A stretch of DNA of 64,000 nt. It comes from an uncultured Spirochaetota bacterium (GTDB lineage: Bacteria > Spirochaetota > Spirochaetia > SZUA-6 > Fen-1364). The DNA lies in assembly GCA_963781885.1 (NCBI GenBank), contig CAWAHW010000002.1, positions 147,119 through 211,118 on the forward strand, written 5' to 3'. Made by a program: the position numbers and the translations under genes. Shown in pieces: positions 1 to 64,000 of the stretch. Below the pieces are notes generated by a model. That model did no database searches and had not been told where the DNA came from. It worked only from the letters and a program-made list of their open reading frames with translations. How positions within the stretch are numbered: the first letter of the stretch is position 1; each line of letters begins with the position of its first letter.

Positions 1-216
1 TCCATGGACGTGATTTCCGCCTGCGTCCTGGGCGGCGTATCGCTCTCGGGTGGCGTGGGGACGCTCAGCGGCACGATCATCGGTGTGCTGATCATGGGCT
101 CCGTCCAGAATGCCATGAATCTTCTCAATATCCCGACCTTCTACCAGTACATCCTGCGCGGCTTCATCCTTCTCCTCGCCGTGCTTCTCGACCAGTTCAA
201 ACGCAGGAGCAAGTAG
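1..216 (+). CDS. sugar-type ABC transporter permease, C-terminal fragment (gene begins upstream of the window)
   Basis: The frame is open from base 1. Hydrophobic TM-rich tail ending LLAVLLDQFKRRSK is typical of RbsC/AraH-type permeases. Confidence 0.6.
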   Translation, partial: SMDVISACVLGGVSLSGGVGTLSGTIIGVLIMGSVQNAMNLLNIPTFYQYILRGFILLLAVLLDQFKRRSK

Positions 217-230
217 CCGCCGCGCCGCAA

Positions 231-281
231 CGTGCACGAATGTGCACGTCGACTATTGACGAGCGTGGCGCCACGTGCACG
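231..281. repeat. three copies of a palindromic GTGCAC (CGTGCACG) motif in the permease-ATPase intergenic gap
   Basis: cgtgcacg at 231-238, gtgcacg at 242-248, cgtgcacg at 274-281. Confidence 0.35.
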
Positions 282-457
282 ACGTCCTGGGCAGCGCGAC
301 TGGGGCACATTCTATTTGCTTACCATGAATGCAGTTGACTCATTTTCCCCGCGCGCTGCCCTTGGTACGCCGCTTGCACCATGAGCAGCGAGGCCCGGAA
401 CGGCTCGAGGAGGCTCAGGCGGTGGCGACGGCAGGCGACTACAAGACAGCAATCCGC

Positions 458-1209
458 ATGGAAGGCATCGAGAAGTACTTCGGCAATGTCGCGGCGTTGC
501 GCGGCATCAACCTGGAGGTCGGCAGGGACGAGGTCATCGGGTTGATCGGCGACAACGGGGCAGGAAAGTCCACGCTGATCAAGATCATGACGGGTGTCTT
601 CCCCCCACCTCGGGTGCAATGTACCTGCGCGACCAGCCCGTATCCTTCTCGGGCTATAGCGTCCGTGAGGCGCACAAGCGCGGCATCGAGACGGTCTACC
701 AGGACAAGTCACTCGGGGAGAAGCAGGTCCTCTGGAGGAACTTCTTCATCGGTCGGGAGATCACGCTCCCCTTCGGCTTCATCGACGTGAAGAAGGAAAA
801 GAAGATCGCCCAGGGCATCATGGTGGATACCATCGGGTTCCGCGGCAAGGGCATCACCGTGGAGTCGCGCGCAAGCAAGCTCTCCGGCGGCGAGCGCCAG
901 GGCGTGGCCATCGGCCGCGCCATGCATTTCGAGGCGGACCTGATCATCCTGGATGAGCCCACGGTGGCCCTCTCCCTGAAAGAGGTGCGCAAGGTGCTCT
1001 CCTTCGTGCAGAAGATCAAGGAGGCCGGCAAGGCCTGCATCTACATCACGCACGATCTGCAGGATGTCTACCAGATATCGGACCGTTTCATCGTGCTGGA
1101 TAGAGGGGAGATCGTGGCAAGCATCGCGAAGAACGAGATCAGCCTGAAGGAGCTGGACACGTTCCTGCTCGAATACTCGCACGGCCTGAAAGACAAGGTG
1201 CAGCCATGA
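458..1209 (+). pseudogene. ABC transporter ATP-binding protein, interrupted by a +/-1 frameshift in a poly-C run near 601-606
   Basis: Frame 2 gives MEGIEKYFGNV...GDNGAGKSTLIKIMTGVF (Walker A). Frame 1 continues PTSGAMYLRDQP...LSGGERQGVAIGRA...LILDEPT (signature and Walker B). The junction sits at ccccccacc. Confidence 0.8.
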
Positions 1210-2261
1210 AACACGGAAACTCGCGCTTCGCATTCATCGGGAAGATCGAGGGGCTGCCGATCGCGGCGGTGCTTGCCATCCTCTACGTCATCTTCATCTT
1301 CACCGCGCCGTCGGTCTTTACCGGATATCGCATCTACATGTCTTTCTTCCAGACCGTGCCGCCGATGCTCGTGCTTGCAATCGGCCTGACCTTCATCATC
1401 ACCGCGGGGGAGATCGACCTGAGCTTCCCCGCCGTCGTGGCGCTGTCGGGTTTCGTCTTTACCTGGGTTTTCAAGACCTACCACGCCCCATGGATCGGCT
1501 TCATCCTCGCACTCGCCTCGGGCGCCCTGGTGGGGTATATCAACGGGATCCTGGTGGCGCGCCTGCGGGTGCCGTCCATCATGGCAACCCTGGCGACGCA
1601 GTTCTTCTGGTACGGCGTGACGCTCCTGATCGCGGGCGGTCTCCAGATCAATATCGAAGAGATCCAGACCAATCTCATCCACACCGTGTTCGTCGGTCGG
1701 ATCTTCGGCGTCTTCCCCGCGCAGGCGCTCTGGTCGCTCGGTGTCGTGATAGTGTTCTGGTTCATCCTGAACCGGCACAAGTTCGGCGAGGCGATCATGT
1801 TCATCGGCGACAATGCCGACGTCGCGCGCGTAATGGGCATCAACGTCGAGACGACGCGGATCAAGCTGTTCACCATGCATGGCGTGCTCGCCGCCTTTGC
1901 CGGGCTCCTCCTGACGATAGAGATCAACGTCTTCTTCCCGACGCAGGGACAGGGCATGCTCCTGCCGGTCATGGCGGCTGTCTTCATCGGCGGCACGTCG
2001 ATCGCGGGCGGCCAGGGCGCCATCGTGGGCACCTTTTTCGGCTCGTACATCATCGGCTCCCTGGAAGCAGGCGTCGTGGCAACAGGCATCGGCGGCTACT
2101 GGGTGCAGCTCGTGGAAGGAGTCGTGATGGCAGCCTCCGTGATCCTCAACGTGATCATCGGGGACGAGGGTGCCGCCCTTCTGGCGCGGACCGCCCGCAA
2201 GTGGGCCGTGCCGGAACAGGCGCCGCCCGGCAAGGAGCCCGCGGCTCACGGCGATTCATGA
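1206..2261 (+). CDS. ABC transporter permease (RbsC/AraH-like, multi-TM)
   Basis: 351 aa with hydrophobic TM segments throughout. Its start overlaps the ATPase stop (ATGA). Confidence 0.85.
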   Translation: MKHGNSRFAFIGKIEGLPIAAVLAILYVIFIFTAPSVFTGYRIYMSFFQTVPPMLVLAIGLTFIITAGEIDLSFPAVVALSGFVFTWVFKTYHAPWIGFILALASGALVGYINGILVARLRVPSIMATLATQFFWYGVTLLIAGGLQINIEEIQTNLIHTVFVGRIFGVFPAQALWSLGVVIVFWFILNRHKFGEAIMFIGDNADVARVMGINVETTRIKLFTMHGVLAAFAGLLLTIEINVFFPTQGQGMLLPVMAAVFIGGTSIAGGQGAIVGTFFGSYIIGSLEAGVVATGIGGYWVQLVEGVVMAASVILNVIIGDEGAALLARTARKWAVPEQAPPGKEPAAHGDS

Positions 2262-2392
2262 GGAACAGGCGCGCCGTTGTGCGCGGTCTTTGAATCCTGA
2301 GCGAAAGGGGGAGGTGCAAACTGAGGCTTTCTTGTCTGCGGCCGCGCCGTGATGGCGCCGGCTTAAATACCTTTCTCAAGAAGGGGGAATCT

Positions 2393-3373
2393 GTGCGGAA
2401 GATGAAATGGGTCATTCTGGCTTTGGTGATCTTCGGGGCGCTGTTCGCAGCCCAGACCTGGGCGGCGGACAAGCAGCTCGTCATCTACATGCAGTGCGGC
2501 GGGACGCAGGGCGACGGCGCCACGCTTGCGCGCACCAACGGCGCACGGGCGGCGGCCGCGGCGAACAACGTCAAGCTGATCGAACAGTACTCCAAGTGGG
2601 ATCAGCAGACGATGATCGACCAGTTCAAGCAGGCCATGGCGGCCAACCCTGACGGCATCGAGATCATGGGCCACCCGGGCGAGGCAGCATTTGCGGCGCT
2701 CGTCGACCAGGCCGAGGCACAGGGCATCATCGTCACCAGCGGCAACAACCCGCTGCCGAACATCGAGGCGAAGTACCACGATAAGGGCTTTGGGTACGCG
2801 GGCGCCGATCTCTACCAGGGCGGCTACCTCACGGGCCAGTCGATGGTCAAGGCAGGCAACCTGAAGGCCGGTGACAAGGCTCTCGTGTACGACATCTGGC
2901 ACCAGGAAGGCCGCAGCCGCAGCAGCCAGGGCGTCTATGACGCGCTGGCAAAGGCCGGACTCATCGTCGACAAGCTCGACGTGTCCGCGGCGGTGGACAG
3001 CGACACCTCGCTTGCCATCCCCATCCTCACGGCGTATCTCCAGGCGCATCCCGACCTCAAGGCCATCGGCACCCAGCACGGCAGCGTGACCGCAATCCTG
3101 CCGAAGGTGCTCCAGGCGGCAGGGAAGAAGCCCGGCGACATCATCTGCGGCGGTATCGACCTTTCGCCCGCCACGGTAAGCGCCATCCAGGGCGGCTGGA
3201 TTACCGCCAGCTTCGACCAGGTGCTGTATCTCCAGGGATACCTCCCGGTCCTCCAGATCGTCCTCACAAAGCGCTACCTGATCCCCGGTCTGCACATCGA
3301 CACCGGCGTCGGCACCGTGACCCCGCTGAACGTGGCCACGATCAAGCCCCTCATCGACCAGGGAATCCGCTAG
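2393..3373 (+). CDS. sugar ABC transporter periplasmic substrate-binding protein
   Basis: Signal peptide MRKMKWVILALVIFGALFAAQTWA followed by a type-I periplasmic binding fold. It is the last gene of the importer operon. Confidence 0.85.
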   Translation: MRKMKWVILALVIFGALFAAQTWAADKQLVIYMQCGGTQGDGATLARTNGARAAAAANNVKLIEQYSKWDQQTMIDQFKQAMAANPDGIEIMGHPGEAAFAALVDQAEAQGIIVTSGNNPLPNIEAKYHDKGFGYAGADLYQGGYLTGQSMVKAGNLKAGDKALVYDIWHQEGRSRSSQGVYDALAKAGLIVDKLDVSAAVDSDTSLAIPILTAYLQAHPDLKAIGTQHGSVTAILPKVLQAAGKKPGDIICGGIDLSPATVSAIQGGWITASFDQVLYLQGYLPVLQIVLTKRYLIPGLHIDTGVGTVTPLNVATIKPLIDQGIR

Positions 3374-3393
3374 ACGGAGCATGTTTGTGTGAT

Positions 3394-3426
3394 GTGCCCC
3401 CGCGAAAGCGGGGGCACTTTCTTTTT
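3394..3426 (+). terminator. rho-independent terminator (perfect 10-bp GC stem, GAAA loop, T-run)
   Basis: gtgcccccgc gaaa gcgggggcac tttcttttt. It lies between two convergent operons. Confidence 0.8.
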
Positions 3427-3444
3427 CACGCGATCGATACGCCG

Positions 3445-4254
3445 TCACACGCTGATATTTTTTCTCTGGAACGACCACAGGGAGCCGCCCACCAGCGCGA
3501 GCGTCGCGGCAAGCGGCACGGCGATGTCGACGCCGGACAGCCCATGCTGCATCACGTCGGCGGTGTCGTAGTACGCGTAGAAGGAGATCGCGCGGAGCGC
3601 GTGGACGAACGAGCCGGTGGCCGTCCGCCCGAGCACGTCAATGAACCAGCTCGCGATGAGAAAAACAACCGCGATGGCCGCCGCATGCGACTTTCGCCGG
3701 GCACAGGTCGCGACGAAGACAGTGAAGGCGAGCACGATCAGCGTCCCCGGCAGGATGTACAGGCTCGCATCGATGATGGTTCGGGTGGCGATATGCACCG
3801 CGGGGGTGGCGCGAAGACTGAGGAAGATCGCGCCGGTGCTGATGACAATGACCCCGACGGCCAGAACGCCGGATGCGAGGAATTTCTCCAGCACGACGCG
3901 CCAGCGGGGCACGGGCATGCTGAGCAGCACGTCCATGATCCCCCGGTCTTCCTCGTTGGCCGTGACATTCAGTCCCATGATGATCGCGTAGACGCCGAAT
4001 ATGACGAGGATGATCGCGTAGTACTGGTTGTTGAGGAAGCCCGCCGGGGAGGCCAGGAACGCGAGATCCCCGCCGCCCACCATCTGGACGACGAACAGGG
4101 GCATTCTGGAAATCGCCTCCGCGGTCGCGCGCATGCCATTGGCATCCGGCACGGCGATGATGTTGAGGAGCGCGATCAACCCGATGCCGATTCCCCAATA
4201 GATCATCGACCGCCACCCGCGCCGCAGCGTCTCGAAGAATATCGCACGAGGCAT
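3445..4254 (-). CDS. ABC-2 family transporter permease
   Basis: 269 aa, 6 TM, paralog of the adjacent permease. It ends the ytrA-like operon. Confidence 0.8.
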   Translation of the reverse strand: MPRAIFFETLRRGWRSMIYWGIGIGLIALLNIIAVPDANGMRATAEAISRMPLFVVQMVGGGDLAFLASPAGFLNNQYYAIILVIFGVYAIIMGLNVTANEEDRGIMDVLLSMPVPRWRVVLEKFLASGVLAVGVIVISTGAIFLSLRATPAVHIATRTIIDASLYILPGTLIVLAFTVFVATCARRKSHAAAIAVVFLIASWFIDVLGRTATGSFVHALRAISFYAYYDTADVMQHGLSGVDIAVPLAATLALVGGSLWSFQRKNISV

Positions 4255-4264
4255 GCCGTCCTCC

Positions 4265-5074
4265 TTACAGGCCGATGTTCCGCCGCTGAAAGAGCCACGT
4301 GCCGCCCGCCATCAGCACGACCGTGACGACGCCCAGCACGAGCACATTGCCCCAGTCCAGGCCGTGGCGGATCACGGCCGTGCTGTCGTAGTAGCTGTAG
4401 AACGAGAGAAAGCGCAGCGTGCCGGCGAATGAGGCGCTCGCCTGGCGTCCGATGCTGTCGATGAAGTAGCTGCCAAGGATCACCACGATGGCGACTGCCG
4501 CCGCAACATTCTTGCGGCGGATCACGGACGTGAGAAGCACCGTCATCGCGATCACGACGAGGGTGCTTGGCAGCATGTTGAGGGTCGTTTCCAGCAGCCT
4601 GACCTGGTCGATGGACAATGCGGGCGATGCCCGCAGACCGATCCACAGTCCGCCGAAGGTCAGGGCGATGATGCCCGCGATGATGACGACGAAGGCCAGG
4701 AACTTTTCCAGCACCAGGCGCCAGCGGGAAACGGGCAGGCTCAACAGCACGTCCATGATCCTGCTGTCTTCCTCGTTCGCCGTGATGTTCAAGCCCGCAA
4801 TCACCCCGTAGGCCGCCAGGATGAGCAGGGCGTAGCTGAAGAAGATCATGTTCAGGAACCCCGTCGGCGTCGCCATCGAGGCGGCGTCCTCTCCCCCGAA
4901 CATGGCGAGCATGGCGGGCGGCACGCTTTGAAAGGCGCGCGCCATGTCCTTCAGCATGTCGGCGTTGGGGACGATCAGGGCCACCGACAATCCCAGCGCG
5001 CCGATCCCCAGCCCCCACCAGAGCATCTGCATCCAGTTGCGCCTCAGGGTCTCCTCGAATACCGCCCCGGTCAT
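4265..5074 (-). CDS. ABC-2 family transporter permease (paralog of 3445..4254)
   Basis: 269 aa with the same architecture and conserved ITANEEDxxIMDVLLSxPVxRWRxVLEKFLA block. There is a 4-nt overlap with the upstream ATPase. Confidence 0.8.
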   Translation of the reverse strand: MTGAVFEETLRRNWMQMLWWGLGIGALGLSVALIVPNADMLKDMARAFQSVPPAMLAMFGGEDAASMATPTGFLNMIFFSYALLILAAYGVIAGLNITANEEDSRIMDVLLSLPVSRWRLVLEKFLAFVVIIAGIIALTFGGLWIGLRASPALSIDQVRLLETTLNMLPSTLVVIAMTVLLTSVIRRKNVAAAVAIVVILGSYFIDSIGRQASASFAGTLRFLSFYSYYDSTAVIRHGLDWGNVLVLGVVTVVLMAGGTWLFQRRNIGL

Positions 5075-6024
5075 ACCGCCATCTCCGCGGTCGCGCGATG
5101 ATTGTTCTGCATGGCGGGCGAATCGCCGTAATAGGTGAGGAATATCTCTTCCAGCGTCGGCTCCTGGATCTGCATGTCGACGATATAGGCCGCGTCGACC
5201 GCCCGGATCAGAGGGTCGAAATCCCCCGTCAGCTTGAGGCGGAGCCTGTCGCCGCTCGCCGACACGTCCGTCACGCCGCTGAGGCCCGCCACCGCGCCAA
5301 GAGGCGCCGCGGCGCGGAACTGGAACGTCACCCAGCGGAAGTCGGTGTGCATCATGTCGCTCACCGTTTTCACCTCCTTGAGCTGCCCGCTGCGCAGGAT
5401 CCCGACACGGTCGCAGATCTCCTGCACCTCGTTGAGGACGTGGGAGGACAGGAAGACCGTGCAGCCGTCTTCCCGCGCTTCCCGCATGAGCTGGAGGAAT
5501 ATCTGCTGCATGAGCGGATCGAGGCCGTTGGTCGGCTCATCGAGGATGAGCAGCTCCGGCCTGCTCATCAGAGCGAGGATCAGACCGAGCTTGCGCTTGT
5601 TGCCGCTGGAGTAGCTGCGCACCTTCTTGCCCGGGTCGAATTCCAGGCGCTCGGCAAGGTTAGTGACGTATTTCATGTCCGGGCCGCCGCGCAGGCTGCC
5701 GACGTAGTGGATGACCTGGCGGGCCGTCAGGTTTTCCCACAGGCTGAGCTCGCCGGGGAGAAAGCCGATCCGCTTGTGCAGCGCGACGCTGTGCTGCCGG
5801 ACGTCCATGCCCAGGATGGAGGCGTGACCCGCCGTGGGACGGATCAGGTCCAGCAGAAGCCTGATCGTGGTGGTTTTCCCCGCCCCGTTCGGTCCAAGGT
5901 ACCCGAAGATCTCACCCGGCTGGATACTGAGGGTGAGGGAGTCCAGCGCGGGCTTCGCTTTTTTCCCGCCCCTGTAGACCATTGTCAGGTTGTCCGTCTG
6001 GATCACTGGCGTCCGTGTCATCAT
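5071..6024 (-). CDS. ABC transporter ATP-binding protein (YtrB-like)
   Basis: GPNGAGKTTT Walker A, YSSGNKRKL signature, LILDEPT Walker B. The start was chosen at MMTRTPVIQ (6024). Confidence 0.85.
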   Translation of the reverse strand: MMTRTPVIQTDNLTMVYRGGKKAKPALDSLTLSIQPGEIFGYLGPNGAGKTTTIRLLLDLIRPTAGHASILGMDVRQHSVALHKRIGFLPGELSLWENLTARQVIHYVGSLRGGPDMKYVTNLAERLEFDPGKKVRSYSSGNKRKLGLILALMSRPELLILDEPTNGLDPLMQQIFLQLMREAREDGCTVFLSSHVLNEVQEICDRVGILRSGQLKEVKTVSDMMHTDFRWVTFQFRAAAPLGAVAGLSGVTDVSASGDRLRLKLTGDFDPLIRAVDAAYIVDMQIQEPTLEEIFLTYYGDSPAMQNNHRATAEMAV

Positions 6025-6049
6025 CGCTCTCCCCCTTTTCTCCACCTGC

Positions 6050-7162
6050 TCATTGTTTTTGTCCCGATCCCGGTGCGTCGCGCCCCGGCATCGTGAAATC
6101 CTCAAACGGCTTTTTCCCTTTCGCAACGTCGTCTATCACCTTGCCCAGCGAAAGGTCCTGGACCGCCGCGGACGGCAGGAGCACGATCGTTCCGTTCTTC
6201 CGGATCCCCTCATAGGTGATGCTCATGCCGCGCAGCTGCAGGGCAGTCGGGTTGTCGCGATAACGCTTCGATGCTTCGACGTAGCTGTCGGCGACCTCCT
6301 GCTCCGCTTCCGCAAGGATGAGACGGGATTGCCGTTCGCGCTGGGCTTGTGCCTGCCGGGAGAGGGCATCCTCCAGCTCTTTCGAGATGACGATGTCGGT
6401 GATGCCGATGGAGAGGATCGTGATTCCCCACGGGCTCGTGCGCGCGTCGAGAAACTCCTGGATCTCCTTGCCCAGCCTTTCCTGCTCGGAGAGGAGGCTC
6501 GCCAAGTCGTGTTTGCCGATGGCGTTTCGCAGCGCCGCGTGGGCCGCGAGCGTCACCGATTCCAGATAATCCGCGACCTCCAGCGTGGCCTTTTCCGCGT
6601 CCCACACCATCCAGAAGGCGATGGCATCGACGCTGACCGGAACCGTGTCCTTCGTGAGGGTCGTTTCGTGATGGAACTCCACCACCCGGATGCGGGTGTC
6701 CATCAACCGGGCGGCCCGGTCGACAAGCGGCGCGATGAGGAAGACGCCCGGTCCCCGCAGGCCGGCAAACCTTCCCAGGCGGAACATGACGACCTTTTCC
6801 CACTGCTGGGCGAGCTGGATCGTCGGCATGAGGATGAACCCTGCTCCCATCACTGCGAGCGGTGCGAGAAACGCGTCGCCCAACGCCCAGCGCAGCGCCG
6901 CTCCCGCCGCCACGATGAATGCAAGATCGAGAATCCACAGCGGGAAGAAGTACAGAATGAGGACCGCGATGAAGCAGCCGAGAACAACACATCCCAGCGC
7001 TTCGAGCTGAAACGACGCGCCGCCGAGGATCGGGATCAGGGCGCCCGCCCCGACCGCGATCACGAAAAGGAGGAAACCCAGGCTGGAAAGCCTGAAATCC
7101 CTTTCCGTCCCGCGCCTGTCGACCTGACCCCCAGGGGGGAGCTCACGAGTGATGAGCGTCAT
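6050..7162 (-). CDS. SPFH/band-7 (stomatin-prohibitin-like) membrane protein with N-terminal multi-TM extension
   Basis: N-terminal TM helices, then an SPFH core (VMFRLGRFAGLRGPGVFLIAPLVD...) and a coiled-coil rich in AQAQRERQ. It overlaps the GntR stop by 4 nt. Confidence 0.8.
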   Translation of the reverse strand: MTLITRELPPGGQVDRRGTERDFRLSSLGFLLFVIAVGAGALIPILGGASFQLEALGCVVLGCFIAVLILYFFPLWILDLAFIVAAGAALRWALGDAFLAPLAVMGAGFILMPTIQLAQQWEKVVMFRLGRFAGLRGPGVFLIAPLVDRAARLMDTRIRVVEFHHETTLTKDTVPVSVDAIAFWMVWDAEKATLEVADYLESVTLAAHAALRNAIGKHDLASLLSEQERLGKEIQEFLDARTSPWGITILSIGITDIVISKELEDALSRQAQAQRERQSRLILAEAEQEVADSYVEASKRYRDNPTALQLRGMSITYEGIRKNGTIVLLPSAAVQDLSLGKVIDDVAKGKKPFEDFTMPGRDAPGSGQKQ

Positions 7163-7566
7163 AGGTTTCCTCCTGTCCTTTCAATTCTTCCAGATGTGAG
7201 ACGATTTCCCGCATTGTGATTCCGTACGAGGAGATCTTCGGAAATGAACTCCCGCACCAGCTCGGCCAGCACGCGCTCGCGCTCGATGTCGGGGATGTCC
7301 ACTTTCCGATTGCCGATGAAGGTTCCCGTTCCCTGTTGCGTCGCGAGGATCTGCCGGATTTCCAGCTCGCTGTATGCCCGGGCGACCGTGTTGGGGTTGA
7401 CCTGAAGCTCCACGGCAAGGCTCCGCACCGTCGGAAGCCTGGCGCCTGGTGCAAGCCGCCCGTCAGCGATTGCCATTTCAATCTGTAGTATCAACTGCTT
7501 GTAAAATGGCATGCCGCTCTTCGGGTCAAGTGTGAACTTCAGCCCTGCTGCCTGTTGCCTTTCCAT
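7159..7566 (-). CDS. GntR-family transcriptional regulator, YtrA subfamily (short, no effector domain)
   Basis: 135 aa with a winged HTH (RLPTVRSLAVELQVNPNTVARAYSELE). It is the first gene of the ABC-2 operon. Confidence 0.8.
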   Translation of the reverse strand: MERQQAAGLKFTLDPKSGMPFYKQLILQIEMAIADGRLAPGARLPTVRSLAVELQVNPNTVARAYSELEIRQILATQQGTGTFIGNRKVDIPDIERERVLAELVREFISEDLLVRNHNAGNRLTSGRIERTGGNL

Positions 7567-7587
7567 GTTGTCCTGTGTCTCTCCAGA

Positions 7588-7625
7588 TTGTATTAGTCTA
7601 TTAATACAATACCTATTTAATACAA
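7588..7625. promoter_or_regulatory. candidate YtrA-type operator: 9-bp perfect inverted repeat attgtatta-N6-taatacaat plus a third direct TAATACAA half-site
   Basis: Seen directly in the AT-rich divergent intergenic region just upstream of the GntR gene. Confidence 0.5.
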
Positions 7626-7671
7626 CTACAACAGAAGGTCAACTGTTTTCGCTCATTTTTTCTTTTTCCCC

Positions 7672-7716
7672 TTGACAATATACTCAGTACTGACTAAAAA
7701 TAGTCAGTACTGAGTA
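7672..7716 (+). promoter_or_regulatory. padR promoter (TTGACA-17-TAAAAT) embedded in a 36-bp perfect palindrome, a probable PadR auto-operator
   Basis: Arms tactcagtactgacta / tagtcagtactgagta with spacer aaaa. GGAGG RBS then ATG at 7728. Confidence 0.55.
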
Positions 7717-7727
7717 TTGGAGGATCG

Positions 7728-8285
7728 ATGAGTGTCCCTCTCTACATTCTCGGGCTTTTGCGGAGATTTGGACCCCAACACGGCTACCAGATAAAGAAAG
7801 TCATCAGCGAGGAGATTGCGGACTTCGCGAGAATCAAGCTGCCAACGATCTACTACCACCTTCAAAGGATGGAGGAGGATGGCCTGCTGTCCGCCGAGAA
7901 CGCAAAGGATTCCAACAGGCCCGAGCGTCGCGTCTACACAATCACCCCGAAAGGTCGGGCGGCCTTTGAAAAGGAGCTCGTCAGTCTACTCGATCTCACG
8001 TTCGAGCCTTCATTCGAATGCGATGCTCTCTTCTACTTTGCCGACTGCCTGGACGATGCCGACATCCTCGGCTCGCTCGAAGCCCATGCGCGTGCGATGG
8101 ACGCTGCACGGCAGACAATTGAGAGCCACGAGGCCATCGCCACGGAAGGCCTTTCCGCGGAGCAGAAAGCCTGGGCGTCGGTCATTTTTTGCCATCACAA
8201 GCTGCACGACCAGGCCGAGGCATCGTGGGCGCGCGAGGCGCTCGCCATTCTGCGCAACAAGAACTCGGGTAATCAGGAGGCATGA
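7728..8285 (+). CDS. PadR-family transcriptional regulator
   Basis: N-terminal PadR winged helix (GYQIKKVISEE...LPTIYYHLQRMEEDGLL...RRVYTITPKG) plus a C-terminal dimerisation domain. Confidence 0.85.
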   Translation: MSVPLYILGLLRRFGPQHGYQIKKVISEEIADFARIKLPTIYYHLQRMEEDGLLSAENAKDSNRPERRVYTITPKGRAAFEKELVSLLDLTFEPSFECDALFYFADCLDDADILGSLEAHARAMDAARQTIESHEAIATEGLSAEQKAWASVIFCHHKLHDQAEASWAREALAILRNKNSGNQEA

Positions 8286-8286
8286 T

Positions 8287-8945
8287 ATGACGAAGGCAAG
8301 AGTGCCGGAGACAAACAGCGGCATCCAGGGAACCGCGACCGTCGAGATCTATGACGCATTCGCGAGGAACATGAGGGATCGGGGCTACCTGCCCGTGAAA
8401 GAGTACGTGTCCCGTGGTCTCGCGGGCGGCGTCGGCCTGGAAATCGGTCCCGGGCCCGGCTACGTCGGTCTGGAATGGCTCCGCGCCTGTCCGGATGGAA
8501 GCCTGACCGGACTGGAGATAAGCGCCGACATGATCCGCGTGGCCGAGCGCAATGCCCGCGAGTATGGTCTCATAGACAGGACACGCTATGTCGAAGGCAA
8601 CTCCATGAGCATGCCGTTCACGGACGGCAGCTTCGATTGCGTCGTTCTCGAATGGCTCTCTCCACGAGTGGGAAAAGCCGGAGCTCGTCTTTTCGGAGAT
8701 CGTCCGCGTGCTGAAACCGGGAGGCATCTTCTGCGTGACCGATCTGCGTCGCGATGCCGGGCTCCCGGCGCGGCTTTTCGGTCTCATGGGCGCCAGACCG
8801 AAGGCAATCCGTCAGTGGATTCCTGAGCTCGCTCAACGCATCGTACACGAAGGCAGAGCTCGAAAAGCTCCTTCACGATGGCGGCATCGAGGCGGCAGTA
8901 GAGAGCAGTTTCATGGATGTGTCAGTGACGGGGAAGAAAGGCTGA
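8287..8945 (+). pseudogene. class I SAM-dependent methyltransferase, disrupted by two frameshifts (about 8650 and about 8818)
   Basis: Frame 1 gives LEIGPGPGYVGLEWL...FDCVV. Frame 2 continues SNGSLHEWEKPELVFSEIVRVLKPGGIFCVTDL. Frame 0 gives the tail LNASYTKAELEKLLHDGG. Confidence 0.7.
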
Positions 8946-9122
8946 AGCCCGTCCGGCGTCACGGGTCGGGGTGCCGGGCTTCGAGGGTCTTCACCAGCGC
9001 ATCGAGATCGGCGTTCCACCGGGTCTCATCCAGCGCGCCGAGCCCCCGGGAGAGTCGGGCGCTCTTTTTGCACTTGACGACGGACATCCGGACCGTATTT
9101 TCTTGTGAGAAGAGGTGACGAG

Positions 9123-10112
9123 ATGAAACCTGTTGTCTGGGGCGTGCTTTCGATTTCCCACCATTACAAGCTTCGCGTCCATACGAATGTGAGCCGGTCC
9201 CCGCTTGTCGACATGCGCGGTCTTGCCTCCCGCTCCCGGGACAAGGCGGCGGAGGCCGCCCGCGATCTGGGCATCGCAAAGTCGTACGGTTCCTACGAGG
9301 AGCTCCTTGCGGACAAGGAGATCGAGGCAGTCTACATCCCGCTTCCCAACCACCTGCACGCGGAATGGGTGAAGAAGGCAGCGGATGCGGGAAAGCACGT
9401 CCTCTGTGAGAAGCCATTCGCCATGGATGCCAAAGAGGCGGAGGGGGCGATCCGCTACGCGGAGCGCAAGGGCGTGCGCGTGATGGAGGCCTTCATGTAC
9501 CGATTCCATCCCCAGTGGAAAAAGGCGCAGGAGCTGCTGAAGGCGGGGGAGATCGGGAAGGTGCAGCTCGTGTCCACGGTCTTCACGTACAGCAACCTCG
9601 ACCCCCACAATATCCGCAATATCCTGGCCGTCGGCGGCGGGGCCATTCCCGACATCGGCTGCTACGCGGTGTCCAGCGCCCGCTTCCTCCTGGGCAGGGA
9701 ACCAACGCGCGTGATCAGCCTCGTCCAGCGCGACCCCACGATGGGCACGGACATCCTCACCTCCGCCCTGCTTGACTTCGGGTCTGCCCGGTGCCAGTTC
9801 ACGATCTCCACCCAGACCCACCCCTGGCAGCGGGTCGACGCACTGGGAACCGGCGGCGCGCTTTCCGTCCTGATCCCTTTCAATGCCTACCCCGACGTGC
9901 CGATGCAGATGACCGTCACCGCGGGCGTCGGCACCCGGCAGATCTACACCCCGCCCACCGACCAGTACGTGGAGATGTTCGAGGGCTTCTCCCGCGCCGT
10001 GCGCGACGGCACGCCCGTTCCCACGCCGCCCCAGGACGCCATCGATAACATGAAGGTGCTCGACGCGCTGTTCAGGTCGGAGAAGTCGGGGAGCTGGGAG
10101 AAGGTGACGTAA
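9123..10112 (+). CDS. Gfo/Idh/MocA-family NAD(P)-dependent oxidoreductase
   Basis: N-terminal Rossmann fold (IPLPNHLHAEWVKKAADAGKHVLCEKP) and a C-terminal alpha/beta domain. RBS agaggtga. Confidence 0.85.
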   Translation: MKPVVWGVLSISHHYKLRVHTNVSRSPLVDMRGLASRSRDKAAEAARDLGIAKSYGSYEELLADKEIEAVYIPLPNHLHAEWVKKAADAGKHVLCEKPFAMDAKEAEGAIRYAERKGVRVMEAFMYRFHPQWKKAQELLKAGEIGKVQLVSTVFTYSNLDPHNIRNILAVGGGAIPDIGCYAVSSARFLLGREPTRVISLVQRDPTMGTDILTSALLDFGSARCQFTISTQTHPWQRVDALGTGGALSVLIPFNAYPDVPMQMTVTAGVGTRQIYTPPTDQYVEMFEGFSRAVRDGTPVPTPPQDAIDNMKVLDALFRSEKSGSWEKVT

Positions 10113-10176
10113 GCAGGCACGGCACCGGCCTTGTGCGGTCCGGTGGCCGCACCCGCCTGATCGGGATCCGGTCAGG

Positions 10177-11256
10177 TCACCGGTTGCAGCCGCATGAGGC
10201 GCGGATCTTGAGCTCAGGTGAGGATCTATGGGTCTCGTTCGCGAAAACGCCGTGAGCGGTCATGTCGAGCGCAATGGCTCCCACGATCTCCCCCAGGTGC
10301 CGCGCGCCGGGATCCAACGATGTCATGCCCATCCCAAGGGCGAGGCCGGAGTTTCCATAGCCGATCACCGAGCAGTCCCGTCCGGGTGCGAGCCCGGTCG
10401 AGGTCAGTCCGTGGAGTGCCCCTGCCGCCGTCTCATCCGAGGCACAGAGGAATGCCCGGCATTCAGGCGACCGGGAGAGCATCTGACGACAAGCGTCCTT
10501 TGCGGCGTCCACACCGGGCGCTATGGTTCGCATGAGCGCTGGCTCAACTGACAGCCCGGCCGCGGCCATCTCCTCCTCGTAGCCCTTTCGAAGCTGATCC
10601 ACGGTAAAGCTCGTCTCTGCGGCAAGGAAGGCGATCGATCTGTGCCCGAGATCCTGGAGGTAGCGCACGGCATCACGTGCACCTTTCACGTCGTCCACGA
10701 TGACTTGGGGGGCGCGTGCCGGCTCCCGCAGGCCGCGTACGACGATGGTGTTCCGCAACTCTTCTCCCACCTGCACTATCGACCTGGCCGATCCAGCAGG
10801 CTCGAGGATGACCAGCGACCCGGATTCGACGGCCTGGCCGTACAGAGCCGCTTCCAGGAGGACATCATTGTGATGGAGTGAGACGCGCAGCGGCATGTCC
10901 AGGCTGCGGAGCTGCTCCTCCAATGACTCGAGGATCGCCGCATTCGTCTCATCCATGTGCGCGCAGAGCAGCTGCGCAAACGGGAAATGTGCCGCCCTCC
11001 GCGAAGCGACGGACCTGTCGCGCGAGTAGATGACGAGCGTGCCCTTGCCGCTGTAGCGCTCGATATAGCCCTCGAGCACGAGCTTCGCCAGCGCGTTCCT
11101 GACCGTGAGATGCGTGGTCGCGAACCTGTCCTTCAGCGCGCGCTCGGGCGGGAACCAGTCCCCCTTGCGATACTTGCCGGACCTTATTTCCTCCCTGAGC
11201 TCCAGGTAGATTTTCTCGTAGAGGTACTGGCTGGTTCCCGCGGGTTCCTGCGACAT
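10177..11256 (-). CDS. GntR-family regulator with LacI-type (periplasmic-binding-protein-like) sugar-binding domain
   Basis: GntR HTH (YLYEKIYLELREEIRSGKYRKGDWFPPERALKDRFATTHLTVRNAL) fused to a PBP-type effector domain. It is divergent from the SDR/BMC operon. Confidence 0.8.
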   Translation of the reverse strand: MSQEPAGTSQYLYEKIYLELREEIRSGKYRKGDWFPPERALKDRFATTHLTVRNALAKLVLEGYIERYSGKGTLVIYSRDRSVASRRAAHFPFAQLLCAHMDETNAAILESLEEQLRSLDMPLRVSLHHNDVLLEAALYGQAVESGSLVILEPAGSARSIVQVGEELRNTIVVRGLREPARAPQVIVDDVKGARDAVRYLQDLGHRSIAFLAAETSFTVDQLRKGYEEEMAAAGLSVEPALMRTIAPGVDAAKDACRQMLSRSPECRAFLCASDETAAGALHGLTSTGLAPGRDCSVIGYGNSGLALGMGMTSLDPGARHLGEIVGAIALDMTAHGVFANETHRSSPELKIRASCGCNR

Positions 11257-11346
11257 ATGGCTGCCGGTGGATCTTACTGTAAGATGCGCGGTTTTCGATC
11301 TCAAGGTTCGTCCTTCGCCGCGCATCATATGGCATATTTTCGTTGA

Positions 11347-11440
11347 ATGCTATATAGCGCTTACGAAGTCAAAATATCCATATTAAAAAAAGTCTTGACA
11401 GGTAGGATGTTATGCTATATATAGCGCTATATACAGTGAT
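11347..11440. promoter_or_regulatory. divergent promoter region with two palindromic sites (GCTATATAGC and TATAGCGCTATA); the second overlaps the -10 (TTGACA-17-TATATA) of the SDR/BMC operon
   Basis: Seen directly in the AT-rich intergenic region between the regulator and the first SDR gene. Confidence 0.5.
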
Positions 11441-11457
11441 TGCGGAGGGAGCCAACT

Positions 11458-12222
11458 ATGGATCTGGGCTTGAAGGGCAAGACCGCCCTCGTGACGGGCG
11501 GGGGAACGGGGATTGGGGCGGGGATCTGTGAAGCGCTGGCGCAGGAAGGCGTGAACGTCGGGGTCAACTGGATCGTCGGTAAGGACGACGTCACCGCTTT
11601 TGCCGCCCGCTTGAGCCGAACCTACGAAACGGACTGCCGCCCCTTCTATGCAGACGTCTCCAAGCCGGATGACCTGGACGCGATGGTGCGGGAGCTGATC
11701 GCGGCGTACGGTCGCATCGACATCCTGGTGAACAACGCGGGCATCTGGCCCACGGAGGACATCCTCGACATGCCGGACCGCAACTGGGACAAGGTCATCG
11801 GCATCAATCTCAACGGGCCGTTCATGCTCTGCAAGAGGGTCGCGCAGCACATGGTGGCGGCCGGCATCAAGGGGAGCATCGTCAACCTGTCCTCCAAGTC
11901 GGGCATCACGTACAACACGGGCGGTCACGCGCACTACGCGTCGGCCAAGGCCGCGATCATCATGCTCACGAAGTCCCTCCAGCGGGAGCTCGCGCAGCAT
12001 GGCATCCGCGCCAACGCGATCGCCCCCGGCATGGTGCGCACGCCCATCAACGAGGACAAATGGACCGACCCCGAGCTGAAAAAGGCGTACGAGGCGCGCA
12101 TCCCGTCGGGGCGTTTCGCGCTCCCCGTGGAGATCGGCTACGCGGTTGCGTTCCTGGTGTCGGAGAAATCGTTCAACATCATGGGAACCTGTCTCGACGT
12201 CACCGGCGGAATGCTGATATAG
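11458..12222 (+). CDS. SDR-family oxidoreductase (FabG-like)
   Basis: TGGGTGIG Rossmann motif, NNAG, and a YxxxK-type catalytic region (YASAKAA). Confidence 0.85.
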   Translation: MDLGLKGKTALVTGGGTGIGAGICEALAQEGVNVGVNWIVGKDDVTAFAARLSRTYETDCRPFYADVSKPDDLDAMVRELIAAYGRIDILVNNAGIWPTEDILDMPDRNWDKVIGINLNGPFMLCKRVAQHMVAAGIKGSIVNLSSKSGITYNTGGHAHYASAKAAIIMLTKSLQRELAQHGIRANAIAPGMVRTPINEDKWTDPELKKAYEARIPSGRFALPVEIGYAVAFLVSEKSFNIMGTCLDVTGGMLI

Positions 12223-12232
12223 GAGGAAGGAA

Positions 12233-13057
12233 ATGAGCGTGAACCTTTCGGGAAAGACCTGCGTCGTCACCGGCTCGGCAAAGAGCATTGGACTGGGTGT
12301 GGCGGAGATGTATTGCAGCCTGGGGGCAAAAGTGGCCATGATCGATATCAACCCCGACGTCCTGAAGGAAGCCGAGCGGCTGTCGAAGGCGGGGAACGCG
12401 GTCCGGGGCTACATCCTGGACATCACCGATAAGAAGGCGGTGGGGGAATGCTTCCAGGATATCGCAAAGAAGCTGGGCGACGTCTTCGCGCTCGCAAATA
12501 TTGCGGGGGCCGTCGACCAGCAGCCGTTCGAGGAGATTACGCCCGAGCGGCTCGACAAGATGAACAGGATCAATATCAATGGAACGATCTGGTGCGCGCA
12601 GGGCGCGCTCATGACAATGAAGAAGCTCAAGGACGGACGGATCATCAACTTCGCCTCGAAGTCGGGCAAGACGGGCTCCGCCATCATGGCCGCCTACTCG
12701 GGGGCAAAGGGCGCGATCATCTCGATCACGCACGCCATGGCCTTCGAGCTCGCGAAGGAAAACATCAAGGTGAACTGCCTCTGCCCCGGCATCGTCGAGA
12801 AGACGGGAGTCTGGGGCGCGGTGAGCAAGGGCTACGTGGAGAACCTCAAGATGGAGGAGGAGGCCGTGGTGAAGCAGTTCACCTCAAAGGTCCCTCTCGG
12901 GAGGCTCTGCAGGATCGATGACGTGGTGGCATTCGTGAGGTTCCTGACGGTGGACGGGGACTACTGCACCGGCCAGGCTTTCAATGTCAGCGGCGGACGG
13001 GAAATGCACGTAGGAACCACAGAGGAAGGGGGATGGAATGGCGGAGAACCAGTTTGA
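12233..13057 (+). CDS. SDR-family oxidoreductase
   Basis: TGSAKSIG glycine-rich motif and YSGAKGA catalytic motif. The 3' end overlaps the first BMC-H start by about 20 nt. Confidence 0.85.
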
Positions 13058-13331
13058 TGCTCTGGGCATGATCGAGACGCGCGGATTCGCGGCGATGGTG
13101 GAAGCGGCGGACGCGATGGTGAAGGCCGCGAAGGTCGATCTTGTGGGCTACGAGAAGATCGGCGGCGGGTACGTGACGGCGGTCGTGCGCGGCGACGTTG
13201 CCGCCTGTCGCGCGGCGGTGGATGCCGGTGCGCGTGCGGCGGAGAAGGTGGGAGAGATCGTGAGCACGCACGTGATCCCGCGGCCGCATGAAAGCGTGGA
13301 CGCGGCGCTGCCGTTGGGCAGGAAGGGGTAG
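13038..13331 (+). CDS. BMC shell protein, hexamer-forming (BMC-H, PduA/EutM family)
   Basis: [57 protein letters not shown] is a canonical BMC-H sequence. Confidence 0.9.
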
Positions 13332-13334
13332 GCC

Positions 13335-13976
13335 ATGGCGGTAGACCTCAGGACCTACGTATTCCTCGATTCGCTGCAGCTTCAGAACGCATCGTTCATC
13401 GCCACCGTGTCCAAGGGGTATTACCCCATCGGCATGCAGGCCTGCTGCGTCATCGAGATCGCCCCGGGCATCGAGATCAACAGGCTCACCGATATCGCGC
13501 TGAAGGCCACGAACGTGACCCCCGGCCTCCAGATCGTCGAACGAGCCTACGGACTTCTGGAGGTCCACTCGGACAGCCAGGGCGATGCGCGCATGGCCGG
13601 CGAGGCGGTGCTGCGCGAGCTGAAAAAGACCGAGCAGGATCGGCTGAAGCCGCGGGTGATGACCAGCCAGCTCATCAAGAACATCTCCGACCATCACGCG
13701 CAGCTCATCAACAAGGTGCGTCACGGCAACATGGTGCTGCGCGGCGACACGCTGTACGTGCTGGAGGTGGAGCCCGCGGGCTACGCCTACTACGCGGCCA
13801 ACGAGGCGGAGAAGACCTCGAAGGTGAACATCATCGAGGTGCTGGGCTTCGGGGCATTCGGCCGGGTGTACATCGCCGGGGACGAGGCGGAGGTCATCGA
13901 GGCGCGCAAGGTGGTGGAGTCGCGTTTGGGCGGATTGAGCGGCCGCGAGATCGCGGCAAATACCCAGAGGATATAA
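13335..13976 (+). CDS. BMC shell protein with tandem BMC domains (BMC-T)
   Basis: 213 aa with two BMC-like repeats. The second carries [23 protein letters not shown]. Confidence 0.7.
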
Positions 13977-14027
13977 GAGCCCAGGTTTGGGCGGGCATTC
14001 GAGCCGTGGATAAGGGGAAGGAAACTA

Positions 14028-14347
14028 TGGCGGAGAACCAGTTTGACGCTTTGGGCATGATCGAGACGCGCGGATTCGCGGCGATGGTGGAAGCGGCGGA
14101 CGCGATGGTGAAGGCCGCGAAGGTCGATCTTGTGGGCTACGAGAAGATCGGCGGCGGGTACGTGACGGCGGTCGTGCGCGGCGACGTTGCCGCCTGTCGC
14201 GCGGCGGTGGATGCCGGTGCGCGTGCGGCGGAGAAGGTGGGAGAGATCGTGAGCACGCACGTGATCCCGCGGCCGCATGAAAGCGTGGACGCGGCGCTGC
14301 CCCTCGGGCGGCAGCCCAGCGGCCCGAAACCGGCGGCGAAGAAGTAG
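14028..14347 (+). CDS. BMC-H shell protein, near-identical duplicate of 13038..13331
   Basis: The same 93-aa core. The DNA is about 99% identical over about 280 bp and only the C-terminal tail differs. Confidence 0.9.
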
Positions 14348-14385
14348 CGGCGCGCGGGCGACGTGCCCGCGGAAGGGATGCGGTC

Positions 14386-14706
14386 ATGGTACTGGCGCGG
14401 GTGAAAGGCACGGTGGTGAGCACGCACAAGCCTTCCTCCATGGAAGGGCTGCGGCTGCTCCTGCTGGAGAAGGTGGACGCGGTGACCCTCAAGGGAAAGG
14501 GCGACTTCGTCGTCGGCATCGACAGCGTGGGCGCGAATGCCGGGGAGATCGTGTTCTACGTCACGGGATCCAGCGCGCGCATGACGGACGCCACGAAGGG
14601 CAAGCCGTCGGATGCCACGATCATCGCGATCGTGGATGCCATCGAGAAGGACGGCGCGCTCACCTACGACAAGGCACGCGGGGACGCCGCGGCAGGCCCG
14701 GCATGA
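14386..14706 (+). CDS. BMC vertex protein (BMC-P, EutN/CcmL/PduN family), paralog 1
   Basis: MVLARVKGTVVSTHK...GEIVFYVTGSSAR...IIAIVD. Confidence 0.85.
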   Translation: MVLARVKGTVVSTHKPSSMEGLRLLLLEKVDAVTLKGKGDFVVGIDSVGANAGEIVFYVTGSSARMTDATKGKPSDATIIAIVDAIEKDGALTYDKARGDAAAGPA

Positions 14707-14996
14707 ACCTTGCGCGGGTGCGGGGCACGGTGGTTGCCAGCGTTCGATCGGACAAGGTGGAAGGGGCGAAGTGGCTCCTCATCGAGGACTGCGACCAGTC
14801 GGGCAAGGGACGCGGCGAGTACCTCGTGGCGCTCGACATGGTGGGCGCCAACCGGGGCGAGCTCGTGCTCGTCACCCAGGGAAGCTCCTGCCGTTGGACG
14901 TACCGCACGGAGGACCGGCCGATGGACACCCTTGTCGTCGCGATCGTGGATGCCATCGACCAGCGCGGGGCCGTGGTCTATGCCGCGGCTCACTGA
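14703..14996 (+). CDS. BMC vertex protein (BMC-P), paralog 2
   Basis: MNLARVRGTVVASVRS...GELVLVTQGSS...VVAIVDAID. ATGA overlap with paralog 1. Confidence 0.8.
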   Translation: MNLARVRGTVVASVRSDKVEGAKWLLIEDCDQSGKGRGEYLVALDMVGANRGELVLVTQGSSCRWTYRTEDRPMDTLVVAIVDAIDQRGAVVYAAAH

Positions 14997-15006
14997 GGGA
15001 TGACGC

Positions 15007-16455
15007 ATGGCAAACCCGGCTGACGAGATTCGACAGATCGTCGCGGAGGTCCTGAAGAGCGCCGACGTCGCGGCGATGCTCAACGGGACGGGCGCGGCAG
15101 CGGGCGCGGCGCGCCCGGGCGTCGCCTTCGGCAATGGCGTGTTCGCCGACATCGACTCCGCGGTCGGTGCCGCCGCGGCGGCACAGAGGGAGCTTGCGGA
15201 GCTGCCGCTGGACACCCGCCGCCGCATGATCGACGCGATGCGTCACGCGGTCATTGCCGCCAACGATTCCTTCAGCGCCGAGGCCGTGGCGGAGACCGGC
15301 CTGGGCAACGTGCGGGACAAGAAGGTCAAGAACGAGCTCGCGGCGGCAAAGACCCCCGGCGTGGAGGACGTCGAGCCCTCCGCATACTCCGACGAGCACG
15401 GCCTCACCATCACGGAGCGCGCGCCGTATGGCGTGATCGGCGCGATCACGCCGGTGACCAATCCCACCGCCACGATCACGAGCAATTCCATCGGCATGAT
15501 CTCCGCGGGCAATTCCGTTGTTTTCAACGTGCACCCGAACGCAAAGGGGGTCTCCAATCGGCTTGTTGCGCTTCTCAACGATGCCATCGCGGGCGCGGGC
15601 GGGCCGCGCAACCTCCTCTGTGCCATTGCCGAGCCCACCATCGAAAGCGCGGGCGAGCTGATGAAGCATCGCGGTGTGGCGATCCTCGTCGTCACCGGCG
15701 GCCCCGGCGTGGTGAAGGCGGCCATGGGCAGTGGCAAGAAGGCAATCTGCGCCGGTCCGGGCAACCCTCCCTGTGTCGTGGACGCTACCGCCGACATGTC
15801 GAAGGCCGGTCGGGACATCGTGGCAGGGGCCAGCTTCGACAACAACGTGGTCTGCATCTGCGAGAAGGAAGTGCTCGCCGTGGATTCCATCGCGGACAGG
15901 CTGAAGCAGGAGATGAGGGCCAACGGCGCCTTCGAGCTCAACCCGAGCCAGCGTGACGCGGTGACCCGTCTGGTGATCCCCTCGCCCAAGGGGCCGCGCG
16001 TCGAGAGCGCGCCGAACAAGGACATGGTGGGAAAGGACGCGGCGTTCATCGCACGCGCGGCCGGCATCGAGGTTCCCCCCTCCACAAGGCTCCTCCTGAT
16101 GGAGGTGGATCGTGATCACCCCCTGGTGTGGAGCGAGCAGCTCATGCCCGTGCTGCCCCTCGTGCGCATGCAGAGCGCCGACGAGGCCATCGATTTTGCC
16201 GTGGCGGTGGAGCATGGGTTCCGGCATACGGCCATGATCCACTCCCACGACATCGAGAAGCTTTCCCGGATGGCGCGCCTCATGAACTGCTCCCTGTTCG
16301 TGAAGAATGGTCCTTGCTACGCCGGTCTCGGCCAGGGCGGGGCAGGGTTCACCTCGTTCACCATCGCCAGCCCCACCGGCGAAGGGCTCACCCGTGCGCG
16401 CACGTTCACCCGTGAACGGCGCTGCACGCTGGTGGACTATTTCAGGATCGTGTAG
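15007..16455 (+). CDS. CoA-acylating aldehyde dehydrogenase (EutE/PduP family) with N-terminal encapsulation-peptide-like helix
   Basis: Catalytic region SFDNNVVCICEKE. The N-terminal MANPADEIRQIVAEVLKS is an amphipathic helix. Confidence 0.9.
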   Translation: MANPADEIRQIVAEVLKSADVAAMLNGTGAAAGAARPGVAFGNGVFADIDSAVGAAAAAQRELAELPLDTRRRMIDAMRHAVIAANDSFSAEAVAETGLGNVRDKKVKNELAAAKTPGVEDVEPSAYSDEHGLTITERAPYGVIGAITPVTNPTATITSNSIGMISAGNSVVFNVHPNAKGVSNRLVALLNDAIAGAGGPRNLLCAIAEPTIESAGELMKHRGVAILVVTGGPGVVKAAMGSGKKAICAGPGNPPCVVDATADMSKAGRDIVAGASFDNNVVCICEKEVLAVDSIADRLKQEMRANGAFELNPSQRDAVTRLVIPSPKGPRVESAPNKDMVGKDAAFIARAAGIEVPPSTRLLLMEVDRDHPLVWSEQLMPVLPLVRMQSADEAIDFAVAVEHGFRHTAMIHSHDIEKLSRMARLMNCSLFVKNGPCYAGLGQGGAGFTSFTIASPTGEGLTRARTFTRERRCTLVDYFRIV

Positions 16456-16457
16456 CC

Positions 16458-16742
16458 ATGAAGCTGGGACGCGTGATCGGCAGGGTGGTCTGCACGCAGA
16501 AGATGGAGTGTTTCGAGGGATTGAAGCTCCTCCTCGTGCAGCCGGTGGATGAGGACGGCAAAGACGCCGGCAGTCCCCTTGTGGCCTTCGACGTGGCACG
16601 GGCGGGGGAGGGGGACCTCGTGATGTTCGAAGCGGGAAAGGAAGCTGCGCAGGCGAACCCCAACGGCTGGTTCAATCCCGGCGACGCGGCGATCCTTGGG
16701 GTCGTGGATGAGGTATCGACAGGACCGCGGAGGGGCCGATGA
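16458..16742 (+). CDS. BMC vertex protein (BMC-P), paralog 3
   Basis: MKLGRVIGRVVCTQK...GDLVMFEAGKEA...AILGVVDEV. Confidence 0.8.
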   Translation: MKLGRVIGRVVCTQKMECFEGLKLLLVQPVDEDGKDAGSPLVAFDVARAGEGDLVMFEAGKEAAQANPNGWFNPGDAAILGVVDEVSTGPRRGR

Positions 16743-17047
16743 CGCTTGCGAAGGTGACGGCGAATGTCGTTTCCACGGAGAAGCATGCCCACTACCGGGG
16801 TCGCAAGATCCTCGTGGTCCAGCCGGTGGGGCCCGATGGGACGCCGAAGGGGAAGAGCTTGCTCGCGGTGGACGGCGTGCAGGCGGGAATCGGCGACCTC
16901 GTGCTCGTTGTGGACGAGGGCGGCTCCGCGCGCGCGGTGATCGGCGATGAGACCGCGATGACCATCCGGACTGCGATCTGCGGGATCGTCGACCGCATTG
17001 ATGTCGCGGAAGATCCCGCGACATCAATTGACATCGAGAACCGGTGA
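16739..17047 (+). CDS. BMC vertex protein (BMC-P), paralog 4
   Basis: MTLAKVTANVVSTEK...GDLVLVVDEGGSAR...AICGIVDRID. 4-nt overlap with paralog 3. Confidence 0.75.
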   Translation: MTLAKVTANVVSTEKHAHYRGRKILVVQPVGPDGTPKGKSLLAVDGVQAGIGDLVLVVDEGGSARAVIGDETAMTIRTAICGIVDRIDVAEDPATSIDIENR

Positions 17048-17054
17048 GGGAGAA

Positions 17055-17522
17055 GTGAGCGGCAAAGATAACGTGCGCAGCGTGGCCATCGGCTCCGACC
17101 ACGGGGCATTCAGCCAGAAGGAAGCGCTGAAGACATACCTGCAGACTGCGGGCTACCGGGTCGTGGACGTCGGCTGCTTCGACAAAGGTCCGGTTGACTA
17201 CCCGGACATCGCCGTGGCGGTGTGCCGCCACGTGGTGAGCGGGGACTGCGAACGGGGGATCGTGCTGGACGGGGCCGGGATCGGCTCCTGCATCGCCGCG
17301 AACAAGATCAAGGGGATCCGCGCGGCTCTCTGCTACGACATCCGCACCGTCATCAACAGCCGGGAGCACAACAACGCCAACGTGCTCACCCTCGGCGGAC
17401 CGCTGCACGACGCGGGGCAGCTCGCCGACATGGCGCGCACGTGGCTGGAGACCCGCTTCGGCGGCGGGCGGCACATCATCCGGGTGAACAAGATCATGGC
17501 AATCGAACGAGGAGGCGTGTGA
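17055..17522 (+). CDS. rpiB: ribose-5-phosphate isomerase B / RpiB-LacAB family sugar-phosphate isomerase
   Basis: VAIGSDHGAF...DGAGIGSCIAANKIKGIRAAL. A GTG start with RBS gagggagaa is inferred, and the start is uncertain. Confidence 0.8.
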   Translation: MSGKDNVRSVAIGSDHGAFSQKEALKTYLQTAGYRVVDVGCFDKGPVDYPDIAVAVCRHVVSGDCERGIVLDGAGIGSCIAANKIKGIRAALCYDIRTVINSREHNNANVLTLGGPLHDAGQLADMARTWLETRFGGGRHIIRVNKIMAIERGGV

Positions 17523-17527
17523 GACTC

Positions 17528-18319
17528 ATGGACCAGAACCAGTTGATCGAAAAGATCGTGAGCGAGGTCATGGCGCGGATGGCCGCCGCTCCTGCCGCGG
17601 GGAAACCGGCGGAATCGGGCGCCACCAGCGCGTCGGCCGTCCCCGCCCTGGGGTCGGCGGACATCGCGAAATACATCGACCACACCATGCTGCGGCCCGA
17701 GGCTCCCACCGCCGCGTTCGACAAGCTCTGCCAGGAGGCGCTGCAGTATCACTTCTTTGCAGTCTGCGTGAACTCCTGTCGCGTTTCCTACGTGGCGCGC
17801 AAGCTCCAGGGCACGGGCATCAAGGTCGCCTCCGTGGTCGGTTTTCCCCTCGGTGCCATGACGAGCCGGTCCAAGGCCTTCGAGACGCGGGAGGCCATCG
17901 AGGACGGAGCCTCCGAGATCGATATGGTCATCAATATCGGCCTGCTGAAGTCGGGCGATCATCGCGGCGTGGAAGAGGATATTCGCGCGGTGCGCCGTGC
18001 CACCCGGGGGAATACGATCCTGAAAGTGATCATTGAAACGGCCCTGCTTACCCAGGACGAGAAAGTCATGGCGTGCGAGCTTTCAAAGAAGGCTGGCGCC
18101 GACTTTGTGAAGACCTGTACCGGCTTCTCGGGCGGCGGCGCAAGCGTGGAGGACATTTCCCTGATGCGCCGCGTCGTGGGCAGCGAGATGGGGGTGAAGG
18201 CGAGCGGCGGCGTGCGCACGTACAAGAGCGCGCTCGCGTTCATCGGCGCGGGGGCAAGCAGGCTGGGCTGCGTGGCGAGCGTCGCCATCGTCACCGGTGC
18301 GGAGGGATCGGGGAGCTGA
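17528..18319 (+). CDS. deoC: deoxyribose-phosphate aldolase (DeoC) with an N-terminal EP-like helix and an Ala/Pro linker
   Basis: DHTMLRPEA...VCVNSC...GFPLGA...EIDMVINIG...KVIIET...FVKTCTGF...VKASGGVRT. N-terminal MDQNQLIEKIVSEVMARM then AAAPAAGKPAESGATSASAVPA. Confidence 0.85.
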   Translation: MDQNQLIEKIVSEVMARMAAAPAAGKPAESGATSASAVPALGSADIAKYIDHTMLRPEAPTAAFDKLCQEALQYHFFAVCVNSCRVSYVARKLQGTGIKVASVVGFPLGAMTSRSKAFETREAIEDGASEIDMVINIGLLKSGDHRGVEEDIRAVRRATRGNTILKVIIETALLTQDEKVMACELSKKAGADFVKTCTGFSGGGASVEDISLMRRVVGSEMGVKASGGVRTYKSALAFIGAGASRLGCVASVAIVTGAEGSGS

Positions 18320-18337
18320 CTAGCCCCCGCAAACCCC

Positions 18338-19048
18338 ATGGCACTCCTGATCCCGTCGATTCTTTCCGCCGATTTCACGCGACTCGGCGATGAGCTGCGC
18401 GCAGTGGAGGCGGCCGGCGCAGACTGGATCCACGTCGACGTCATGGACGGGCATTTCGTTCCGAACCTCACCATGGGCCCGCTGGTCGTGGAGGCCGTGC
18501 GCCGGGTGACGCGGATCCCCATCGATGCCCACCTCATGATCGAGAACCCTGATCGGTTCATCGAGCGATTCGCCGAGGCGGGGGCCACGCACATCAGCGT
18601 GCACGCGGAGACCGCCGTCCATCTGAACCGCTCACTCCAGCTCGTGCGGTCGTGCGGCGCGCATCCCGGGATCGCTTTGGGGCCCGCCGCGCCCCTGTCG
18701 CTTGTCGAGTGGTCGCTGGACTACGCGGATTACGTTCTGCTCCTCGCGGTGAATCCCGGTTTCGGCGGGCAGGATTTTCAGCCCTGCGTGCTGGAAAAGA
18801 TCCGCGCCTTTTGCGCCGAGATCCGGCGCCGGGGACTCTCGACAACCATTCAATCCGATGGCGGCATCAACCTGGGAACCATCGCGGATTTCGCGGCGGC
18901 CGGTGTGGATGCATTCGTGGTTGGATCGGCGTTGTTCGGAAGCGGCGATTACCGCGCCACCCTGGCCGCGATGCGGCAGAAGGTGGAGCGCGCGGCGGGG
19001 CAGACCCCCGCGGTTGCCAGCCGCGGCGGCGCGGGGATCGGTCGATGA
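18338..19048 (+). CDS. rpe: ribulose-phosphate 3-epimerase
   Basis: HVDVMDGHFVPNLTMGP...NPGFGGQ...SDGGIN. Confidence 0.9.
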   Translation: MALLIPSILSADFTRLGDELRAVEAAGADWIHVDVMDGHFVPNLTMGPLVVEAVRRVTRIPIDAHLMIENPDRFIERFAEAGATHISVHAETAVHLNRSLQLVRSCGAHPGIALGPAAPLSLVEWSLDYADYVLLLAVNPGFGGQDFQPCVLEKIRAFCAEIRRRGLSTTIQSDGGINLGTIADFAAAGVDAFVVGSALFGSGDYRATLAAMRQKVERAAGQTPAVASRGGAGIGR

Positions 19049-19914
19049 TCGCGATTGCCAACGGGTTCTGGGGTGCCGCGATCTCGGAGACGGGCGCCGA
19101 GATGAAGAGCCTCGCCAATCTCAAGACCGGTCAGGAGCACATCTGGCACGGCGATCCGACATGGTGGAACGGCTCAGCCCCGGTGCTTTTTCCCATCATC
19201 GGGGGGCTGAAAGACGGCGCGTACACATTCGAAGGGAAGCAGTACAAACTGCCGTCTCATGGGTTCGCGCGGGGCAGCGAGTTCATGGTGACCCGGGCCG
19301 GGTCGGACTTCGCGGAGCTCGTGCTCGCGTCCAACCCGAAGACACGGGAAAACTACCCCTTCGATTTCTCCCTGAAGGTGTCTTTCGGTCTAGAGCGCTC
19401 GGGCGTCGCCATTCGATATGAAGTCACCAACACGGGGTCGTCGCGCATGTTTTTCTCCATCGGGTCGCATCCCGCGTTCGTGGTTCCGTTTGCCGGGGGC
19501 GCGCTTGAAAACTACTACGTGCTCTTCGAGCGCGAGGAGAGCATCGAGCGCTGGTTCTTCAAGGACGGCATCATCCTGGCGGGCAAGACCGAGGAGGTGC
19601 TGGACAACAGCCGCACCCTCAACCTCACCCGATCGATGTTCGACGACGGCATCATGATCTTCAAGCACCCGGCCTCGCGCGAGTTCGCCATCGCCAACAG
19701 CCGCGGCGCGCACGCGGTCCGGGTGGTGACCGAGGGTGTGCCCTACCTGGGGATCTGGTCGAAGCCCGGAGGTGCGCCCTTTCTCTGCATCGAGCCGTGG
19801 CATGGCATCCCCGACATGAGCGACGCGACGGGAAACCTCGTGGAGAAGGAAGGCATCGTCGGGCTCGACCCCCGCGCGATCTTTTCGACCGGTTATCGCG
19901 TGGAGATCGAATAG
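19045..19914 (+). CDS. aldose 1-epimerase-family protein (galactose-mutarotase-like)
   Basis: 289 aa beta-sandwich mutarotase-like sequence. ATGA overlap with rpe. Confidence 0.75.
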   Translation: MIAIANGFWGAAISETGAEMKSLANLKTGQEHIWHGDPTWWNGSAPVLFPIIGGLKDGAYTFEGKQYKLPSHGFARGSEFMVTRAGSDFAELVLASNPKTRENYPFDFSLKVSFGLERSGVAIRYEVTNTGSSRMFFSIGSHPAFVVPFAGGALENYYVLFEREESIERWFFKDGIILAGKTEEVLDNSRTLNLTRSMFDDGIMIFKHPASREFAIANSRGAHAVRVVTEGVPYLGIWSKPGGAPFLCIEPWHGIPDMSDATGNLVEKEGIVGLDPRAIFSTGYRVEIE

Positions 19915-19985
19915 CCTCACTCCCGCCGAAACCTCCGATTTGTTCGCGCGCGGGGTATTCCTTATATTAGGCGGGGGATCAACAC

Positions 19986-21020
19986 ATGAGTGACTACCTG
20001 CCTTCCGCCAATCGCTACGCGTCAATGCTGTACAGAAGATGCGGGAAAAGCGGCCTGCGGCTGCCTGCTCTTTCCCTGGGACTGTGGCATAACTTCGGTG
20101 GCGCGACGCCTCAGGAAAATGCCCGGCGGATGATCTTCCGTGCGTTCGACCTCGGCATCACGCATTTCGACCTGGCAAACAATTACGGCCCTCCCCCGGG
20201 GTCCGCGGAGGAGAACTTCGGAAAGATCCTCGCCCAGGATCTTGCCGGTCACCGCGACCAAATGATCGTCTCCACGAAGGCCGGCTACCTCATGTGGCCG
20301 GGCCCGTACGGGGAATGGGGCTCGCGAAAATACATCCTGGCGAGCCTCGATCAAAGCTTGAAACGGATGGGGCTCGACTACGTCGATATCTTCTATTCCC
20401 ACCGCCTGGACCCCGATACGCCGCTGGAGGAGACGCTCGGCGCGTTGCACAGCGCCGTGCAGCAGGGCAAGGCCTTGTACGTGGGCGTCTCTTCCTACTC
20501 CGCGGCCATGACGCGCAAGGCCTCGACGATTCTCCGGTCCCTCGGGACCCCGTGCCTCATCCACCAACCCTCGTATTCCATGCTGAACCGGTGGATCGAG
20601 AAGGGGCTGCTGGACGTCCTGGGCGAGGAAGGGATCGGCTGCATCGCCTTCTCGCCCCTGGCGCAGGGGATGCTTTCGGACAAATATCTTGCCGGCATTC
20701 CGGCCGGCACGAGGGCCGGGACGCAGGGCACGGCGCTGGACAAGAAGCTGTTGACGGAGGAGAACCTTCGACACATCAAGGCGCTGAATACAATCGCGAA
20801 GGCGCGCGGGCAGAGCCTCTCCCAGATGGCGCTCGCGTGGGTCCTGCGCGACACACGCGTCACCTCCGCACTGGTGGGAGCGAGCAGCCCGGCGCAGATC
20901 TCCGAGAGCGTCGCGGCCCTCTCGAACCTTCGTTTCACCACGGAGGAGATCGCGCGGATCGACAAGGACGCCGTGGAGGGCGGCATCAATCTTTGGGCGC
21001 AATCCAGCGACGCCGGCTGA
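19986..21020 (+). CDS. aldo/keto reductase (YghZ/Tas-like, L-glyceraldehyde-3-phosphate-reductase type)
   Basis: LPALSLGLWHNFG...DLANNYGPPPGSAEENFG...YVDIFYSHRLD. Confidence 0.85.
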   Translation: MSDYLPSANRYASMLYRRCGKSGLRLPALSLGLWHNFGGATPQENARRMIFRAFDLGITHFDLANNYGPPPGSAEENFGKILAQDLAGHRDQMIVSTKAGYLMWPGPYGEWGSRKYILASLDQSLKRMGLDYVDIFYSHRLDPDTPLEETLGALHSAVQQGKALYVGVSSYSAAMTRKASTILRSLGTPCLIHQPSYSMLNRWIEKGLLDVLGEEGIGCIAFSPLAQGMLSDKYLAGIPAGTRAGTQGTALDKKLLTEENLRHIKALNTIAKARGQSLSQMALAWVLRDTRVTSALVGASSPAQISESVAALSNLRFTTEEIARIDKDAVEGGINLWAQSSDAG

Positions 21021-21108
21021 CGGTGACCGGCGAAGTGCGGTTTTTCCACCCGACGCATTGACGCGGCCCGTTGATCCGAATAACCTTGCGCTCGAAGGAA
21101 CCACGTTG

Positions 21109-21405
21109 ATGGCAATCGACCAGAACCGCTTCGAGGCCCAGGTGAGCGAGGTCCTCGCGTCATTCGATTTCAATCTCGTTCACCGGGTCATGGAATTTCT
21201 AGACTGGACGTGGGCGAATCTCGATCGCATCCCGACGAAAAAGGAGCTTGTGGCCGAGGCAGGGCGGCTCCTGAGGGAGCTGGCGGGATCCCCCGGGGTC
21301 CTGGGCAGCGGCGGTCTGCGGGCGAGCTTCAAGGAAGACGGGACGCTCAGCCTCAAGTTCATCGTGAGCGAGAGCTGGTCCGATCTGGCCGAGGACGCCC
21401 GTTAG
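21109..21405 (+). CDS. hypothetical protein
   Basis: ORF 21058..21405 with no recognisable motif. The start is uncertain. Confidence 0.4.
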   Translation: MAIDQNRFEAQVSEVLASFDFNLVHRVMEFLDWTWANLDRIPTKKELVAEAGRLLRELAGSPGVLGSGGLRASFKEDGTLSLKFIVSESWSDLAEDAR

Positions 21406-21424
21406 GCCCCTTTCTGCCCGCTCT

Positions 21425-21456
21425 TGACTTATTTTTACTAGTAGAATACTATTTGA
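21425..21456 (+). promoter_or_regulatory. candidate sigma70-type promoter of the iclR gene (TTGACT-17-TACTAT)
   Basis: ttgact tatttttactagtagaa tactat, about 15 nt before the ATG at 21471. Confidence 0.35.
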
Positions 21457-21470
21457 TAAGAGATGAAGAG

Positions 21471-22325
21471 ATGAAGGATCGCAGTCGTATCAAGAAGCCC
21501 GTTCGCACCTATTCGGCACCCGCGGTCGACAGGACGCTCGACATCCTGGAATACATGGCGGCGCACCCGCGTCCCTTCGGTACCACGGAGCTCTCACGCA
21601 GCCTCAACATACCGATCAATTCCGTATTCCGCATCCTCAAACGCCTGACGGACCGCGCCTATACGGTGCAGGATCCCTTTTCCGACGGCTACCAGCTCAG
21701 CACGAAGGTTTTCACCCTCGGCATGAGCCTGTATGTCAGGTTCGAGCTGCGCCAGCGCGTCCGGCCTCATCTCGAATGGCTCTGCCGGGAAACCGAGGAG
21801 ACCTGCCAGCTCCAGGTCCCGCAGGGGGACAAGATGCTGGTGCTGGACACCATCAGCCCCGAGGTCCAGTACTACATCCGGGTGGTGCCGGGCGGACTCG
21901 TTCACTATCACCCCAATGCCTTTGGAAAGGCGGTGCTCGCCTTCGATACCGAGGAGGAGATCAAGCGCCTCATCCCGCCGAGGCTGCCGGGGTTGACGCC
22001 GCACACCATCGTCCTGCGCACGGAACTCTTGAAGCAGCTCGAGAACGTGCGCAGGACGGGTCTCGCGTACGACAACGAGGAATACAACGAGGGGATCAGG
22101 TGCGTCGGCGCGCCGGTCTTCGACGTGGAAGGCAAGGTCGTGGCGGGTCTCGGGGTCACGGGGCTCGTGTTCACCTTCCGCAACCAAAGGCTGGCGGCGT
22201 TCGAGCAGCTCGTGCTCGAATGCGCCTTCCGCGTCTCCCGGGACATCGGGTACACGGGCGGCTTCTTCACCGACAAGATCGCGCGCCCCTTTTCCAACCA
22301 GCTCCAGAAGGCCGGCGGCTCCTGA
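21471..22325 (+). CDS. IclR-family transcriptional regulator
   Basis: N-terminal HTH (LDILEYMAAHPRPFGTTELSRSLNIPINSVFRILKRL) and a C-terminal IclR effector domain. Confidence 0.85.
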   Translation: MKDRSRIKKPVRTYSAPAVDRTLDILEYMAAHPRPFGTTELSRSLNIPINSVFRILKRLTDRAYTVQDPFSDGYQLSTKVFTLGMSLYVRFELRQRVRPHLEWLCRETEETCQLQVPQGDKMLVLDTISPEVQYYIRVVPGGLVHYHPNAFGKAVLAFDTEEEIKRLIPPRLPGLTPHTIVLRTELLKQLENVRRTGLAYDNEEYNEGIRCVGAPVFDVEGKVVAGLGVTGLVFTFRNQRLAAFEQLVLECAFRVSRDIGYTGGFFTDKIARPFSNQLQKAGGS

Positions 22326-22338
22326 TCTTCAGGCCTGC

Positions 22339-23376
22339 TCAGGCCCTGATCGGGTAACGGCCGAGCTCCCGCCACGTCGTGAGCAACGCTCGATAATTCT
22401 CCGGCGTGACCGACGAGTGGATTGAGTTGCTCGACGAGAGGATGAAACCTCCGCCCGGCGCGCCGACCCGCAGCGCATGGCGCGTGGCGGCGGCGACTTG
22501 GTCGGGCGTGCCGAGGGTCATCAGGTGCGCGCAGTCTACATTGCCCTTGAGCGCAATGAGCGCCCCCAGCTTTGCCTTCACTTCCGCGAGGTCCATGCCG
22601 GCGACGGGATCGATGGGATCAAGGCAGTCGATGCCCGATTCCACGATCATGTCCATGAGCGGCCAGATCATGCCGTCGGTGTGCTTGATGACACGGAGGC
22701 CCAGCGCCTTGAACCCCTGCACGACGCGACGCAGGCCGGGCGCGAACAAGGCGCGAAAGTGCGCCGGTGACATCAGAGGCCCGCTGTCCCCGGCATAGTC
22801 GTCCCCCGTGTAGACGACCTTCGCGCCCCGTTGCGCGACCTCCTTCGCCATCGCCAGGTTGACGTCCACCGACATCTCGACCATGGCGGCGACAAGGGTC
22901 GGCTCGGAGACGATTGCCATGAGGAGGTTTTCGTATCCCATGAGGGAGCGGGGGATGGAAAAGACGTCGTTCAGATGGACGATCACCGCCTTCCGCCCGG
23001 CGTAGTCGCGGAGCGTCTTCTCCACGTGGAAGTAGCGTCCGGCGGCATGCGGATCAGGCGGTACGTAGCGCTCGAAGTCCCGCATGGTCCGTATCGGCGA
23101 TTCGACCTCTATGCCATGCTCCTCCGCTGACTCCTGCACGGTGTATCCCCACTCCGTGCGCCATCGCCCCGGTCCGGCGGGCGCCCTGGTCCAGTCGGGC
23201 TCCGCGATCACGGCGTCAAGCCCCATGCGGTCGGCGAAATCATTCAGCGAGATGCATCCCGGGGCGAGGGCTGCGCGCACCTTCCTGTCGATGGCCCATT
23301 CGAAATGGGGCACCCTGTCGGGCTCCTTGCGATCCAGCACCCGAAGGATCCGTTCCTCACCCGTCATGTCCGCCAT
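22339..23376 (-). CDS. uroporphyrinogen-decarboxylase (URO-D) family protein (MtaA/CmuA-like, not in a heme context)
   Basis: 345 aa TIM-barrel URO-D-like sequence. It is convergent with iclR and divergent from the SDR-led sugar operon. Confidence 0.75.
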   Translation of the reverse strand: MADMTGEERILRVLDRKEPDRVPHFEWAIDRKVRAALAPGCISLNDFADRMGLDAVIAEPDWTRAPAGPGRWRTEWGYTVQESAEEHGIEVESPIRTMRDFERYVPPDPHAAGRYFHVEKTLRDYAGRKAVIVHLNDVFSIPRSLMGYENLLMAIVSEPTLVAAMVEMSVDVNLAMAKEVAQRGAKVVYTGDDYAGDSGPLMSPAHFRALFAPGLRRVVQGFKALGLRVIKHTDGMIWPLMDMIVESGIDCLDPIDPVAGMDLAEVKAKLGALIALKGNVDCAHLMTLGTPDQVAAATRHALRVGAPGGGFILSSSNSIHSSVTPENYRALLTTWRELGRYPIRA

Positions 23377-23521
23377 TCGGTGCCTCCGATGATGATTTCA
23401 CCACCCAAGTAAAAAATATCATATCATATTTAAAATCTACTTGACAAATGGAATTTTACAAGTCATAGTCCGATTTGGTTTGATCCTGACAGATGATGCG
23501 TGAACGAGGGAGGTGCTTTGC

Positions 23522-24271
23522 ATGAGTGAATCTTTGAAGGGAAAAGTCGCCGTCATCTCCGCTGTCGGCTCGGGCTTTGCCAAGGCGACCGCGGAGCTTT
23601 TTGCGAAACTGGACAAGGTGAATCTCGTCGTCTTCGACATCGATGAAGCCGCGCTCAAGACCACGGTGGCCAACTGTCAGGCCGCGGGTTCCAGGGTTGT
23701 TTCGTTCAAGGGGGATGCCACGAAGCCCGAGACATTCGAGCGCGCGCTTTCGGAGAGCATCGGCAATTTTGGCAAGGTGGATTTCCTCATCAATTACGCC
23801 GGCGGGGCGGTCAAGGTGGCCCCCATCGAGGAGATGGATGACGCGGTGAACCGCAAGATCATCGATCTCAACCTCATGAGCACGATCATGAGCTGCCGCA
23901 CCTTCACTCCCCAGTTCAAGAAGCAGGGGTACGGGAAGATCATCAACGTGTCCAGCGCGTGCGACCGGCGTTCATGGCAGGGCTGGTCGGTCTACTCCGC
24001 GGCGAAGGCCGGGGTCAATGCGTTCACAAAGTGCCTTTACACGGAATTGCGTCCGTTGGGGATCGCGGTGACGCTCCTGGTGCCGGGCGGTTCCAACACC
24101 GGATTCCAGAAGGCAGCCCAGGGCGTCGACAAGTTCGAATGGGACGAGTCCCTCGCGGTGAGGCCCGAGCACTTCGCCGACATGGTCTACCAGACCTGCG
24201 CGCTGACAAGGGGCGGCTGCGTATCCGAGATGCTCGTGTATGGCCTGGCGCAGGACGTGAGCGGGTTCTGA
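23522..24271 (+). CDS. SDR-family oxidoreductase
   Basis: GKVAVISAVGSGFAKA glycine-rich motif and YSAAKAGV catalytic motif. RBS gagggagg. Confidence 0.85.
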   Translation: MSESLKGKVAVISAVGSGFAKATAELFAKLDKVNLVVFDIDEAALKTTVANCQAAGSRVVSFKGDATKPETFERALSESIGNFGKVDFLINYAGGAVKVAPIEEMDDAVNRKIIDLNLMSTIMSCRTFTPQFKKQGYGKIINVSSACDRRSWQGWSVYSAAKAGVNAFTKCLYTELRPLGIAVTLLVPGGSNTGFQKAAQGVDKFEWDESLAVRPEHFADMVYQTCALTRGGCVSEMLVYGLAQDVSGF

Positions 24272-24272
24272 C

Positions 24273-24782
24273 ATGAAAGAAATCGCCTGGAAAAAGCTGA
24301 GTCTGGAGGCTTTCGCTCCCTTTGGGGCGTATGCGCGGATGCTGAACCCTTCGGCCCTGAAGATCGGCGCGGAGCCAATCGAGTTTTTCCGCGACATGAT
24401 CCAATCCCAGTTGGGCACGACCTCACTTGCGTCCTTCGGTGTCTGCCGCGTGGTGAAAAGGCCGTGCGTCGTGGACGTGTCCGAGTACCACGACACCTGC
24501 TGCGAGATCGTGCTTCCCTTGGACGGCGACGTCCTGATGCACGTGGCGCCGGCGGTACCCGAGAAAGAGTTTCCTTTCGACCGGGCCGAGGTGTTTTTCG
24601 TGCCGAAGGGAACGATTTGCTGTCTGCGCCCGGGCGTGTGGCACCACGCTCCTTTCGCTCATGCAACGCAGGTCGTCAACTGTCTGGTCGTCCTTCCAGA
24701 GCGCACCTATATGAACGACTGCACGGTCTACCCGTTCCCGGCGGAAGAGCGGATCAGGATTGTCGGCGAGGGCGTGCTTTGA
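24273..24782 (+). CDS. ureidoglycolate-lyase (AllA)-like cupin protein
   Basis: About 169 aa. The N-terminal L-x-EAFAPFG pattern and cupin-like length resemble the AllA family, but the assignment is tentative. Confidence 0.5.
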   Translation: MKEIAWKKLSLEAFAPFGAYARMLNPSALKIGAEPIEFFRDMIQSQLGTTSLASFGVCRVVKRPCVVDVSEYHDTCCEIVLPLDGDVLMHVAPAVPEKEFPFDRAEVFFVPKGTICCLRPGVWHHAPFAHATQVVNCLVVLPERTYMNDCTVYPFPAEERIRIVGEGVL

Positions 24783-24894
24783 ATGCGCAATGTCATTTTT
24801 TATTTAGAATACGATTGGATTTTGGAGGTCGGTCTTGCTTAATTTATTTTGTAACAGTACTTTAGGACATTTGATATTTGAAATAAGATTTTTC

Positions 24895-24923
24895 TTGACA
24901 AATATGTATGCGCACAGCAGAAT
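24895..24923 (+). promoter_or_regulatory. candidate promoter of the ABC importer genes (TTGACA-17-CAGAAT)
   Basis: It lies in the 267-bp AT-rich gap upstream of the binding-protein gene. Confidence 0.4.
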
Positions 24924-25049
24924 GCCATCAAGAAAACCATCTTGAAAAAAAGGAGGTGGGAGAACGCAGCAGAACAACGGATCAAGGGCTTGGATTGTGA
25001 AAGTTGAGTGTACCGGTTTCCACAAACGTATCGAGGAGGGAGAGATCAC

Positions 25050-26075
25050 ATGAAGAAGACAGTCCTGTTGCTCGTCGCGCTCGCGCTCCTGGCCCCCATG
25101 GCATTCGCCAATGGCGGCGCAGAGAAGGCGAAGCCCATGAAGATCGCGTTCTTTGTATCAGATCTGAGCAACGTGTTTCACCAGGGGCAATTCGCGGAAG
25201 CGAAGAAGTACGCCAAGGAAAAGTACAACGCCGACGTGTACGCGTTTGACGGCAAGTCCGATTCCGCCGTCATGACGGCGAACATCGACCAGGTCGTGGC
25301 TCAGGGCATGGATGCGGCCACCCTCCACATCTGGGACGGCGATGCCGCGACCCCTGGCGTTCAAGCTGCCATCAAGAAGGGCATCATCATGACCGCGTTC
25401 TTCAGCCCGGTGGGCCAGACCGGGATCCCCGTGGCCCGCAGCGATGAGAAAGGCGTTTCTTTTGCCATGGGCGCGGAGATGGCCAAGCAGTGGAAGGCCG
25501 CATTCCCGAACAAGCCCATCGTGATGGTTGAGCTCGGATGGCCCGACAACACGGAAGTGAAGTCGGGACGCACCGACCCCTTCGTCCAGGGTGTCCTGTC
25601 CGTGGATCCTTCGGCGAAAGATCTCGGCTGCCAGGATGCGAGCAAGGGACCCGACACAGCCAAGCAGATCGTCACCGATCTCATGACCACGCACCCCGAA
25701 GTCAACCTGATCGACTCCGAGGCGGGCAACCTGACCGTCGGCACGATGGCAGCGCTGACGCAGGCCGGCAGGGGCAAGTTCAACAACGGCAAGCCGCTCA
25801 CGGAAATCGTCTGCAGCTGCGACTTCGACTCGGTCGAGATCAAGGAAGTCTACGATGCCAATAGCTCGCTGAAGCTCTCCCTGGGGCTTCCCCCGATTGA
25901 AACGGCACGGGGAAGAATCGACCTGATCATGGACATCAAGAACGGCAAGGTGAAGCAGATTTCACAACCCGCGGAAGAATACTTTTACAAGGCGTACAAC
26001 ATCTCCTATTGGACGATGCCGCGGGCCGATGCGGTGAAATGGCTGAACAGCCAATTCGGGACCACCGTTCAGTAG
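25050..26075 (+). CDS. sugar ABC transporter substrate-binding protein
   Basis: Signal peptide MKKTVLLLVALALLAPMAFA, a type-I periplasmic binding fold, and RBS gaggaggg. Confidence 0.85.
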   Translation: MKKTVLLLVALALLAPMAFANGGAEKAKPMKIAFFVSDLSNVFHQGQFAEAKKYAKEKYNADVYAFDGKSDSAVMTANIDQVVAQGMDAATLHIWDGDAATPGVQAAIKKGIIMTAFFSPVGQTGIPVARSDEKGVSFAMGAEMAKQWKAAFPNKPIVMVELGWPDNTEVKSGRTDPFVQGVLSVDPSAKDLGCQDASKGPDTAKQIVTDLMTTHPEVNLIDSEAGNLTVGTMAALTQAGRGKFNNGKPLTEIVCSCDFDSVEIKEVYDANSSLKLSLGLPPIETARGRIDLIMDIKNGKVKQISQPAEEYFYKAYNISYWTMPRADAVKWLNSQFGTTVQ

Positions 26076-26111
26076 CTTGATCGAAGCCTAAGAAAGCAGC
26101 AGTCTACCGAA

Positions 26112-26136
26112 GGGGGAGGCGGAAGCCTCCCCCTTT
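26112..26136 (+). terminator. intra-operon hairpin (9-bp GC stem, GGAA loop, short T-run), a probable partial terminator/attenuator after the binding-protein gene
   Basis: gggggaggc ggaa gcctccccc ttt. Confidence 0.5.
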
Positions 26137-26156
26137 CGCAGCAGGGGGGCGGATGC

Positions 26157-27671
26157 ATGAAGCTGACGGACAACGTCCTGGAAATCAGAGACCTCGTGAA
26201 GGATTTCCCCAGCGTACGGGCGGTCAATAACGTCAGTTTCGACATCAAGAGGAACACCGTGCATTGCCTGGTGGGAGAGAACGGGGCGGGCAAATCCACC
26301 CTCATCAAGATCCTCACCGGCGCCTCGATGCGTTCGAGCGGCAGCATTCTCCTGAACGGGATGGCATACACCCCGCACAGCACGCGCGACGCGAAGCAGA
26401 AAGGCATCAGCACGCTGTTCCAGGAATTGAACGTGGTGGATCAGCTCACCGTGGAGGAAAACCTCACACTCGGCATGGAGGACACGACCTTTGGATTCCT
26501 CCGCAAAACGGACAAGATCAATACGATGGTGAGCGTGATGAACAGCCTCGAACCGTCCATCAGGCCGCGGCAGCTCGTCTCCACCTTGAGCGTCGCGAAA
26601 AAACAGATCGTGGAGATCGCGAAGGCTGTCGCCACGGAGTCTGACATCATCATCATGGATGAGCCGACTGCCGCGATCTCCGAAAGCGAAATCAAGAGAT
26701 TGTTCGCCATCATCAAGAGCCTCCGAGAAAAGAACGTGACCGTCATCTACATATCGCACAGGCTCGACGAGATTTTCGAACTGGGCGACTACGTGACGGT
26801 CATGCGCGATGGAAAGCATATCGACACCAAGCTCGTGTCGGAGATCAAGGACCGATCGGAGCTGGTCAAGATGATGATCGGAAAGACCGTTTTCGAGCAG
26901 TACACGCCCAAAGAGGGCGAATGCAGGGACGCCATCCTCCAGGTCAGGCACCTCACCAACCACAAGCTCAACGACATTTCCTTCGAGGTCCACCAGGGAG
27001 AGATCGTTGGATTCTACGGCCTCGTGGGCGCCGGAAAGACCGAGCTCGCGCGTGCAATCTACGGGGTCGACCCTTACGAGGGGGATATCCTCTTCAAGGG
27101 CAGGAAGCTGCCGCCCTTCCCCGACAAGGTCATCGCCGCGGGGATCGCGCTTGTGCCGGAGGAGCGACGCTCGCAGGGGCTTTTCACCATCCTCACCATC
27201 CGCGGCAATGTGCCCGTCATGAACATGAAAAAAATCTCCCGCAACGGTTTCATCGACGCGGGGCAGGAGAGAAGGGTCACGCTCGACTACATCGACAAGC
27301 TCAGGATTTCCACGAACAGCACGGAGAAGGAAGCGTCGCAGCTCTCCGGGGGCAACCAGCAAAAAGTGGTCCTGGCCAAGTGCCTTTTTGCGGACGCGGA
27401 CCTGCTCATGCTCGACGAGCCCACACGCGGCATCGACGTGGGGGCGAAGAGCGAGATCTACGGCATCATCCGCCAGCTTTCCCATGAGGGGAAATCCATC
27501 ATGATCTTTTCCTCGGAGCTGCCCGAGGTCGTCAACATATGCGACAGCATCTACCTGCTCTATGACGGGAGCATGAAGGCCACCATAAGGAATGGCTGCG
27601 ACATCGACAGCGAAAAGATCCTCCATATCGTCACGGGCGGAGATGTCACCTCTGGTGACGGCGGGGAATGA
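26157..27671 (+). CDS. sugar ABC transporter ATP-binding protein (duplicated ABC domains, RbsA/MglA type)
   Basis: Two Walker A motifs (GENGAGKST and GLVGAGKTE) and the LSGGNQQK signature. 504 aa. Confidence 0.9.
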   Translation: MKLTDNVLEIRDLVKDFPSVRAVNNVSFDIKRNTVHCLVGENGAGKSTLIKILTGASMRSSGSILLNGMAYTPHSTRDAKQKGISTLFQELNVVDQLTVEENLTLGMEDTTFGFLRKTDKINTMVSVMNSLEPSIRPRQLVSTLSVAKKQIVEIAKAVATESDIIIMDEPTAAISESEIKRLFAIIKSLREKNVTVIYISHRLDEIFELGDYVTVMRDGKHIDTKLVSEIKDRSELVKMMIGKTVFEQYTPKEGECRDAILQVRHLTNHKLNDISFEVHQGEIVGFYGLVGAGKTELARAIYGVDPYEGDILFKGRKLPPFPDKVIAAGIALVPEERRSQGLFTILTIRGNVPVMNMKKISRNGFIDAGQERRVTLDYIDKLRISTNSTEKEASQLSGGNQQKVVLAKCLFADADLLMLDEPTRGIDVGAKSEIYGIIRQLSHEGKSIMIFSSELPEVVNICDSIYLLYDGSMKATIRNGCDIDSEKILHIVTGGDVTSGDGGE

Positions 27672-28696
27672 ACGTGGAGACGAAGCGGGCGCGGAAAATG
27701 ACGATCGGCGGCAGGATAAGCAACGAGTCGTTCATCACCCTGTTCATGATCGGCGTGCTCGTTGTCCTGTTCGGGGTTGCCTGCGCGGTTGTGCCGAGAT
27801 TCTACCTGCCTCAGAACATGATCAATCTCCTCACGAACAACTGGTACATCATCATCCTGGGCATTGGCGTCACGTTCCTCCTGATCACCGGCAACTTCGA
27901 CATGTCCGTGGGCGGCGTCATTGCCATGACGGGAGTCCTCTCCGTCTGGTTCTGCCAGGACGCCACCGTGCAGCAGAACTCGCTCGCCGTCGGCCTGGGG
28001 CTCCCCTATGGGGTCGCGGTCGCGCTCGCTCTGCTCTGTGCCATGGGCATCGGCGCCATCAACGCATTTTTCATCGCACGGCTGAAAGTGCCCTCCATCA
28101 TCATCACGCTGGGCACGATGATGATCGCGCGCGGCGTTGCCCAGATCGCCGCGCAAGGGGCGCAGCGGAACACCAGCCTGCCCGATGTGTTCGGCGTGCT
28201 TGGCAACCTGACCATCCGGGGCACCTCCATCAAGCTCGCCGTGCTCATCATGGCGGCCCTCATCGTTGCCGCGTTCGTCTTTGAAAAAAAGACGGTTGCC
28301 GGCCGGAGGACCTACCTCATCGGCGCCAACTCCACGGCGGCGCGGCTCTCGGGCGTCAACGTGAGACGGCACCTCACCTCCCTGTTCATCATCAGCTCCC
28401 TCCTGGCGGGAATCACGGGGATACTGCTTTCATCCGAGTTCAAGGCGGGGGGGTCCAGCCGCGCGACGGGATACGAGTTCGACGCGCTGGTGATCTCCCT
28501 GCTGGGGGGGGTCAGCATCGCGGGCGGGTTCGGCTCGGTGCTGGGGATGTTCGTCGGGGCGATTATTCTCTCCGTCGTGACCTCGGCGGCCACGGGTCTC
28601 CTTCTGTCGCCGGACTGGCAATTCACCATCAAGGGCGTCGTGACCTTCATCGCGATCCTTGCGCAGCGGTTTGCCCTGGACAAGAGGAAGGGTTGA
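27668..28696 (+). CDS. ABC transporter permease (RbsC-like)
   Basis: 342 aa, multi-TM. ATGA overlap with the ATPase. Confidence 0.85.
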   Translation: MNVETKRARKMTIGGRISNESFITLFMIGVLVVLFGVACAVVPRFYLPQNMINLLTNNWYIIILGIGVTFLLITGNFDMSVGGVIAMTGVLSVWFCQDATVQQNSLAVGLGLPYGVAVALALLCAMGIGAINAFFIARLKVPSIIITLGTMMIARGVAQIAAQGAQRNTSLPDVFGVLGNLTIRGTSIKLAVLIMAALIVAAFVFEKKTVAGRRTYLIGANSTAARLSGVNVRRHLTSLFIISSLLAGITGILLSSEFKAGGSSRATGYEFDALVISLLGGVSIAGGFGSVLGMFVGAIILSVVTSAATGLLLSPDWQFTIKGVVTFIAILAQRFALDKRKG

Positions 28697-28733
28697 AAAC
28701 TCCACGGGGTACCGTAGAAGGGAGCATGGTGAC

Positions 28734-29771
28734 GTGAACAGCGCAAAGGAAGACACACTGCGCACGCAGCTGGAACGATCGAACGCCGTGAGATCGAACA
28801 TCAAGAAGCTCTATATCTACGTCGTGCTGGTCCTGATCGTGGCCATCTTCAGCGTGGTGAAGCTCGGCCAGGTGGAGTTCTTCGGCCGGGGGCATTTTCT
28901 CAGCCCGGACAGCATCATCAACCTCCTGCGCAGCGCCGTGCCCATATTGACACTGAGCGGCGCGTTCACGCTCCTGATGATCTCGGGCTATATCGACCTT
29001 TCCGTCGGCAGCGCAATGAGCCTCAGCGCCGTCGTGTTTTCCTGGCTGATCCTGAACGGCGCGAGCTTCCTGCCCGCGATGATCATCACCCTGGTCATGG
29101 GCATCGGCCTGGGCTTCCTCAACGGCCTGCTGGTCATGAAGCTGCGCATCACGCCGGTGATCGCGACCCTTGTCACGCTGAACCTGTTCAAGGGCATCGC
29201 GCTCCTGATCGTGCCGGACGGCATTTCAGCCATCAAGGGGAGCGCGACAAAGGCCATGCCCGCCTGGATCAACGACTACGCACGCATGGATGTTTTGCTG
29301 GGCCTGCCCTGGGCATTCTACATCGCCATCGTCGTGATCGTCGCATTGGTCATCGTGCAGCGGAAGACCATCCTCGGCAAGTACGCCGCCGCGATCGGCG
29401 GGAACCGCACGTCCGCGGAGCTGTCGGGCATCAACGCCGTCAGGATGGTATGGCTCCTGTACATCATCGTCGGCTTCTTCGCCGCCCTTGCCGGAATGGC
29501 GCGCGCCAGCTACATGTCCCTGGGCGACCCGCTGTCCGGTGACGGCATGGAGCTGGACTGCATCATCGCGGTGCTGCTGGGCGGCACGGCCTTTTCGGGG
29601 GGCGAGGGATCCGTCGCCAAGACAATCATTGGCGCGCTCATCATCATGTGCCTGACGACCGGCCTCATGACGGTCATCCCGGCCTTCTGGCAGACGATGG
29701 CAAAGGGCAGCGTGCTCATTGCCGCCGTCGTGCTCAACGCCCTCCTCGTGAGGGAGAAGGTCAAAGCCTGA
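28734..29771 (+). CDS. ABC transporter permease (RbsC-like), second TMD
   Basis: A GTG start at 28734 is inferred, with RBS gaagggag. Confidence 0.8.
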   Translation: MNSAKEDTLRTQLERSNAVRSNIKKLYIYVVLVLIVAIFSVVKLGQVEFFGRGHFLSPDSIINLLRSAVPILTLSGAFTLLMISGYIDLSVGSAMSLSAVVFSWLILNGASFLPAMIITLVMGIGLGFLNGLLVMKLRITPVIATLVTLNLFKGIALLIVPDGISAIKGSATKAMPAWINDYARMDVLLGLPWAFYIAIVVIVALVIVQRKTILGKYAAAIGGNRTSAELSGINAVRMVWLLYIIVGFFAALAGMARASYMSLGDPLSGDGMELDCIIAVLLGGTAFSGGEGSVAKTIIGALIIMCLTTGLMTVIPAFWQTMAKGSVLIAAVVLNALLVREKVKA

Positions 29772-29820
29772 CGCGGGGCGGATCCCTCATTGAATGGATG
29801 AGGCGGCGGGAAGAATGGGA

Positions 29821-31332
29821 ATGACGGCGGCAAGGTATCTCATGGGCATCGACAACGGCGGCACGGTGACAAAGGCCGGGATCTACGACCCGACAGGGAC
29901 CGAGATCGCCGTCTCCGCGGTGAAGACCGAGATGCGCTTTCCGATGCCCGGCCACGCTGAGAAGGACATGGACGCCTTGTGGGCGGCAAATGTGCGCGTG
30001 ATCGGGGAGGCCATTCGCCGCGCGGGTATCGATGCGTCCCTGATCGCCGCCGTTGCCGTCACCGGACACGGCAATGGCATGTACCTTGTCGCGGCCGATG
30101 GAAAACCGGCCTGGAACGGCATCAACTCCGCAGACAGCCGCGCCGCATCCTTCGTCGAGAAATGGTACGCGGACGGCACCTTTGAACGCATTCTTCCCCT
30201 GACGTGCCAGGCCATCTGGCCCGCACAACCCGCGGCGCTCCTTGCATGGTTCAAGGTGCATGAGCCGGAGGCGTATGCACGCGCGCGCTGGGTCTTCCAG
30301 TGCAAGGACTACATCCGCTATCGGCTCACGGGAGAGCCCTGCGCGGAGCTCACGGATTCGTCGGGCACCAGCCTCATGAATGTCCATACGCTCCGCTACG
30401 ACCCGCGGGTGCTTGAGCTTTTCGGCATCTCCGATGCAATGGACAAGCTGCCTCCGGTGCGGCTGTCCTCCGACATCTGCGGCCGGGTGAGTCGCGACGC
30501 GGCGGTCGTCACCGGCCTTCGCGAAGGCACTCCCGTTGCCGGCGGGCTCTTCGACATCGACGCGTGCGCCCTGGCAACCGGAATCACGGATTCAGAGAAG
30601 CTGTGCCTCATCGCCGGATCGTGGAGTATCAACGAATACATCAGCCCCATGCCAGTGGCATCGCCGGACCTTTTCATGACCTCCGCGTACTGCATCCCCG
30701 GTTACTGGCTGGAGAGCGAGGCGAGCGCCACCTCGGCGAGCAACCTCGAATGGTTCGTGACCGAGCTTATGGGCGGAGAGCGTGAGAAGGCCGAGGCGGC
30801 CGGGCGCTCCGTCTTCGCGCTGTGCAACGAAATGGTCGAATCGATCGCTCCGACCGTGGCCGACGTTCTCTTCCTGCCGTTCCTCTACGGAAGCAACGCG
30901 GGGGCGCATGCATCGGGCTGCTTCATCGGGCTCCACGGCTGGCACACCCGGGCGCACATGCTGCGCGCGGTCTACGAGGGGGTCGTCTTCTCGCACCGCA
31001 CCCACGTCGAGCGCCTTCTGAAATTCCGTGATCGGCCGGGCGCGGCCCGGATCGCCGGCGGAGCCGCGAAGTCCGACGTCTGGGTGCAGATGTTCGCCGA
31101 CGTGCTGCAGCTTCCCATCGAGATCACTGGCTCGGAAGAGCTGGGCGCCATGGGCGCGGCGATCTGCGCCGGGGTCGCCGTCGGCATGTTCGAAAGCTTC
31201 GGGGACGCCGTGGCGCGCATGGTGCACGTGGCGCGGACGGTGGAACCGGATCCCGGTCGCAAATCGGTCTATGACGGGAAATACGCCCGGTACCAGGGCT
31301 TTGTGCGAGCGCTGCGCGATGCCTGGAAATAA
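29821..31332 (+). CDS. FGGY-family carbohydrate kinase (L-xylulose/erythrulose-kinase-like)
   Basis: YLMGIDNGGTVTKAGIYD...HAEKDMDALW. The start could equally be 29815. Confidence 0.85.
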   Translation: MTAARYLMGIDNGGTVTKAGIYDPTGTEIAVSAVKTEMRFPMPGHAEKDMDALWAANVRVIGEAIRRAGIDASLIAAVAVTGHGNGMYLVAADGKPAWNGINSADSRAASFVEKWYADGTFERILPLTCQAIWPAQPAALLAWFKVHEPEAYARARWVFQCKDYIRYRLTGEPCAELTDSSGTSLMNVHTLRYDPRVLELFGISDAMDKLPPVRLSSDICGRVSRDAAVVTGLREGTPVAGGLFDIDACALATGITDSEKLCLIAGSWSINEYISPMPVASPDLFMTSAYCIPGYWLESEASATSASNLEWFVTELMGGEREKAEAAGRSVFALCNEMVESIAPTVADVLFLPFLYGSNAGAHASGCFIGLHGWHTRAHMLRAVYEGVVFSHRTHVERLLKFRDRPGAARIAGGAAKSDVWVQMFADVLQLPIEITGSEELGAMGAAICAGVAVGMFESFGDAVARMVHVARTVEPDPGRKSVYDGKYARYQGFVRALRDAWK

Positions 31333-32881
31333 GAGGACGTGCCTCGCGGGTATCGACCTCGGATCGACGAGTCTCAAATGCGTGATCTACGACCTCGCGG
31401 GCAATGTGGTGGCACGCGGGAGCCGTCCCACGGAGCGCCTGCATCCCGACGCCGCGCATCCTGACTGGACCGTGTGGGACCCTGCGCAGATATGGGGTGG
31501 CGCGGCCGCAGCCGCGCGGGAGGCGACAGGGTGTCTCGGCGACGCCGGGAGCATCGCCGCCGTGGCCGTCACGGGCATGGGCATGGACGGTCTGCCGGTG
31601 GATGAGGACGGTGCGTGGCTCTATCCGTTCATCAGCTGGCTGTGCCCTCGGACGGAACCGCAGCACCAATGGTGGCGCGACAACATCGGGGCGGAGCGGA
31701 CCTTCGCCATCGGCGGAAACACGCTGTGGCGTTTCGGCACCGCCCTGCGCCTGCTCTGGATGGCCGCGCACGAACCGGCAATCCTCGCCCGCACACACAA
31801 GTGGCTCCTGATCGAGGATTTCCTGAACTTCATGCTCTGCGGCAGCATGGCCACCGACTACAGCATGGCCTCGTGCACGATGCTCTTCGACCAGCGCGCG
31901 CGCGCGTGGTCGCCGGAGCTCCTCTCCCTGTCTTCGATCGACAGCGGCCTGCTTTGCGATCCCCGCCCCAGCGGCACGGTACTGGGCGAGGTCACCGGGA
32001 GCGCCGCTTCCGCAACCGGCATCCCCGCCGGCACGCCGGTCGTGCTGGGGGGGCATGACTACCTCTGTGGCGCGCTGCCCGTCGGCGCCGTCGCCCCCGG
32101 CATGGCGCTCGACGTGACGGGGACCTGGGAGGTCGTTCACACCGCCATCCCCGCGCCTGTGCTGACGCCCGCGCTCCAGGCCGTGGGTGCGACGGTTGAA
32201 TGCCACGTTGCACGCGACATGTATTCCGCCATGGGGGCCGCCGTATCGTCTGAAATGCTGGAATGGTACCGCCGGGAGTACGGGTCCGAGGCGAGTGCCC
32301 GATCCCGTGAGCGCGGCTGCGCCGACTGGGAGACGCTGATGGAGGAGGCCGCAGGATCGCCACCCGGCAGCAGGGGAGCGCTCTTCCTTCCCCACATGAG
32401 CGGCGCCGGGTGTCCGATCGTCGACACTCACTCGCGCGGCGGCTTCGTGGGTCTGAGCGACCGCACGACCCGGGGCGACATGCTGCGCGCGCTTATCGAG
32501 GGACTGGACTACCAGCTCCTGGACATCATCATCGCCCTGCAGGCGAACCTCGGGGTGGGCGTCTCCCGTCTCGTGGTCGTCGGCGGGGCGGCGCGCAATG
32601 CCTTCTGGATGCAGAACAAGGCCGACGTCATCGGACGGGTCATCGAGGTGTCGGAGATAGAGGACGCGAGCCCTCTGGGCGCCGCGATGCTCGCCGGCAT
32701 CGGCGTGGGAATCTACCGGGATGAGAGAGATGCCTTCCAGCAGGTCCGCAAACCGATGAAAACCTTTGAGCCGGATACGGGCGCCGCGGCGCGCTACGCC
32801 GAGTGGTTCCCGCTCTACAAGGCCGTCTACCCGGCCCTCCGGCAGATCAACCACGCCGTCTCCGAAAGGGAGCCGGCATAA
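31319..32881 (+). CDS. FGGY-family carbohydrate kinase (second paralog)
   Basis: CLAGIDLGSTSLKCVIYD...HPDWTVWDP. 14-nt overlap with the preceding kinase. Confidence 0.85.
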   Translation: MPGNKRTCLAGIDLGSTSLKCVIYDLAGNVVARGSRPTERLHPDAAHPDWTVWDPAQIWGGAAAAAREATGCLGDAGSIAAVAVTGMGMDGLPVDEDGAWLYPFISWLCPRTEPQHQWWRDNIGAERTFAIGGNTLWRFGTALRLLWMAAHEPAILARTHKWLLIEDFLNFMLCGSMATDYSMASCTMLFDQRARAWSPELLSLSSIDSGLLCDPRPSGTVLGEVTGSAASATGIPAGTPVVLGGHDYLCGALPVGAVAPGMALDVTGTWEVVHTAIPAPVLTPALQAVGATVECHVARDMYSAMGAAVSSEMLEWYRREYGSEASARSRERGCADWETLMEEAAGSPPGSRGALFLPHMSGAGCPIVDTHSRGGFVGLSDRTTRGDMLRALIEGLDYQLLDIIIALQANLGVGVSRLVVVGGAARNAFWMQNKADVIGRVIEVSEIEDASPLGAAMLAGIGVGIYRDERDAFQQVRKPMKTFEPDTGAAARYAEWFPLYKAVYPALRQINHAVSEREPA

Positions 32882-32903
32882 ACAACACAGCAAGGAGAGT
32901 CCC

Positions 32904-33545
32904 GTGTACGAAGGAGAGAGACAACAGATCATTGACGTCGGCATCGCGCTCGACCGCTATCGTCTCATCAGCCTCTCGGGAGGAAATGTGAGCATGAGGA
33001 TCGGGCGGCACATCCTCGTCACGCCGTCAGGCATGTCCTACGAGACGCTGGTGCCGGCCGACGTCGTGGTGATGGACGCGACGGGCACGGTGATCGAAGG
33101 GGAGCGGCGTCCGTCGGTGGACACCGTTGCACTGCTGCACATCTTCAACCACATGCCGGGAGTGAATGCGGTCATCCACACGCACCAGCCCTACGCCACC
33201 GCCATCGGGCTGGTCATGGACGAGCTTCCCGCTTTCTGCACGACGCTCGTGAATGCCACGCTCGGCGCCGTGACCGTGGCTCCGTACAGCTCCGCCGCGA
33301 GCCTGGACATGGGGGTGCGCACCGTGGAATACATCGGCGACAAACGCGCCGTCATCCTTCGCAACCACGGTGTGGTCACCCTCGGTCCGTCCCTCAAGGA
33401 TGCTCTCTATGCCGCCGTATACCTGGAAGACGCATCGCGCTCCTACTGCGCCGCGTGCACCATGGGGAAGCCGCGGTCCTTGACGCCCGCCCAGGTCGAC
33501 GAGGCCGTGGAATCATTCCGACACTACGGCCAGGGAAAGAAGTAG
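32904..33545 (+). CDS. class II aldolase/adducin-family protein (fuculose-phosphate-aldolase / ribulose-5-P-4-epimerase / ketose-1-P-isomerase type)
   Basis: SGGNVSMRIG...HTHQPYATA. A GTG start is inferred, with RBS caaggagag. Confidence 0.8.
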   Translation: MYEGERQQIIDVGIALDRYRLISLSGGNVSMRIGRHILVTPSGMSYETLVPADVVVMDATGTVIEGERRPSVDTVALLHIFNHMPGVNAVIHTHQPYATAIGLVMDELPAFCTTLVNATLGAVTVAPYSSAASLDMGVRTVEYIGDKRAVILRNHGVVTLGPSLKDALYAAVYLEDASRSYCAACTMGKPRSLTPAQVDEAVESFRHYGQGKK

Positions 33546-33554
33546 GCGGACGGC

Positions 33555-34433
33555 ATGGCCGGATCCGGCGCGCCGGGCGCCTTCACCGACGCGAGCTTCC
33601 GCTGGGGCATCTACGAAAAGGCGCTGCCCGCGGGCGTGTCGTGGCCTGCCATGCTTTCCGCGGCGGCGGCGGCGGGCTACCGGTTCGTCGAGATCTCCGT
33701 CGATGAAAGCGACGAGCGGCTCGCACGGCTGGAATGGACTCCCGGCCAGCGACGCGACTTCCACAAGGCCCTTGCCGGCGGCCCCGTTTCTGTGGACACG
33801 ATGTGCCTGAGCGGGCATCGCAGGTTCGCCCTGGGAAGCGCATCAAAACCTCAGCGAGAGAGGGCGCTTGAGATCATGCGGCGCGCAATCGATTTTGCCG
33901 CGGAGTTCGGCGTCCGCATCATCCAGGTGGCGGGCTACGACGTGCATTACGAACAGTCCACCGATGAGACCCGGGCCCTCTATGCCGATGCGATTGCGCG
34001 CGCCGCCGAATGGGCGCGTCGATCCTGCGTCATGCTCGCGCTGGAAAACGTGGATTGCCCGGTCGTGGATTCGATCGAGGCGGCCCTTCGGTTCGTGCAG
34101 GCCGCCGATACCCCCTGGTTTCAGGTCTACCCCGACATCGGAAACCTCGCGGCGATGGGCAAGGACGTGGGGCGCGAGCTTCTCCTGGGTAGCCGCCACC
34201 TCGTCGGGCTCCATCTGAAGGACACGCGCCGCGGCGAGTTCCGGAGGGTGCCCTTCGGCGAAGGGATCGTGGACTTCGACGCGGCATTCAGGACCTTGAA
34301 GCTGATCGGTTTTCGCGGGCCCTTGATGGTGGAGATGTGGAACGAAGCGGCGGTCGATCCGGTTGCGGTCGCCGCCCAGGCGCGGCAGTGGTTGGGGGAG
34401 AAGCTGCGAAAGGCTTTCGCGAGAGAGGATTGA
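33555..34433 (+). CDS. sugar-phosphate isomerase/epimerase (xylose-isomerase-like TIM barrel, UlaE/SgbU-like)
   Basis: 292 aa TIM-barrel sequence (ALENVDCPVV...HLVGLHLKDT). Confidence 0.8.
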   Translation: MAGSGAPGAFTDASFRWGIYEKALPAGVSWPAMLSAAAAAGYRFVEISVDESDERLARLEWTPGQRRDFHKALAGGPVSVDTMCLSGHRRFALGSASKPQRERALEIMRRAIDFAAEFGVRIIQVAGYDVHYEQSTDETRALYADAIARAAEWARRSCVMLALENVDCPVVDSIEAALRFVQAADTPWFQVYPDIGNLAAMGKDVGRELLLGSRHLVGLHLKDTRRGEFRRVPFGEGIVDFDAAFRTLKLIGFRGPLMVEMWNEAAVDPVAVAAQARQWLGEKLRKAFARED

Positions 34434-34442
34434 CGCGGCCGT

Positions 34443-37400
34443 TCAGCTCCGCGTTGCCGGCGCCTCTCTTGCGGAAGCGATCAGGAGCTTCAGCCTGTTG
34501 AGCTGATTGACTTCACTGGCGCCGGGGTCATAGTCGATGGCGGCGATGGAGGCCTCGGGATGTCTCCTGCGCAGCTCCCGGATCATGCCCTTGCCCGGTG
34601 ACGTGATTGGGAAGGCACGCGAAGGGCTGGATGCAGGCAATCGCGTTCACCCCGTCGTGAATGAGCTCCACCATCTCGGCCGTCAGGAACCATCCCTCAC
34701 CGGTCACGTTTCCTAGCTGCACGACATCGTCCACGCCCCGCGCGAGCTCGTAGATCGAAACGGGCGGATGGAAACGGTGCGACCGGGCAAGTGAGCGCCT
34801 CTGCTGGCCGCGGAAAAGCTCGAGGCCCCAGATCCCCAGGCGTGACATAATCGCCGCGCGCGCGCTGCCGGCGAGCTTCCGGCGTCGGAACTGTGCGCCC
34901 ATCGCCCCGTAGAGCAGGAAGTCCGCGAGGTCCGGCACCACCGCCTCAGCTCCCTCCGATTCGATGGCCTCCACGATGCGATTGTTCGCCGTCGGGTGGA
35001 ACTTCACGAGGATTTCGCCGACGACCCCGACACGGGTCCGGCGCGCGCCATGGATCGGCAGGCCGTCGAAATCGCGCACCATGGCGCGTATCGTGCGGCG
35101 GTAGGCCCGAAAGCCGTGCCGCTCCAGGGATGACGCGCAGCGCGCGGTCCAGAAATCGGCCAGACGCTGCGCGGAGCCCGTCTCCACCTCATACGGCCGC
35201 ACCCGGTAGAGCATGCGCATGAGCAGGTCGCCATACATGAGGGCCATGAGACCCCGGGTGACGAGCCTCCAGGAAAGCCGGAAGCCCGGGTTCTTCTCCA
35301 GTCCGAGCGCGTTCAGCGAAATGACCGGTACGTGCGCCATGCCCGCGTCGGCGAGCGCCTTGCGGATGAAGGCGATGTAATTCGTCGCCCGACAGCCGCC
35401 GCCGGTCTGTGACATGAGGAGCGCCGTGCGCGACAGGTCATAGCGGCCCGAGCGCAGGGCCGCCATCATCTGCCCCACGACGAGGATGGACGGGAAACAG
35501 GCGTCGTTGTTGACGGAGGAGAGCCCTTCATTCACCGCGCCGCGGTCCACTTCCGGCAGGATTTCCAGGCGGTAGCCGGAGATCCTGAACGCGTGCTCGA
35601 TGATGCGGAAATGAAGGGGCGACATCTGCGGCGCGAGGATCGTGTAATCCTGCCGCATCGCCTTTGTGAACACGGGTCGGGGCCGGGAGCCGCGGCGGCG
35701 CGCGGCCGCGCTCCTGTCCTTTCCCGGGCGTCCAGCGCAGCCTTCAGGGAGCGCAGGCGGATGCGCACGGCGCCGAGATTCGACTGCTCGTCGATCTTGA
35801 TGACCGTGTGTATCCTGCCGCGCTGGTCGAGTATCTCCATCACCTGGTCGGTGGTGACCGCATCCAGGCCGCACCCGAATGAATTGAGCTGCACGAGCGC
35901 CAAGTCATCCTGCTCCGCCACGAAGCTTGCCGCGGCGTACAGCCGGGTATGGTAGACCCACTGGTCCACGACGCGCAGCGGCCGCCGCACCGTGCCGAGG
36001 TGAGCGACGGAATCCTCCGTGAGAACGGGCATGCCCAGGGAGAGGGCGAGCTCCGCGATGCCGTGATTCACCTCGGGGTCCAGGTGGTAGGGGCGACCCG
36101 CGAGCACCAGCCCGCGCAGGCCGCGTCGGCGTATCTCGGCAAGCGCCCGTTCTCCCTGCGCGCGGACCTCCGCCTTGAACCGGGCCTGCTCGGCCTTGCC
36201 GGCCGCCACCGCGCGGGCCGCCTCCTCCCGCGTCACGCCGGCCCATGCGAGCTCTTCCTGCAGCCTCACGGCGAGCCGCTTCGCGTCGTGCAAGGGCAGG
36301 AAGGGATTTGCGTAGCGCGGCCCGGCGTGCTCGGATCCTGGTGCGCCCGGCCGCGGCCGGATACCGTCGATGTTGTTCAGCACCACCTCGGGGTAGGAGG
36401 CGACGATGGGGCAGTTGAAGTGATTGCGCGCCCCCGGATCCTCCTTCGGGTTGTGGGGGATGCAAGGGTAGAAGATGAAGGGCACACCCTGCTGCAGAAG
36501 CCGCGCGATGTGCCCGTGCACGAGCTTGCCGGGGTAACAGACGGACTCTGACGGTATCGTTTCGATGCCCGCCTCGAAGACGGCGCGGTTGGAGCGCGGC
36601 GACAGGTGCACCGAGAAACCCAGCGCGGTGAGGGCGGTGAACCAGAAGGGGTAGTCTTCATACAGGTTCAGCACGCGCGGGATGCCGACGACGCCGCGCG
36701 GCGCCGCGGCCGGATCCAGCGGCGCGTAGTGGAAGAGCCTCTCGTACTTCCAGGCATAGAGGTTGGGAAGGGGCGCGGCCGATGCCGCCGCGGCGGCGTT
36801 GGTCGCCGTATGCCCCGGGGCGCGCGCGGCGCCGCGCTCGCATCGGTTGCCGGAGATGAACGTGCCCTGTCCTCCGCTGCCGTCGGGGAAGCTCGTGATG
36901 GTGAGCAGGCAGTTGTTCGCGCAGCGCCCGCAGCGCGACAGGGTCGTGCGCGTCGTGAAGGACGCCAGGCGATCCAGGTCCAGGAGGCTGCTGCGCTGCC
37001 CGTCGCGTGCGCCGTCCCGCGCGACAAGGGCGGCACCGAGTGCGCCCATGAGACCGGGTATGTCCGGTCGGACCGCCTCCCGGCCCGCGATCAGCTCGAA
37101 GGCGCGCAGCACGGCGTCGTTGGAGAATGTCCCGCCCTGCACGACCACACGGGCGCCCAGCTCCGAAGGGTTTCGCAGCCTGATCACTTTCTGCAGCGCG
37201 TTGCGGATCACCGCGTAGGAAAGACCGGCGGAGATGTCCCCCATGGAGGCGCCCTCTTTCTGCGCCTGCTTCACGCGGGAGTTCATGAAGACGGTGCACC
37301 GCGAGCCGAGGTCCACCGGCGTGCGCGCCTGCAACGCCTCCCGCGCAAAGGCCTCGATGGACAGCCCCAGCCCGTGGGCGAATGTCTCCAGGAAGGATCC

Positions 37401-38763
37401 GCACCCCGACGAGCATGCCTCGTTCAGCAGCACGGACGAGATCGCCCCGTCGCGCACGCGCAGGAACTTCATGTCCTGGCCGCCGATGTCGAGGATGGCG
37501 TCCACGCCGGGCAAGGAAGCGCGCCGCGGCGGTGTAGTGCGCGATGGTTTCCACTTCGCCCGTGTCCATGCCGAGCGCCGCGGTGATCAGCGCCTCGCCG
37601 TACCCGGTGGCGCAGGACCGCGCGATCCACGCCGCTGCCGGCAAAGCCCGGCGCAGCTCCGTCGCCATGCGCACGGCGAGCGCGAGCGGGCTTCCGCCAT
37701 TGGCCGCGTACGACGACCAGGCAAGCGCCCCGGTCGAATCGACGAGCACCGCCTTGGTCGTGGTGGATCCGGCATCGATGCCGAGGAAGCAGGGACCCGT
37801 CACGGCGGCAAGGTCAACCCGGCGCGTGCGCGCCAGGCCGTGCCGCGCGCGGAAGGCGGACAGCGCCGCTTCATCGGCGAACAGGGGCCGCAGGCGCTCC
37901 ACCTCGGGGGAGGATTCGTGGCAGAGCCCGCGCGCGCGTTCGCGCAGCTCGCCCAATGTCACCGTGGCGCCGACGGGAGCCGCCATGGCAGCACCCATGG
38001 CGACGAAGAGATGCGCGTGCGCGGGCACCCGCACCTTTTCCGGGGCAAGCCGGAGCGTCTCGATGAACAGCCGCCGGGTCTCGGGCAGGAAGTGCAGCGG
38101 TCCGCCGAGGAAGGCCACCGTGCCGCGGATGGGCTTGCCGCAGGCCAGCCCCCCGATGGTCTGGTTCACCACCGCCTGGAGGATGCTCGCGGCGATGTCC
38201 TCCCGGCGCGCCCCTTCGTTGATGAGCGGCTGCACGTCGGTCTTTGCGAATACCCCGCAGCGCGCGGCGATGGGGTAGATGGTCGTGTGCCCGGCCGCAA
38301 GCTCGTTGAGACCCGCCGCATCCGTGGAGAGGAGCGACGCCATCTGGTCGATGAACGCGCCCGTGCCGCCGGCGCAGGTCCCGTTCATGCGCTGCTCGAG
38401 GCCGCCCGTGAAGTAGGTGATCTTCGCGTCCTCGCCGCCCAGCTCGATGGCGACGTCCGTGTCCGGGAGGGTCTTCTGCACGGCGCGCGCGCCGGCGATC
38501 ACCTCCTGCACGAAAGGGATCCCCAGCCACCGCGAGACGGTGAGCCCTCCTGAGCCCGTCATCGCAACGCTGAGGAGCTGCCCCCCGCCCGCGGATTCAA
38601 GTGAGTCGCAGGCCGCCTCGATCACGGCGACGAGCGTGCCGCGGACGTCGGCCTTGTGGCGCTGGTAGGTGTGGTAGAGGAGGGCGTCATCCGCGCCGAG
38701 CGCGACGAGCTTCACGGTTGTGGATCCGACGTCGATGCCGACCCGGAGGGCGGGGGGTCTCAC
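34443..38763 (-). pseudogene. CoA-substrate-specific enzyme activase (BadF/BadG/BcrA/BcrD-type double ATPase) fused to a 2-hydroxyglutaryl-CoA-dehydratase-like domain; about 1440 aa reading frame broken by three frameshifts (about 37508, about 35685, about 34598)
   Basis: Two actin-fold ATPase repeats (VGIDVGSTTVKLVAL and LGIDAGSTTTKAVLVD) plus a C-terminal HgdB-like domain. Each junction falls in a G/C run. Confidence 0.8.
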
Positions 38764-39353
38764 GAGGCCTCGGGCTCCTTCACCCAGTAATCGCGGCCTC
38801 CGCCCTCCCGATCCATGAACCCGTACTCCACGAGGCTGCGGCGCAGGCGCGCCGTGTCGTCGTTGTAGCGCAGGAGGATCTGGTTCACCTTCTTTTCGCT
38901 GTAGCGCACGCCGGGCTGGAACTCGCGCAGCACGTGCCGCAGGAGAACGAGGTATTTCTTCTCCTGGGTGGGAAAGGCGGTGAACCTGCCGTCGGGACCG
39001 GTGAAACTGGCGAGCACCTTCTTGTCGAAGGATCCAAGGTCGATGCCTTTCGCGAGCTCGGGCAGGCGCTCCGTGCGCAGGAGCCGACGCGCCATGCCGG
39101 AAAGCGCCTCGAGCTTCAGCGAGTAGATGCTGTAGTGCCCCTCGGCGCGCGCGCTCACGAGCTCCGCCTCCGCAAGACGGGAGAGATGATGGGACACCGT
39201 GGATTCCCCCAGGCCCAGGAGCGCAGAGAGCTGCTCAACCGTGTAGGCGCGTTGGGAGAGGAGCCCCACGATCTTCAGCCTGTTCGCGTCCGCGAGGGCG
39301 CGAAAGAATCCGAGAAGCTCGGCATTCGGTATTTCGTTCGTTTCTATGGGCAT
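38760..39353 (-). CDS. ArsR/SmtB-type HTH regulator with a C-terminal DUF-like domain
   Basis: LADANRLKIVGLLSQRAYTVEQLSALLGLGESTVSHHLSRL. Its stop overlaps the activase start. Confidence 0.7.
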   Translation of the reverse strand: MPIETNEIPNAELLGFFRALADANRLKIVGLLSQRAYTVEQLSALLGLGESTVSHHLSRLAEAELVSARAEGHYSIYSLKLEALSGMARRLLRTERLPELAKGIDLGSFDKKVLASFTGPDGRFTAFPTQEKKYLVLLRHVLREFQPGVRYSEKKVNQILLRYNDDTARLRRSLVEYGFMDREGGGRDYWVKEPEAS

Positions 39354-39384
39354 GAAATCAATTTGACATACATCGAATCGACTG

Positions 39385-39651
39385 TCAAGCGCGAAGCGCC
39401 GCCTGCATATGACCCGAAAAAGAGACGGCCGCGATCTGCGACGCCTGCCTGCCGCTCGTGGCAAGAAGCTCCCGCGTCGATGCGCAGAACGCGTCCCAGT
39501 AGTCGCGTGCATCCTGCTCGGCCCAGCCGGGGTGCGGATACTGGGTGGGATAGGATGCGGAGGCCGAGCCGATCAGCCTGCCCCGGGCGTCGAAGAGTGT
39601 CGCCTTGTCGCCCGTGGTGCCCAGGTCGTGGGCGAGTATCAGGTCCGCCAT
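39385..39651 (-). pseudogene. N-terminal remnant (about 88 aa) of an FGGY-family kinase
   Basis: MADLILAHDLGTTGDKATLFD...YPHPGWAEQDARDYW, then a premature stop. Confidence 0.55.
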
Positions 39652-39751
39652 TTGCGCAGTATAGCACCCGGGCGCGCCGCGCGCGCGTCCGACCGAGCGG
39701 GACGAACGCTGCGCTTGCCGACCGGGCTGCGATCGGGGCATACTCACGGGC

Positions 39752-40957
39752 ATGCCGATAACAAGTGCACACGTGATTGCTGCGGCGCGGGCTCATCGCG
39801 ACGCGACCGCCCGGACTCTCTCCTCCATCGTGCAAATACCCTCCTTCAGCGGCAAGGAGGAGGCGGTGTGCCGGAAGATCGCCGCGCTCTGCACGGAGGC
39901 GGGCCTGGACGAGGTCCGCATCGACGGGCTGGGTAATGTGATTGCCCGCGTCGGCAAAGGGCCGCGGAAGATCGTCTTTGACGCGCACATCGACACCGTC
40001 GGGGTGGGGGACCCGTCGCGCTGGGCCACCGATCCGTTCTCCGGTCTCATCCGCGACGGGCTGGTGCTCGGCCGCGGCACGTCGGATCAGAAAGGCGGAG
40101 CCGCGGCCATGATCGCGGCGGCCCGCATCCTGAAAGAGACCGGCTATGACGGGGTATTCAGCGTCTACTTCACCTTCACGGTGCTGGAGGAGGACTGCGA
40201 CGGCCTGTGTTGGCGCTACCTCATCGAGAAGGAGGGGCTGCGGCCGCAATTCGCCGTCTCCACGGAGCCGACGAGCTGCCGCCTGTATCGCGGCCATCGC
40301 GGGCGGATGGAGATCGAGGCGCAGGTGCGGGGCATCTCCGCGCACGGCTCGGCGCCCGAGCGCGGGGAGAGCGCCGCCTACAAGACCGCCCGCGCGGCGC
40401 TCGCCGTGGAACGGATGAACGAGACGCTTGCCACGGACGAGTTCCTGGGCAAGGGGACGGCCGTGGTTTCCCGCATCGATGCGCACGGGCCCAGCCAGTG
40501 CGCGGTCCCCGATCAGGGCTCGCTCTACATCGACCGCAGGCTCACGTGGGGGGAGACCGCCGACCAGGCGCTCGCCCAAGTGCGGAACGCCATGGCAGGC
40601 GACGTGGAAAAGGTGGCCATGCCCCGGTACGAAGGCAGGGGATGGAACGGCGCGCGATACGACCAGGACCTGTATTTCCCGACGTGGAAGATCGCGGAGG
40701 ATCACCCGCTCGTCACAGGAGGCCGTGAGGCGTACCACGCGCTTTTCGGCCGGCAGCCCGAGGTCGGCAAGTGGACGTTCAGCACGAATTGCGTGGCCAT
40801 TTGCGGCGTGCACGGGATCCCCTGCATCGGTTTCGGCCCCGGCGACGAGGACAAGGCCCACGCGCCGAACGAGCAGACGCGCATTGATGACCTCGTGACC
40901 TGCAGCGCCTTCTACGCCATGCTCCCGCTCGTGCTGGAGGAGAGGAGCGGGGGCTGA
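39752..40957 (+). CDS. M20-family metallopeptidase/hydrolase, YgeY-like
   Basis: DAHIDTVGVGD...GRGTSDQKGG...NEQTRIDDL, the peptidase M20 dimetal-site pattern. Confidence 0.8.
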   Translation: MPITSAHVIAAARAHRDATARTLSSIVQIPSFSGKEEAVCRKIAALCTEAGLDEVRIDGLGNVIARVGKGPRKIVFDAHIDTVGVGDPSRWATDPFSGLIRDGLVLGRGTSDQKGGAAAMIAAARILKETGYDGVFSVYFTFTVLEEDCDGLCWRYLIEKEGLRPQFAVSTEPTSCRLYRGHRGRMEIEAQVRGISAHGSAPERGESAAYKTARAALAVERMNETLATDEFLGKGTAVVSRIDAHGPSQCAVPDQGSLYIDRRLTWGETADQALAQVRNAMAGDVEKVAMPRYEGRGWNGARYDQDLYFPTWKIAEDHPLVTGGREAYHALFGRQPEVGKWTFSTNCVAICGVHGIPCIGFGPGDEDKAHAPNEQTRIDDLVTCSAFYAMLPLVLEERSGG

Positions 40958-41463
40958 ACGCGGAGATCCTTCGCCTCGCGCTCGATCGCTACCGGCTGGA
41001 CATTCACGGCATCCACGGCATCGCGCACTGGGCGCGCGTCCTGGAGAACGGCCGCAGGCTCGCCGTGGTGACCGGCGCGGACGGCGCCGTGCTCGAGCTC
41101 TTTGCCCTCTTTCACGACTCCTGCCGCAACGGCGACGGCCAGGACCCGGACCATGGCCCGCGCGCCGCGGCGCTGGTGGCGAGTCTGCGGGACAGCATCG
41201 CACTCGATCCTGCGCGGCTTTCCCACCTTGTCGAAGCCTGCCGGTGCCACACCTTCGGTGCCGTCGAATCGGCGCACGTCACGGTGCTCACCTGCCTCGA
41301 CTCCGACCGGCTGGACATTCCCCGTGTCGGCAAGCAGATCAAGCCCTGGCTCTTGTCAACCGATGCGGCGCGCGCGCCTGACGTCATTGCATGGGCGACG
41401 GAGCGCGCCGAGCGCCTCGCGACCCCCGTACTGCTCGCAGAGGAGTGGGGGTGGCAGGGGTAA
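40954..41463 (+). CDS. HD-domain phosphohydrolase-like protein; start codon unresolved
   Basis: IHGIHGIAHWARVLENG...LFALFHDSCR carries the H...HD motif. No in-frame ATG or GTG lies upstream, so this may be a non-canonical start or another indel. Confidence 0.45.
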   Translation: MNAEILRLALDRYRLDIHGIHGIAHWARVLENGRRLAVVTGADGAVLELFALFHDSCRNGDGQDPDHGPRAAALVASLRDSIALDPARLSHLVEACRCHTFGAVESAHVTVLTCLDSDRLDIPRVGKQIKPWLLSTDAARAPDVIAWATERAERLATPVLLAEEWGWQG

Positions 41464-41537
41464 CCGTTCCTGCTCGCGCGCTGCCGCGCACAAAGCGCTG
41501 TGCCGGGGCGAAGGTTCATGACTTCTGATAAGGCCGA

Positions 41538-42793
41538 CTAACGTACGAGCACCTCCTTGAACCAGGGATAGATGACGTCGGCGGCAAATTGGATGTTGTT
41601 CATTGTGCAGTGTTGGTCGGCACCGTTTTCCGTCTTGAAGACGACATGTTTCTTTTCGCACTGGAGCGCATCATAGAATGCTTCCGCGGCGCGGCTCGCC
41701 TTCTCGCCTTCTCCCTCGGATTGGAGCGACAGGAATGGCGCCGTGATATGTCCGGCCAAGGGCATGATATCCCAGTCGCACTGGATCTTCTTCATGAATT
41801 CACCAAAGCTACGGGTATTGTTGGTCCAGTCCATCAGCGAAAAAACAAAGCGCGCATCATCCCGCTTTTTGGCGACCGGAGCGACAAGTTTATTCCAAGC
41901 ATCTACCGAAAGGGTTTCCAACCGTGAGGCGATGAAACCACTGAATACGCCGGGCACCTGTTCCAGGGCTTCATCCAGCCAGTGTTTGAAATAGTTTGGC
42001 AATATCGCATTGACAGCCGCCGCCTTGATGCGCTTGTCGAAAGCCGCCGCCCTCGGCACCATGAAGCCGCCCAAACTCACCCCATAGACCCCAAGACAGG
42101 CCATGTCCACGTCCGGTCGGGTCTGACAGTAGTCCAGAACCGGGCCCAGCACATGTTCCCAGTCGTGGCGAAAGCACAACGTGGGATCCTGGTGCAATGC
42201 CCCGCGTTGTCCCGGTCCATGAAACACCATCACATTGAATCCGTATTCAAGCGCCTGTGGGCCCCCCCGATGAAGAACATCTCCTCTCCGGCGCCATCGC
42301 CGCCCCCATTGAGCACGATCGTAGCTCGCGGCTCGCTGTCATGCCCGCTGGTTTTGAAGAAATACCCCGGAAGTGTGGTCGATTCATACGGAATGGCGAT
42401 TTTTTCGCCATGGTAAGGACCATGTTCAAGCGCTTTGTCGAAGCAACGGATTGAATCGTGGTAGAGCCCTGCCTGCTCCTGGCTGCCCTGCGGCATGACG
42501 GCGAACTCGGCGGCTCGGAAATAATTCCAGGCCCGCAGATACGCGCGGCTGGCGGCAACCAGGTTGCCTTCTTTTTCAAAACCGGACGCCAATTCTTCCG
42601 TCCGTATGGCCGTTTCCTTCCAGCCCGCCACCCATGCATCGAAGGTCTCACCGCGCGTCTTTATCAGGTTGGCCGCGTAATAGCACTCACCAACGCTGGC
42701 GGCTGAATACGGGGTATACCCCATCGCTCGGGTGAACCCAGCATCGAACACCTCTGACTTGAATACATTGAGGCGCAACATCATCTGTTTCAT
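41538..42793 (-). pseudogene. alpha/beta hydrolase (dienelactone-hydrolase-like), frameshifted in a C7 run near 42233
   Basis: N-terminal part (MKQMMLRLNV...IVLNGGGDGAGEEMFFIGG) and C-terminal part (VMVFHGPGQRGAL...GVYGVSLGG...) lie in different frames. RBS aaggagga. Confidence 0.7.
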
Positions 42794-42914
42794 GGATTCC
42801 TCCTTGACGAGTCGTTGCTCTAGCGACTGTGTGTTGATTACACTGTAGCAAGACTGGCGGTGCCATTCAGCGACGAAGATGATTGATGGGTCGCATAAGC
42901 AACAGGTGTCGAAC

Positions 42915-43568
42915 ATGTCCAAAGACAAGACGTCGCACGCTCGTATGACCAATAGCCGCAAGCTCGATCCGCGTATCGAACGCACCCAGGAAGCGCTCCG
43001 TGGTGCGCTCATGGCATTGATTGAGGAGAAAGGTTTTGACGCGATTTCGGTTCAGGATATCACCGAGCGTGCACGGCTTAACCGTGCCACGTTTTACCTT
43101 CACTATGATGACAAGCAAGACCTGCTTGTTCGTGCGAGTGAAGCGGCCTTTGATCGTTTGATAGCGGAAGCCGGACCGATTGATCGGGAGAACCTTGCTT
43201 TCCAGAAGCCACCACGGCAGGTTGTGCTTCTCTTTGAGCACATGGCAAAACACCGAAGGTTTTACCGATCGGTCCTCGGCAGACCGGGAGAGCCGGCATT
43301 TGCTGCACGGGTGCACGAATACATCGCCACGTTTACGCAAAGGCGGACTGCCAGTTTGCACACCATCTACCCCGCGGCCGTTCCTATTCTGGATGATATC
43401 TTCATCAGCGAATATGTGACGGGGGCGCTGCTTGGCATAATAACCTGGTGGTTGGAAAACGACTTGCCGCGTTCACCAGAGTACATGGCCGACCGATTTG
43501 GCTGGCTTAGCGCTGCCGGTACGTACCGGATGATGGGTATTGAGCCGCCAAGCCTTGACGCTGAATAG
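42915..43568 (+). CDS. TetR/AcrR-family transcriptional regulator
   Basis: ALMALIEEKGFDAISVQDITERARLNRATFYLHYDDKQDL. Confidence 0.85.
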   Translation: MSKDKTSHARMTNSRKLDPRIERTQEALRGALMALIEEKGFDAISVQDITERARLNRATFYLHYDDKQDLLVRASEAAFDRLIAEAGPIDRENLAFQKPPRQVVLLFEHMAKHRRFYRSVLGRPGEPAFAARVHEYIATFTQRRTASLHTIYPAAVPILDDIFISEYVTGALLGIITWWLENDLPRSPEYMADRFGWLSAAGTYRMMGIEPPSLDAE

Positions 43569-43706
43569 CACCTCGACGCGGCATGCCGGTCGTTACCGTT
43601 GGGATTTCCATGCATGGAGATTTTCCCGGTTCGATGTTTCTCCGCTTGAGCGTCATAAATGAGGCGAATTTGCGAGGCCCGCGCTCTACACTTATACTGG
43701 GTGTGT

Positions 43707-44479
43707 ATGCCAACGTTGCGCAGATCGATCCTTCTTCCCCTCCTGGCCGTCATCTCCCTCGGATTTGCAGGCTGCGCGACATTTTTCGGCCCACCGGGCA
43801 GCTTCGGCCGCGAGCCGTATCGATCTGCGGATGAGCTTCGCGCGCCGCTTTCCATGGAAGAGAAGGCCGTGCTCGCTTCCGCAAAGAGCCTGCTCGGCAG
43901 GGCCCCCGACTCCAGGGTCCGGGTGAACGGCAGGACATTCACGCTGGACTGCATCGGCACGGTGGCCGCCATATTCTGGGGGCCGGCTATGACATCATGA
44001 AGGATGCCGGCCGCTACGGCGGCGGCGGTGTGCGGAGCTTCTACGCCGAGCTTCAGGCAATGAGCGCCCTGCACCACGATCTGTACCCGCGGCCCGGCGA
44101 CGTCGTGTTCTGGGACAACACCTACGACGCGAACGGGGATGGGGACCTCACGGACGACCCGCTCACGCACGTGGGCCTGGTGGTCGCGGTCGACGCCGAC
44201 GGCACGATCCACTACGAGCACGAGCACCTCCGCAAGGGCGTGATCGTGGAAGTCATGAACCTCCTGCATCCCGATGAGTACGCCACCCCGGACGGCAAGA
44301 TCGTCAATTCCGCGATGGCAGAGGCCCGCAAGATCAGGCCCGTGCATTGGGTCTCCGGGGACCTCTGGAACTCATTCGGAGACGTGATCGGCAATGGGCG
44401 CCGCTTCGCCATTGCGGACGTTCGTCGGGATCCGCTCGCGGCCGTCCTGCTCGCCGTCGGGGCTCCCGCGTCCCCGTGA
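43707..44479 (+). pseudogene. lipoprotein with CHAP/NlpC-P60-like Cys-His hydrolase domain, frameshifted in a G5 run near 43975
   Basis: Lipobox LGFAGC. Cys (TLDCIGTVA) and His (LTHVGLV) motifs fall on either side of the shift. Confidence 0.55.
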
Positions 44480-44545
44480 CCGCGCCGTCAGCGGCGCCGG
44501 TGCTGCAATCTTGCCCCATTCCCGCCGCGGGAGTACCTTGGATCG

Positions 44546-46015
44546 ATGGAGAGGAAATTTCATGTCGCAGCGTCCGGGCGCAAGCTCGTCACGCTGATTC
44601 CCGGTGACGGCGTCGGCCCCGAGGTGATGACGGCGGCACAGAAAGTGATCGAGGCTGCCGGCGCGAAGGTGGAGTGGGAACGACGCGAGGCAGGGGCAGG
44701 CGTCTTCAAGCAGGGCATCGCCTCCGGGGTGCCGGGCGACACCATCGAATCGATACGCAAGACGCGCGTCGTGCTGAAGGGTCCCCTGGAGACGCCCATC
44801 GGCTTCGGAGAGAAAAGCGCCAACGTCACCCTGCGGAAGCTGTTTGAAACCTACGCGAACATCCGGCCCGTGCGTGAGATGCCGGGCGTGCGCACACCGT
44901 ACTCGGGCCGGGGAATCGACCTTGTCATCGTGCGGGAGAACGTGGAGGACCTCTACGCCGGCATCGAGCACATGGAGACCCCCGGCGTGGCCCAGTGCCT
45001 GAAGCTGATCTCGCGCAAGGGCTGCGAGAAGATCGTGCGCCTCGCTTTCGAGTTCGCCATCTCGGAGGGCCGAAAGCGCGTCCACTGCGCCACCAAGGCG
45101 AACATCATGAAGCTCACCGAGGGCACGCTGAAGCGCACATTTGAATCGGTGGCAAAGGAGTACCCGCAGATCGAGGCGCAGCATATCATCGTGGACAACT
45201 GCGCCCACCAGCTCGTGAAGAAACCCGAGCAGTTCGACGTCATCGTCACGACGAACATGAATGGCGACATCATCAGCGATCTCACCTCCGCCCTCATCGG
45301 CGGCCTGGGATTCGCGCCGTCGGCGAACATCGGCAGTGAGGTGGCCATCTTCGAGGCGGTGCATGGCTCGGCGCCCAAGTACGCCGGCAAGAACGTCATC
45401 AACCCCACGGCGGTCATCCTGTCGGCGGCGCTCATGCTGCGCCACATCGACGAGATGGAGGCCGCGGTCGCCGTTGAGAACGCGGTGCTTGCCACGCTGG
45501 AGGCGGGCGTGCTGACCCGGGACGTCGTCGGCGACACCGGCGCCGCCTCCACAACGGCCTTTACCGACGCCATCATCGGCAACATCGGCAACAGGCCGAA
45601 AAGCTACGCCGTGCGCCCGTACAAGCCGCTGAAGCTGCCCACCGTGTCCGCTGACCTGGATTTCGTGAAGGTGCGCACGCGTCGGGTCGTCGGCATGGAC
45701 CTGTTCCTGGAATCGGCCCTGCCCGTGGAAGAGCTAGGCAGAGGCGTCACCGCGCTGCTCGCGGGAAGCCCGGTGGAGCTGAAGATGATTTCCAGCCGCG
45801 GCACGAAGGTCTACCCGCCCACGGGCGCCATGACGGACGCGGTGGACCTTTCCTGCTGCCGCATCGTCCTCCGCGACGCAAAGGGCGACCTCACCGACGC
45901 GCAGATCGCCGACGTGATGGCGAGGATCGGCGCGAAGCATCGCTGGATGCACGTGGAGAAGCTCAGCGAGTTCGACGGCGTGGCCGGCTACACGCGGGCG
46001 CAGGGAGAGGACTGA
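44546..46015 (+). CDS. NAD(P)-dependent isocitrate/isopropylmalate-dehydrogenase-family protein with an about 150-aa C-terminal extension
   Basis: LIPGDGVGPEV...NLRKLFETYANIRP...IVRENVEDLYAG...NMNGDIISD core, followed by an unassigned tail. Confidence 0.8.
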   Translation: MERKFHVAASGRKLVTLIPGDGVGPEVMTAAQKVIEAAGAKVEWERREAGAGVFKQGIASGVPGDTIESIRKTRVVLKGPLETPIGFGEKSANVTLRKLFETYANIRPVREMPGVRTPYSGRGIDLVIVRENVEDLYAGIEHMETPGVAQCLKLISRKGCEKIVRLAFEFAISEGRKRVHCATKANIMKLTEGTLKRTFESVAKEYPQIEAQHIIVDNCAHQLVKKPEQFDVIVTTNMNGDIISDLTSALIGGLGFAPSANIGSEVAIFEAVHGSAPKYAGKNVINPTAVILSAALMLRHIDEMEAAVAVENAVLATLEAGVLTRDVVGDTGAASTTAFTDAIIGNIGNRPKSYAVRPYKPLKLPTVSADLDFVKVRTRRVVGMDLFLESALPVEELGRGVTALLAGSPVELKMISSRGTKVYPPTGAMTDAVDLSCCRIVLRDAKGDLTDAQIADVMARIGAKHRWMHVEKLSEFDGVAGYTRAQGED

Positions 46016-46021
46016 ACCGCG

Positions 46022-46192
46022 TCAGTCGGACGCTGCGGGCCGGCCGGGAAGCCGGCCCTTGTCCACGAGGGACTTGCGCAGCAGGAATTCGATCTGGCCG
46101 TTCATGCTCCGAAGCTCTTCCCCGGCCCAGGCGGCCAGCGCGTCGTAGACCTCGGGTGAGATGCGCAGCAGGAACGATTTCTTGTCCGCCAC
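46022..46192 (-). CDS. Arc/MetJ-type ribbon-helix-helix DNA-binding protein (56 aa)
   Basis: KKSFLLRISPEVYDALAAWAGEELRSMNGQIEFLLRKSL. GTG start with RBS gggagg, 13 nt downstream of the SPFH stop. Confidence 0.5.
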   Translation of the reverse strand: MADKKSFLLRISPEVYDALAAWAGEELRSMNGQIEFLLRKSLVDKGRLPGRPAASD

Positions 46193-46205
46193 CGCGGCCT
46201 CCCGT

Positions 46206-47075
46206 CTACTGGTAGAGCGTTCCCGTGTTCACCACCGGCTGCGTATTCTGCTCGCTGCAGAGCACGACGAGAAGGTTGCTCACCATGGTGGCCTTGCGCT
46301 CCTCGTCCAGCGCGACCACCTTCTTGGCGGCGAGCATCTCCAGGGCGCTTTCCACCATGCTGACGGCCCCTTCCACGATGGTGTGGCGCGCTGCGACCAC
46401 CGCGGATGCCTGCTGACGCCGCAGCATCGCCATCGCGATCTCCGGCGCGTAGGCCAGGTGACTCACCCGGGTCTCCACCACCTCGACGCCGGCCTTGAGC
46501 AGCCGGTCCTGTATCTCCGTCCTGAGCTGCGCCGAAACCTCGGCGGTATGGCTGGAAAGGGCGATCTCCTCTTTCTCATGCGCGTCGTAGGGATATCCGG
46601 TGGCCAGATTGCGCAGGGCCGCCTCGCTCTGGACGTGGACGTAATTCTCATAGTCGTCCACCTGGAAGGCCGCTTCCGCGGTATCCACGACCCGCCAGAC
46701 GACGACGGCGGCGATCTCGACCGGGTTGCCCCGCTTGTCGTTGACCTTCAGCTTCGCCGTCTCGAAGTTGCGCACGCGCAGGCTGATGGGGCGCTTCGTG
46801 AACAAAGGGTTTGCCCAGCGCAGGCCCGGTTCCCGCGCCGTGCCCTTGTAGGCGCCGAAGAGCTGGAGGACACGGCCCTGGTTGGGGCTGACGGTGAAGA
46901 GGCCCGCCATCAGGAAAATGTCGATGACGAGCACGATCGGCGACGCGATCTTCAGCGTGAGGCCGTCGACCCGCTCCGCCATGATGAGCCCGACGATCGC
47001 CGCCGCAAGGATCACGATCAACAGCAAAAGCATCGTGATGCCCGGCGCCGCATTCCGCTTGATTTCCTTGATCAT
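46206..47075 (-). CDS. SPFH/band-7 domain membrane protein
   Basis: One N-terminal TM helix then an SPFH core ([23 protein letters not shown]...). Confidence 0.8.
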
Positions 47076-47169
47076 CTCATTTCTCCTTGCTATTGATATG
47101 ATATCACTTTGATTTCAACCTGTCAACAGATATCTGGAAGCACTTTGGCTGACCGGTTACTATGCGGCG

Positions 47170-48525
47170 GTGAGCGCGATAGTTCTCAAGGACTGCTTCT
47201 ACATCCAGCCGTCGGCCGATGCGCAGGGAATACGCGGCGCCGATGTCCTGATCCAGGACTCCTCGATTGCCGCGATGGCCCGCGGTCTCACCGTTCCGCC
47301 CGGCGCGCGCGTCATCGATTGCGCGCATCATGTTGTGGTGCCCGGATTCGTGAACACGCACCACCACTTCTTCCAGACACTCACGCGCAACCTGCCCGCG
47401 GTGCAGAACGCGAAGCTCTTCGACTGGCTGGTCTACCTCTATGAGATCTGGAAGAGGATCGATGGGGAGGCCATCCATACCTCGTCGCTCCTTGCGATGG
47501 GCGAGCTCCTGAAGACCGGCTGCACCTGCTCCACAGATCACCTCTATCTGTATCCGCGGGGCGCGCGCGCCGATTTCGCCGCGCTGCAGTTCCAGGCCGC
47601 CGGGGAGCTGGGCATGCGTTTCGCGCCATCCCGGGGCTCGATGTCTCTCAGCAGGAAGGACGGCGGCCTGCCGCCCGACACGGTGGTGCAGGACGAGGAG
47701 ACGATACTTGCCGACAGCGAGCGCGTGATCAAGGCATTCCACGATCCGTCCCCGCGCGCGATGAGGAAGGTCGTGCTCGCGCCGTGCAGCCCTTTTTCCG
47801 TGAGCGAAGACCTCATGCGGCGCACCGCGCGTCTTGCGCGCCAGCACGGGGTGCGGCTGCACACGCATTTGGCGGAAACGGCGGACGAGGATGCGTACTG
47901 CCTTTCCCGCTACGGCGTGCGGCCGGTGGAGCTCATGGAGCGCTCTGAGTTCATCGGCCCCGACGTCTTCTACGCGCACGGCATATTCTTCAACGACGCG
48001 GAGCTGGACGTGCTGCGGGAGCGCGGCGCGCACATCGCCCACTGCCCGTCGTCCAACATGCGGCTGGGGTCCGGTGTCTGCCGGGTGCGCGACATGCTGG
48101 ACCGGGGCATCAATGTCTCACTGGCGGTGGACGGGTCGGCATCCAACGATTCATCCGACTTCCTTGGCGAGATGCGCCACGCGCTCCTCCTGCAGCGCGT
48201 CGTGAAGGGAAGCGGCGCGCTGAACGCACGGGAGGTCCTTTCCATGGCCACCACCGCCGGTGCCGACGCCCTGGGCTTCGGCGGAATCGGAAAGGTAGAG
48301 CCGGGACAGGCAGCGGACCTCGCGGTGTTCGACATCGGCAGGCTTGAATACTGCGGAAGCCTTTCGGATCCGTTTGCCGCTCTTATTTTCTCGGGTTACA
48401 ACCATGGTACGGCCTATACCATCTGCAACGGGAAAGTGGTCGTCGACAACGGAAGGCTCACGGGCATCGACGAGGAGAAGCTCATCAAGGATGCGAACCG
48501 CATCGCGGCGCGGCTCGTCGAATAG
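47170..48525 (+). CDS. amidohydrolase, 8-oxoguanine-deaminase / SsnA-like (TRZ/ATZ family)
   Basis: PGFVNTHHHFFQTLTR metal-binding motif. 451 aa. Confidence 0.8.
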   Translation: MSAIVLKDCFYIQPSADAQGIRGADVLIQDSSIAAMARGLTVPPGARVIDCAHHVVVPGFVNTHHHFFQTLTRNLPAVQNAKLFDWLVYLYEIWKRIDGEAIHTSSLLAMGELLKTGCTCSTDHLYLYPRGARADFAALQFQAAGELGMRFAPSRGSMSLSRKDGGLPPDTVVQDEETILADSERVIKAFHDPSPRAMRKVVLAPCSPFSVSEDLMRRTARLARQHGVRLHTHLAETADEDAYCLSRYGVRPVELMERSEFIGPDVFYAHGIFFNDAELDVLRERGAHIAHCPSSNMRLGSGVCRVRDMLDRGINVSLAVDGSASNDSSDFLGEMRHALLLQRVVKGSGALNAREVLSMATTAGADALGFGGIGKVEPGQAADLAVFDIGRLEYCGSLSDPFAALIFSGYNHGTAYTICNGKVVVDNGRLTGIDEEKLIKDANRIAARLVE

Positions 48526-48549
48526 GACGGCGCGCGTTATCTTCGCTTC

Positions 48550-49026
48550 ATGAGCAGCGACAGACACGAATACAGCGCCCGGCTCACGTGGGAAGGGAAT
48601 CTCGGCAAGGGCACCGCGACGTATGCCGGCTATGGCCGCAACTACCGGATCTCGATGCCGGGGAAGGCAGACCTGATGGGAAGCGCGGACCCGACATTCC
48701 GCGGCGCGCCGGACAGGCACAGCCCGGAGGACCTCCTGGTCGCCTCCCTCAGCGCGTGCCACATGCTGAGCTATCTCGCCGTCTGCGCGTTGAAGGGTGT
48801 CAGCGTCGTGGCATACACCGATGACGCCGAAGGCGTCATGACAACGTCGCACGGCGGCGCGACGGGCAGGTTCGAATCAGTGACGCTTCATCCCCACGTG
48901 GCGATCAGCGGGGCGGACAAGGAGGCGCTCGCCACGGAGCTGCACAAGGAGGCGCACGAGGGCTGCTTCATCGCCAACTCGTGCAACTTCCCCGTCACCG
49001 TGGAGCCTGTCCTGACGAGCGGGTAG
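48550..49026 (+). CDS. OsmC/Ohr-family protein
   Basis: 158 aa with conserved Cys pair (SACHMLSY ... EGCFIANSC). Confidence 0.8.
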   Translation: MSSDRHEYSARLTWEGNLGKGTATYAGYGRNYRISMPGKADLMGSADPTFRGAPDRHSPEDLLVASLSACHMLSYLAVCALKGVSVVAYTDDAEGVMTTSHGGATGRFESVTLHPHVAISGADKEALATELHKEAHEGCFIANSCNFPVTVEPVLTSG

Positions 49027-49152
49027 TGGGCCGCTTGGGCGCGGACGCCCCGCGCGCGGTGGCGCGGCGCATATATCGCGAGGAGTCAGAAATTGACTAC
49101 ATCTGTCAATGCGGGCGGTCGACTGCGCGGGGACGCCCCCCCGCGCGCGAAA

Positions 49153-49431
49153 CTATTCCTTGCGGCCGGTCAGCTTGATGAGGTGAAAGCCGAACTGGGT
49201 GGACACTACGTCGCTCAGAGAACCGTTTGAAAGCTTCTTGCAGGCTTCCTCGAAGGGCGCCACCATTTTCCCGGGACCGAACCAGCCCAGATCCCCGCCG
49301 CGCGACTTCGACGGGCAGGTCGAATGCTCCCGGGCCATCGCCTCGAAGTTCGCACCCAGCTTGATCTTCTTCAGAAGCTCATTCGCCAGACCCTTGTCCT
49401 TGACCAGTATGTGGCTCGCGCGCCATTCCAT
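49153..49431 (-). CDS. parvulin-type peptidyl-prolyl cis-trans isomerase (PpiC)
   Basis: ASHILV...GGDLGWF...GFHLIKL. Confidence 0.85.
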   Translation of the reverse strand: MEWRASHILVKDKGLANELLKKIKLGANFEAMAREHSTCPSKSRGGDLGWFGPGKMVAPFEEACKKLSNGSLSDVVSTQFGFHLIKLTGRKE

Positions 49432-49493
49432 GTGGATTCCTCCGTGTACGGTATCAGGGAATGATACAGGATTTCACCGCCGGCGGAAAGGGC

Positions 49494-49973
49494 TCAGTCG
49501 CGCGCGGGCTTCATGAGCAGCATGACCTGCCCCGGATCGCGGAACCCGAGCTTCCGATAGGCGTCCCGCGCCCGCCTGTCCTTCGCATCCACGGTAACTT
49601 GGATCGCCCGGACCTCGGCCGGCGCCACCTTCGCGATGAGCTGGAGGAAGTCCGCCGCAAGGTCGGGGTCGGAAAGGGGGTCGACGTACAGCTCGTCGAC
49701 CGAAAGCACGATGCCGCCCAGCCGATTGCTCCACGTCGTGACGAGAATGCAGTAGCCGACCAGCGCCTGCTCGCGCTCGAAGACGAAAAGCGTCCCCCGG
49801 TCCTTGTTGCGCTGCAGCTCGCGGAACGTGGCGAGTATGCGCTCCTGCGGCGTGGGAAGCGACTGGGGGCCTTTTGCATGGCATCGGGTCACCAGGGCGA
49901 GAAATGCGGCGATGTCGGTCTGCTGCAGCATGCGGTAGGTCGCCCGGGTGCTCACGAGTGTGTAGTCGAGCAT
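49494..49973 (-). CDS. GNAT-family N-acetyltransferase
   Basis: 159 aa. Acetyl-CoA-binding region RRARDAYRKLGF. Confidence 0.75.
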   Translation of the reverse strand: MLDYTLVSTRATYRMLQQTDIAAFLALVTRCHAKGPQSLPTPQERILATFRELQRNKDRGTLFVFEREQALVGYCILVTTWSNRLGGIVLSVDELYVDPLSDPDLAADFLQLIAKVAPAEVRAIQVTVDAKDRRARDAYRKLGFRDPGQVMLLMKPARD

Positions 49974-50058
49974 GGCTCCTTCTACCCGCTGCCGCGGGGA
50001 TTGTCAAACCGGAAGAGTCCTGTCATACAAGGCCACAGGGCCCCTCCGCGTTCGTCGC

Positions 50059-51636
50059 TCAGCTGCCTGCCGAGATTCCCTTCCGTCTGTCGGCCGACTT
50101 TCGAAGCGGCACCTCCTTCAAGAGAAAGACGGTTGCCAGGGCGACGAGGCAGATGACCAGGCAGATGATGAAGACGTGATGGATGGCTTGGGAAAGCGCG
50201 CGGCGGGCGGCATCGAGCGCCCGCTGAAAGGTGGGCAGGAGATTGCCCGGCACGCGCCCTTCGCCGCCGTGAGCGCGGCAGGGTTTGAAAGGGCCTCGGG
50301 ACTTTTCAAGGTCGCCGCCAGGGACGGGGGCAGGTCGCCAGTATCGAGATTCTGCAGCCTCGCAACGAGGAAGCTCCCGAACAGCGTTCCCATCACCGAT
50401 GAGGCGATCGTCTGCCCCATTCTCCCGAAGAACTGAATGGTCGACGTGACGACCCCTATCTGGCCTTCGCGGGACGTGTTCTGTGCCGTCACGTTGAAGA
50501 TCGCCATTCCCGCGCCGATGCCTAGGCCCATGAGCACCATCGCGACCGCGACCGCGGCCGTTCCCGTGCGCGGGCCCAGGAGTGAAAGAATGAATACTCC
50601 CGCGGCCAGGAAGATGAAGCCGCCAATCGCGAGCAACTTGTACCGGCCGGTCCTTGATACGATGAAGCCGCTGATCGTCACCCCGGCGATCAGGGTGACC
50701 GTCATGGGCGTGATGATGGCCCCGGATCCGCTCGCGCTCGCGCCTTTGACGCCCTGCATGAAAAGCGGGATGAAGATGATGGCGGCAATGAGGACGCCGT
50801 TGAAGAGGAACATCTCCAGCGCGGAGAAGCTGAAGACCGAATCCCTGAACAGCGAAAGAGGGATGAGGGGACTGCGCACCCTTGTTTCCACGATCCCGAA
50901 GACGACGAGCATCACGGCGGCAAGGCCGAGCATTGCCACGACGGGCGCCGAGCTCCACGCGTATGTCGCTCCTCCCCACGACAACGCCAGAAACAGCGGC
51001 ACCAGGGCGGCGATCAGCGCGCCCGTTCCCGCGACGTCCAGCCTTTCGCGCTTTCGCTGGGCTCCATGGGAAGGAAAGGCCGTCGCAATGACCGCCAGGG
51101 TCGCCAAACCGACTGGCAGATTGATGAAGAAGACCAGGCGCCAGCTCGCATGATCGGCGATCAGCCCGCCTATCATCGGTCCGATGAGGCTGGCGAACCC
51201 CGATGCCGCTGAGACGATGCTCCCGTACTTGGCTCTTTCCGCCGGGGCGTAGAGAAGGCCGATGATAACCAGCGCGTTGGACATGAGCACGGCACCTCCC
51301 ACGCCCTGCAGCCCCCGGAATAGTATGAGCTGCGTCATGCTCGTTGCGCACCCGCACAGCGTGGAGCCGACCAGGAAGACCCCGATGCCGGCCAGGTAGA
51401 CGGGTTTGAACCCGAACATGTCCGACAGCCTGCCGACGAGCGGCATTGCCACCGTCATGCAGAGCAGGTACGCGGTAATCGGCCACGTGTAAAGATCGAA
51501 ACCCTTGAGACTGGAGACGATCCTCGGCATTGCGGTGCCCACGATATTCAGGTCGAGCGAGGCAAGCAGGATTCCCGCGGTCACCCCGGCCAGGAGAAGG
51601 ATTTTCCTTTTGGGCGACAGAATCTTCTAGCGACAT
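50059..51636 (-). pseudogene. MFS transporter, DHA2 (EmrB/QacA) family, 14 TM, with two apparent single-base frameshifts (about 51612 and about 50290)
   Basis: A strong RBS (aggagg) sits before an ATG at 51636 in frame B. The TM core lies in frame A and the C-terminal TM14 and tail return to frame B. Confidence 0.75.
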
Positions 51637-51779
51637 ATGACCTCCTAAAGATGTGTTTGAACTACCTAAACCGACCATCCGGTATATCTATTGCCAGCAT
51701 CAGCTCACCATTTTTTTCCACCTCCTCCATTACTCGCAGGTTCTAAACCGACCGTCCGGTATATCAAATATCATAAAAA
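51637..51779. promoter_or_regulatory. TetR-MFS intergenic region with two direct copies of aaaccgacc(a/g)tccggtatatc
   Basis: A third related copy (aaaccggacagtcggttta) lies upstream of the tetR start at 52385-52405. These are candidate TetR operators. Confidence 0.4.
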
Positions 51780-52377
51780 TTAGGCTTTGATCGATCCATA
51801 GAAACCGTCCCAGATTGCGCGAAGGTCCTCGACCGTCCTGGCTGTTTTTCCGACCACCATGTTGTCCAAGCCGACACCGCTGTTGGTGTGGATGAACACT
51901 GCCGCGATCTGCTCGTCCGTCATGGGGCTGTCGATCTCCGCTCTTTGCCGCGCAAGGCCGATGATTTCCCGCCAGGCCGCGAGCTCCGCGGACGACGAGG
52001 AAATCATCTTCTGCCTGAACTTCCGGAAAGAAGCGTATCGCGTCGAACACGAGGGAGTAGTAGTTTAGGTCGAAGGACGAGATGACGTCACCCTCGAGTA
52101 GTGATCCGTAGGAATCGCTGAGATGCGACAGGTAGTCCTCGTAGTACGCGCGGAGTGAAATCCGCGTGAAGTTCCTGTAGTCGATGTTGATAAGCCGGGC
52201 ATAGATGTTTTCGACGATTTCCAGGAAGATCTGCTCCTTGGTGCCGAAATAGTGATAAAACGCGCCTTTTGACATCTGCGTCGCCTCGACGATCTCTTTC
52301 ATCGTCACTTCCTTGAAGCTTTTCTGGAGAAAAAGCACGATCGATCGCTTCAGGATGTGCTCTTTTGTGTCTTTCAT
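51780..52377 (-). pseudogene. TetR-family regulator, frameshifted near 52025
   Basis: N-terminal HTH (LFLQKSFKEVTMKEIVEATQMSKGAFYHYF) lies in one frame and the C-terminal region (MISSSSAELAAWREIIG...) in another. Confidence 0.7.
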
Positions 52378-52533
52378 GTGCCTTCTCCATAAACCGGACA
52401 GTCGGTTTAAATTATATTGCCGGTTTCATGTCATGTCAATATCTTTCTGCGGAAAATGAAATGGGGGAACGGGCTGACGCGTCAATGACGCTGCACCCTT
52501 GCCCTCGCGCGGGCGAGCCCGTAGAATGCCCGT

Positions 52534-53319
52534 ATGATCACCGACATCGTGCGGCCGAAGACAGTCGCCGAGGCGCTGCGCGCGAAAAGCACGCCGGGGG
52601 CGGCCTACCTTGGCGGCGGCACCTGGCTGAACGCGGGACGGGAGCCGGGGCCCGCGGTCCTCATATCGCTTGAGAATCTCGGGCTGGGCACGGTGGAGGC
52701 CGCTGACGGCGGATGCACGATCGGCGCTGCGGTGAGCTTCCAGCAGCTCATCGATGCCGAATCCGTGCCGCGCGCGGTGAAGGCTGCCGCGGGGCTCACG
52801 GCGTCGCGGACACTCCGCAACATGCAGACCGTGGGTGGAGAGCTGGGCCTGTGCCCGGCGGACTCCGCGTTGATACCCGTTCTTGTCGCCCTGGACGCGA
52901 CCGTGCTCCTGGCGGGGGCCCGGAAACCTCTGCCAATCGGGGATTTCTGGCTGAACAAGCCGGACGATCTTGTCCTTTCCATCACAATCCCGGAGGGAGG
53001 CCGCACGGCCGCGGTGCGCGCGGTCTCCCGCACGTCACACAGCCCGCGCTCCCTCGTGGTCGTTGCCGGAGCGCCCGGCAGGAATGGGGGCGAGGCCTGC
53101 ATGGTGCTCAGCGATTGCCGGGAGGAATGCGTGGTGATCCGGGAACCCGAGCTGAATCGCTGGCCGCTGCCGCCCCGTGAGAAGATCGAGGAAATGGTGC
53201 GCGCGGCATTCTCGCCGGCGGCAGACATCCATGCCTCGGCGGAATACAAGCGGTTCGTCGCGGGAGTGCTCGCGGCCGACATGCTGCACGAGCTGGCAGC
53301 CGGGAAGGTGACCCTATGA
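52534..53319 (+). CDS. molybdopterin-dehydrogenase FAD-binding subunit (CoxM/XdhB/YgfM-like)
   Basis: YLGGGTWLN...MQTVGGEL FAD-binding pattern. Its stop overlaps the XdhD-like start. Confidence 0.85.
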   Translation: MITDIVRPKTVAEALRAKSTPGAAYLGGGTWLNAGREPGPAVLISLENLGLGTVEAADGGCTIGAAVSFQQLIDAESVPRAVKAAAGLTASRTLRNMQTVGGELGLCPADSALIPVLVALDATVLLAGARKPLPIGDFWLNKPDDLVLSITIPEGGRTAAVRAVSRTSHSPRSLVVVAGAPGRNGGEACMVLSDCREECVVIREPELNRWPLPPREKIEEMVRAAFSPAADIHASAEYKRFVAGVLAADMLHELAAGKVTL

Positions 53320-56120
53320 AAATCGCCTTCACCTTGAACCGCGTGGCGCGCAGCGTTACGGCAGAGCCGGGCGAATGCCTCCAGGAGCTCCTTCAACGCA
53401 TCGGCATTCCCTCCGTGCGCGGCGCAGACGACGGCGAAGGATTCGCCGGCGCCGACACGATACTCTTCGACGGGAAGGCGATGCTCGCCAGCCTCATGGT
53501 CGCGGCGCAGGCCGACGGCCACTCCATCGAGACGGTGGAAAGCCTCATGGAGAACGGCCGCCTCTCGGCGCTGCAGGGCGCCATGCTCGACGCGGGTGTC
53601 GTGCAGTCCGCGTACACCACCCCCGCCGCCGCCCTGCTCATCGAGGAGCTGCTCCGCCGCTCACCCGAGCCCACGGAGGAGCAGGTGCGGGACGCGCTTT
53701 CTGGTGTGTTCAGCAGGGCCACCGGTTACAAGCAGTTCTTCCAGGCCGTGGAGCTTGCGCGAAAGCGCCGCACGGATCCGGCATCGACCATTTCCATTGA
53801 GGAGTTCCGCGACGACCTGCGGGTGGTGGGCAAGGTGCGCCGCCGGGTGGACGGGGTGAAGCTCGTTGCCGGCATGAAGGCGTACGTGGAGGATCGCGTC
53901 GAGCAGGGAAGCTGCACGCTCGTCATGCTGCGAAGTCCCCACGCGCACGCGAAGATACGCGGCATCGACATCGCCGCGGCACTCGCGCTTCCCGGCATCG
54001 TCACGGTCATCACGCACCTGAGCTGCCCCGACGTCATGTACACGTTTGCCGGCCAGGGATTCCCCGAGCCGTCGCCGTACGACTTCCGCATGTTCAGTCC
54101 CGTCGTGCGTCACGTCGGGGACAGGGTGGCTGCCGTGGTTGCCGAGGACGCGGCGACTGCCCGTGAGGCGGCAAAGCTCGTCGCGGTCGACTACGAAGTT
54201 CTCCCGGCTGCCCTCACGATGGACGATGCGATGGCGAACGGCGCCCCCGTCGTGCACGGCGATCACCTGGAGCGCATCACCTGCGAGCTTTCCATCGGAT
54301 CGGATGCCCGGCGCAACCTCGCGGCGAGCGCCTCCGGCTCCATCGGCGACGTCGACAGGGGCTTCGCGGAAGCGGACGCCGTGGTGGAGCGCACGTATTC
54401 CACCAGCAAGGTCCAGTGCACGCCGCTTGAGTCGCACGTCGTCTATACGCGCATGGACGGGGATCGCCTGGTGATCCATGCATCGACCCAGGTGCCCTGG
54501 CATCTGCGGCGCATCGTGGCGCGGGTCCTCGGGATCCGCGAGAACCGCATCCGGGTCATCAAGGAGCGCATCGGCGGCGGGTACGGCAGCAAGCAGGACA
54601 TACTCCTGGAGGACGTCTGCGCGTGGGCCACGTTCACGACCGGCAGGGCCGTGTTCTACAAGTACAACCGGGAGGAGGAGTTCATCGCTGCCACCACCCG
54701 GCACCCCATTCGCTACACCGTGAAGATGGGCGCCAAGAAGGACGGCACGCTCACGGCCATCCGGCTCACGGGTGACGCGGATACCGGCGCGTTCGGCAAT
54801 CATGCCCTCACGGTGCCCATGAACAGCTGCTCGAAATCGCTGCCGCTCTGGCGATGCCCGAACATGGCCTTCGATCTGCGGAGCTGGTACACGAATGTCG
54901 TCTCGTCGGGCGCCTACCAGGGCTACGGCGCGCCGCAGGGCTCTTTCGCGGTCCAGATGGCGGCGGCGGAGCTTGCCGCGGCGCTCGGCATCGACCTGCT
55001 CGCGTTCATCCGCAAGAACCACGTACGGCAGGGCGACGTGCTGGAGATCCTGAAGAGCCTCGGGGAGGGAAGACCGGGGGAGGCCGTCACGGTGGGAAGC
55101 TGCGGCCTGGACAAGGCGCTGGAGGAAGGGGCCGCGAGCATCGGCTGGGGCGTGAAAGGCACGGACGCCAATCCCGACGTGCGCATCGGCAAGGGGGTGG
55201 CATTCATCCAGCAGGGCTCGGGTCTGCCGGGGCTCGACCAGGCATGCGCGAACGTGAAGCTCCTGTCGGACGGCACATTCATGGTCCATTCCGGCGGATC
55301 GGACCTGGGCACCGGTCTGGACACCGTCCTTTCCAAGGTGACGGCGGAGACGCTCTGCTGCGACATGGACAATGTGGCCGTGCTCACCGGCGACACGGAC
55401 ATGACCCCCTTCGACAAGGGCGCCTATGCGTCCAGCGGCACCTTCTTCACGGGCAACGCCGTGCTGAAGGCCGCCCAGGCGCTCGCGGACCGCATGATCG
55501 ACACGGTCGCGGGCATTCTGAAAGAGCCGCGCGACGGCGTGCACCTGGCCCACCCGGGCGTCGTGCAGGGCACGAAGGGATCCCTCACCTACGCCGCCCT
55601 TGCACACCGCTCCTCCTCGGGGCACGGAGAGGGCGAGCTCATGGGCAGCGCCTCCTTCGTCACGCATGAGAACGCCATCCCCTATGCGGCGCACTTCTGC
55701 GAGGTGGCGGTGAATACGCGCACCGGGGCCATCGACGTGCGCCGTTACCACGCCGTGCACGACTGCGGGACCCCCATCAACCCCGACCTTGCCATGGGCC
55801 AGGTCTACGGCGGCATCCTCAAGTCCATCGGGCACGCCCTGTACGAAGAGATGATGTTCGACGCGGAGGGGCGCTGCCTCACCACGACCCTTGCCGACTA
55901 CGGCGCTCCCATGATACAGGAGCTCCCGCGCGACGTGCGCGTCCGGCTCGTGCAGACCGACGATGCCTTCGGGCCGTTCGGCGGCAAGAGCGTCGCGGAG
56001 ATCAGCGTGAACGGGGCGGCGCCGGCGCTCGCCGTCGCCATCCACGACGCGGTGGGTGTCTGGATACGCGACTGGCCCCTGACACCGGAGAAAATCTTGA
56101 AGGCACTCGGGAGGTTCTGA
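53316..56120 (+). CDS. xanthine-dehydrogenase-family molybdopterin subunit fused to an N-terminal ferredoxin-like domain that lacks all cysteine ligands (XdhD-like)
   Basis: 934 aa. The N-domain keeps LSALQ, TTPA and TGY motifs but has no Cys. The aldehyde-oxidase/xanthine-dehydrogenase Mo-binding domains are complete. Confidence 0.9.
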   Translation: MKIAFTLNRVARSVTAEPGECLQELLQRIGIPSVRGADDGEGFAGADTILFDGKAMLASLMVAAQADGHSIETVESLMENGRLSALQGAMLDAGVVQSAYTTPAAALLIEELLRRSPEPTEEQVRDALSGVFSRATGYKQFFQAVELARKRRTDPASTISIEEFRDDLRVVGKVRRRVDGVKLVAGMKAYVEDRVEQGSCTLVMLRSPHAHAKIRGIDIAAALALPGIVTVITHLSCPDVMYTFAGQGFPEPSPYDFRMFSPVVRHVGDRVAAVVAEDAATAREAAKLVAVDYEVLPAALTMDDAMANGAPVVHGDHLERITCELSIGSDARRNLAASASGSIGDVDRGFAEADAVVERTYSTSKVQCTPLESHVVYTRMDGDRLVIHASTQVPWHLRRIVARVLGIRENRIRVIKERIGGGYGSKQDILLEDVCAWATFTTGRAVFYKYNREEEFIAATTRHPIRYTVKMGAKKDGTLTAIRLTGDADTGAFGNHALTVPMNSCSKSLPLWRCPNMAFDLRSWYTNVVSSGAYQGYGAPQGSFAVQMAAAELAAALGIDLLAFIRKNHVRQGDVLEILKSLGEGRPGEAVTVGSCGLDKALEEGAASIGWGVKGTDANPDVRIGKGVAFIQQGSGLPGLDQACANVKLLSDGTFMVHSGGSDLGTGLDTVLSKVTAETLCCDMDNVAVLTGDTDMTPFDKGAYASSGTFFTGNAVLKAAQALADRMIDTVAGILKEPRDGVHLAHPGVVQGTKGSLTYAALAHRSSSGHGEGELMGSASFVTHENAIPYAAHFCEVAVNTRTGAIDVRRYHAVHDCGTPINPDLAMGQVYGGILKSIGHALYEEMMFDAEGRCLTTTLADYGAPMIQELPRDVRVRLVQTDDAFGPFGGKSVAEISVNGAAPALAVAIHDAVGVWIRDWPLTPEKILKALGRF

Positions 56121-57319
56121 TGGAAGCCCTGACCCCGCACGACATCCACCGCATGATCGATTCCCTCTCCGCCCCGGCCCTCGCGGAGCTTCACCGCAGG
56201 GATTTCCTCCTCACGTGGGACAAGAGCCGGGAAGGCCTCGAGGCGGTGCTCCAGTGCGCCCTGATCCTGAAGGCGCTGCGCGTGAGCAACATCTCCCCCC
56301 GGATCTACGACAGCGGCATCGCCGTGTCCCAGTTCCGCGACAACTCGACGCGGACGCGCTTCAGCTTCGCCTCCGCCTGCAACCTGCTGGGTCTCACCGT
56401 CGCCGACCTCGACGAGGGCAAGTCCCAGGTGGCGCACGGAGAGACGGTGCGCGAAACGGCGAACATGATCTCCTTCATGGCGGAGGTGATCGGCATTCGC
56501 GACGACATGTACATCGGCAAGGGCCACGCGTACATGCTCGAGGTCGCGGAGGCCGTGGACCAGGGCTTCCGTGACGGCGTGCTGGAGCAGAGGCCCACGG
56601 TGGTGAATCTCCAGTGCGACATCGACCACCCCACGCAGTCGATGGCGGACCTCCTCCACATCGTGGACGACGTGGGCGGCTTCTCCCATCTGAAGGGGAA
56701 GAAGGTCGCCATGACCTGGGCGTATTCCCCGTCCTATGGCAAGCCGCTTTCGGTCCCGCAGGGCGTCATCGGGCTGTTCACCCGGTTCGGCATGGACGTG
56801 CGCCTGGCGTATCCCGAAGGCTACTCGCTCATGCCGGATGTCGTGCAGAATGCCGAGGGATTCGCGAAGCAGGCCCGCGGGGCATTCCGCGTCTGCTCCT
56901 CCATGAAGGAGGCATTCGACGGCGCCGATTTCGTCTACCCCAAGAGCTGGGCGCCGTTCTCCGTGATGGAGGAGCGCACGAGGATCGTGGAGACGGGTGA
57001 CCGCCAGAAGCTTCAGGAGCTGGAGAGGCGCTGCCTGGAAAACAACGCGCGCTTTGCGGACTGGGAATGCACCACCGCGCTCATGGGCGGCACCAACAAC
57101 GCCACCTACCTGCACTGCCTGCCCGCGGACATCAGCGGCGTGAGCTGCCCGCGCGGGGAGGTGGCTGCCGACGTCTTCGACAAATTCCGCGGCCCCCTGT
57201 ACCGGCAGGCGAGCTTCAAGCCGTATATCATCGCGGCCATGATCTTCACCAGCCGTATGGCGGATGCGCGCGCGTCGCTCTCCACGCTCCTGGACCGGAT
57301 GGACAACCGGGCGCTGTGA
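56120..57319 (+). CDS. YgeW-like (knotted) carbamoyltransferase
   Basis: STRTRFSF carbamoyl-phosphate-binding motif and an HCLP motif. 399 aa, abutting the XdhD-like stop. Confidence 0.8.
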   Translation: MEALTPHDIHRMIDSLSAPALAELHRRDFLLTWDKSREGLEAVLQCALILKALRVSNISPRIYDSGIAVSQFRDNSTRTRFSFASACNLLGLTVADLDEGKSQVAHGETVRETANMISFMAEVIGIRDDMYIGKGHAYMLEVAEAVDQGFRDGVLEQRPTVVNLQCDIDHPTQSMADLLHIVDDVGGFSHLKGKKVAMTWAYSPSYGKPLSVPQGVIGLFTRFGMDVRLAYPEGYSLMPDVVQNAEGFAKQARGAFRVCSSMKEAFDGADFVYPKSWAPFSVMEERTRIVETGDRQKLQELERRCLENNARFADWECTTALMGGTNNATYLHCLPADISGVSCPRGEVAADVFDKFRGPLYRQASFKPYIIAAMIFTSRMADARASLSTLLDRMDNRAL

Positions 57320-57381
57320 AGGATGCGCGCAAGGCAGGCGTTTGACCCGCACTAATCCGCCTGCGTACCTTCTCCCTCGGC

Positions 57382-58269
57382 ATGAAACTGCTGCTTGTCG
57401 AAAATCCCCACGCGGCGCACGACCGGGCGAAGCATCTCTTTGCGCCCATCGCTCACGCACTTTCCCGGGCCGGCATCGCCGTGGACACGAAGCTCACCGA
57501 GAGGCCGGGGCACGCGCGGCAGATCGTCGCCGGTTGCCGTTTCTCCGACTACGACGGCATCGTCGCGGCGGGCGGTGACGGCACGCTCTTCGAGGTCGTC
57601 AACGGCCTGTACGAGAACAAGGGCGCCCGCGTGCCGCTCGGGGTGATCCCCATCGGCACGGGGAACGCGTTTGCGCGTGACCTCACCCTCACGAGCGGCG
57701 ACTGGGAACAGGCGGTGGGGAACATCGCCGCGGGAAAGACCCGGCGCGCCGACGTGGGCCGGTTCACGACGCAGGGCCGCACGCTGTACTACGTAAACAT
57801 ACTCGGCCTTGGTTTTGTCGCCGACGTCGTGGCCACCGCCAGCCGGCTCAAGCTGCTGGGCAATCTGTCCTACACGCTGGGCGTTCTTTTCCGTACGATC
57901 GGATTGCGGGCATACGGCATCCGCGTCGACGCGGACGGGCGTCTCATCGAGACGGAGGCGATCTTCACGGAGATCTCCAACACCCGTTACACCTCGAATT
58001 TCCTCATGGCCCCGTCCGCGCGCATCGACGACGGCCTCCTGGACGTGACAATTCTGAAAAAGATCAATCGCCGCCGTCTCCTGCAGTGCTTTCCCCTGAT
58101 CTTTTCCGGCGCGCACGTCACGATGCCCGAGGTGGAGTCATTCACCGTGCGGCACCTTTCCATCACGACGGACGCGCCGAAGGTCCTCACGCCGGACGGC
58201 GAGCTCCTGGGCAGCACGCCGATCGAGGTGGAGTGCCTTGGCGGCGACATCGAGGTCTTCGGCGCGTGA
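57382..58269 (+). CDS. diacylglycerol-kinase-family lipid kinase (YegS/DAGK_cat)
   Basis: DGIVAAGGDGTLFEVVNGL...IPIGTGNAFARDL. Confidence 0.8.
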   Translation: MKLLLVENPHAAHDRAKHLFAPIAHALSRAGIAVDTKLTERPGHARQIVAGCRFSDYDGIVAAGGDGTLFEVVNGLYENKGARVPLGVIPIGTGNAFARDLTLTSGDWEQAVGNIAAGKTRRADVGRFTTQGRTLYYVNILGLGFVADVVATASRLKLLGNLSYTLGVLFRTIGLRAYGIRVDADGRLIETEAIFTEISNTRYTSNFLMAPSARIDDGLLDVTILKKINRRRLLQCFPLIFSGAHVTMPEVESFTVRHLSITTDAPKVLTPDGELLGSTPIEVECLGGDIEVFGA

Positions 58270-58973
58270 CGACGCTCGTGTCGCTGTACCGCTGGGCAGT
58301 GGGTCTTCCGTACATCGGCGTCATCTGCGTCATCGTTATCGTCAGCTCTCTCTTTGCCCCGTCGGCGGCCTATGACCCGTTCTTCAAGGCGGCGTTGCGC
58401 TTCCTGTTCCGCCTTCTCTTCATCCCCGTGCGCGTGACCGGTGAGGCAAAGATGCGCCCCGGACGGCCCGTCCTCTTCATGGCGAATCACGTGAGCATAT
58501 TCGACTCGCCGCTCCTGGGCGGCTTTCTGCCCGGCATGGTGCGGGGCGTGGAATGGGCGCCGCACTTCCGCTGGCCGCTCTTCGGCCTCATGCTGCGGCG
58601 CATCGGGAACATCCCGATCGATCGCGACGACGTCTTTTCGTCCATGAAGAGCATGGCGCGCGCGCGCCGTCGCCTGGCCCGCGGCGAATCCCTTGCCATC
58701 ATGCCGGAAGCCCACCGCACGCTGGACGGGAACCTCCGCCACTTCAAGAGGCTGCCGTTTCACATGGCGCGCGACGCGAGGGTGGACATCGTGCCGGTGG
58801 GCACCTCGGGCCTCTTCACCCTCAACAACAAGAGCTCCTGGAAGATCCGCACGACGCGCATCACGGTTGCGCTGGGGGAGCCGATCACGGCGGAGGAGGC
58901 GTCCGCCCACACGGTGGACGAGCTCCGCCGGATCATGCACCAGCGCATCCAGGGTCTTATCGCGCGGCCGTAG
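58266..58973 (+). CDS. 1-acyl-sn-glycerol-3-phosphate acyltransferase (PlsC/LPLAT family)
   Basis: HVSIFD (HX4D) and MPEAHRT motifs. GTG start with GTGA overlap. Confidence 0.8.
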   Translation: MTTLVSLYRWAVGLPYIGVICVIVIVSSLFAPSAAYDPFFKAALRFLFRLLFIPVRVTGEAKMRPGRPVLFMANHVSIFDSPLLGGFLPGMVRGVEWAPHFRWPLFGLMLRRIGNIPIDRDDVFSSMKSMARARRRLARGESLAIMPEAHRTLDGNLRHFKRLPFHMARDARVDIVPVGTSGLFTLNNKSSWKIRTTRITVALGEPITAEEASAHTVDELRRIMHQRIQGLIARP

Positions 58974-60468
58974 CAGGGCGCGTGGCGCCCCGCGGTTTCT
59001 GCTGCCGTGCGCGCATTCCGCGGAGCGCCGCCCAGAGCACCAGCCCCAGCGCGAGCGCCATGCCCGCGTACGCGAACCATTCGCCGATGAGCGCATAGAG
59101 GGACGGCACCCTGCGCGTCGGTACATCGGCGAGCATCAACCGGTCGCTCGTCTCGAAGAACTCCTGCCGGGCCAGAACCCGGCCCGACCCGTCGACGGCC
59201 ATCGAGGTGCCGTCATTCGTCTGGCGGACCACGGAGAAGCCGTTCTCCAGGCCGCGCAGGAGACCGACCTCCGTGTGATACGGCCTGATGCGCTCACGGT
59301 CGAATGCCGGTACCAGCACGATGTCGGTGCGCAGGGCGCCCAGCCGGTGGATGAATGACGGGAAGTCCATGTCGAAACAAATGGCGGCGCCGATCCTGCC
59401 GTAGGGCGTGTCGACGGTCTTCAGGACGCCGTCGGAGCCCGTGGGGTACCAGGACATGGTCTTCACGTACGTGAATGCCCGGGTACCATCGGGTGCGAAC
59501 ATCACGATCTTGTTGTCGCTGATGGTGCTGCCGTAGTGCAGCACGACCATGGCGGGAGCGAAGTAGATCCCGTGGCTGCGGGCAAACTGCGCCGCCCGGT
59601 CCATGAATGCCTGCTCGTTGTCCTCCGTGAGCACGAGGTTGCCCTCCGACCAGAATATGATGCGCGCACCGGCGGCGGCCGCGCGCTCGCTCTGGGTCAT
59701 GAGCTGTTCCTGGATGCCCTGGAGCTCCGCGGCATAGCCGGCCACGAGCGCGCGCGGCGTGGACTGGTCGATCCATGCCCAGTAGTCCCGGGGATGCGCG
59801 ATGGTGACCGATCCGACGCGGACCGTCGGTGCGGAAGGCCGGGCAAGGGCGAAGCGCGCGCTGCCGAATGCAAGCAGGGCGAGTGTCACGGAGCCTGCCA
59901 CGACGGCCAGTCTTTTTACGGAAGCAAAATCCCCACGGGCCTCCCAGAGAGTGTTGATCACCGACGCGATCCACCCGATGAGGAAGCCGACGCCCCAGGT
60001 GCCGAACAGAGAGGCGACCTGACTGACTGCGGGGAATCCCATCTGGGTCGCTGCGACGGACATGCCGCTTCCCAGCGGCGTGAGGGCGATTGCGTAGTCC
60101 ACGACCAGGGCGACAGAGGGGTAGACGAGCGTGGATGCCCATTTCGGCAGGCGGCCGCGAAGCGCGCGGTCGAAGAAGAGCGCGGCAATGAGGGCGGCGG
60201 CCCGCAGGAAACTGAAGGTGTAGACCATCCAGGCATCCATGTCCCAACCGCCATTCATCTGCACGAACGAAGCGATTGCCAGCGCAAGCACGGCCGGCAG
60301 GGCCGCATACCAGCGCTTCTGGTCGCGGAAGTACCGGATGAGAAGCACCGCCGAGATCCAGGCGGCAATCGCGACATTGAATCGCCAGCCGACGAATGCA
60401 AAACACCCGGCCCCGATGACGAGCAGAACCCACGGCCGGAAAATCCGCCAGAAACGCGCGGTGTCCAT
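58957..60468 (-). CDS. lnt: apolipoprotein N-acyltransferase
   Basis: N-terminal multi-TM region plus a C-terminal carbon-nitrogen hydrolase domain (AAICFDMDFP, catalytic Cys). RBS aggagg. Confidence 0.85.
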   Translation of the reverse strand: MDTARFWRIFRPWVLLVIGAGCFAFVGWRFNVAIAAWISAVLLIRYFRDQKRWYAALPAVLALAIASFVQMNGGWDMDAWMVYTFSFLRAAALIAALFFDRALRGRLPKWASTLVYPSVALVVDYAIALTPLGSGMSVAATQMGFPAVSQVASLFGTWGVGFLIGWIASVINTLWEARGDFASVKRLAVVAGSVTLALLAFGSARFALARPSAPTVRVGSVTIAHPRDYWAWIDQSTPRALVAGYAAELQGIQEQLMTQSERAAAAGARIIFWSEGNLVLTEDNEQAFMDRAAQFARSHGIYFAPAMVVLHYGSTISDNKIVMFAPDGTRAFTYVKTMSWYPTGSDGVLKTVDTPYGRIGAAICFDMDFPSFIHRLGALRTDIVLVPAFDRERIRPYHTEVGLLRGLENGFSVVRQTNDGTSMAVDGSGRVLARQEFFETSDRLMLADVPTRRVPSLYALIGEWFAYAGMALALGLVLWAALRGMRARQQKPRGATRPATAAR

Positions 60469-60580
60469 GAAATCCTCCTGTGATGATGTGAACAGCCTTT
60501 TTGACGTGCCCGCCGCGCCTTTCACTTCACCATTCTGACGCCATCTTGATTCCCGCTGCCTGCACCCGTAGCATCCGTGC

Positions 60581-61552
60581 ATGGAGCTTCCCGACGGTCT
60601 TCTCACCCAGGCGCTCAGTATCACCGCCGACGGTGCCCGCATTGTCGACGCAATGATCCGGGACGCGGACCGGCCCGCGCCGCGCTTCGGCGCCCCGGGC
60701 AGTGTCGAGGAGCTGCGCGTGCCGGTGGAGGGGGGAGAGATCCGCGTGTTCCACGTCCCCTGCGACGACCCCGCGGCCCGCAGGCCGGTGGTCATGGTGC
60801 CGGGTTTCGGTGCTACGCCGGAGGGCTTCCAGGACTTCTATGCGGCCGTGCAGGGCCGGGCGGAGCTCTACTACGTGGAGACCCGGGAGAAGTCCAGCAG
60901 CAGGATATTCACCACTGGCGCGGACATGAGCGTCGGCCGCAGCGCGCGCGACGTGCAGCAGGCGCTCGAATGGATCGGGCTCGGCGGGTCGGGCGATTTT
61001 CTCCTCATGGCCCCCTGCTGGGGCGCGGCCATCGTGCTCGAGGGTCTCCGTGAAGGCTGCCTCCGTGCGCCGACGGTCGTGGTTGCCGACCCCATGCATG
61101 CCCTGTGGTTTCCGAAGCCGCTTCTGCGCTGGGCGGCGCCCATCGTTCCCGCGTCCTTTCTCCGGCTGCTCCGTCCCGTGATCGCACGATCGATGCTGGG
61201 CGACATGCAGGAGCCGACGCAGAAGGAACGCGCGCTGGCGTTCGTGTACGGGGCTGACGTCTGGAAGTGGAAGACCGCGGCGCACGCTGCATGGGACTTC
61301 GAGCTGATCGGCAGGCTCGGGCAGATACGGCGCGAAGTCTTTGTCCTCAACGGCACCCGGGACAAGATCCACGACCAGACCTTCTATCCCCGCATCGCCG
61401 CGGAGATGCCTTGCGGACGATTCATCTCCATGCCCACCGACGAATCGAACCGCGAGAGACTCTTTGGCGTCGCGGCAGTGGAATTTTCGCGTGTCTCGGC
61501 AGCCGATGGATTGCCGGGCTCACTTGCGCGCTTTGAAAAGAAAATTCGTTGA
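60581..61552 (+). CDS. alpha/beta-fold hydrolase with a probable Cys nucleophile (A-P-C-W-G elbow)
   Basis: VVMVPGFGAT ... FLLMAPCWGAAIV. Confidence 0.7.
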   Translation: MELPDGLLTQALSITADGARIVDAMIRDADRPAPRFGAPGSVEELRVPVEGGEIRVFHVPCDDPAARRPVVMVPGFGATPEGFQDFYAAVQGRAELYYVETREKSSSRIFTTGADMSVGRSARDVQQALEWIGLGGSGDFLLMAPCWGAAIVLEGLREGCLRAPTVVVADPMHALWFPKPLLRWAAPIVPASFLRLLRPVIARSMLGDMQEPTQKERALAFVYGADVWKWKTAAHAAWDFELIGRLGQIRREVFVLNGTRDKIHDQTFYPRIAAEMPCGRFISMPTDESNRERLFGVAAVEFSRVSAADGLPGSLARFEKKIR

Positions 61553-61590
61553 CAAGGACTCTCTCCTGAGTTAACTTGACATTCTAATAT

Positions 61591-63066
61591 ATGACTAATT
61601 TAGTCAGGTATTACCGCGTGCTCCTGATGACGTCGCTTCTTGCGCTGGCCGTGCATCCGCTCACGGCCGCCAACCAGCACGCCGATCCCCTGTCGCCTGT
61701 CGCCGAGGTGGGCAGACAGAGCCTGCAGCTCCTTGCCGCGGGGAATGTCTCCGGCGCGGCCGCGGCGCTCGGGCAATTCGAGCCGCGCTGGTCGGCCGTG
61801 GAGGATGGCATCCGCGCGGAGAGCCCTGCGATTTACGCCCGCATCGAGGTGGCCTCCAGCCGCGCCGCTGCGGCGCTTTCTGCCGTTCCCCCCGACACCA
61901 CGCGCGCGGCGCGGGCCCTGAATGACCTGATTGCCGCCACCGACGACTATTCCAGCGGCGCGGCGCGAGGCCAGGCCGCGCGGGCTCCCGCCGGTATCGC
62001 TGCCCTCGCGACACTCATCGGACAGGTGAAAGACTCCATCACCGGTGGCGACATGGCACAGGCCTCCGACCTCATGCAGAGCTTCACCGAGGTGTGGCCC
62101 CTGGCGGAGCCGGAGGTGAAGTCGCGGTCGGCGCAGGCATACGCGCACATCGAATCCGACATGACGCGGGCCTCCTCCTTCCTGCTCTCGGATGCGGCAT
62201 CGCAGGTGAAAGCGCGCGAGCCCGTGGAGAGGATCAAGGCCGAGCTGGACGGGCTTTCAGCCGGGACGTCGTACAATGCCTGGGATGCCGGCCTCATCCT
62301 CTTCCGCGAAGGCATGGAAGCCCTCCTGATCATCGCTGCGCTGCTGGCGGCCCTGAAAAAGGCCGGTACGGGCTCGGGCGCCGGCGTCGTCTGGGCAGGT
62401 GCCGGGGTCGGGTTGCTCGGAAGCGTGATCATCGCCGTCATCATTGGATTCGCCATCAGCGGCGCCATGATCGGGTCCGCGCGCGAGGGGCTGGAAGGGA
62501 TCGTGGGGCTCGCCTCGGTTCTCCTGATGCTCACGGTCGGTGCCTGGCTGCACAGCCGGTCCAGCCTCAAGGCCTGGAACGGCTTCGTGAAGGAAAAGGT
62601 GGGCACGGCAATCGCCGCCGGGCGCATGGGAGCGCTCTTCACGCTCGCGCTTTTCGCCGTCTTGCGGGAAGGCGTGGAAGCGGTGGTCTTCTATATCGGC
62701 ATCGCGCCGGGCATCGGGGCGACGGCCCTTGTTGCCGGCATCGGCGGGGCGCTTCTCCTCCTGGTGGTGATCGGCTTTCTCGTCATCAGATTCAGTGTCA
62801 GGCTGCCGCTGCACTGGGTCTTCCTCGCCGCGACGGTGCTCATCTATTACCTTGCATTCAAGATTACGGGAACGAGCGTCCGGGCGCTCCAGTCAGCCGG
62901 CATGCTGCCCTCACATTTCGCCGAGGGTCTTCCCAGCGCGGGTTTCCTCGGCATGTCCCCGTCCTGGGAATCATTCGTGCCGCAGGCTTTCGTTCTCATG
63001 CTGGTGCTCGTGGAGGTGGCGCTCACCGAGACGCGGAGACTCGCCTCCCGACATCGCGGCGCCTGA
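61591..63066 (+). CDS. FTR1-family iron permease with an about 230-aa N-terminal periplasmic extension
   Basis: Signal peptide, then two REGxE motifs (FREGMEALL and LREGVEAVV) in a 7-TM core. Confidence 0.8.
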   Translation: MTNLVRYYRVLLMTSLLALAVHPLTAANQHADPLSPVAEVGRQSLQLLAAGNVSGAAAALGQFEPRWSAVEDGIRAESPAIYARIEVASSRAAAALSAVPPDTTRAARALNDLIAATDDYSSGAARGQAARAPAGIAALATLIGQVKDSITGGDMAQASDLMQSFTEVWPLAEPEVKSRSAQAYAHIESDMTRASSFLLSDAASQVKAREPVERIKAELDGLSAGTSYNAWDAGLILFREGMEALLIIAALLAALKKAGTGSGAGVVWAGAGVGLLGSVIIAVIIGFAISGAMIGSAREGLEGIVGLASVLLMLTVGAWLHSRSSLKAWNGFVKEKVGTAIAAGRMGALFTLALFAVLREGVEAVVFYIGIAPGIGATALVAGIGGALLLLVVIGFLVIRFSVRLPLHWVFLAATVLIYYLAFKITGTSVRALQSAGMLPSHFAEGLPSAGFLGMSPSWESFVPQAFVLMLVLVEVALTETRRLASRHRGA

Positions 63067-63072
63067 CACAGC

Positions 63073-63996
63073 CTATCGGCGGGAAGTCTTTTCCTTTTTC
63101 TTCCGCAACCGTTCGACCTCTCGCGGCTTTCCCAGACGGGTCCATGCGGCGATGGCCTCGTCGAAACGGCCCAGGTGCTCGAAGGCCCGCGCCGCCGCGC
63201 GCTCGTCCCCCGAGGCCCGGGCAACGCGGAGGGCCGAGTCGTAGTCGTGGCCGTCCATGTACCACCGCACCGCGTCCGGCATTTCCCCGCGCTGTTCCGC
63301 ATACCGGCCCGCAAGGGCCTGGTCCTTTTGTCTGAAACACGCGGCTTCCGCCTGGTCGATCCAGTCGTTCGCCATGAGATGCGCGACCGCCTCGCGGTAG
63401 CGCGCCCGACTCTCGCCGAGCACCACCGCGTTTGCATCCGTGAGCGCGAGCGCCGCGGCCCGGCGCTCGAACTCCGCGATGTCCCCGGCGGCGAAGGCGG
63501 CGCAGGCCGCGAGGCCGGCATCCCCCGTTTCGCGCGCACCGCGATTGACCCTTTCGATGAGGCCCAGGAGGTCCTCCGGCGGGGACGATCTCAGGAACAT
63601 GTTGTGCCCAAGGATGCCCATGATGACATTCGCCACCCGGTGGGTGATGAGCATATCGAGGGCCGCCGGCGGAATGAAGAACGTGGTGATCATCGCACCG
63701 TAGACCTGGTCGAAGACCCTCTCGATCAAGGGCCGCGCCGTCGCGGAGTCGGCGCCCCGCACGCTCGCCGCGAGCATCGTGAAGGTGACCTCGATGAGCG
63801 CCTTGTCCTCCACACCGGCCTGATAGTGCTGCATCCACTGGACGTGGGCGTAGGATTCGACGAACACACCGGAGACCGTGACCCCCGGCGCGCTGGCGTA
63901 GCGGCGCGCTTCCTCGATCTTGTCGGAGGAGAGGAAGTACTGGAGAGCCTCCTCGTGCCTGCCCAGGCGCAGGCATATCTCCCGCACGTTTTCCAA
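63073..63996 (-). CDS. hypothetical protein (helical, Ala/Arg-rich; may extend beyond the window end)
   Basis: ORF of at least 307 aa on the minus strand. It is the only long ORF in this stretch and has no recognisable motif. Confidence 0.45.
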   Translation of the reverse strand: MENVREICLRLGRHEEALQYFLSSDKIEEARRYASAPGVTVSGVFVESYAHVQWMQHYQAGVEDKALIEVTFTMLAASVRGADSATARPLIERVFDQVYGAMITTFFIPPAALDMLITHRVANVIMGILGHNMFLRSSPPEDLLGLIERVNRGARETGDAGLAACAAFAAGDIAEFERRAAALALTDANAVVLGESRARYREAVAHLMANDWIDQAEAACFRQKDQALAGRYAEQRGEMPDAVRWYMDGHDYDSALRVARASGDERAAARAFEHLGRFDEAIAAWTRLGKPREVERLRKKKEKTSRR

Positions 63997-64000
63997 ATCC

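Follow-up and report, generated by a model that had tools for sequence, protein, structure and literature searches.

The window analysed here is a stretch of 64,000 nucleotides (64 kb) from a high-GC Spirochaetia genome. Between the ATG of SDR1 (11458) and the stop codon of the AKR gene (21020) it carries 15 co-directional genes, or 16 if the conserved 115-aa ORF that follows is counted, and not the seventeen of the preliminary description (Table 1). Intergenic gaps across the operon range from -20 to +71 nt. The 4-nt overlaps, said to be many, are indeed present but number three (P1/P2, P3/P4 and Rpe/mutarotase), with one of 20 nt between SDR2 and BMC-H1. All 15 ORFs are intact, with a Shine-Dalgarno-like sequence 5' of each and a strong GC3 bias. 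Gene identities were checked by Pfam, NCBIfam and PDB searches, which bore out all the gene calls and their order as described before: both BMC-H and all four BMC-P proteins matched their domain models, the BMC-T protein was recognised by the CcmP model and PDB matches, each enzyme matched its own family, and the AKR passed the L-glyceraldehyde-3-phosphate reductase model. The core cassette runs BMC-H, BMC-Tdp, BMC-H, two BMC-P, CoA-acylating AldDH, two BMC-P, RpiB and DERA.

Table 1. Genes and sequence features at the microcompartment locus (positions in the 64-kb window).
Feature	Position	Strand	Evidence
Divergent AraR-like regulator (GntR-type HTH, LacI/periplasmic-binding-type sugar sensor)	10177-11328	-	PF00392 + PF13377 + PF00532
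Candidate promoter, TTGACA	11396-11401	+	Sequence
Perfect 16-bp palindrome TATATAGCGCTATATA, ~25 nt upstream of SDR1	11418-11433		Inverted-repeat search
SDR1, glucose-1-dehydrogenase/FabG-like class	11458-12222	+	PF13561/PF00106; NF005559 215.3 bits (cut-off 215)
SDR2, like acetoin reductase, L-iditol and sorbitol-6-P dehydrogenases	12233-13057	+	PF00106/PF13561, NCBIfam
BMC-H1 hexamer	13038-13331	+	PF00936 108.7 bits; KAAK/PRPH interface motifs
BMC-Tdp, double-stacking tandem-domain trimer (CcmP/HO-T3-like)	13335-13976	+	Glu69-Arg70 pair
BMC-H2 hexamer	14027-14347	+	PF00936 108.4 bits
BMC-P1 pentamer (vertex)	14386-14706	+	PF03319 82.4 bits
BMC-P2 pentamer	14703-14996	+	PF03319 89.6 bits
CoA-acylating AldDH (PduP/EutE class)	15007-16455	+	PF00171; NCBIfam NF011927 646 bits
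BMC-P3 pentamer	16458-16742	+	PF03319 83 bits
BMC-P4 pentamer	16739-17047	+	PF03319 83.6 bits
RpiB-family sugar-phosphate isomerase homologue	17055-17522	+	PF02502 165 bits; NF004051 159 bits
DERA (DeoC), signature enzyme	17528-18319	+	PF01791; TIGR00126 271.5 bits (cut-off 117)
Rpe, ribulose-phosphate 3-epimerase	18338-19048	+	PF00834 248 bits; TIGR01163 271.9 vs 212.6 bits
Aldose 1-epimerase family (mutarotase-like)	19045-19914	+	PF01263 93.8 bits; PDB 3dcd/3q1n 'galactose mutarotase related enzyme'
AKR, L-glyceraldehyde-3-phosphate reductase family	19986-21020	+	PF00248; NF007388 509 vs 448 bits
Conserved 115-aa hypothetical protein	21058-21405	+	tblastn 66-80% identity in L081/82, L001, L003
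Context outside the BMC operon: IclR regulator, MtaA/URO-D-like gene (-), then sugar genes	21471-34433		

The two BMC-H genes show 2 mismatches over 275 bp of DNA, and their proteins differ only in the C-terminal tail. The four BMC-P paralogues are 32-46% identical (46% between BMC-P1 and BMC-P2), and their order is kept in all related loci. The 213-aa BMC-T protein scored 24.0 bits with PF00936, just below the cut-off of 24.5. Its best PDB matches are HO BMC-T3 (5v76, E 5e-72) and CcmP (5lsr/4ht5, E 2e-69), with CsoS1D (3f56) also matched, its NCBIfam CcmP score is 275 bits, and its orthologues have a precomputed match to PF27545 (CsoS1D_N). These matches make it a tandem-domain BMC-Tdp despite the sub-threshold score.

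The core enzymes, DeoC, RpiB and an acylating AldDH, are the signature by which sugar-phosphate-utilising (SPU) microcompartments are known, and they mark the locus as a metabolosome; the earlier reading was right on this, as on DERA followed by AldDH as the expected core chemistry. The best PDB match of the AldDH is a BMC-associated AldDH (5jfl, E 1e-137), and the two align at the catalytic Cys. Its N-terminus holds an encapsulation-peptide-like helix, EIRQIVAEVLK, in a segment with a hydrophobic moment above that of 96.6% of shuffles. The DERA, whose start is most likely the ATG at 17528, matches a solved DERA (8qps, 269 bits, E 3e-79), and the Asp/Lys/Lys residues are invariant in the alignment. 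Its N-terminal motif, MDQNQLIEKIVxEV, is kept in BMC-linked orthologues from four phyla and is absent from the non-BMC locus L013 and from housekeeping DERAs, whose matches start at residue 41-47. The AlphaFold2 model has a helix at residues 3-19, a linker at 19-36 with pLDDT <50 and then a confident barrel; the hydrophobic-moment test on this N-terminus was not significant, with 20% of shuffles as high.

The start of the RpiB homologue is most likely the GTG at 17055. Alignment to 3he8/3ph3 revealed that its catalytic Cys is replaced by Asp and its Thr by Ala, that is, DGAG for CGTG, and DGAG is present in all BMC-linked homologues. The protein has no N-terminal extension; since the catalogue gives one to only about one third of SPU2 RPIs, RpiB here is within the known range. 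In PMC11585597, an SPU RPI without the active-site Cys has almost no R5P activity and forms a complex with DERA. RpiB here is more likely a DERA-binding or packaging partner, or an enzyme for an unknown sugar phosphate, than a ribose-5-P isomerase.

Cleavage of 2-deoxyribose-5-phosphate (dR5P) has no role for Rpe or RpiB, and PMC11585597 sees no obvious role for RPI under the dR5P model. If the aldolase instead cleaved a hydroxylated pentose-5-phosphate (e.g. ribose-5-P or arabinose-5-P) to glyceraldehyde-3-phosphate (G3P) and glycolaldehyde, which AldDH would convert to glycolyl-CoA, RpiB and Rpe would be true steps from xylulose-5-P, and both enzymes, together with a neighbouring pentulose operon that ends in D-xylulose-5-P, would be tied directly to the compartment. 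We consider this very unlikely: the aldolase scores far above the cut-off of the deoC equivalog model, its catalytic domain shares 55-61% identity with Bacillales and Clostridia DERAs outside any BMC cassette, the DERA of SPU6 was shown to be active on dR5P (PMC11585597), RpiB lacks both the catalytic Cys and Thr, and most related loci have no Rpe.

The placement of the proposed dR5P-cleaving compartment among the catalogued types rests on the published description (hosts, enzymes, shell complement) and on gene order. In the catalogue (Sutter et al. 2021, PMC8217296 Supplementary Data 2; also PMC11585597), SPU2 occurs in Spirochaetes and, with the same cassette, in KSB3; it has either one BMC-H or two that are alike, four BMC-P, a CcmP/HO-T3-like BMC-Tdp and a BMC-Ts, its enzymes are only AldDH, PF01791 DERA and PF02502 RPI, usually without PTAC or AlcDH, AldDH and DERA carry an N-terminal encapsulation peptide (EP), and an RPI without catalytic Cys stands beside DERA. 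The locus had been thought to match no standard named BMC type; its core fits this description nearly point for point, and an identical ten-gene core order was found in loci of Spirochaetota, Victivallales, KSB3 and Planctomycetaceae. The core matches a known subtype, and no missing core enzymes turned up beside it. PTAC and AlcDH were not found in the locus or nearby; their absence is typical of SPU2 and not an anomaly. The sole departure from SPU2 is that neither BMC-Ts nor PduS was found across the 64-kb window, and BMC-Ts may be encoded as a satellite gene at another place in the genome.

The lack of the Ts/PduS pair, PTAC and AlcDH would also suit a decaying or non-functional remnant. This is hardly credible, given that every ORF is intact and has a Shine-Dalgarno-like sequence and strong GC3 bias, that the catalytic residues are conserved and that many independent metagenome assemblies keep the same arrangement, with proteins 75-99% identical. 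In metagenomes, the DERA of this locus has more than 120 protein clusters at 67% identity or above. The cluster is real and intact, and is one for a protein-shelled bacterial organelle of the catalogued SPU2 type.

Two other SPU types share part of these features. SPU3 has AldDH, RPI and DERA, a CcmP-like Tdp and no PTAC, and its hosts are Planctomycetes and Lentisphaerae, in which we found the same gene order as here (L007, L009). Its description, however, gives it a single BMC-H and a triplet of BMC-P, with RPI often fused to DERA; in the present locus BMC-H genes number two and BMC-P genes four, and RPI and DERA are encoded separately. The SPU6 BMC of Chloroflexi is given as the only SPU studied biochemically (Dwyer et al. 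2024, PMC11585597). Like the present locus it has a signature DERA with a helix at the N-terminus, a GntR-family regulator beside the operon and an RPI in which Asp replaces the catalytic Cys (the same DGAG occurs in the Anaerolineales locus L071). It differs in its AldDH, which falls in another AldDH branch and bears its EP at the C-terminus, in a Tdp of the 'blue' clade, in having a single BMC-H and a triplet of BMC-P, and in the long EP at the N-terminus of its RPI.

The core is flanked here by two SDRs, Rpe, a mutarotase, an AKR and an AraR-like regulator, none of which is described in the available catalogue text (PMC8217296; PMC11585597). SDR1, SDR2, Rpe, the mutarotase and the regulator are common to the closest Spirochaetia loci. 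The mutarotase gene is the most widely conserved accessory, found after DERA or DERA and Rpe in L001, L003, L004, L005, L007, L009, L081/82, L083 and L085; SDR2 homologues are encoded 5' of the shell genes in L002, L003, L007, L009 and L081, and both genes extend to Victivallales and Planctomycetaceae loci. Rpe follows DERA only in L001, L003, L081/82 and L013. No AKR orthologue was found in any related locus. The AKR gene sits between the mutarotase gene and the 115-aa ORF, which are adjacent in L081 (where the ORF is a 98-aa gene call), L001 and L003, and is a strain-specific insertion, seen in this genome only.

The close spacing and shared direction of these genes and the shell genes, and their absence from the available catalogue text, could point to a new functional type in which Rpe, the mutarotase, SDRs and AKR are encapsulated for a chemistry unlike that of any catalogued subtype. 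This idea is largely refuted and we give it very little weight. The core matches SPU2, four phyla keep it in synteny while lacking most of the extra genes, core-flanking positions hold quite different genes in other relatives, Rpe is confined to the closest relatives and the AKR to this genome. Encapsulation-type N- or C-terminal extensions were found on none of SDR1, SDR2, Rpe, the mutarotase and the AKR, and the tail of SDR2 is not conserved (274 aa here, 259 aa in L081). The extra sugar enzymes are flanking accessory genes outside the core cassette, and therefore do not make a new organelle type; they are probably cytosolic, on the sugar supply or product side.

A GntR/LacI-type regulator had been placed in the locus. 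Its domains match, but it is divergently transcribed and lies outside 11458-21020; an orthologue occupies the same position in L081/L082 and L003. The palindrome upstream of SDR1 has a half-site copy at 11349-11362, and its core, TATAGCGCTATA, occurs once in the window (expected 0.01). It is kept at the equivalent position only in the regulator-bearing loci L003, L081 and L082. The operon is probably controlled by this AraR-like sugar-sensing regulator through the conserved palindrome as a putative operator.

Downstream of the operon, the sugar genes comprise SDR3, a DUF4867 cupin and an RbsB-like ABC sugar transporter, followed by two FGGY kinases, an AraD-like class II aldolase/epimerase and an L-ribulose-5-P 3-epimerase, and they look like a pentulose/pentitol (L-xylulose-type) route to D-xylulose-5-P. 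In close relatives the same SBP (74-92% identity), SDR3 and DUF4867 adjoin the BMC core. Known deoxyribokinases are of the PfkB type. None of the genes found in the 64-kb window encodes a deoxyribokinase, phosphopentomutase or nucleoside phosphorylase, so the window does not show where dR5P comes from.

For the same organelle, the main input might be a free sugar taken up by the cell (2-deoxy-D-ribose, or a derivative of a pentose or pentitol) and not dR5P derived from DNA or nucleosides; the mutarotase would anomerise the sugar, the SDRs modify it and the neighbouring kinases phosphorylate it, while the regulator would sense it. We regard this as possible, though clearly the less probable supply. 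It is consistent with a mutarotase gene 3' of DERA in most related loci, across three phyla, with the LacI-type sensor domain of the regulator, with the same RbsB-like transporter beside the core in L081, L003, L004, L085 and L001, and with sugar-sensing chemoreceptors adjacent in L083 and L085. FGGY kinase orthologues (L005, L007, L009), SDRs, a Zn-ADH and an MFS transporter lie beside the core in Victivallales and Planctomycetaceae, and L013 has a shell-less SDR1-SDR2-DERA-Rpe operon. Against it, the window has no PfkB-type deoxyribokinase, the nearby kinases are of the FGGY type, typically for ketoses and polyols, and the L-xylulose-type route does not yield a 2-deoxy sugar. The flanks also vary: in L086 Maf and a nucleotide phosphodiesterase stand there instead, and transporters of the nucleoside:H+ symporter family are encoded in L007 and L009, all of which fit a nucleic-acid route. 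In favour of the free-sugar supply, annotations of deoxyribose utilisation clusters elsewhere place a deoxyribose mutarotase, deoM, beside deoK (PMC3899980). The enterobacterial deoQKPX/deoC system, which has no compartment, likewise combines DERA chemistry with a pathway-associated mutarotase-family gene (deoM/deoX annotation, PMC3899980) and a sugar-responsive repressor, but its operon lacks a shell and an acylating AldDH, and has a PfkB deoxyribokinase, not found in the present locus.

Whatever supplies the dR5P, its cleavage and acetyl-CoA formation in a shell is the most likely mechanism, and we infer encapsulation, substrate and flux as follows. Two near-identical BMC-H hexamers, four divergent BMC-P pentamers and the CcmP-like gated BMC-Tdp would form a closed shell, to whose lumen DERA and AldDH would each be sent by an N-terminal amphipathic helix on a flexible linker. 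dR5P would pass into the shell and be cleaved by DERA to G3P and acetaldehyde, and this volatile, toxic aldehyde would be converted by AldDH to acetyl-CoA inside the shell, with reduction of NAD+ to NADH. Because no PTAC or AlcDH is encoded, acetyl-CoA, CoA and NAD(H) would have to be exchanged by way of the large gated pore of the Tdp, as PMC11585597 proposes for SPU types with Tdp but without PTAC. The locus is very probably that of an SPU2-type sugar-phosphate-utilising BMC in a high-GC Spirochaetia genome.

Across the window the G+C content ranges from 58 to 70%, with a strong GC3 bias that allowed the real genes to be separated from many spurious ORFs. The gene order SDR, SDR, BMC-H, BMC-T, BMC-H, BMC-P, BMC-P, AldDH, BMC-P, BMC-P, RpiB, DeoC, followed by Rpe, aldose 1-epimerase (mutarotase) and AKR, is exactly that of the preliminary description, and a Pfam scan recovered all the assignments proposed there well over threshold, with the 213-aa BMC-T as the sole exception. 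Seventeen co-directional genes with many 4-nt overlaps had been reported; we count 15, with three such overlaps plus one of 20 nt. Spacing in the row ranges from -20 to +71 nt, and Shine-Dalgarno-like sequences precede most of its genes. The regulator with a GntR-type HTH and a LacI-type sensor does exist, although it is divergent to the row. A scan for promoter and terminator consensus sequences stayed near shuffle expectation and does not define the operon ends, and no Rfam family matched anywhere in the window.

The locus shows the clustering of shell genes with enzymes that marks a bacterial metabolosome: two PF00936 proteins (108 bits each) and four PF03319 proteins (82–90 bits) are all encoded inside 4 kb. 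The BMC-H pair is identical through residue 94 and contains the KAAK and PRPH motifs. The four BMC-P proteins share 32–46% pairwise identity and are placed as two adjacent pairs, and the order P1-P2-AldDH-P3-P4 is kept in all relatives. The 213-aa protein scored 24.0 bits against PF00936 (cut-off 24.5). Its best PDB relative is the Haliangium HO BMC-T3 (5v76, E 5e-72), further relatives are CcmP (5lsr, 4ht5), HO BMC-T2 and CsoS1D, and its orthologues have a precomputed PF27545 CsoS1D_N match. With the NCBIfam CcmP model it reaches 275 bits; the equivalog cut-off of 340 is not attained, which is what one expects of a relative that is non-carboxysomal. By homology it is clearly assigned as a tandem-domain, double-stacking BMC-Tdp of the CcmP-like major clade.

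The two BMC-H genes, located on either side of the Tdp gene, show 2 mismatches over 275 bp at the DNA level, and their identity begins exactly at the ATG. Among the related loci from other genomes and metagenome contigs, designated here by L numbers, the BMC-H paralogues of L003 (92%) and L085 (93%) are closer to one another than to their orthologues, and those of L005 and L083 are about 75% identical. This pattern suggests recurrent gene conversion between the BMC-H copies.

The aldehyde dehydrogenase belongs to the CoA-acylating PduP/EutE class (646 bits with NF011927); its most similar PDB entry is the BMC-associated 5jfl, with which the catalytic Cys aligns. Ahead of its domain there are 45 N-terminal residues containing the helix motif EIRQIVAEVLK. 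The aldolase scored 271.5 bits with the deoC equivalog TIGR00126 (cut-off 117) and 269 bits with the solved DERA 8qps, and its residues D132, K195 and K224 (counting starts at the ATG given in the table) are invariant in alignments of 9 and 26 sequences. Its N-terminal extension carries the motif MDQNQLIEKIVSEVMARM, which is conserved in the BMC-linked orthologues of Spirochaetota, Victivallales, KSB3 and Planctomycetaceae, with a variable linker after it, and is missing in the non-BMC orthologue of L013 and in housekeeping DERAs, whose matches begin at residue 41–47. AlphaFold2 predicted a helix at residues 3–19 and a disordered linker at 19–36, where pLDDT is <50; the TIM barrel is modelled with confidence (mean pLDDT 86.8). 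It did not predict here the two beta strands of the DERA extension described by Dwyer et al. (PMC11585597). A hydrophobic-moment shuffle test supported the AldDH N-terminus (p ~0.03) and did not support that of DERA (p ~0.2); the DERA helix is called on conservation and AlphaFold2, not on the hydrophobic moment. The pattern of hydrophobic residues in both extensions is that of typical encapsulation peptides (EPs), and encapsulation of the two enzymes is predicted.

The RpiB gene (PF02502, 165 bits) has its stop codon 5 nt ahead of the DERA start. Its product reads DGAG where active enzymes have CGTG, so that the catalytic Cys is replaced by Asp and the neighbouring Thr by Ala. The same type of replacement, D-G-A/V/D-G for C-G-T-G, is present in all the BMC-linked RpiB proteins recovered (L001–L012, L056, L071, L072 and L081–L085), including Anaerolineales, Paenibacillus and Acidimicrobiia loci. 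In the account of Dwyer et al. (PMC11585597), the SPU isomerase has no active-site Cys, isomerises R5P barely or not at all, and binds DERA in a 1:1 complex. The replacement of the catalytic motif, published for SPU6, is now extended to SPU2-like and other loci.

With shell genes, DERA, RpiB and acylating AldDH all confirmed, the locus had been correctly recognised as a metabolosome of the sugar-phosphate-utilising (SPU) type. Its gene combination had also been described as outside the standard named types, which the catalogue of Sutter et al. (PMC8217296) does not bear out: apart from the BMC-Ts, the core fits the published description of SPU2, one of the seven SPU subtypes defined there. According to its text, SPU2 occurs mainly in Bacteroidetes and Spirochaetes, and also in KSB3 and other candidate phyla. 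Its enzymes are AldDH, PF01791 and PF02502, with PTAC, AlcDH or TPI in few loci, and EPs are reported for every AldDH, for some half of the DERAs and for one third of the RPIs. Its shell is described with a BMC-P triplet plus one extra copy, a CcmP-like Tdp (HMM name 'ccmPlike-HoT3like') and a PduT-like BMC-Ts, and a PduS homologue is listed in roughly one locus in four (PMC8217296). As far as these descriptions go, the window locus shares with SPU2 the Spirochaetes host, the EP-like segment on AldDH, the enzyme set limited to AldDH, PF01791 and PF02502, the four BMC-P, the CcmP-like Tdp and a near-identical BMC-H pair; BMC-Ts, absent from the window, is the only one of the SPU2 features compared in which it differs. 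SPU3, for which a single BMC-H and three BMC-P are given, and SPU6, with a C-terminal AldDH EP and a Tdp of another clade, fit less well because the BMC-H and BMC-P numbers, the AldDH EP position and the Tdp clade differ. Two general SPU traits of the published accounts are also found: DERA is the universal signature enzyme with an N-terminal helix (PMC11585597), the PF02502 isomerase adjoins DERA in all but SPU5 and some SPU4, and in the window locus RpiB adjoins such a DERA and carries the Cys-to-Asp change.

Pfam scans of all GC3-supported genes in the window revealed neither PduS, PduL, Pta, Fe-ADH or TPI nor a second tandem-BMC protein, and PF06130, PF01515, PF00465 and PF00121 had no match among the scanned genes. 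An iterated HMM search in all six-frame ORFs of the 64 kb returned only three BMC-domain ORFs, and neither Ts nor PduS was found in the flanking sequence covered for the relatives in Spirochaetia, KSB3 and Planctomycetaceae. A satellite Ts could lie elsewhere in the genome, since some SPU2 loci are divided over two or three genomic places (PMC8217296). The KSB3 bin L008, whose study series also yielded a catalogued SPU2 genome, has a synteny identical to the window core. By published description and synteny, we assign the locus as a probable further member of SPU2 and not as a new organelle type. On this assignment it is an SPU2 locus with no local Ts, whose accessory genes are partly lineage-specific and partly strain-specific.

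The nearest DERA relatives in species-representative genomes belong to peat and soil Spirochaetia MAGs (78–86% identity), followed by Victivallales, KSB3 and Planctomycetaceae (63–66%), and the protein database holds more than 120 clusters at least 67% identical to the window DERA. A tblastn search with all window proteins showed the same order of the ten-gene core in all related loci, with one BMC-H or the Tdp sometimes displaced. The metagenome contig L081/L082, whose DERA is 91% identical, equals the window in organisation from the regulator to the downstream ABC transporter, except that AKR is absent. The mutarotase follows DERA directly or past Rpe in L001, L003, L004, L005, L007, L009, L081/82, L083 and L085, and is, together with an SDR2-like gene, the only accessory gene shared across phyla. 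SDR1, Rpe, the AraR-like regulator and a 115-aa ORF are common only to the closest Spirochaetia. AKR has an orthologue in no related locus and is an insertion specific to the window genome, because its two neighbours are adjacent elsewhere; the conserved small ORF stands directly after the mutarotase in L081, L001 and L003. None of the accessory proteins (SDR1, SDR2, Rpe, mutarotase, AKR) has a conserved terminal extension, so nothing speaks for locating them within the shell. In the supplementary text of the catalogue, as available and apart from its diagrams, there is no mention of PF01263, PF00834, PF00106 or epimerase (PMC8217296).

Coordinates and gene content of the features in the window and in related loci
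Locus	Position	Strand	Feature
Window	10177-11328	divergent to row	Regulator, GntR-type HTH and LacI-type sensor
Window	11349-11433		Region with the palindrome and its half-site copy, the latter closer to regulator gene
Window	11458-21020	+	Gene row, SDR1 to AKR
Window	13038-13312	+	BMC-H gene
Window	14027-14301	+	BMC-H gene
Window	17528	+	ATG of DERA
Window	19986-21020	+	AKR, L-glyceraldehyde-3-phosphate reductase family
Window	21058-21405		Conserved small ORF
Window	22339-23376	-	MtaA/CmuA-like (URO-D family) methyltransferase homologue, kept between IclR regulator and SDR3 in close relatives
Window	23513-34433		Neighbouring operon: SDR3, DUF4867 cupin, RbsB-like ABC transporter, two FGGY kinases, AraD-like class II aldolase/epimerase, L-ribulose-5-P 3-epimerase
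Window	34528-37514	-	CoA-enzyme-activase gene (BcrAD_BadFG + DUF2229), apparently split into overlapping ORFs 34528-35874 and 35532-37514
Window	47170-57319		Amidohydrolase, TetR regulator, xanthine-dehydrogenase-family FAD and molybdopterin subunits, ornithine/aspartate carbamoyltransferase-like gene
L003	1876-1887		Palindrome core
L081/L082	3880-3891		Palindrome core
L007 (Victivallales)	1218-4280		PduS homologue paired with PduT-like BMC-Ts; also DeoR regulator
L007 and L009	downstream of DERA		Zn-ADH, SDR, nucleoside:H+ symporter-family transporter, FGGY kinase(s), SGL-type lactonase
L013 (Spirochaetaceae)	1300-4269		Compact operon SDR1-SDR2-DERA-Rpe, no shell genes; DERA of 221 aa without N-terminal helix
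L083			SDR3 and DUF4867 directly upstream of shell genes; SorC regulator, Zn-ADH, FGGY kinase
L085			Sugar-sensing chemoreceptor and ABC transporter
L086	4221-6623		PF01663 nucleotide pyrophosphatase/phosphodiesterase and Maf after core, replacing sugar genes

Since the neighbours differ between relatives, the core behaves as a conserved cassette in a variable sugar/nucleoside context. The L013 operon could represent the accessory pathway in an ancestral or a shell-less form, and the phosphodiesterase and Maf of L086 fit a reading in which SPU compartments serve nucleic-acid salvage. L007 was considered for a fusion of RpiB with DERA, as would be typical of SPU3; this was rejected, the two genes being in different reading frames.

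The 129-nt divergent intergenic region contains a TTGACA box and, some 25 nt upstream of SDR1, TATATAGCGCTATATA, which is a perfect palindrome of 16 bp. The 12-nt core of the palindrome is unique in the window (0.01 expected), and among 86 loci retrieved it was found only in L003 and L081/L082, in the corresponding place; the AraR-like regulator is shared by precisely this set of loci. We consider TATATAGCGCTATATA a good candidate operator of this regulator.

The best-supported model joins the gene identities, residues, synteny and predicted DERA helix established here to encapsulation, substrate, flux and regulation as taken from the family literature. 2-Deoxyribose-5-phosphate (dR5P) would enter the shell and be cleaved by the EP-tagged DERA to G3P and acetaldehyde, which the EP-tagged AldDH would convert to acetyl-CoA. 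The Tdp would be the exchange route for products and cofactors, RpiB would act mainly as a partner of DERA, and the flanking enzymes would be cytosolic. PTAC-less SPU types are described as usually having a Tdp, and acetyl-CoA could cross the shell by its large gated pore (PMC11585597).

In Spirochaetia, Victivallales and Planctomycetaceae, the SPU2 core repeatedly lies inside a sugar-handling module, with a mutarotase straight after DERA, SDR/Zn-ADH dehydrogenases, kinases of the FGGY type and a sugar transporter, either ABC or MFS. In the clade of the window, a putative sugar-sensing AraR-like repressor with a conserved candidate operator comes in addition. The main alternative to the model concerns the supply and leaves the organelle the same: the mutarotase, the sugar transporters, the chemoreceptors and the sugar-sensing regulator suggest that a free sugar is taken up. 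The evident candidate is deoxyribose, since annotations of deoxyribose regulons elsewhere show a mutarotase beside a kinase (PMC3899980); however, the kinases near the core are of the FGGY type, and no PfkB (deoxyribo)kinase was found in the window. A phosphopentomutase or nucleoside phosphorylase was not found there either. The neighbouring operon looks like an L-xylulose, pentulose or pentitol route to D-xylulose-5-P judging from its genes; Rpe fits this pentulose/pentitol theme, and neither the operon nor Rpe leads to a 2-deoxy sugar. The SBP, SDR3, DUF4867 and FGGY genes of the operon are found again next to the BMC core of other genomes, other phyla included. The aldolase closely resembles bona fide DERAs, which makes it unlikely that it splits hydroxylated pentose phosphates. 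It also seems rather doubtful to us that this widespread organelle takes as its native substrate a free (deoxy)pentose from outside, or else a sugar phosphate of pentitol origin, in place of DNA-derived dR5P, and that the Asp-variant RpiB, together with Rpe, is catalytic on some sugar phosphate.

For the class II aldolase of the operon, a role as the BMC enzyme that supplies the aldehyde, of the kind seen in PVM or SPU5, was considered and rejected: it has no extension after start-codon correction, its top score is L-ribulose-5-P 4-epimerase-like, and an L-ribulose-5-P 3-epimerase adjoins it. A sulfoquinovose pathway via DUF4867 was dropped, since no other annotated gene of the window matches the sulfoglycolysis families of the paper used for comparison. 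In the CoA-enzyme-activase gene, the ATPase domain is N-terminally truncated, and the split may come from a frameshift or from an error in assembly, or may mark a pseudogene. About 30 kb off the BMC locus, the genes with xanthine-dehydrogenase-family subunits may form a cluster for the catabolism of purines or nucleobases.

Few metabolosomes are as widespread as the SPU compartments. Their published biochemistry so far covers one enzyme pair only, from SPU6 (PMC11585597). The locus adds an intact, well-resolved SPU2 example from high-GC peat/soil Spirochaetia, and its candidate regulator-operator pair and reproducible sugar-gene neighbourhood could help to identify the physiological substrate of SPU compartments.

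Follow-up and report, generated by a model that had tools for sequence, protein, structure and literature searches.

The systems with which the locus described here was compared include the yiaK-S operon (lyxK-sgbH-sgbU-sgbE) and the ulaD-E-F genes for L-ascorbate catabolism of Escherichia coli, in which LyxK phosphorylates 3-keto-L-gulonate as well as L-xylulose. Tetritol (erythritol and threitol) catabolism is represented by the systems of Mycobacterium smegmatis (EltD/DthD, LerK, DerK, LerI and DerI) and Brucella (EryA-C, EryH and EryI), whose defining isomerases belong to the triosephosphate isomerase family (LerI/EryH) and the RpiB family (DerI/EryI); LerI is a TpiA homologue, and Brucella EryC has been named a D-erythrulose-1-phosphate 3-epimerase (PMC10733421). 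The FucK/FucA and RhaB/RhaD pairs feed the fucose and rhamnose microcompartments (PVM, GRM5), and the DUF4867 family has ties to ketose metabolism and to FGGY kinases (PMC11968277). For SPU-type (sugar-phosphate utilization) microcompartment (BMC) loci the proposed feed is DNA-derived deoxyribose-5-phosphate (Sutter 2021, PMC8217296; Dwyer 2024, PMC11585597); these two descriptions mention neither a transporter nor Spirochaetes, and the words 'kinase' and 'epimerase' occur in them twice each, in reference-list entries and not in locus descriptions.

The window analyzed is a stretch of 64,000 nt from an uncultured Spirochaetota bacterium from peat (Bacteria; Spirochaetota; Spirochaetia; SZUA-6; Fen-1364), covering positions 147,119 to 211,118 of the forward strand of contig CAWAHW010000002.1 (GCA_963781885.1), and the feature studied lies at 23522-34433. 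By Pfam profile search this region holds ten genes, all on the + strand, that form a sugar import and catabolism operon just downstream of an SPU-type BMC operon (Table 1). A preliminary description of this DNA had listed the same co-directional set, assigned it to carbohydrate import and phosphorylative catabolism, and placed an IclR-family and a divergent URO-D-family gene at the 5' border; all ten genes were recovered at the same coordinates, both border genes are present, and the general role is supported. The reading frames look coding by codon-position GC, and intergenic spacing ranges from -14 to +81 nt with the exception of a 267-nt AT-rich gap 5' of the binding-protein gene.

Table 1. 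Features of the sugar operon and its surroundings (window coordinates).
Feature	Position	Strand	Basis
SPU-type BMC operon	11440..21020	+	Pfam + NCBIfam
IclR-family regulator	21471..22325	+	Pfam HTH_IclR + IclR_C
URO-D-family protein, divergent from operon	22339..23376	-	PF01208 112 bits
Overlapping divergent promoter-like sites, URO-D/SDR intergenic	23418..23469	both	consensus matches only
Short-chain dehydrogenase/reductase (SDR)	23522..24271	+	adh_short 147 bits
AllA/DUF4867-like cupin	24273..24782	+	Ureidogly_lyase 34 bits, DUF4867 29 bits
Promoter-like site in 267-nt gap 5' of SBP gene	24895..24923	+	TTGACA-17-CAGAAT
Periplasmic sugar-binding protein (SBP), CUT2/RbsB-like	25050..26075	+	Peripla_BP_4 89 bits
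Perfect hairpin, 11-bp stem, SBP/ATPase intergenic	26110..26135	+	AAGGGGGAGGC-GGAA-GCCTCCCCCTT
Tandem ABC ATPase	26157..27671	+	two ABC_tran domains
ABC permease 1	27668..28696	+	BPD_transp_2 115 bits
ABC permease 2	28734..29771	+	BPD_transp_2 118 bits
FGGY kinase 1, LyxK-like (L-xylulose / 3-keto-L-gulonate kinase type)	29815..31332	+	similarity to LyxK
FGGY kinase 2, distinct subfamily	31319..32881	+	below all NCBIfam cut-offs
Class II aldolase-family protein	32904..33545	+	Aldolase_II 150 bits
UlaE/SgbU-type L-ribulose-5-phosphate (L-xylulose-5-phosphate) 3-epimerase	33555..34433	+	AP_endonuc_2 TIM barrel

More than 12 MAG contigs carry these genes in identical order at 65-95% protein identity, and the gene order of the operon is therefore not due to chance. 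Most of these relatives carry an additional 424-aa gene, with no Pfam match, between permease 2 and kinase 1, which is absent in the window. In at least five related loci from Spirochaetota, the sugar operon and this BMC operon are neighbors; two arrangements occur, one as in the window (L052, L053 and L056) and one with the BMC on the opposite side (L032); this synteny backs the connection with the neighboring BMC proposed in the preliminary description, and products of the sugar operon may flow into the compartment. The BMC operon begins with two SDRs, BMC-H, CsoS1D-like BMC-T, BMC-H and two BMC-P genes (14386-14706 and 14703-14996), followed by AldDh, two further BMC-P genes, RpiB, DERA, Rpe, aldose 1-epimerase and AKR. 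On NCBIfam models the DERA passes the deoC equivalog (271.5 against 117.3), Rpe the rpe model (271.9 against 212.6), AldDh PRK15398 (646 against 403) and the AKR the L-glyceraldehyde-3-phosphate reductase subfamily (509 against 448). The RpiB-family gene, placed in this operon by the earlier reading, is present at 16998-17522; its product has Asp instead of the catalytic Cys and scores 70.8 against 240 bits on the NCBIfam model for DerI, the isomerase of D-erythrulose-4-phosphate.

The importer is of the neutral-sugar CUT2 type by similarity. The only PDB relatives of the SBP, whose N terminus resembles a signal peptide, are ribose-binding proteins (E about 1e-11), and the tandem ATPase is similar to AraG/XylG/RbsA/LsrA, yet under every NCBIfam cut-off. 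For permease 2 a GTG start was chosen, with AGAAGGGAG ahead of the GTG. The divergent promoter-like sites in the URO-D/SDR intergenic region read TTGACA-17-CATAGT on the + strand and TTGTCA-18-TATGAT on the - strand, and CTTGACAAAT is common to the site at 23440 and the promoter-like site 5' of the SBP gene. An Rfam search of the 267-nt gap gave no match, and RNA folding of the gap gave no unusual structure. The SBP/ATPase intergenic hairpin may serve in transcript processing or stabilization.

Kinase 1 is 39% identical to E. coli LyxK over its full length (358 bits; next paralogue LsrK, 181 bits), and in a tree with seven E. coli FGGY paralogues it groups with LyxK at 100% bootstrap. In the same tree kinase 2 forms a separate clade with 100% support. 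Its best E. coli match is FucK (31% identity, 209 bits), followed by XylB and kinase 1 (29% each), and its NCBIfam scores are 249 against 471 for FucK and 258 against 380 for XylB; plasmid genes match it at 31-34% identity, the majority of them annotated as xylulokinase. The two genes, earlier called paralogous FGGY kinases, are thus paralogous at the family level, but at 29% identity they belong to different FGGY subfamilies.

The TIM barrel exceeds the curated NCBIfam cut-offs for L-ribulose-5-phosphate 3-epimerase (NF009688, 346 against 317 bits; TIGR00542, 327 against 272 bits), shares 50% identity with E. coli UlaE and 47% with SgbU, and matches the UlaE structure 3cqh at 297 bits. Its gene adjoins that of the class II protein, and the pair travels together in at least 12 related loci. 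From its residues the class II protein is probably a sugar-phosphate 4-epimerase: UlaF is its best E. coli match, at the positions of AraD D76 and T116 it has Asp and Thr, the His ligands and Tyr229 are kept, and its PS(V)DT motif is of the epimerase type, with Asp at a position that is Glu in FucA, RhaD and YgbL. This Asp replaces the catalytic Glu73 of FucA in the window and in all four aligned orthologues (L001, L003, L005 and L051), as in epimerases, and Thr stands in place of FucA Tyr113. The protein is under every NCBIfam cut-off (best model PRK06557, 'L-ribulose-5-phosphate 4-epimerase' subfamily, 174 against 251 bits), and since it also lacks AraD K42, D120 and H218 and the AraD insertion, its activity could differ.

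The SDR carries the YxxxK motif but is under every NCBIfam cut-off (GolD/DthD model, 92 against 286 bits), and a PDB sequence search gave no match at E<=1e-25. The Pfam scores of the cupin only slightly exceed their cut-offs, and its PDB matches, AllA and the DUF4867 structure 9gyy, are marginal. At the 5' border, the IclR-family protein is under all NCBIfam equivalog cut-offs (best BhcR, 151 against 350 bits) and 24% identical to E. coli PlaR/YiaJ; by analogy with the role of YiaJ/PlaR in yiaK-S it is likely the regulator of the operon, and its gene adjoins the URO-D gene also in L016, L052, L053 and L056. The URO-D protein scores at most 84 against 244 bits on the MtaA/CmuA models, and the MtaA zinc ligands H-x-C...C are replaced in it by H232-T-D234 and N/S. 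A URO-D gene lies next to a kinase-2 orthologue in loci of three phyla (Spirochaetota, Planctomycetota and Anaerolineales), and the two proteins make up an independently conserved second module, which may be another entry point.

The best reading of the operon, held at about even chances, is an Sgb/Ula-like pathway that leads from L-xylulose, or from a ketose related to it, to D-xylulose-5-phosphate. A sugar or polyol would be imported by the CUT2-type transporter, the SDR would make a 2-ketose or carry out the reduction to one, and kinase 1 would phosphorylate L-xylulose or a close analogue. The UlaE/SgbU-type enzyme would then epimerize L-xylulose-5-phosphate at C3 to L-ribulose-5-phosphate and the AraD/UlaF-like class II protein would epimerize this at C4 to D-xylulose-5-phosphate, which would enter the pentose phosphate pathway via the Rpe of the adjoining BMC operon. 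This route is favored because the 3-epimerase cut-offs are passed, kinase 1 belongs to the LyxK clade and the class II protein is UlaF-like with Asp, and because of the adjacency of the class II and UlaE-like genes, the IclR neighbor and the bona fide Rpe in the next operon. Against it, no role is left for kinase 2, for the cupin or for the URO-D protein, whose conservation is strong, and informative relatives from which a substrate could be named were found neither for the SBP (PDB) nor for the SDR (NCBIfam, PDB). The adjacency of the BMC is also unaccounted for, since D-xylulose-5-phosphate has no simple route to 2-deoxyribose-5-phosphate, the substrate of DERA.

An aldehyde-generating route into the BMC, in keeping with that adjacency in five loci, would supply the compartment with a plausible aldehyde: a FucK-like kinase 2 would form a ketose-1-phosphate, from which the class II protein, acting as an aldolase, would release DHAP and glycolaldehyde or lactaldehyde, and the acylating AldDh would consume the aldehyde. 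FucK, the best E. coli match of kinase 2, is a 1-kinase, and the class II protein is of FucA length, resembles FucA in lacking the AraD insertion and in having Thr rather than Lys at AraD-K42, and finds fuculose-phosphate aldolases as its top PDB matches. Aldehyde release by this protein, offered as an alternative in the preliminary description, is nevertheless made less likely by the Asp in place of the aldolase Glu. With the exchange of Tyr113, the large shortfall against the equivalog cut-offs for FucK and FucA, the constant pairing of the class II gene with a UlaE-type epimerase and the presence in the BMC of an aldehyde-forming DERA, this route is judged unlikely.

A keto-acid substrate is possible because LyxK also phosphorylates 3-keto-L-gulonate, yet a UlaD/SgbH homologue was searched for in the window and was not found. 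In a pathway for 2,3-diketo-L-gulonate or an L-ascorbate-derived acid, the URO-D protein would replace this enzyme non-orthologously: after reduction of the diketo acid by the SDR, 3-keto-L-gulonate would be phosphorylated by kinase 1 and the product decarboxylated to L-xylulose-5-phosphate by the URO-D protein, and the two epimerases would follow. All other steps of E. coli yiaK-S have counterparts, IclR included, and the canonical decarboxylase is the missing one; the URO-D protein, whose family is named after a decarboxylase, shows strict conservation alongside the system, with as many as three paralogues in a single related locus, and lacks the Cys residues that serve as zinc ligands in the methyltransferase branch, and SGL-type lactonase-like genes occur in L001 and L051. 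However, the tightest partner of the URO-D gene is kinase 2 rather than kinase 1, the pair in Planctomycetota has no epimerases nearby, and the transporter is of a neutral-sugar type. To our knowledge no URO-D-family enzyme decarboxylates a sugar acid, and a full-text literature search returned no paper connecting the family with FGGY kinases; the pathway is considered quite improbable.

Tetritol catabolism as in M. smegmatis or Brucella, in which the kinases were equated with LerK/DerK, the class II protein with LerI, the TIM barrel with DerI1 and the BMC RpiB with DerI2, agrees with the overall composition of the operon (polyol-type SDR, ABC importer, FGGY kinases and sugar-phosphate isomerase/epimerase folds). 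EryC has the UlaE-like fold, as the TIM barrel does, and one Planctomycete locus has a kinase-2 orthologue beside a GlpD-like dehydrogenase, an arrangement that resembles EryA-EryB. The individual assignments are not supported: LerI is a triosephosphate isomerase homologue and not a class II protein, and no gene of its family was found in the scanned ORFs of the window; the TIM barrel passes the cut-offs for UlaE/SgbU; DerI is of the RpiB family, and the BMC RpiB scores below the DerI cut-off and lacks the Cys; kinase 1 groups with LyxK; and the SDR is distant from GolD/DthD. Clustering of the kinases and isomerases with L-ascorbate or pentose enzymes, named beforehand together with an adjacent UlaD-type decarboxylase as evidence against tetritols, was observed, and the decarboxylase was not; tetritol catabolism is very improbable. 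Lsr-like autoinducer-2 uptake and processing, with LsrK-like kinases, a two-permease importer and the DeoC/LacD-family protein as LsrF, is effectively refuted: LsrK is the best PDB match of both kinases, the importer architecture is LsrACDB-like and SorC/LsrR-type regulators occur in related loci, but LyxK, absent from the PDB, matches kinase 1 with twice the score of LsrK, no LsrB, LsrF or LsrG homologue is present in the window, and the DeoC-family protein scores above the equivalog cut-off for DERA.

Compared with E. coli yiaK-S and ula, the operon shares a LyxK-clade kinase, a UlaE/SgbU-type 3-epimerase beside a class II protein with the epimerase Asp (sgbU-sgbE, ulaE-ulaF), first genes for a dehydrogenase and for a small beta-barrel protein, a binding-protein-dependent importer and an IclR-family regulator alongside (yiaJ). 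It differs in the absent decarboxylase, in having an SDR rather than a YiaK-type reductase, an AllA/DUF4867 cupin rather than YiaL (DUF386) and an ABC rather than a TRAP importer, in its short and divergent 4-epimerase candidate, and in the added second kinase, URO-D protein and BMC. With the tetritol systems it has in common the ABC importer, polyol dehydrogenase, kinases and isomerase/epimerase steps into the pentose phosphate pathway; unlike theirs, the RpiB present here, in the neighboring operon, is of the BMC-core type. The small AllA-like metal cupin beside ketose enzymes and FGGY kinases recalls the DUF4867 / SftX-SqvB cupins of sulfoquinovose pathways, but the match is marginal (29 bits) and no sulfoglycolysis genes are in the window. 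As in the fucose and rhamnose systems, an FGGY kinase and a class II protein lie near an aldehyde-oxidizing BMC; in contrast to FucA/RhaD and FucK, the catalytic Glu is exchanged for Asp in the class II protein and kinase 2 misses the FucK cut-off, and the signature enzyme of the BMC is DERA, not a lactaldehyde-handling system. The BMC agrees with the published descriptions of SPU loci in its DERA and RpiB pair, acylating AldDh, BMC-H, CsoS1D-like BMC-T and several BMC-P genes, and with SPU6 in having neither PduS nor PTAC and in an RPI reported without the catalytic Cys. Relative to those same descriptions, the BMC operon in the window additionally includes Rpe, a mutarotase and an L-glyceraldehyde-3-phosphate-reductase-like AKR, and an imported-sugar operon is attached to it.

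All ten genes of the co-directional operon drawn in the preliminary description were matched in Pfam, confirming it as real. Start codons were adjusted by ribosome-binding sites. Intergenic spacing within the operon ran from -14 to +81 nt, with the exception of a 267-nt AT-rich gap 5' of the SBP gene. Back-to-back promoter-like hexamers were located by consensus matching in the 145-nt intergenic region between the URO-D-family and SDR genes, and more of them in the 267-nt gap; a riboswitch or other structured RNA in this gap was rejected on the grounds that no Rfam family was matched anywhere in the window and the fold z-score was +0.8. The GC content of the window is 58-70%. Within the genome collection it is closest to a peat-fen Spirochaetaceae MAG whose kinase 2 orthologue is 94% identical; the exact kinase 2 protein of the window had no record in the gene-position index.

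Features of the window discussed in the text
Feature	Position (nt)	Strand	Content	Basis
Second, partial importer, upstream of BMC operon	619-3373 and 9105-10112		CUT2-type sugar ABC importer, Gfo/Idh/MocA oxidoreductase; SBP weakly rhizopine-SBP-like	
Divergent regulator	10177-11328	-	GntR-HTH, periplasmic-binding domain	
Palindrome GCTATATAGC	11349-11358		candidate operator	
Palindrome TATAGCGCTATA	11414-11433		candidate operator	
BMC operon	11440-21020	+	two SDRs, BMC-H, CsoS1D-like BMC-T, BMC-H, BMC-P pair, acylating AldDh, BMC-P pair, RpiB, DERA, Rpe, aldose 1-epimerase, AKR	Pfam/NCBIfam
RpiB gene	16998-17522	+		
AKR gene	19986-21020	+		
Small ORF	21058-21405		about 98-115 aa, no Pfam match; between AKR and IclR genes	
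IclR gene	21471-22325	+		
URO-D-family gene	22339-23376	-		
Sugar operon	23522-34433	+	SDR, AllA/DUF4867-like cupin, Peripla_BP_4 SBP, tandem ABC ATPase, two BPD_transp_2 permeases, two FGGY kinases, Aldolase_II (class II) protein, AP_endonuc_2 TIM barrel	Pfam
SDR gene	23522-24271	+		
Hairpin	26110-26135		perfect, 11 bp, GC-rich; between SBP and ATPase genes	
Kinase 1 gene	29815-31332	+		
Kinase 2 gene	31319-32881	+		
Class II protein gene	32904-33545	+		
TIM-barrel gene	33555-34433	+		
CoA-enzyme activase-type gene or gene pair	34528 to ~39650	-	BcrAD_BadFG ATPase domains, DUF2229	
Lower-GC region	41500-44400		GC 0.57; ORFs without Pfam matches except a weak CHAP-domain match; may be foreign DNA	
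Downstream gene set	47170-58270		amidohydrolase, xanthine-dehydrogenase-family molybdoenzyme (FAD, 2Fe-2S and MoCo subunits), carbamoyltransferase-like protein, YegS-type kinase; resembles purine or N-heterocycle degradation clusters	

The operon enzymes were compared with a set of E. coli K-12 reference genes. The TIM-barrel protein scored above two curated L-ribulose-5-phosphate 3-epimerase cut-offs (NF009688, 346 vs. 317 bits; TIGR00542, 327 vs. 272 bits), was 50% identical to UlaE and 47% identical to SgbU of E. coli, and matched the sequence of the UlaE crystal structure (PDB 3cqh) at 297 bits; it is a predicted L-ribulose-5-phosphate (L-xylulose-5-phosphate) 3-epimerase of the UlaE/SgbU family. 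The class II protein fell under all NCBIfam cut-offs (best score 174 vs. 251 bits), and its best E. coli match was UlaF, with FucA a close second. When aligned with AraD, UlaF, SgbE, FucA, RhaD and YgbL, it was found to keep Asp76, Thr116, the three His ligands and the C-terminal Tyr229 (AraD numbering) and to lack Lys42, Asp120, His218 and the insertion of AraD, while its PS(V)DT motif places Asp at the site held by Glu in the aldolases and the decarboxylase, and Thr stands at the position of FucA Tyr113. The motif and the retained residues read as an epimerase signature, and the protein, probably a sugar-phosphate 4-epimerase, is a candidate L-ribulose-5-phosphate 4-epimerase of the AraD/UlaF/SgbE type. 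In the related loci its gene always adjoins the UlaE-like gene, as sgbU adjoins sgbE and ulaE adjoins ulaF in E. coli.

Kinase 1 was aligned over its full length with LyxK at 39% identity and 358 bits, the next paralogue being LsrK at 181 bits, and together with its orthologues it clustered with LyxK at 100% bootstrap in a tree built on seven E. coli FGGY paralogues; by sequence it is classed as a LyxK-type FGGY kinase. The remaining proteins were less telling of substrate: the SBP has distant kin only, among ribose-binding proteins; the SDR showed no close characterised relative by NCBIfam cut-offs, and a PDB sequence search gave nothing useful; and for the group to which the cupin belongs, not even a solved structure has settled the function (PMC11968277). 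In the route proposed here, a sugar or polyol would be imported by the ABC importer and interconverted with a 2-ketose by the SDR, kinase 1 would yield L-xylulose-5-phosphate or a close analogue, and the 3-epimerase and probable 4-epimerase would convert this to D-xylulose-5-phosphate, which Rpe could take into the pentose phosphate pathway.

Several other routes were weighed against this one. A FucK/FucA-type pair was contradicted by scores of 249 vs. 471 bits for FucK (TIGR02628) and 85 vs. 400 bits for fucA (TIGR01086), and by the Asp held by the class II protein at the position of the catalytic Glu73 of FucA. The preliminary description had mapped the operon onto tetritol catabolism, taking the kinases as LerK/DerK, the class II protein as LerI, the TIM barrel as DerI1, the RpiB of the BMC operon as DerI2 and the SDR as the dehydrogenase. 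LerI is a homologue of TpiA (PMC10733421), from which the class II aldolase fold differs, and no match to the triosephosphate-isomerase family (PF00121) was obtained among about 70 window ORFs scanned with Pfam. The RpiB scored 70.8 bits against the cut-off of 240 for the D-erythrulose-4-phosphate isomerase equivalog of its family (NF051858), the SDR scored 92 bits against 286 for GolD/DthD (NF005309), and the TIM barrel was placed with the UlaE/SgbU-type 3-epimerases instead. The same description held that enzymes resembling L-ascorbate or pentose types, together with an adjacent UlaD-type decarboxylase, would speak against tetritols; the resemblance was found and the adjacent decarboxylase was absent. 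With UlaD and SgbH of E. coli as tblastn queries, no 3-keto-L-gulonate-6-phosphate decarboxylase was detected, whether in the window (E<=1e-2) or among 42 related loci (E<=1e-5); this enzyme is required solely for keto-acid entry to the Sgb/Ula branch. The tetritol interpretation of the operon is not supported. A fungal-style route from aldose reductase to polyol dehydrogenase, in which the AKR and mutarotase from the BMC operon would take part, was dropped, as the AKR belongs to the L-glyceraldehyde-3-phosphate reductase NCBIfam subfamily (509 vs. 448 bits) and is absent from the otherwise syntenic related loci L052 and L053. An Lsr-like reading, prompted by LsrK as top PDB match, was rejected, LyxK being far closer to kinase 1, the LsrK model giving 192-203 vs. 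528 bits for the kinases, LsrB, LsrF and LsrG being undetected in the window by tblastn, and the DeoC-family protein being DERA.

The proposed L-xylulose-5-phosphate route gives no part to kinase 2, which was 29% identical to kinase 1, 31% to FucK and about 29-34% to XylB-type xylulokinases, missed every curated cut-off and formed its own clade in the FGGY tree; a plasmid tblastn search returned matches of 31-34% only, mostly annotated as xylulokinase. The most constant neighbour of the kinase 2 subfamily is the URO-D-family gene. The pair occurs in contigs of Spirochaetota, Planctomycetota and Anaerolineales (including L001, L019-L031, L036 and L051), flagging the URO-D-family protein as a constant partner of this type of FGGY kinase in three phyla; the Anaerolineales URO-D-like protein is 63% identical to that of the window, and three URO-D-family paralogues sit together in one locus of the Spirochaetota. 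In the Planctomycetota neighbourhoods of the pair nothing was conserved beyond a frequently adjacent SDR-like gene, and GlpD-like, class II FBP aldolase and 2-hydroxyacid dehydrogenase genes were each found near the pair in single loci only. By score the URO-D-family protein is not an MtaA-type methyltransferase (84 vs. 244 bits for the MtaA/CmuA corrinoid methyltransferases), and at the positions of the MtaA-type His-x-Cys...Cys zinc site its aligned residues are His, Asp and Asn/Ser. A full-text literature search returned no paper linking the URO-D family with FGGY kinases. Separately, a conserved 424-aa gene lacking any Pfam match stands between permease 2 and kinase 1 in most of the related Spirochaetota clusters (e.g. 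L004, 7180-8454). It is absent from the window (between 29771 and 29815) and from its nearest relative, L006; an hhalign probability of 29% faintly suggests that its product may be a distant URO-D-like relative.

The neighbouring BMC operon encodes two BMC-H, one BMC-T and four EutN/CcmL (BMC-P) shell proteins. Its DERA passed the cut-off of the deoC equivalog by a wide margin (271.5 vs. 117.3 bits) and has an N-terminal amphipathic extension or helix of the kind typical of encapsulation peptides; the Rpe scored above its own equivalog cut-off, and the AldDh falls in the EutE/PduP-type subfamily (646 vs. 403 bits). The RpiB (LacAB_rpiB, 165 bits) has an N-terminal extension and the motif LDGAG, with Asp at the position of the catalytic Cys, the E. 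coli RpiB motif being ICGTG. In this it is like the RPI of SPU6, which binds DERA and hardly isomerises ribose-5-phosphate: such a Cys-to-Asp replacement at the catalytic position fits the description of a weakly active DERA partner. A DERA and RpiB pair defines the SPU-type BMC (PMC8217296; PMC11585597), and the operon is assigned to this type from its predicted DERA (pfam01791), RpiB (pfam02502), acylating AldDh and shell including a BMC-P triplet. In SPU BMCs the role of the RpiB partner is unexplained (PMC11585597).

The order of BMC operon, IclR gene, URO-D-family gene and sugar operon was also found in three related loci (L052, L053 and L056), and a different arrangement, sugar operon then BMC operon, in L032; in all, at least five related loci join the sugar operon to an SPU-type BMC. 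The same BMC operon type was present without the sugar operon in L059 and the more distant L061 (DERA 82% and 63% identical, respectively), which carry Fe-ADH or aldehyde ferredoxin oxidoreductase genes in its place, and more distant SPU loci had no such sugar cluster, save one weak kinase 1-like match (34% identity) in L110. Because it is present in the former four loci and missing in the latter, the coupling of operon and BMC is lineage-specific yet repeated. Small ORFs like that between the AKR and IclR genes, of similar size and placement, were seen in L052, L053 and L059.

In nine related loci (L001, L005, L010, L014, L018, L035, L038, L041 and L051) the kinase 2 and class II genes are separated by genes for a TPP-dependent E1 alpha/beta of the acetoin/pyruvate dehydrogenase type, accompanied by E2 in L001 and by E2, a dihydrolipoamide-dehydrogenase-like (E3) gene and lipoyl synthase in L051. 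None of the loci compared held both E1 alpha/beta and the BMC; many E1-bearing loci are truncated on the upstream side, and one complete locus has neither. Since locus coverage is incomplete and one locus lacks both, E1 and BMC as mutually exclusive back-ends of the operon stay a conjecture.

SPU BMCs are among the most widespread BMC types, and their feedstock, deoxyribose-5-phosphate from DNA, is only conjectured. D-xylulose-5-phosphate, Rpe and the RpiB-like protein lead to ribose-5-phosphate, not to the 2-deoxyribose-5-phosphate cleaved by DERA. A bolder proposal, which is considered improbable, is that in peat Spirochaetota the SPU-type BMC is fuelled by the sugar imported by the operon and not by DNA-derived deoxyribose, with the URO-D-family protein and the FucK-distant kinase performing an undescribed sugar transformation (e.g. 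decarboxylation or rearrangement) that would link the sugar to the DERA/RpiB core or, in the E1-bearing relatives, to E1 instead.

Other signals and neighbours of the two operons were recorded. No operator common to the BMC promoter and the sugar-operon promoters was found; the 111-nt region 5' of the BMC operon has its own two palindromes, which adjoin the divergent regulator. The hairpin downstream of the SBP gene may be of the type of site that typically raises the SBP transcript relative to the remaining ABC operon. The unrelated CoA-enzyme activase-type gene or gene pair, which is very large, converges on the operon end; a counterpart of its terminal part is conserved in L010 and L011, 3' of the UlaE-like gene.

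Should the operon prove to be no more than an L-xylulose or pentitol route, it would extend known metabolism only modestly, to uncultured bacteria of peat. Its attachment to a BMC operon that itself includes Rpe and a mutarotase offers a concrete, testable lead on the feed of the compartment in a single lineage. The parts of the operon come from known families, and what is unusual is the missing decarboxylase, the conserved pair of kinase 2 and URO-D-family protein, and the repeated adjacency to a BMC. An IclR regulator adjoins the operon as YiaJ/PlaR adjoins yiaK-S in E. coli, and the whole is best read, from its predicted enzymes, as a variant of the Sgb/Ula L-xylulose-5-phosphate branch with an ABC importer, an extra kinase, a URO-D-like protein and an attached SPU-type BMC.

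Follow-up and report, generated by a model that had tools for sequence, protein, structure and literature searches.

The xdhD gene of the analysed window (a stretch of DNA of 64 kb in length) encodes a protein of 934 aa, in which a pseudo-ferredoxin, an a/b-hammerhead and a Moco-binding part are fused (53316..56120, + strand, TIGR03313). We conclude that this protein is probably a functional molybdenum subunit of a urate reductase, whose N-terminal domains now serve as a structural bridge only. It belongs to a large branch of the XdhD family, spread widely over the phylogeny, in which both iron-sulfur clusters were dropped. The flavin subunit and the catalytic site were retained in this branch, and so were, under selection, the empty domains. 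The XdhD family itself is known; the loss of the clusters at family level appears to have gone unremarked. No mention of Fe-S ligand loss in XdhD was found in the searchable full-text literature, including the 2025 pathway papers, a commentary, the 2008 selenium paper and molybdoenzyme papers.

When compared with TIGR03313, the protein scored 1210 bits over its full length, which is above the curated cutoff of 1101.9. It shares 53% identity with XdhD of E. coli, also over the full length (934/956 residues), and lacks a loop of ~20 residues near residue 318. The Pfam domains Fer2_2, Ald_Xan_dh_C, MoCoBD_1 and MoCoBD_2 were all found above their cutoffs. The protein is XdhD, the ortholog of the Mo subunit of the E. 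coli urate reductase, and the corresponding activity is predicted for it. The catalytic part (residues 176-934; 53841..56120, + strand) comprises the a/b hammerhead and two Moco-binding domains. Alignment of the active site, the catalytic Glu included, showed that GGGxGxKQ (residues 420-427), E584 and K891/S892/E895 do not vary among the 24-73 family members compared. From this conserved site, the Mo centre is predicted to be catalytically intact. E584 aligns with E606 of E. coli XdhD, the Glu proposed to orient urate.

The N-terminal part consists of two domains. Domain 1 (residues 1-75; 53316..53540, + strand) has a plant-ferredoxin-like fold, usually the seat of the FAD-proximal [2Fe-2S] cluster, with D38, A44, D47 and S59 at the ligand positions. 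Domain 2 (residues 76-150; 53541..53765, + strand) is a helical Fer2_2 domain, the normal site of the Mo-proximal [2Fe-2S] cluster, with S98, T101, S133 and A135 at the ligand positions. The homology of this segment to the two-[2Fe-2S] module, which had been proposed in the initial annotation, was confirmed. Fer2_2 (Pfam) matches residues 73-146 with 55.7 bits (cutoff 30.3), and 36 PDB sequences match residues 1-150 at E<=1e-5 (HMMER). The best match is 3hrd_D (E=1.4e-26), and 4zoh_C, 8uem_C, 1rm6_C and 1t3q_A are other solved Fe-S subunits among the hits. The N-terminus is 35% identical to XdhC of E. coli. XdhABC of E. coli, CoxLMS and nicotinate dehydrogenase (3hrd) share the three modules Moco, FAD and Fe-S-type fold; in these enzymes a small subunit with eight Cys is the electron wire, whereas the module of the window protein is fused and cluster-less.

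The aldehyde oxidoreductase of D. gigas (MOP, 1sij/1vlb; 26% identity) resembles the window XdhD in that a single chain joins two Fe-S-type domains and the Moco domains. However, MOP carries two [2Fe-2S] clusters and no FAD subunit, while the window protein has an FAD partner and no ligands. An AF2 model of the window XdhD reached a pLDDT of 89 overall and of 76-96 over residues 1-150 (blocks across domain 1: 95, 93, 92, 83, 88, 95 and 96). Its best PDB match is 1sij with a TM score of 0.86/0.89 over the full length, Fe-S domains included, so the modelled N-terminal domains are predicted to retain the fold of the D. gigas enzyme. In the window's own lineage, dN/dS is 0.09-0.15 for residues 1-150 and 0.08-0.18 for the Moco part. 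Purifying selection on the cluster-less domains is as strong as on the catalytic part (dN/dS ~0.1).

None of the eight ligand Cys of the pattern CxnCx2Cx11C + Cx2Cx31CxC is present in the window XdhD. Ligand positions were assigned by gapless alignment with the all-Cys orthologs P0112 and P0118. The replacements, all on the + strand, are C38 to D (53427-29), C44 to A (53445-47), C47 to D (53454-56), C59 to S (53490-92), C98 to S (53607-09), C101 to T (53616-18), C133 to S (53712-14) and C135 to A (53718-20). That all eight are gone had been stated before and holds, but the fourth ligand corresponds to S59 rather than L60, and the first to D38 of 'ADDG'. The sole Cys within residues 1-175 is C21, at a non-ligand position. 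The loss is beyond chance, because ~40 independent 50%-identity cluster representatives with the fused Fe-S+Moco architecture all keep eight of eight Cys. A frameshift or sequencing error was rejected as the source: orthologs from E. coli to Spirochaetes have the same in-frame replacements, so that no alternative frame or frameshift brings the Cys back. With none of the ligands left, this protein has no way of forming the canonical Fe-S wire.

Directly upstream of xdhD lies the gene of a YgfM-like FAD-binding subunit of 261 aa (52534..53319, + strand; Pfam FAD_binding_5, E=4.9e-21). Its stop codon overlaps the xdhD start in ATGA, as already described in the initial annotation; the view expressed there, that the canonical Fe-S wire is unusable between Mo and FAD, is borne out by the missing ligands next to a translationally coupled FAD subunit. 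The best NCBIfam match of the window YgfM is TIGR03312 with 143.7 bits, which is below the cutoff of 241.5, and its identity to YgfM of E. coli is 33%. The FAD motifs GGGT and RNxxTxGG are present and are conserved among the partners of both XdhD classes, which rules out degeneration of the FAD subunit. In both classes, YgfM adjoins xdhD at nearly every locus. Interface residue 110 of YgfM co-varies with the partner, being Cys with all-Cys XdhD and Asp with cluster-less XdhD. A separate small Fe-S subunit, a search for which had been suggested, is not encoded in the 64 kb window, where tblastn with E. coli XdhC matches only the XdhD N-terminus.

Third in the operon, and likewise translationally coupled, is the gene of the knotted carbamoyltransferase YgeW (56120..57319, + strand; NF005538, 643.5 bits, cutoff 453), the start of which overlaps the end of xdhD in TGATG at 56120. 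In E. coli, too, ygfM precedes xdhD and its stop overlaps the xdhD start, but ygeW, which directly follows xdhD in the window (61% identity on the protein level), is located 14 kb away in E. coli. A divergent TetR-family protein (51730..52377, - strand; Pfam TetR_N, E=6.6e-14) is, judging from its position, a probable local regulator. An 8-oxoguanine deaminase is encoded at a distance of 5 kb from xdhD (47170..48525, + strand; NF006055, 573.4 bits, cutoff 532). The product of this enzyme is urate, and the deaminase could be a source of urate for XdhD. At 12 kb lies the gene of a YgeY-family hydrolase, which acts further down the reductive pathway of urate (39752..40957, + strand; NF009555, 482 bits, cutoff 321; 50% identity to E. 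coli YgeY). In contrast to E. coli, ygfK, ssnA, hyuA, yqeB and yqeC are absent from the window. Searches of the 64 kb with E. coli proteins (tblastn) gave no YgfK, SsnA, HyuA or YgeX, and the selenium-hydroxylase accessory genes yqeB, yqeC and selD (Haft & Self 2008), which adjoin some XdhD orthologs elsewhere, were likewise not found there (tblastn, 1e-10). With YgfK, SsnA and HyuA missing from the window, the pathway context in this subclade would be incomplete, and the enzyme may act on another substrate. The nearest species-level relative is a fen Spirochaetaceae MAG (92% identity).

The ligand loss is not peculiar to this locus, as had been implied. XdhD of E. coli has also lost all eight Cys, with the pattern D-A-D-S-S-N-S-D at the ligand positions and replacements identical to those of the window protein at 38, 44, 47, 59, 98 and 133. 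Among 228 sampled members of the XdhD family, 120 proteins have no ligand Cys at all and 108 have eight (two with seven), with no intermediates; at the level of species, 53 of 82 loci carry the cluster-less form. The cluster-less branch includes Spirochaetota, Enterobacteria with E. coli K-12, gut Alphaproteobacteria, Desulfobacteraceae and gut Clostridia, e.g. Vescimonas. D38 and D47 occur in 120/120 cluster-less proteins, S98 in 119/120 and F43 in 97%, while positions 44, 59, 101, 133 and 135 vary and are often Ala, Gly or Val. Class-specific changes (D38, F43, D47, A58, S98, A105 and L108) are almost wholly confined to the cluster loops; the catalytic part has only six class-specific columns. 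Where the cluster-less class has F43, A105, L108 and G863, the all-Cys class has S, D or E at 43, M at 105, A at 108 and a basic residue at 863. Conservation of the N-terminal part in the cluster-less class is equal to or higher than in the all-Cys class.

The all-Cys orthologs share 57-59% identity with the window XdhD and align gaplessly at the N-terminus (examples are P0118, locus L003, and P0112, locus L004). They keep C38, C44, C47, C59, C98, C101, C133 and C135; the two clusters are presumably kept as well. Their hosts are Planctomycetota, Myxococcota, Eisenbacteria, Acidobacteria and others. Gene context and type of FAD partner are the same as for cluster-less XdhD, with a YgfM-type protein and the uricolytic neighbours YgfK, SsnA, YgeY, YgeW, ArcC, YqeB and SelD. 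Over 81 loci, the two classes differed in gene order only, YgeW being enriched beside cluster-less XdhD and YqeB/YqeC beside all-Cys XdhD. The remaining co-occurrence signals over these loci are antisense artefact ORFs.

According to Li et al. (2025, PMC12507026), XdhD and YgfM of E. coli (b2881/b2880) co-purify and convert urate with NADH to 2,8-dioxopurine, and urate builds up in a delta-xdhD strain. For the pair, an AF3 ipTM of 0.94 was reported (PMC12990295). The initial annotation had offered an unusual electron path or a non-redox role as explanations. A non-redox role is unlikely, because the cluster-less E. coli complex reduces urate with NADH, and the Moco site is invariant; the unusual path is the correct question. 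On this basis, the ygfM-xdhD-ygeW operon of the peat/fen Spirochaete would encode a urate reductase of the XdhD-YgfM type (urate to 2,8-dioxopurine). The two N-terminal domains would descend from a xanthine-oxidase-family 2x[2Fe-2S] module that lost cluster binding and had its loops remodelled, with Asp residues invariant at two former ligand positions. F43 probably fills the pocket of the first cluster, and in the second domain the substitutions at 105 and 108 probably bring about a repacking. Both domains likely act as a scaffold that keeps the FAD subunit docked to the Moco domains, and reducing equivalents most likely enter from NAD(P)H via the FAD of YgfM. The step from FAD to Mo, lacking the Fe-S relay, is probably slow or proceeds via an as yet unseen element.

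[quoted passage not shown] The relay distances in bovine XDH are ~15 + 12 + 8 Angstrom, and direct tunnelling from FAD to Mo is therefore expected to be very slow. We suggest tentatively, as a minority possibility, that cluster-less XdhD-YgfM is a natural flavo-molybdoenzyme in which electrons pass between FAD and Mo without an iron-sulfur relay, and that the relay was perhaps discarded more than once. Such a route might use a re-packed FAD-Moco geometry or a new site on D38/D39/D47/S98, or the Mo site might be reduced directly. The E. coli preparation was assayed by end-point LC-MS with 10 uM enzyme and 1 mM NADH, without rates or metal analysis (PMC12507026); the assay stops short of showing that electrons pass from FAD to Mo inside the complex. 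A cofactor analysis (Fe/S content, EPR) of any cluster-less XdhD was not found in the searchable literature.

As kinetics of the NADH assay are lacking, another donor may be better suited physiologically. An external Fe-S/flavin donor (ferredoxin, YgfK or an AegA/YgfT-type protein) could reduce the Moco, either directly or via another surface, and YgfM would be kept for stability or regulation instead of admitting the electrons. This would parallel XdhAC/DOPDH (2,8-dioxopurine dehydrogenase) of Clostridium sporogenes, which performs the same reaction at its Moco site (urate <-> 2,8-dioxopurine) and is described as having Fe-S binding domains, but as lacking an FAD domain and being independent of NAD(H) (bioRxiv 10.1101/2025.04.24.650524); the clostridial counterpart was assayed with an artificial donor (bioRxiv 10.1101/2025.04.24.650524; PMC12990295). 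The relationship is only distant, with ~26% identity given for the C. difficile counterpart (Li et al., PMC12507026). In E. coli loci, ygfK, ygfS and ygfT are located near xdhD; however, no such gene adjoins xdhD in the window, and all-vs-all ORF clustering of 81 loci yielded no donor gene specific to the cluster-less loci. YgfM with its conserved FAD motifs accompanies nearly all cluster-less xdhD genes across several phyla, and the two-protein preparation from E. coli is active with NADH alone (PMC12507026). Taking both sides together, we regard an external donor as unlikely.

The conservation of D38, D47 and S98 exactly at former ligand positions would fit remodelled loops that bind another cofactor or metal (a non-Cys Fe-S cluster or a mononuclear metal) via D38, D39, D47, S98 and S133, so that some relay persists. 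A 40%-identical XdhD-like relative, P0129, has D, G, D and G at the first four ligand positions; its sequence suggests that only the FAD-proximal cluster was lost, independently and with the same Asp replacements. Yet the variability at positions 44, 59, 101, 133 and 135 leaves no conserved four-ligand set, the bulky F43 could fill the pocket, and the Asp residues may instead cap backbone NH groups once bonded to cluster sulfur. Binding of another cofactor is thus quite improbable. That XdhD is a pseudoenzyme, a decaying gene or a sequencing or frameshift artefact, for which nothing speaks except the missing Cys and the FAD subunit scoring under its NCBIfam cutoff, is refuted almost beyond doubt by the intact 934 aa ORF above the family cutoff, a dN/dS of ~0.1 in both parts, the invariant active-site residues, the same replacements across 120 independent sequences (among them 5163 E. 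coli genomes) and the active E. coli ortholog (PMC12507026).

Gut bacteria that degrade urate anaerobically rely on this family for the first step, and engineered anti-gout probiotics now make use of it. Due to this medical relevance, the speed of each form and the donor it needs are of practical weight, and E. coli XdhD is a test case that can be purified. Annotation pipelines name the product 'Mo/Fe-S-binding subunit', which is probably incorrect for roughly half of the XdhD family.

Number and direction of the loss events were addressed with NJ trees. In trees of the Moco part, the all-Cys set formed a clade in 99/100 and the cluster-less set in 0/100 replicates, and this outcome did not change when long branches were removed, when only close outgroups were used or when gamma distances were applied. 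Removal of the faster-evolving columns (site stripping) abolished all tree resolution. Contrary to the Moco-part trees, the N-terminal domain with diagnostic columns removed grouped all cluster-less lineages together. The indel near residue 318 places the window clade with the outgroups. In the distance trees and by this one indel character, the all-Cys proteins nest within the cluster-less ones.

The window XdhD is a 934-aa ORF on the plus strand (53316-56120), and the initially flagged segment (53316-53800) is its 5' end. TIGR03313, the XdhD family model of NCBIfam, covers the whole protein with 1210 bits (curated cutoff 1101.9). Pfam assigns Fer2_2 to residues 73-146, followed by an a/b-hammerhead and both Moco-binding domains. 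The identity to E. coli XdhD is 53% from end to end.

Residues 1-150 match solved subunits with two [2Fe-2S] clusters (3hrd_D, E = 1.4e-26; also 4zoh_C, 8uem_C, 1rm6_C and 1t3q_A) and align without gaps with XdhD orthologs that keep their cysteines. The homology to the two-[2Fe-2S] module, as proposed in the initial annotation, is thereby borne out. Its claim that all eight cysteine ligands are gone also holds: the ligand positions are occupied by D38, A44, D47 and S59 in domain 1 and by S98, T101, S133 and A135 in domain 2. Only the residue-level register had been one residue off at two sites, while the losses themselves stand. The sole cysteine within residues 1-175 is C21, which is not conserved. 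Since about 40 other 50%-identity cluster representatives with the same fused architecture carry 8/8 cysteines, a count of 0/8 is far from chance. An artefact as the origin of the missing cysteines is effectively excluded. With none of the eight ligands left, the canonical Fe-S wire is absent, as had correctly been stated.

The loss is not special to this locus, contrary to what had been implied. E. coli XdhD is cluster-less as well (D38, A44, D47, S59, S98, N101, S133 and D135); of 5426 complete E. coli genomes, 5163 carry the gene. Ligands were counted in 228 full-length proteins, pooled from E. coli XdhD and the 120 best database relatives each of the window protein and of an ortholog with all eight cysteines (all-Cys). 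No ligand cysteine was present in 120 proteins, eight in 106 and seven in two; none of the 228 had kept one cluster and lost the other. Among 82 loci of species-representative genomes, the cluster-less state is seen in 53 (Spirochaetota, Desulfobacteraceae, gut Alphaproteobacteria and SAR324) and the all-Cys state in 29 (Planctomycetota, Myxococcota, Eisenbacteria, Acidobacteria and others). Gut Clostridia (Vescimonas) are represented by one cluster-less 50%-cluster representative. The gene context and the YgfM-type partner of all-Cys orthologs are the same as for cluster-less ones. The cluster-less state is a family trait and not a local oddity. Despite 0/8 ligand cysteines, E. coli XdhD (L001:10808-13678) is named 'molybdopterin-dependent oxidoreductase Mo/Fe-S-binding subunit' in RefSeq, and other proteins with none of the eight also bear the pipeline name 'Mo/Fe-S-binding subunit'.

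Nearly all columns that tell the classes apart fall in the cluster loops, namely the eight ligands and positions 37, 43, 58, 105 and 108; F43 is found in 97% of cluster-less proteins. The Moco part contributes six more, one of which is the replacement of a basic residue by G863. By sequence, the catalytic part of XdhD is intact, with GGGxGxKQ, E584 (E606 in E. coli) and K891/S892/E895 all invariant. Relative to the Moco part, the N-terminus is as highly conserved in the cluster-less as in the all-Cys class. Within the lineage of the window protein, residues 1-150 evolve at a dN/dS of 0.09-0.15 and the Moco part at 0.08-0.18. In an AlphaFold2 model of the window XdhD (pLDDT 89), the N-terminal domains are confident except for lower values in the loops that once held the clusters, and the model aligns along its entire length with D. 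gigas aldehyde oxidoreductase (TM 0.86/0.89). Based on relative conservation, dN/dS and the confident model with its whole-chain match, the empty N-terminal domains are not decaying.

A protein of about 30 kDa, interpreted as YgfM, accompanied tagged E. coli XdhD through purification (Li et al. 2025, PMC12507026). Supplied with NADH, this preparation converted urate to 2,8-dioxopurine, and urate accumulates in E. coli delta-xdhD cells (PMC12507026). The assay was end-point LC-MS only, with 10 µM enzyme and 1 mM NADH (PMC12507026). For the XdhD/YgfM pair, a commentary gives an AlphaFold3 ipTM of 0.94 (PMC12990295). The formation of 2,8-dioxopurine speaks against the non-redox role considered in the initial annotation, which is effectively excluded. 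By analogy, the window XdhD most likely acts as catalytic subunit in a urate reductase of the E. coli type. XdhD without Fe-S ligands is not mentioned in PMC12507026, PMC12990295, the Clostridial DOPDH preprint, the 2008 selenium-hydroxylase paper or two papers on molybdoenzymes; older E. coli work may mention it. The window XdhD belongs to a known, recently characterised family, of which the protein itself is a new member. Its interest lies in the question that it raises about the whole family, one that can be addressed directly in E. coli.

The FAD subunit was found directly upstream, as previously described: the stop of a YgfM-type ORF (52534-53319) overlaps the xdhD start (ATGA). The FAD motifs of YgfM are retained in partners of both XdhD classes. 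YgfM residue 110 (within 'PADSA' in the window) is Cys in 18 of 29 subunits paired with all-Cys XdhD and Asp in 36 of 50 paired with cluster-less XdhD. That this residue tracks the Cys status of the partner hints at co-adaptation across what was once the cluster/FAD interface. In canonical family members, the two-[2Fe-2S] module forms the interface at which Moco domains and FAD subunit meet, and the N-terminal domains of XdhD have probably been kept as a structural bridge between the two. The FAD of YgfM would still be the electron entry point, since YgfM has long been retained with intact FAD motifs and the E. coli preparation works with NADH. Transfer from FAD to Mo would then be the step without a canonical relay. 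Because the relay of bovine xanthine dehydrogenase spans about 15, 12 and 8 Å, we infer that single-step tunnelling from FAD to Mo would be slower by orders of magnitude than electron transfer in canonical enzymes. Such slow tunnelling is compatible with the end-point assay of the E. coli enzyme.

A rival to electron entry through FAD, an outside Fe-S or flavin donor that feeds electrons in around the wire, is unlikely. D38 and D47 each occur in 120/120 cluster-less proteins and S98 in 119/120, with variable, small or polar residues at the remaining ligand positions. A second rival, in which invariant Asp and Ser residues form a new cofactor site, is highly improbable.

In distance trees of the Moco part, all-Cys proteins form a clade (99/100 bootstraps) that branches from within the cluster-less lineages, and the cluster-less proteins were never recovered as a clade. 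Counting against this nesting, cluster-less proteins have derived states in common, the outgroups agreeing with the all-Cys class at positions 37, 43, 58, 108 and 863, and the N-terminal domain groups all cluster-less lineages together even without the diagnostic columns. An insert of about 20 residues near residue 318 (window 54266-54272, residues ~318-319) is present in all-Cys proteins, E. coli XdhD and one cluster-less clade, and is missing from the window XdhD, its 88-member subclade and the outgroups. If the window's clade did not lose the insert secondarily, its absence there hints at this clade branching first. Three scenarios fit: one loss combined with long-branch tree artefacts, several parallel losses, or swapping of N-terminal modules among lineages.

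The XdhD-like protein P0129 (L085:670-4310; 943 aa) is 40% identical to the window XdhD and has its own FAD-subunit gene overlapping upstream. The ligand positions of its first, FAD-proximal cluster are D, G, D and G in 'FCDEWGEGGSDTVLVDG...MSAG', and the second cluster keeps four cysteines (QCGYCTPA and CRCTGY). By these motifs, P0129 is a 'half-wire' state. Loss of the FAD-proximal cluster alone is therefore possible, with the same Asp replacements as in cluster-less XdhD.

The ygfM-type gene, xdhD and the downstream ygeW, which starts within a TGATG overlap, form one translationally coupled operon next to a divergent TetR regulator and an MFS transporter. Upstream of the operon, and both above curated cutoffs, the window encodes a YgeY-family hydrolase at 12 kb (39752-40957) and, at 5 kb, an 8-oxoguanine deaminase (47170-48525), the product of which is urate. 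YqeB, YqeC and a separate XdhC-like Fe-S subunit were not found within the 64 kb window. YgfK, SsnA, HyuA and YgeX are absent from it as well, and this reduced neighbourhood recurs in close Spirochaete relatives (L006-L015), in contrast to the full cluster at loci of more distant Spirochaetes. The nearest species-level relative (92% identity) is a fen Spirochaetaceae MAG.

Elsewhere in the window, two back-to-back minus-strand ORFs of 231 and 260 aa lack a Pfam match and lie where G + C falls to 0.57 vs about 0.65 in the surroundings (window 41538-43012 and 42001-44000); G + C dips in much the same way at 6-8 kb and 24-28 kb. A BcrAD/BadFG-type CoA-enzyme activase (35532-37514) lies between two ORFs of more than 430 aa (34528-35874, minus strand; 37234-38553, plus strand) with neither Pfam nor NCBIfam match, which may be spurious high-GC ORFs overlapping real genes.
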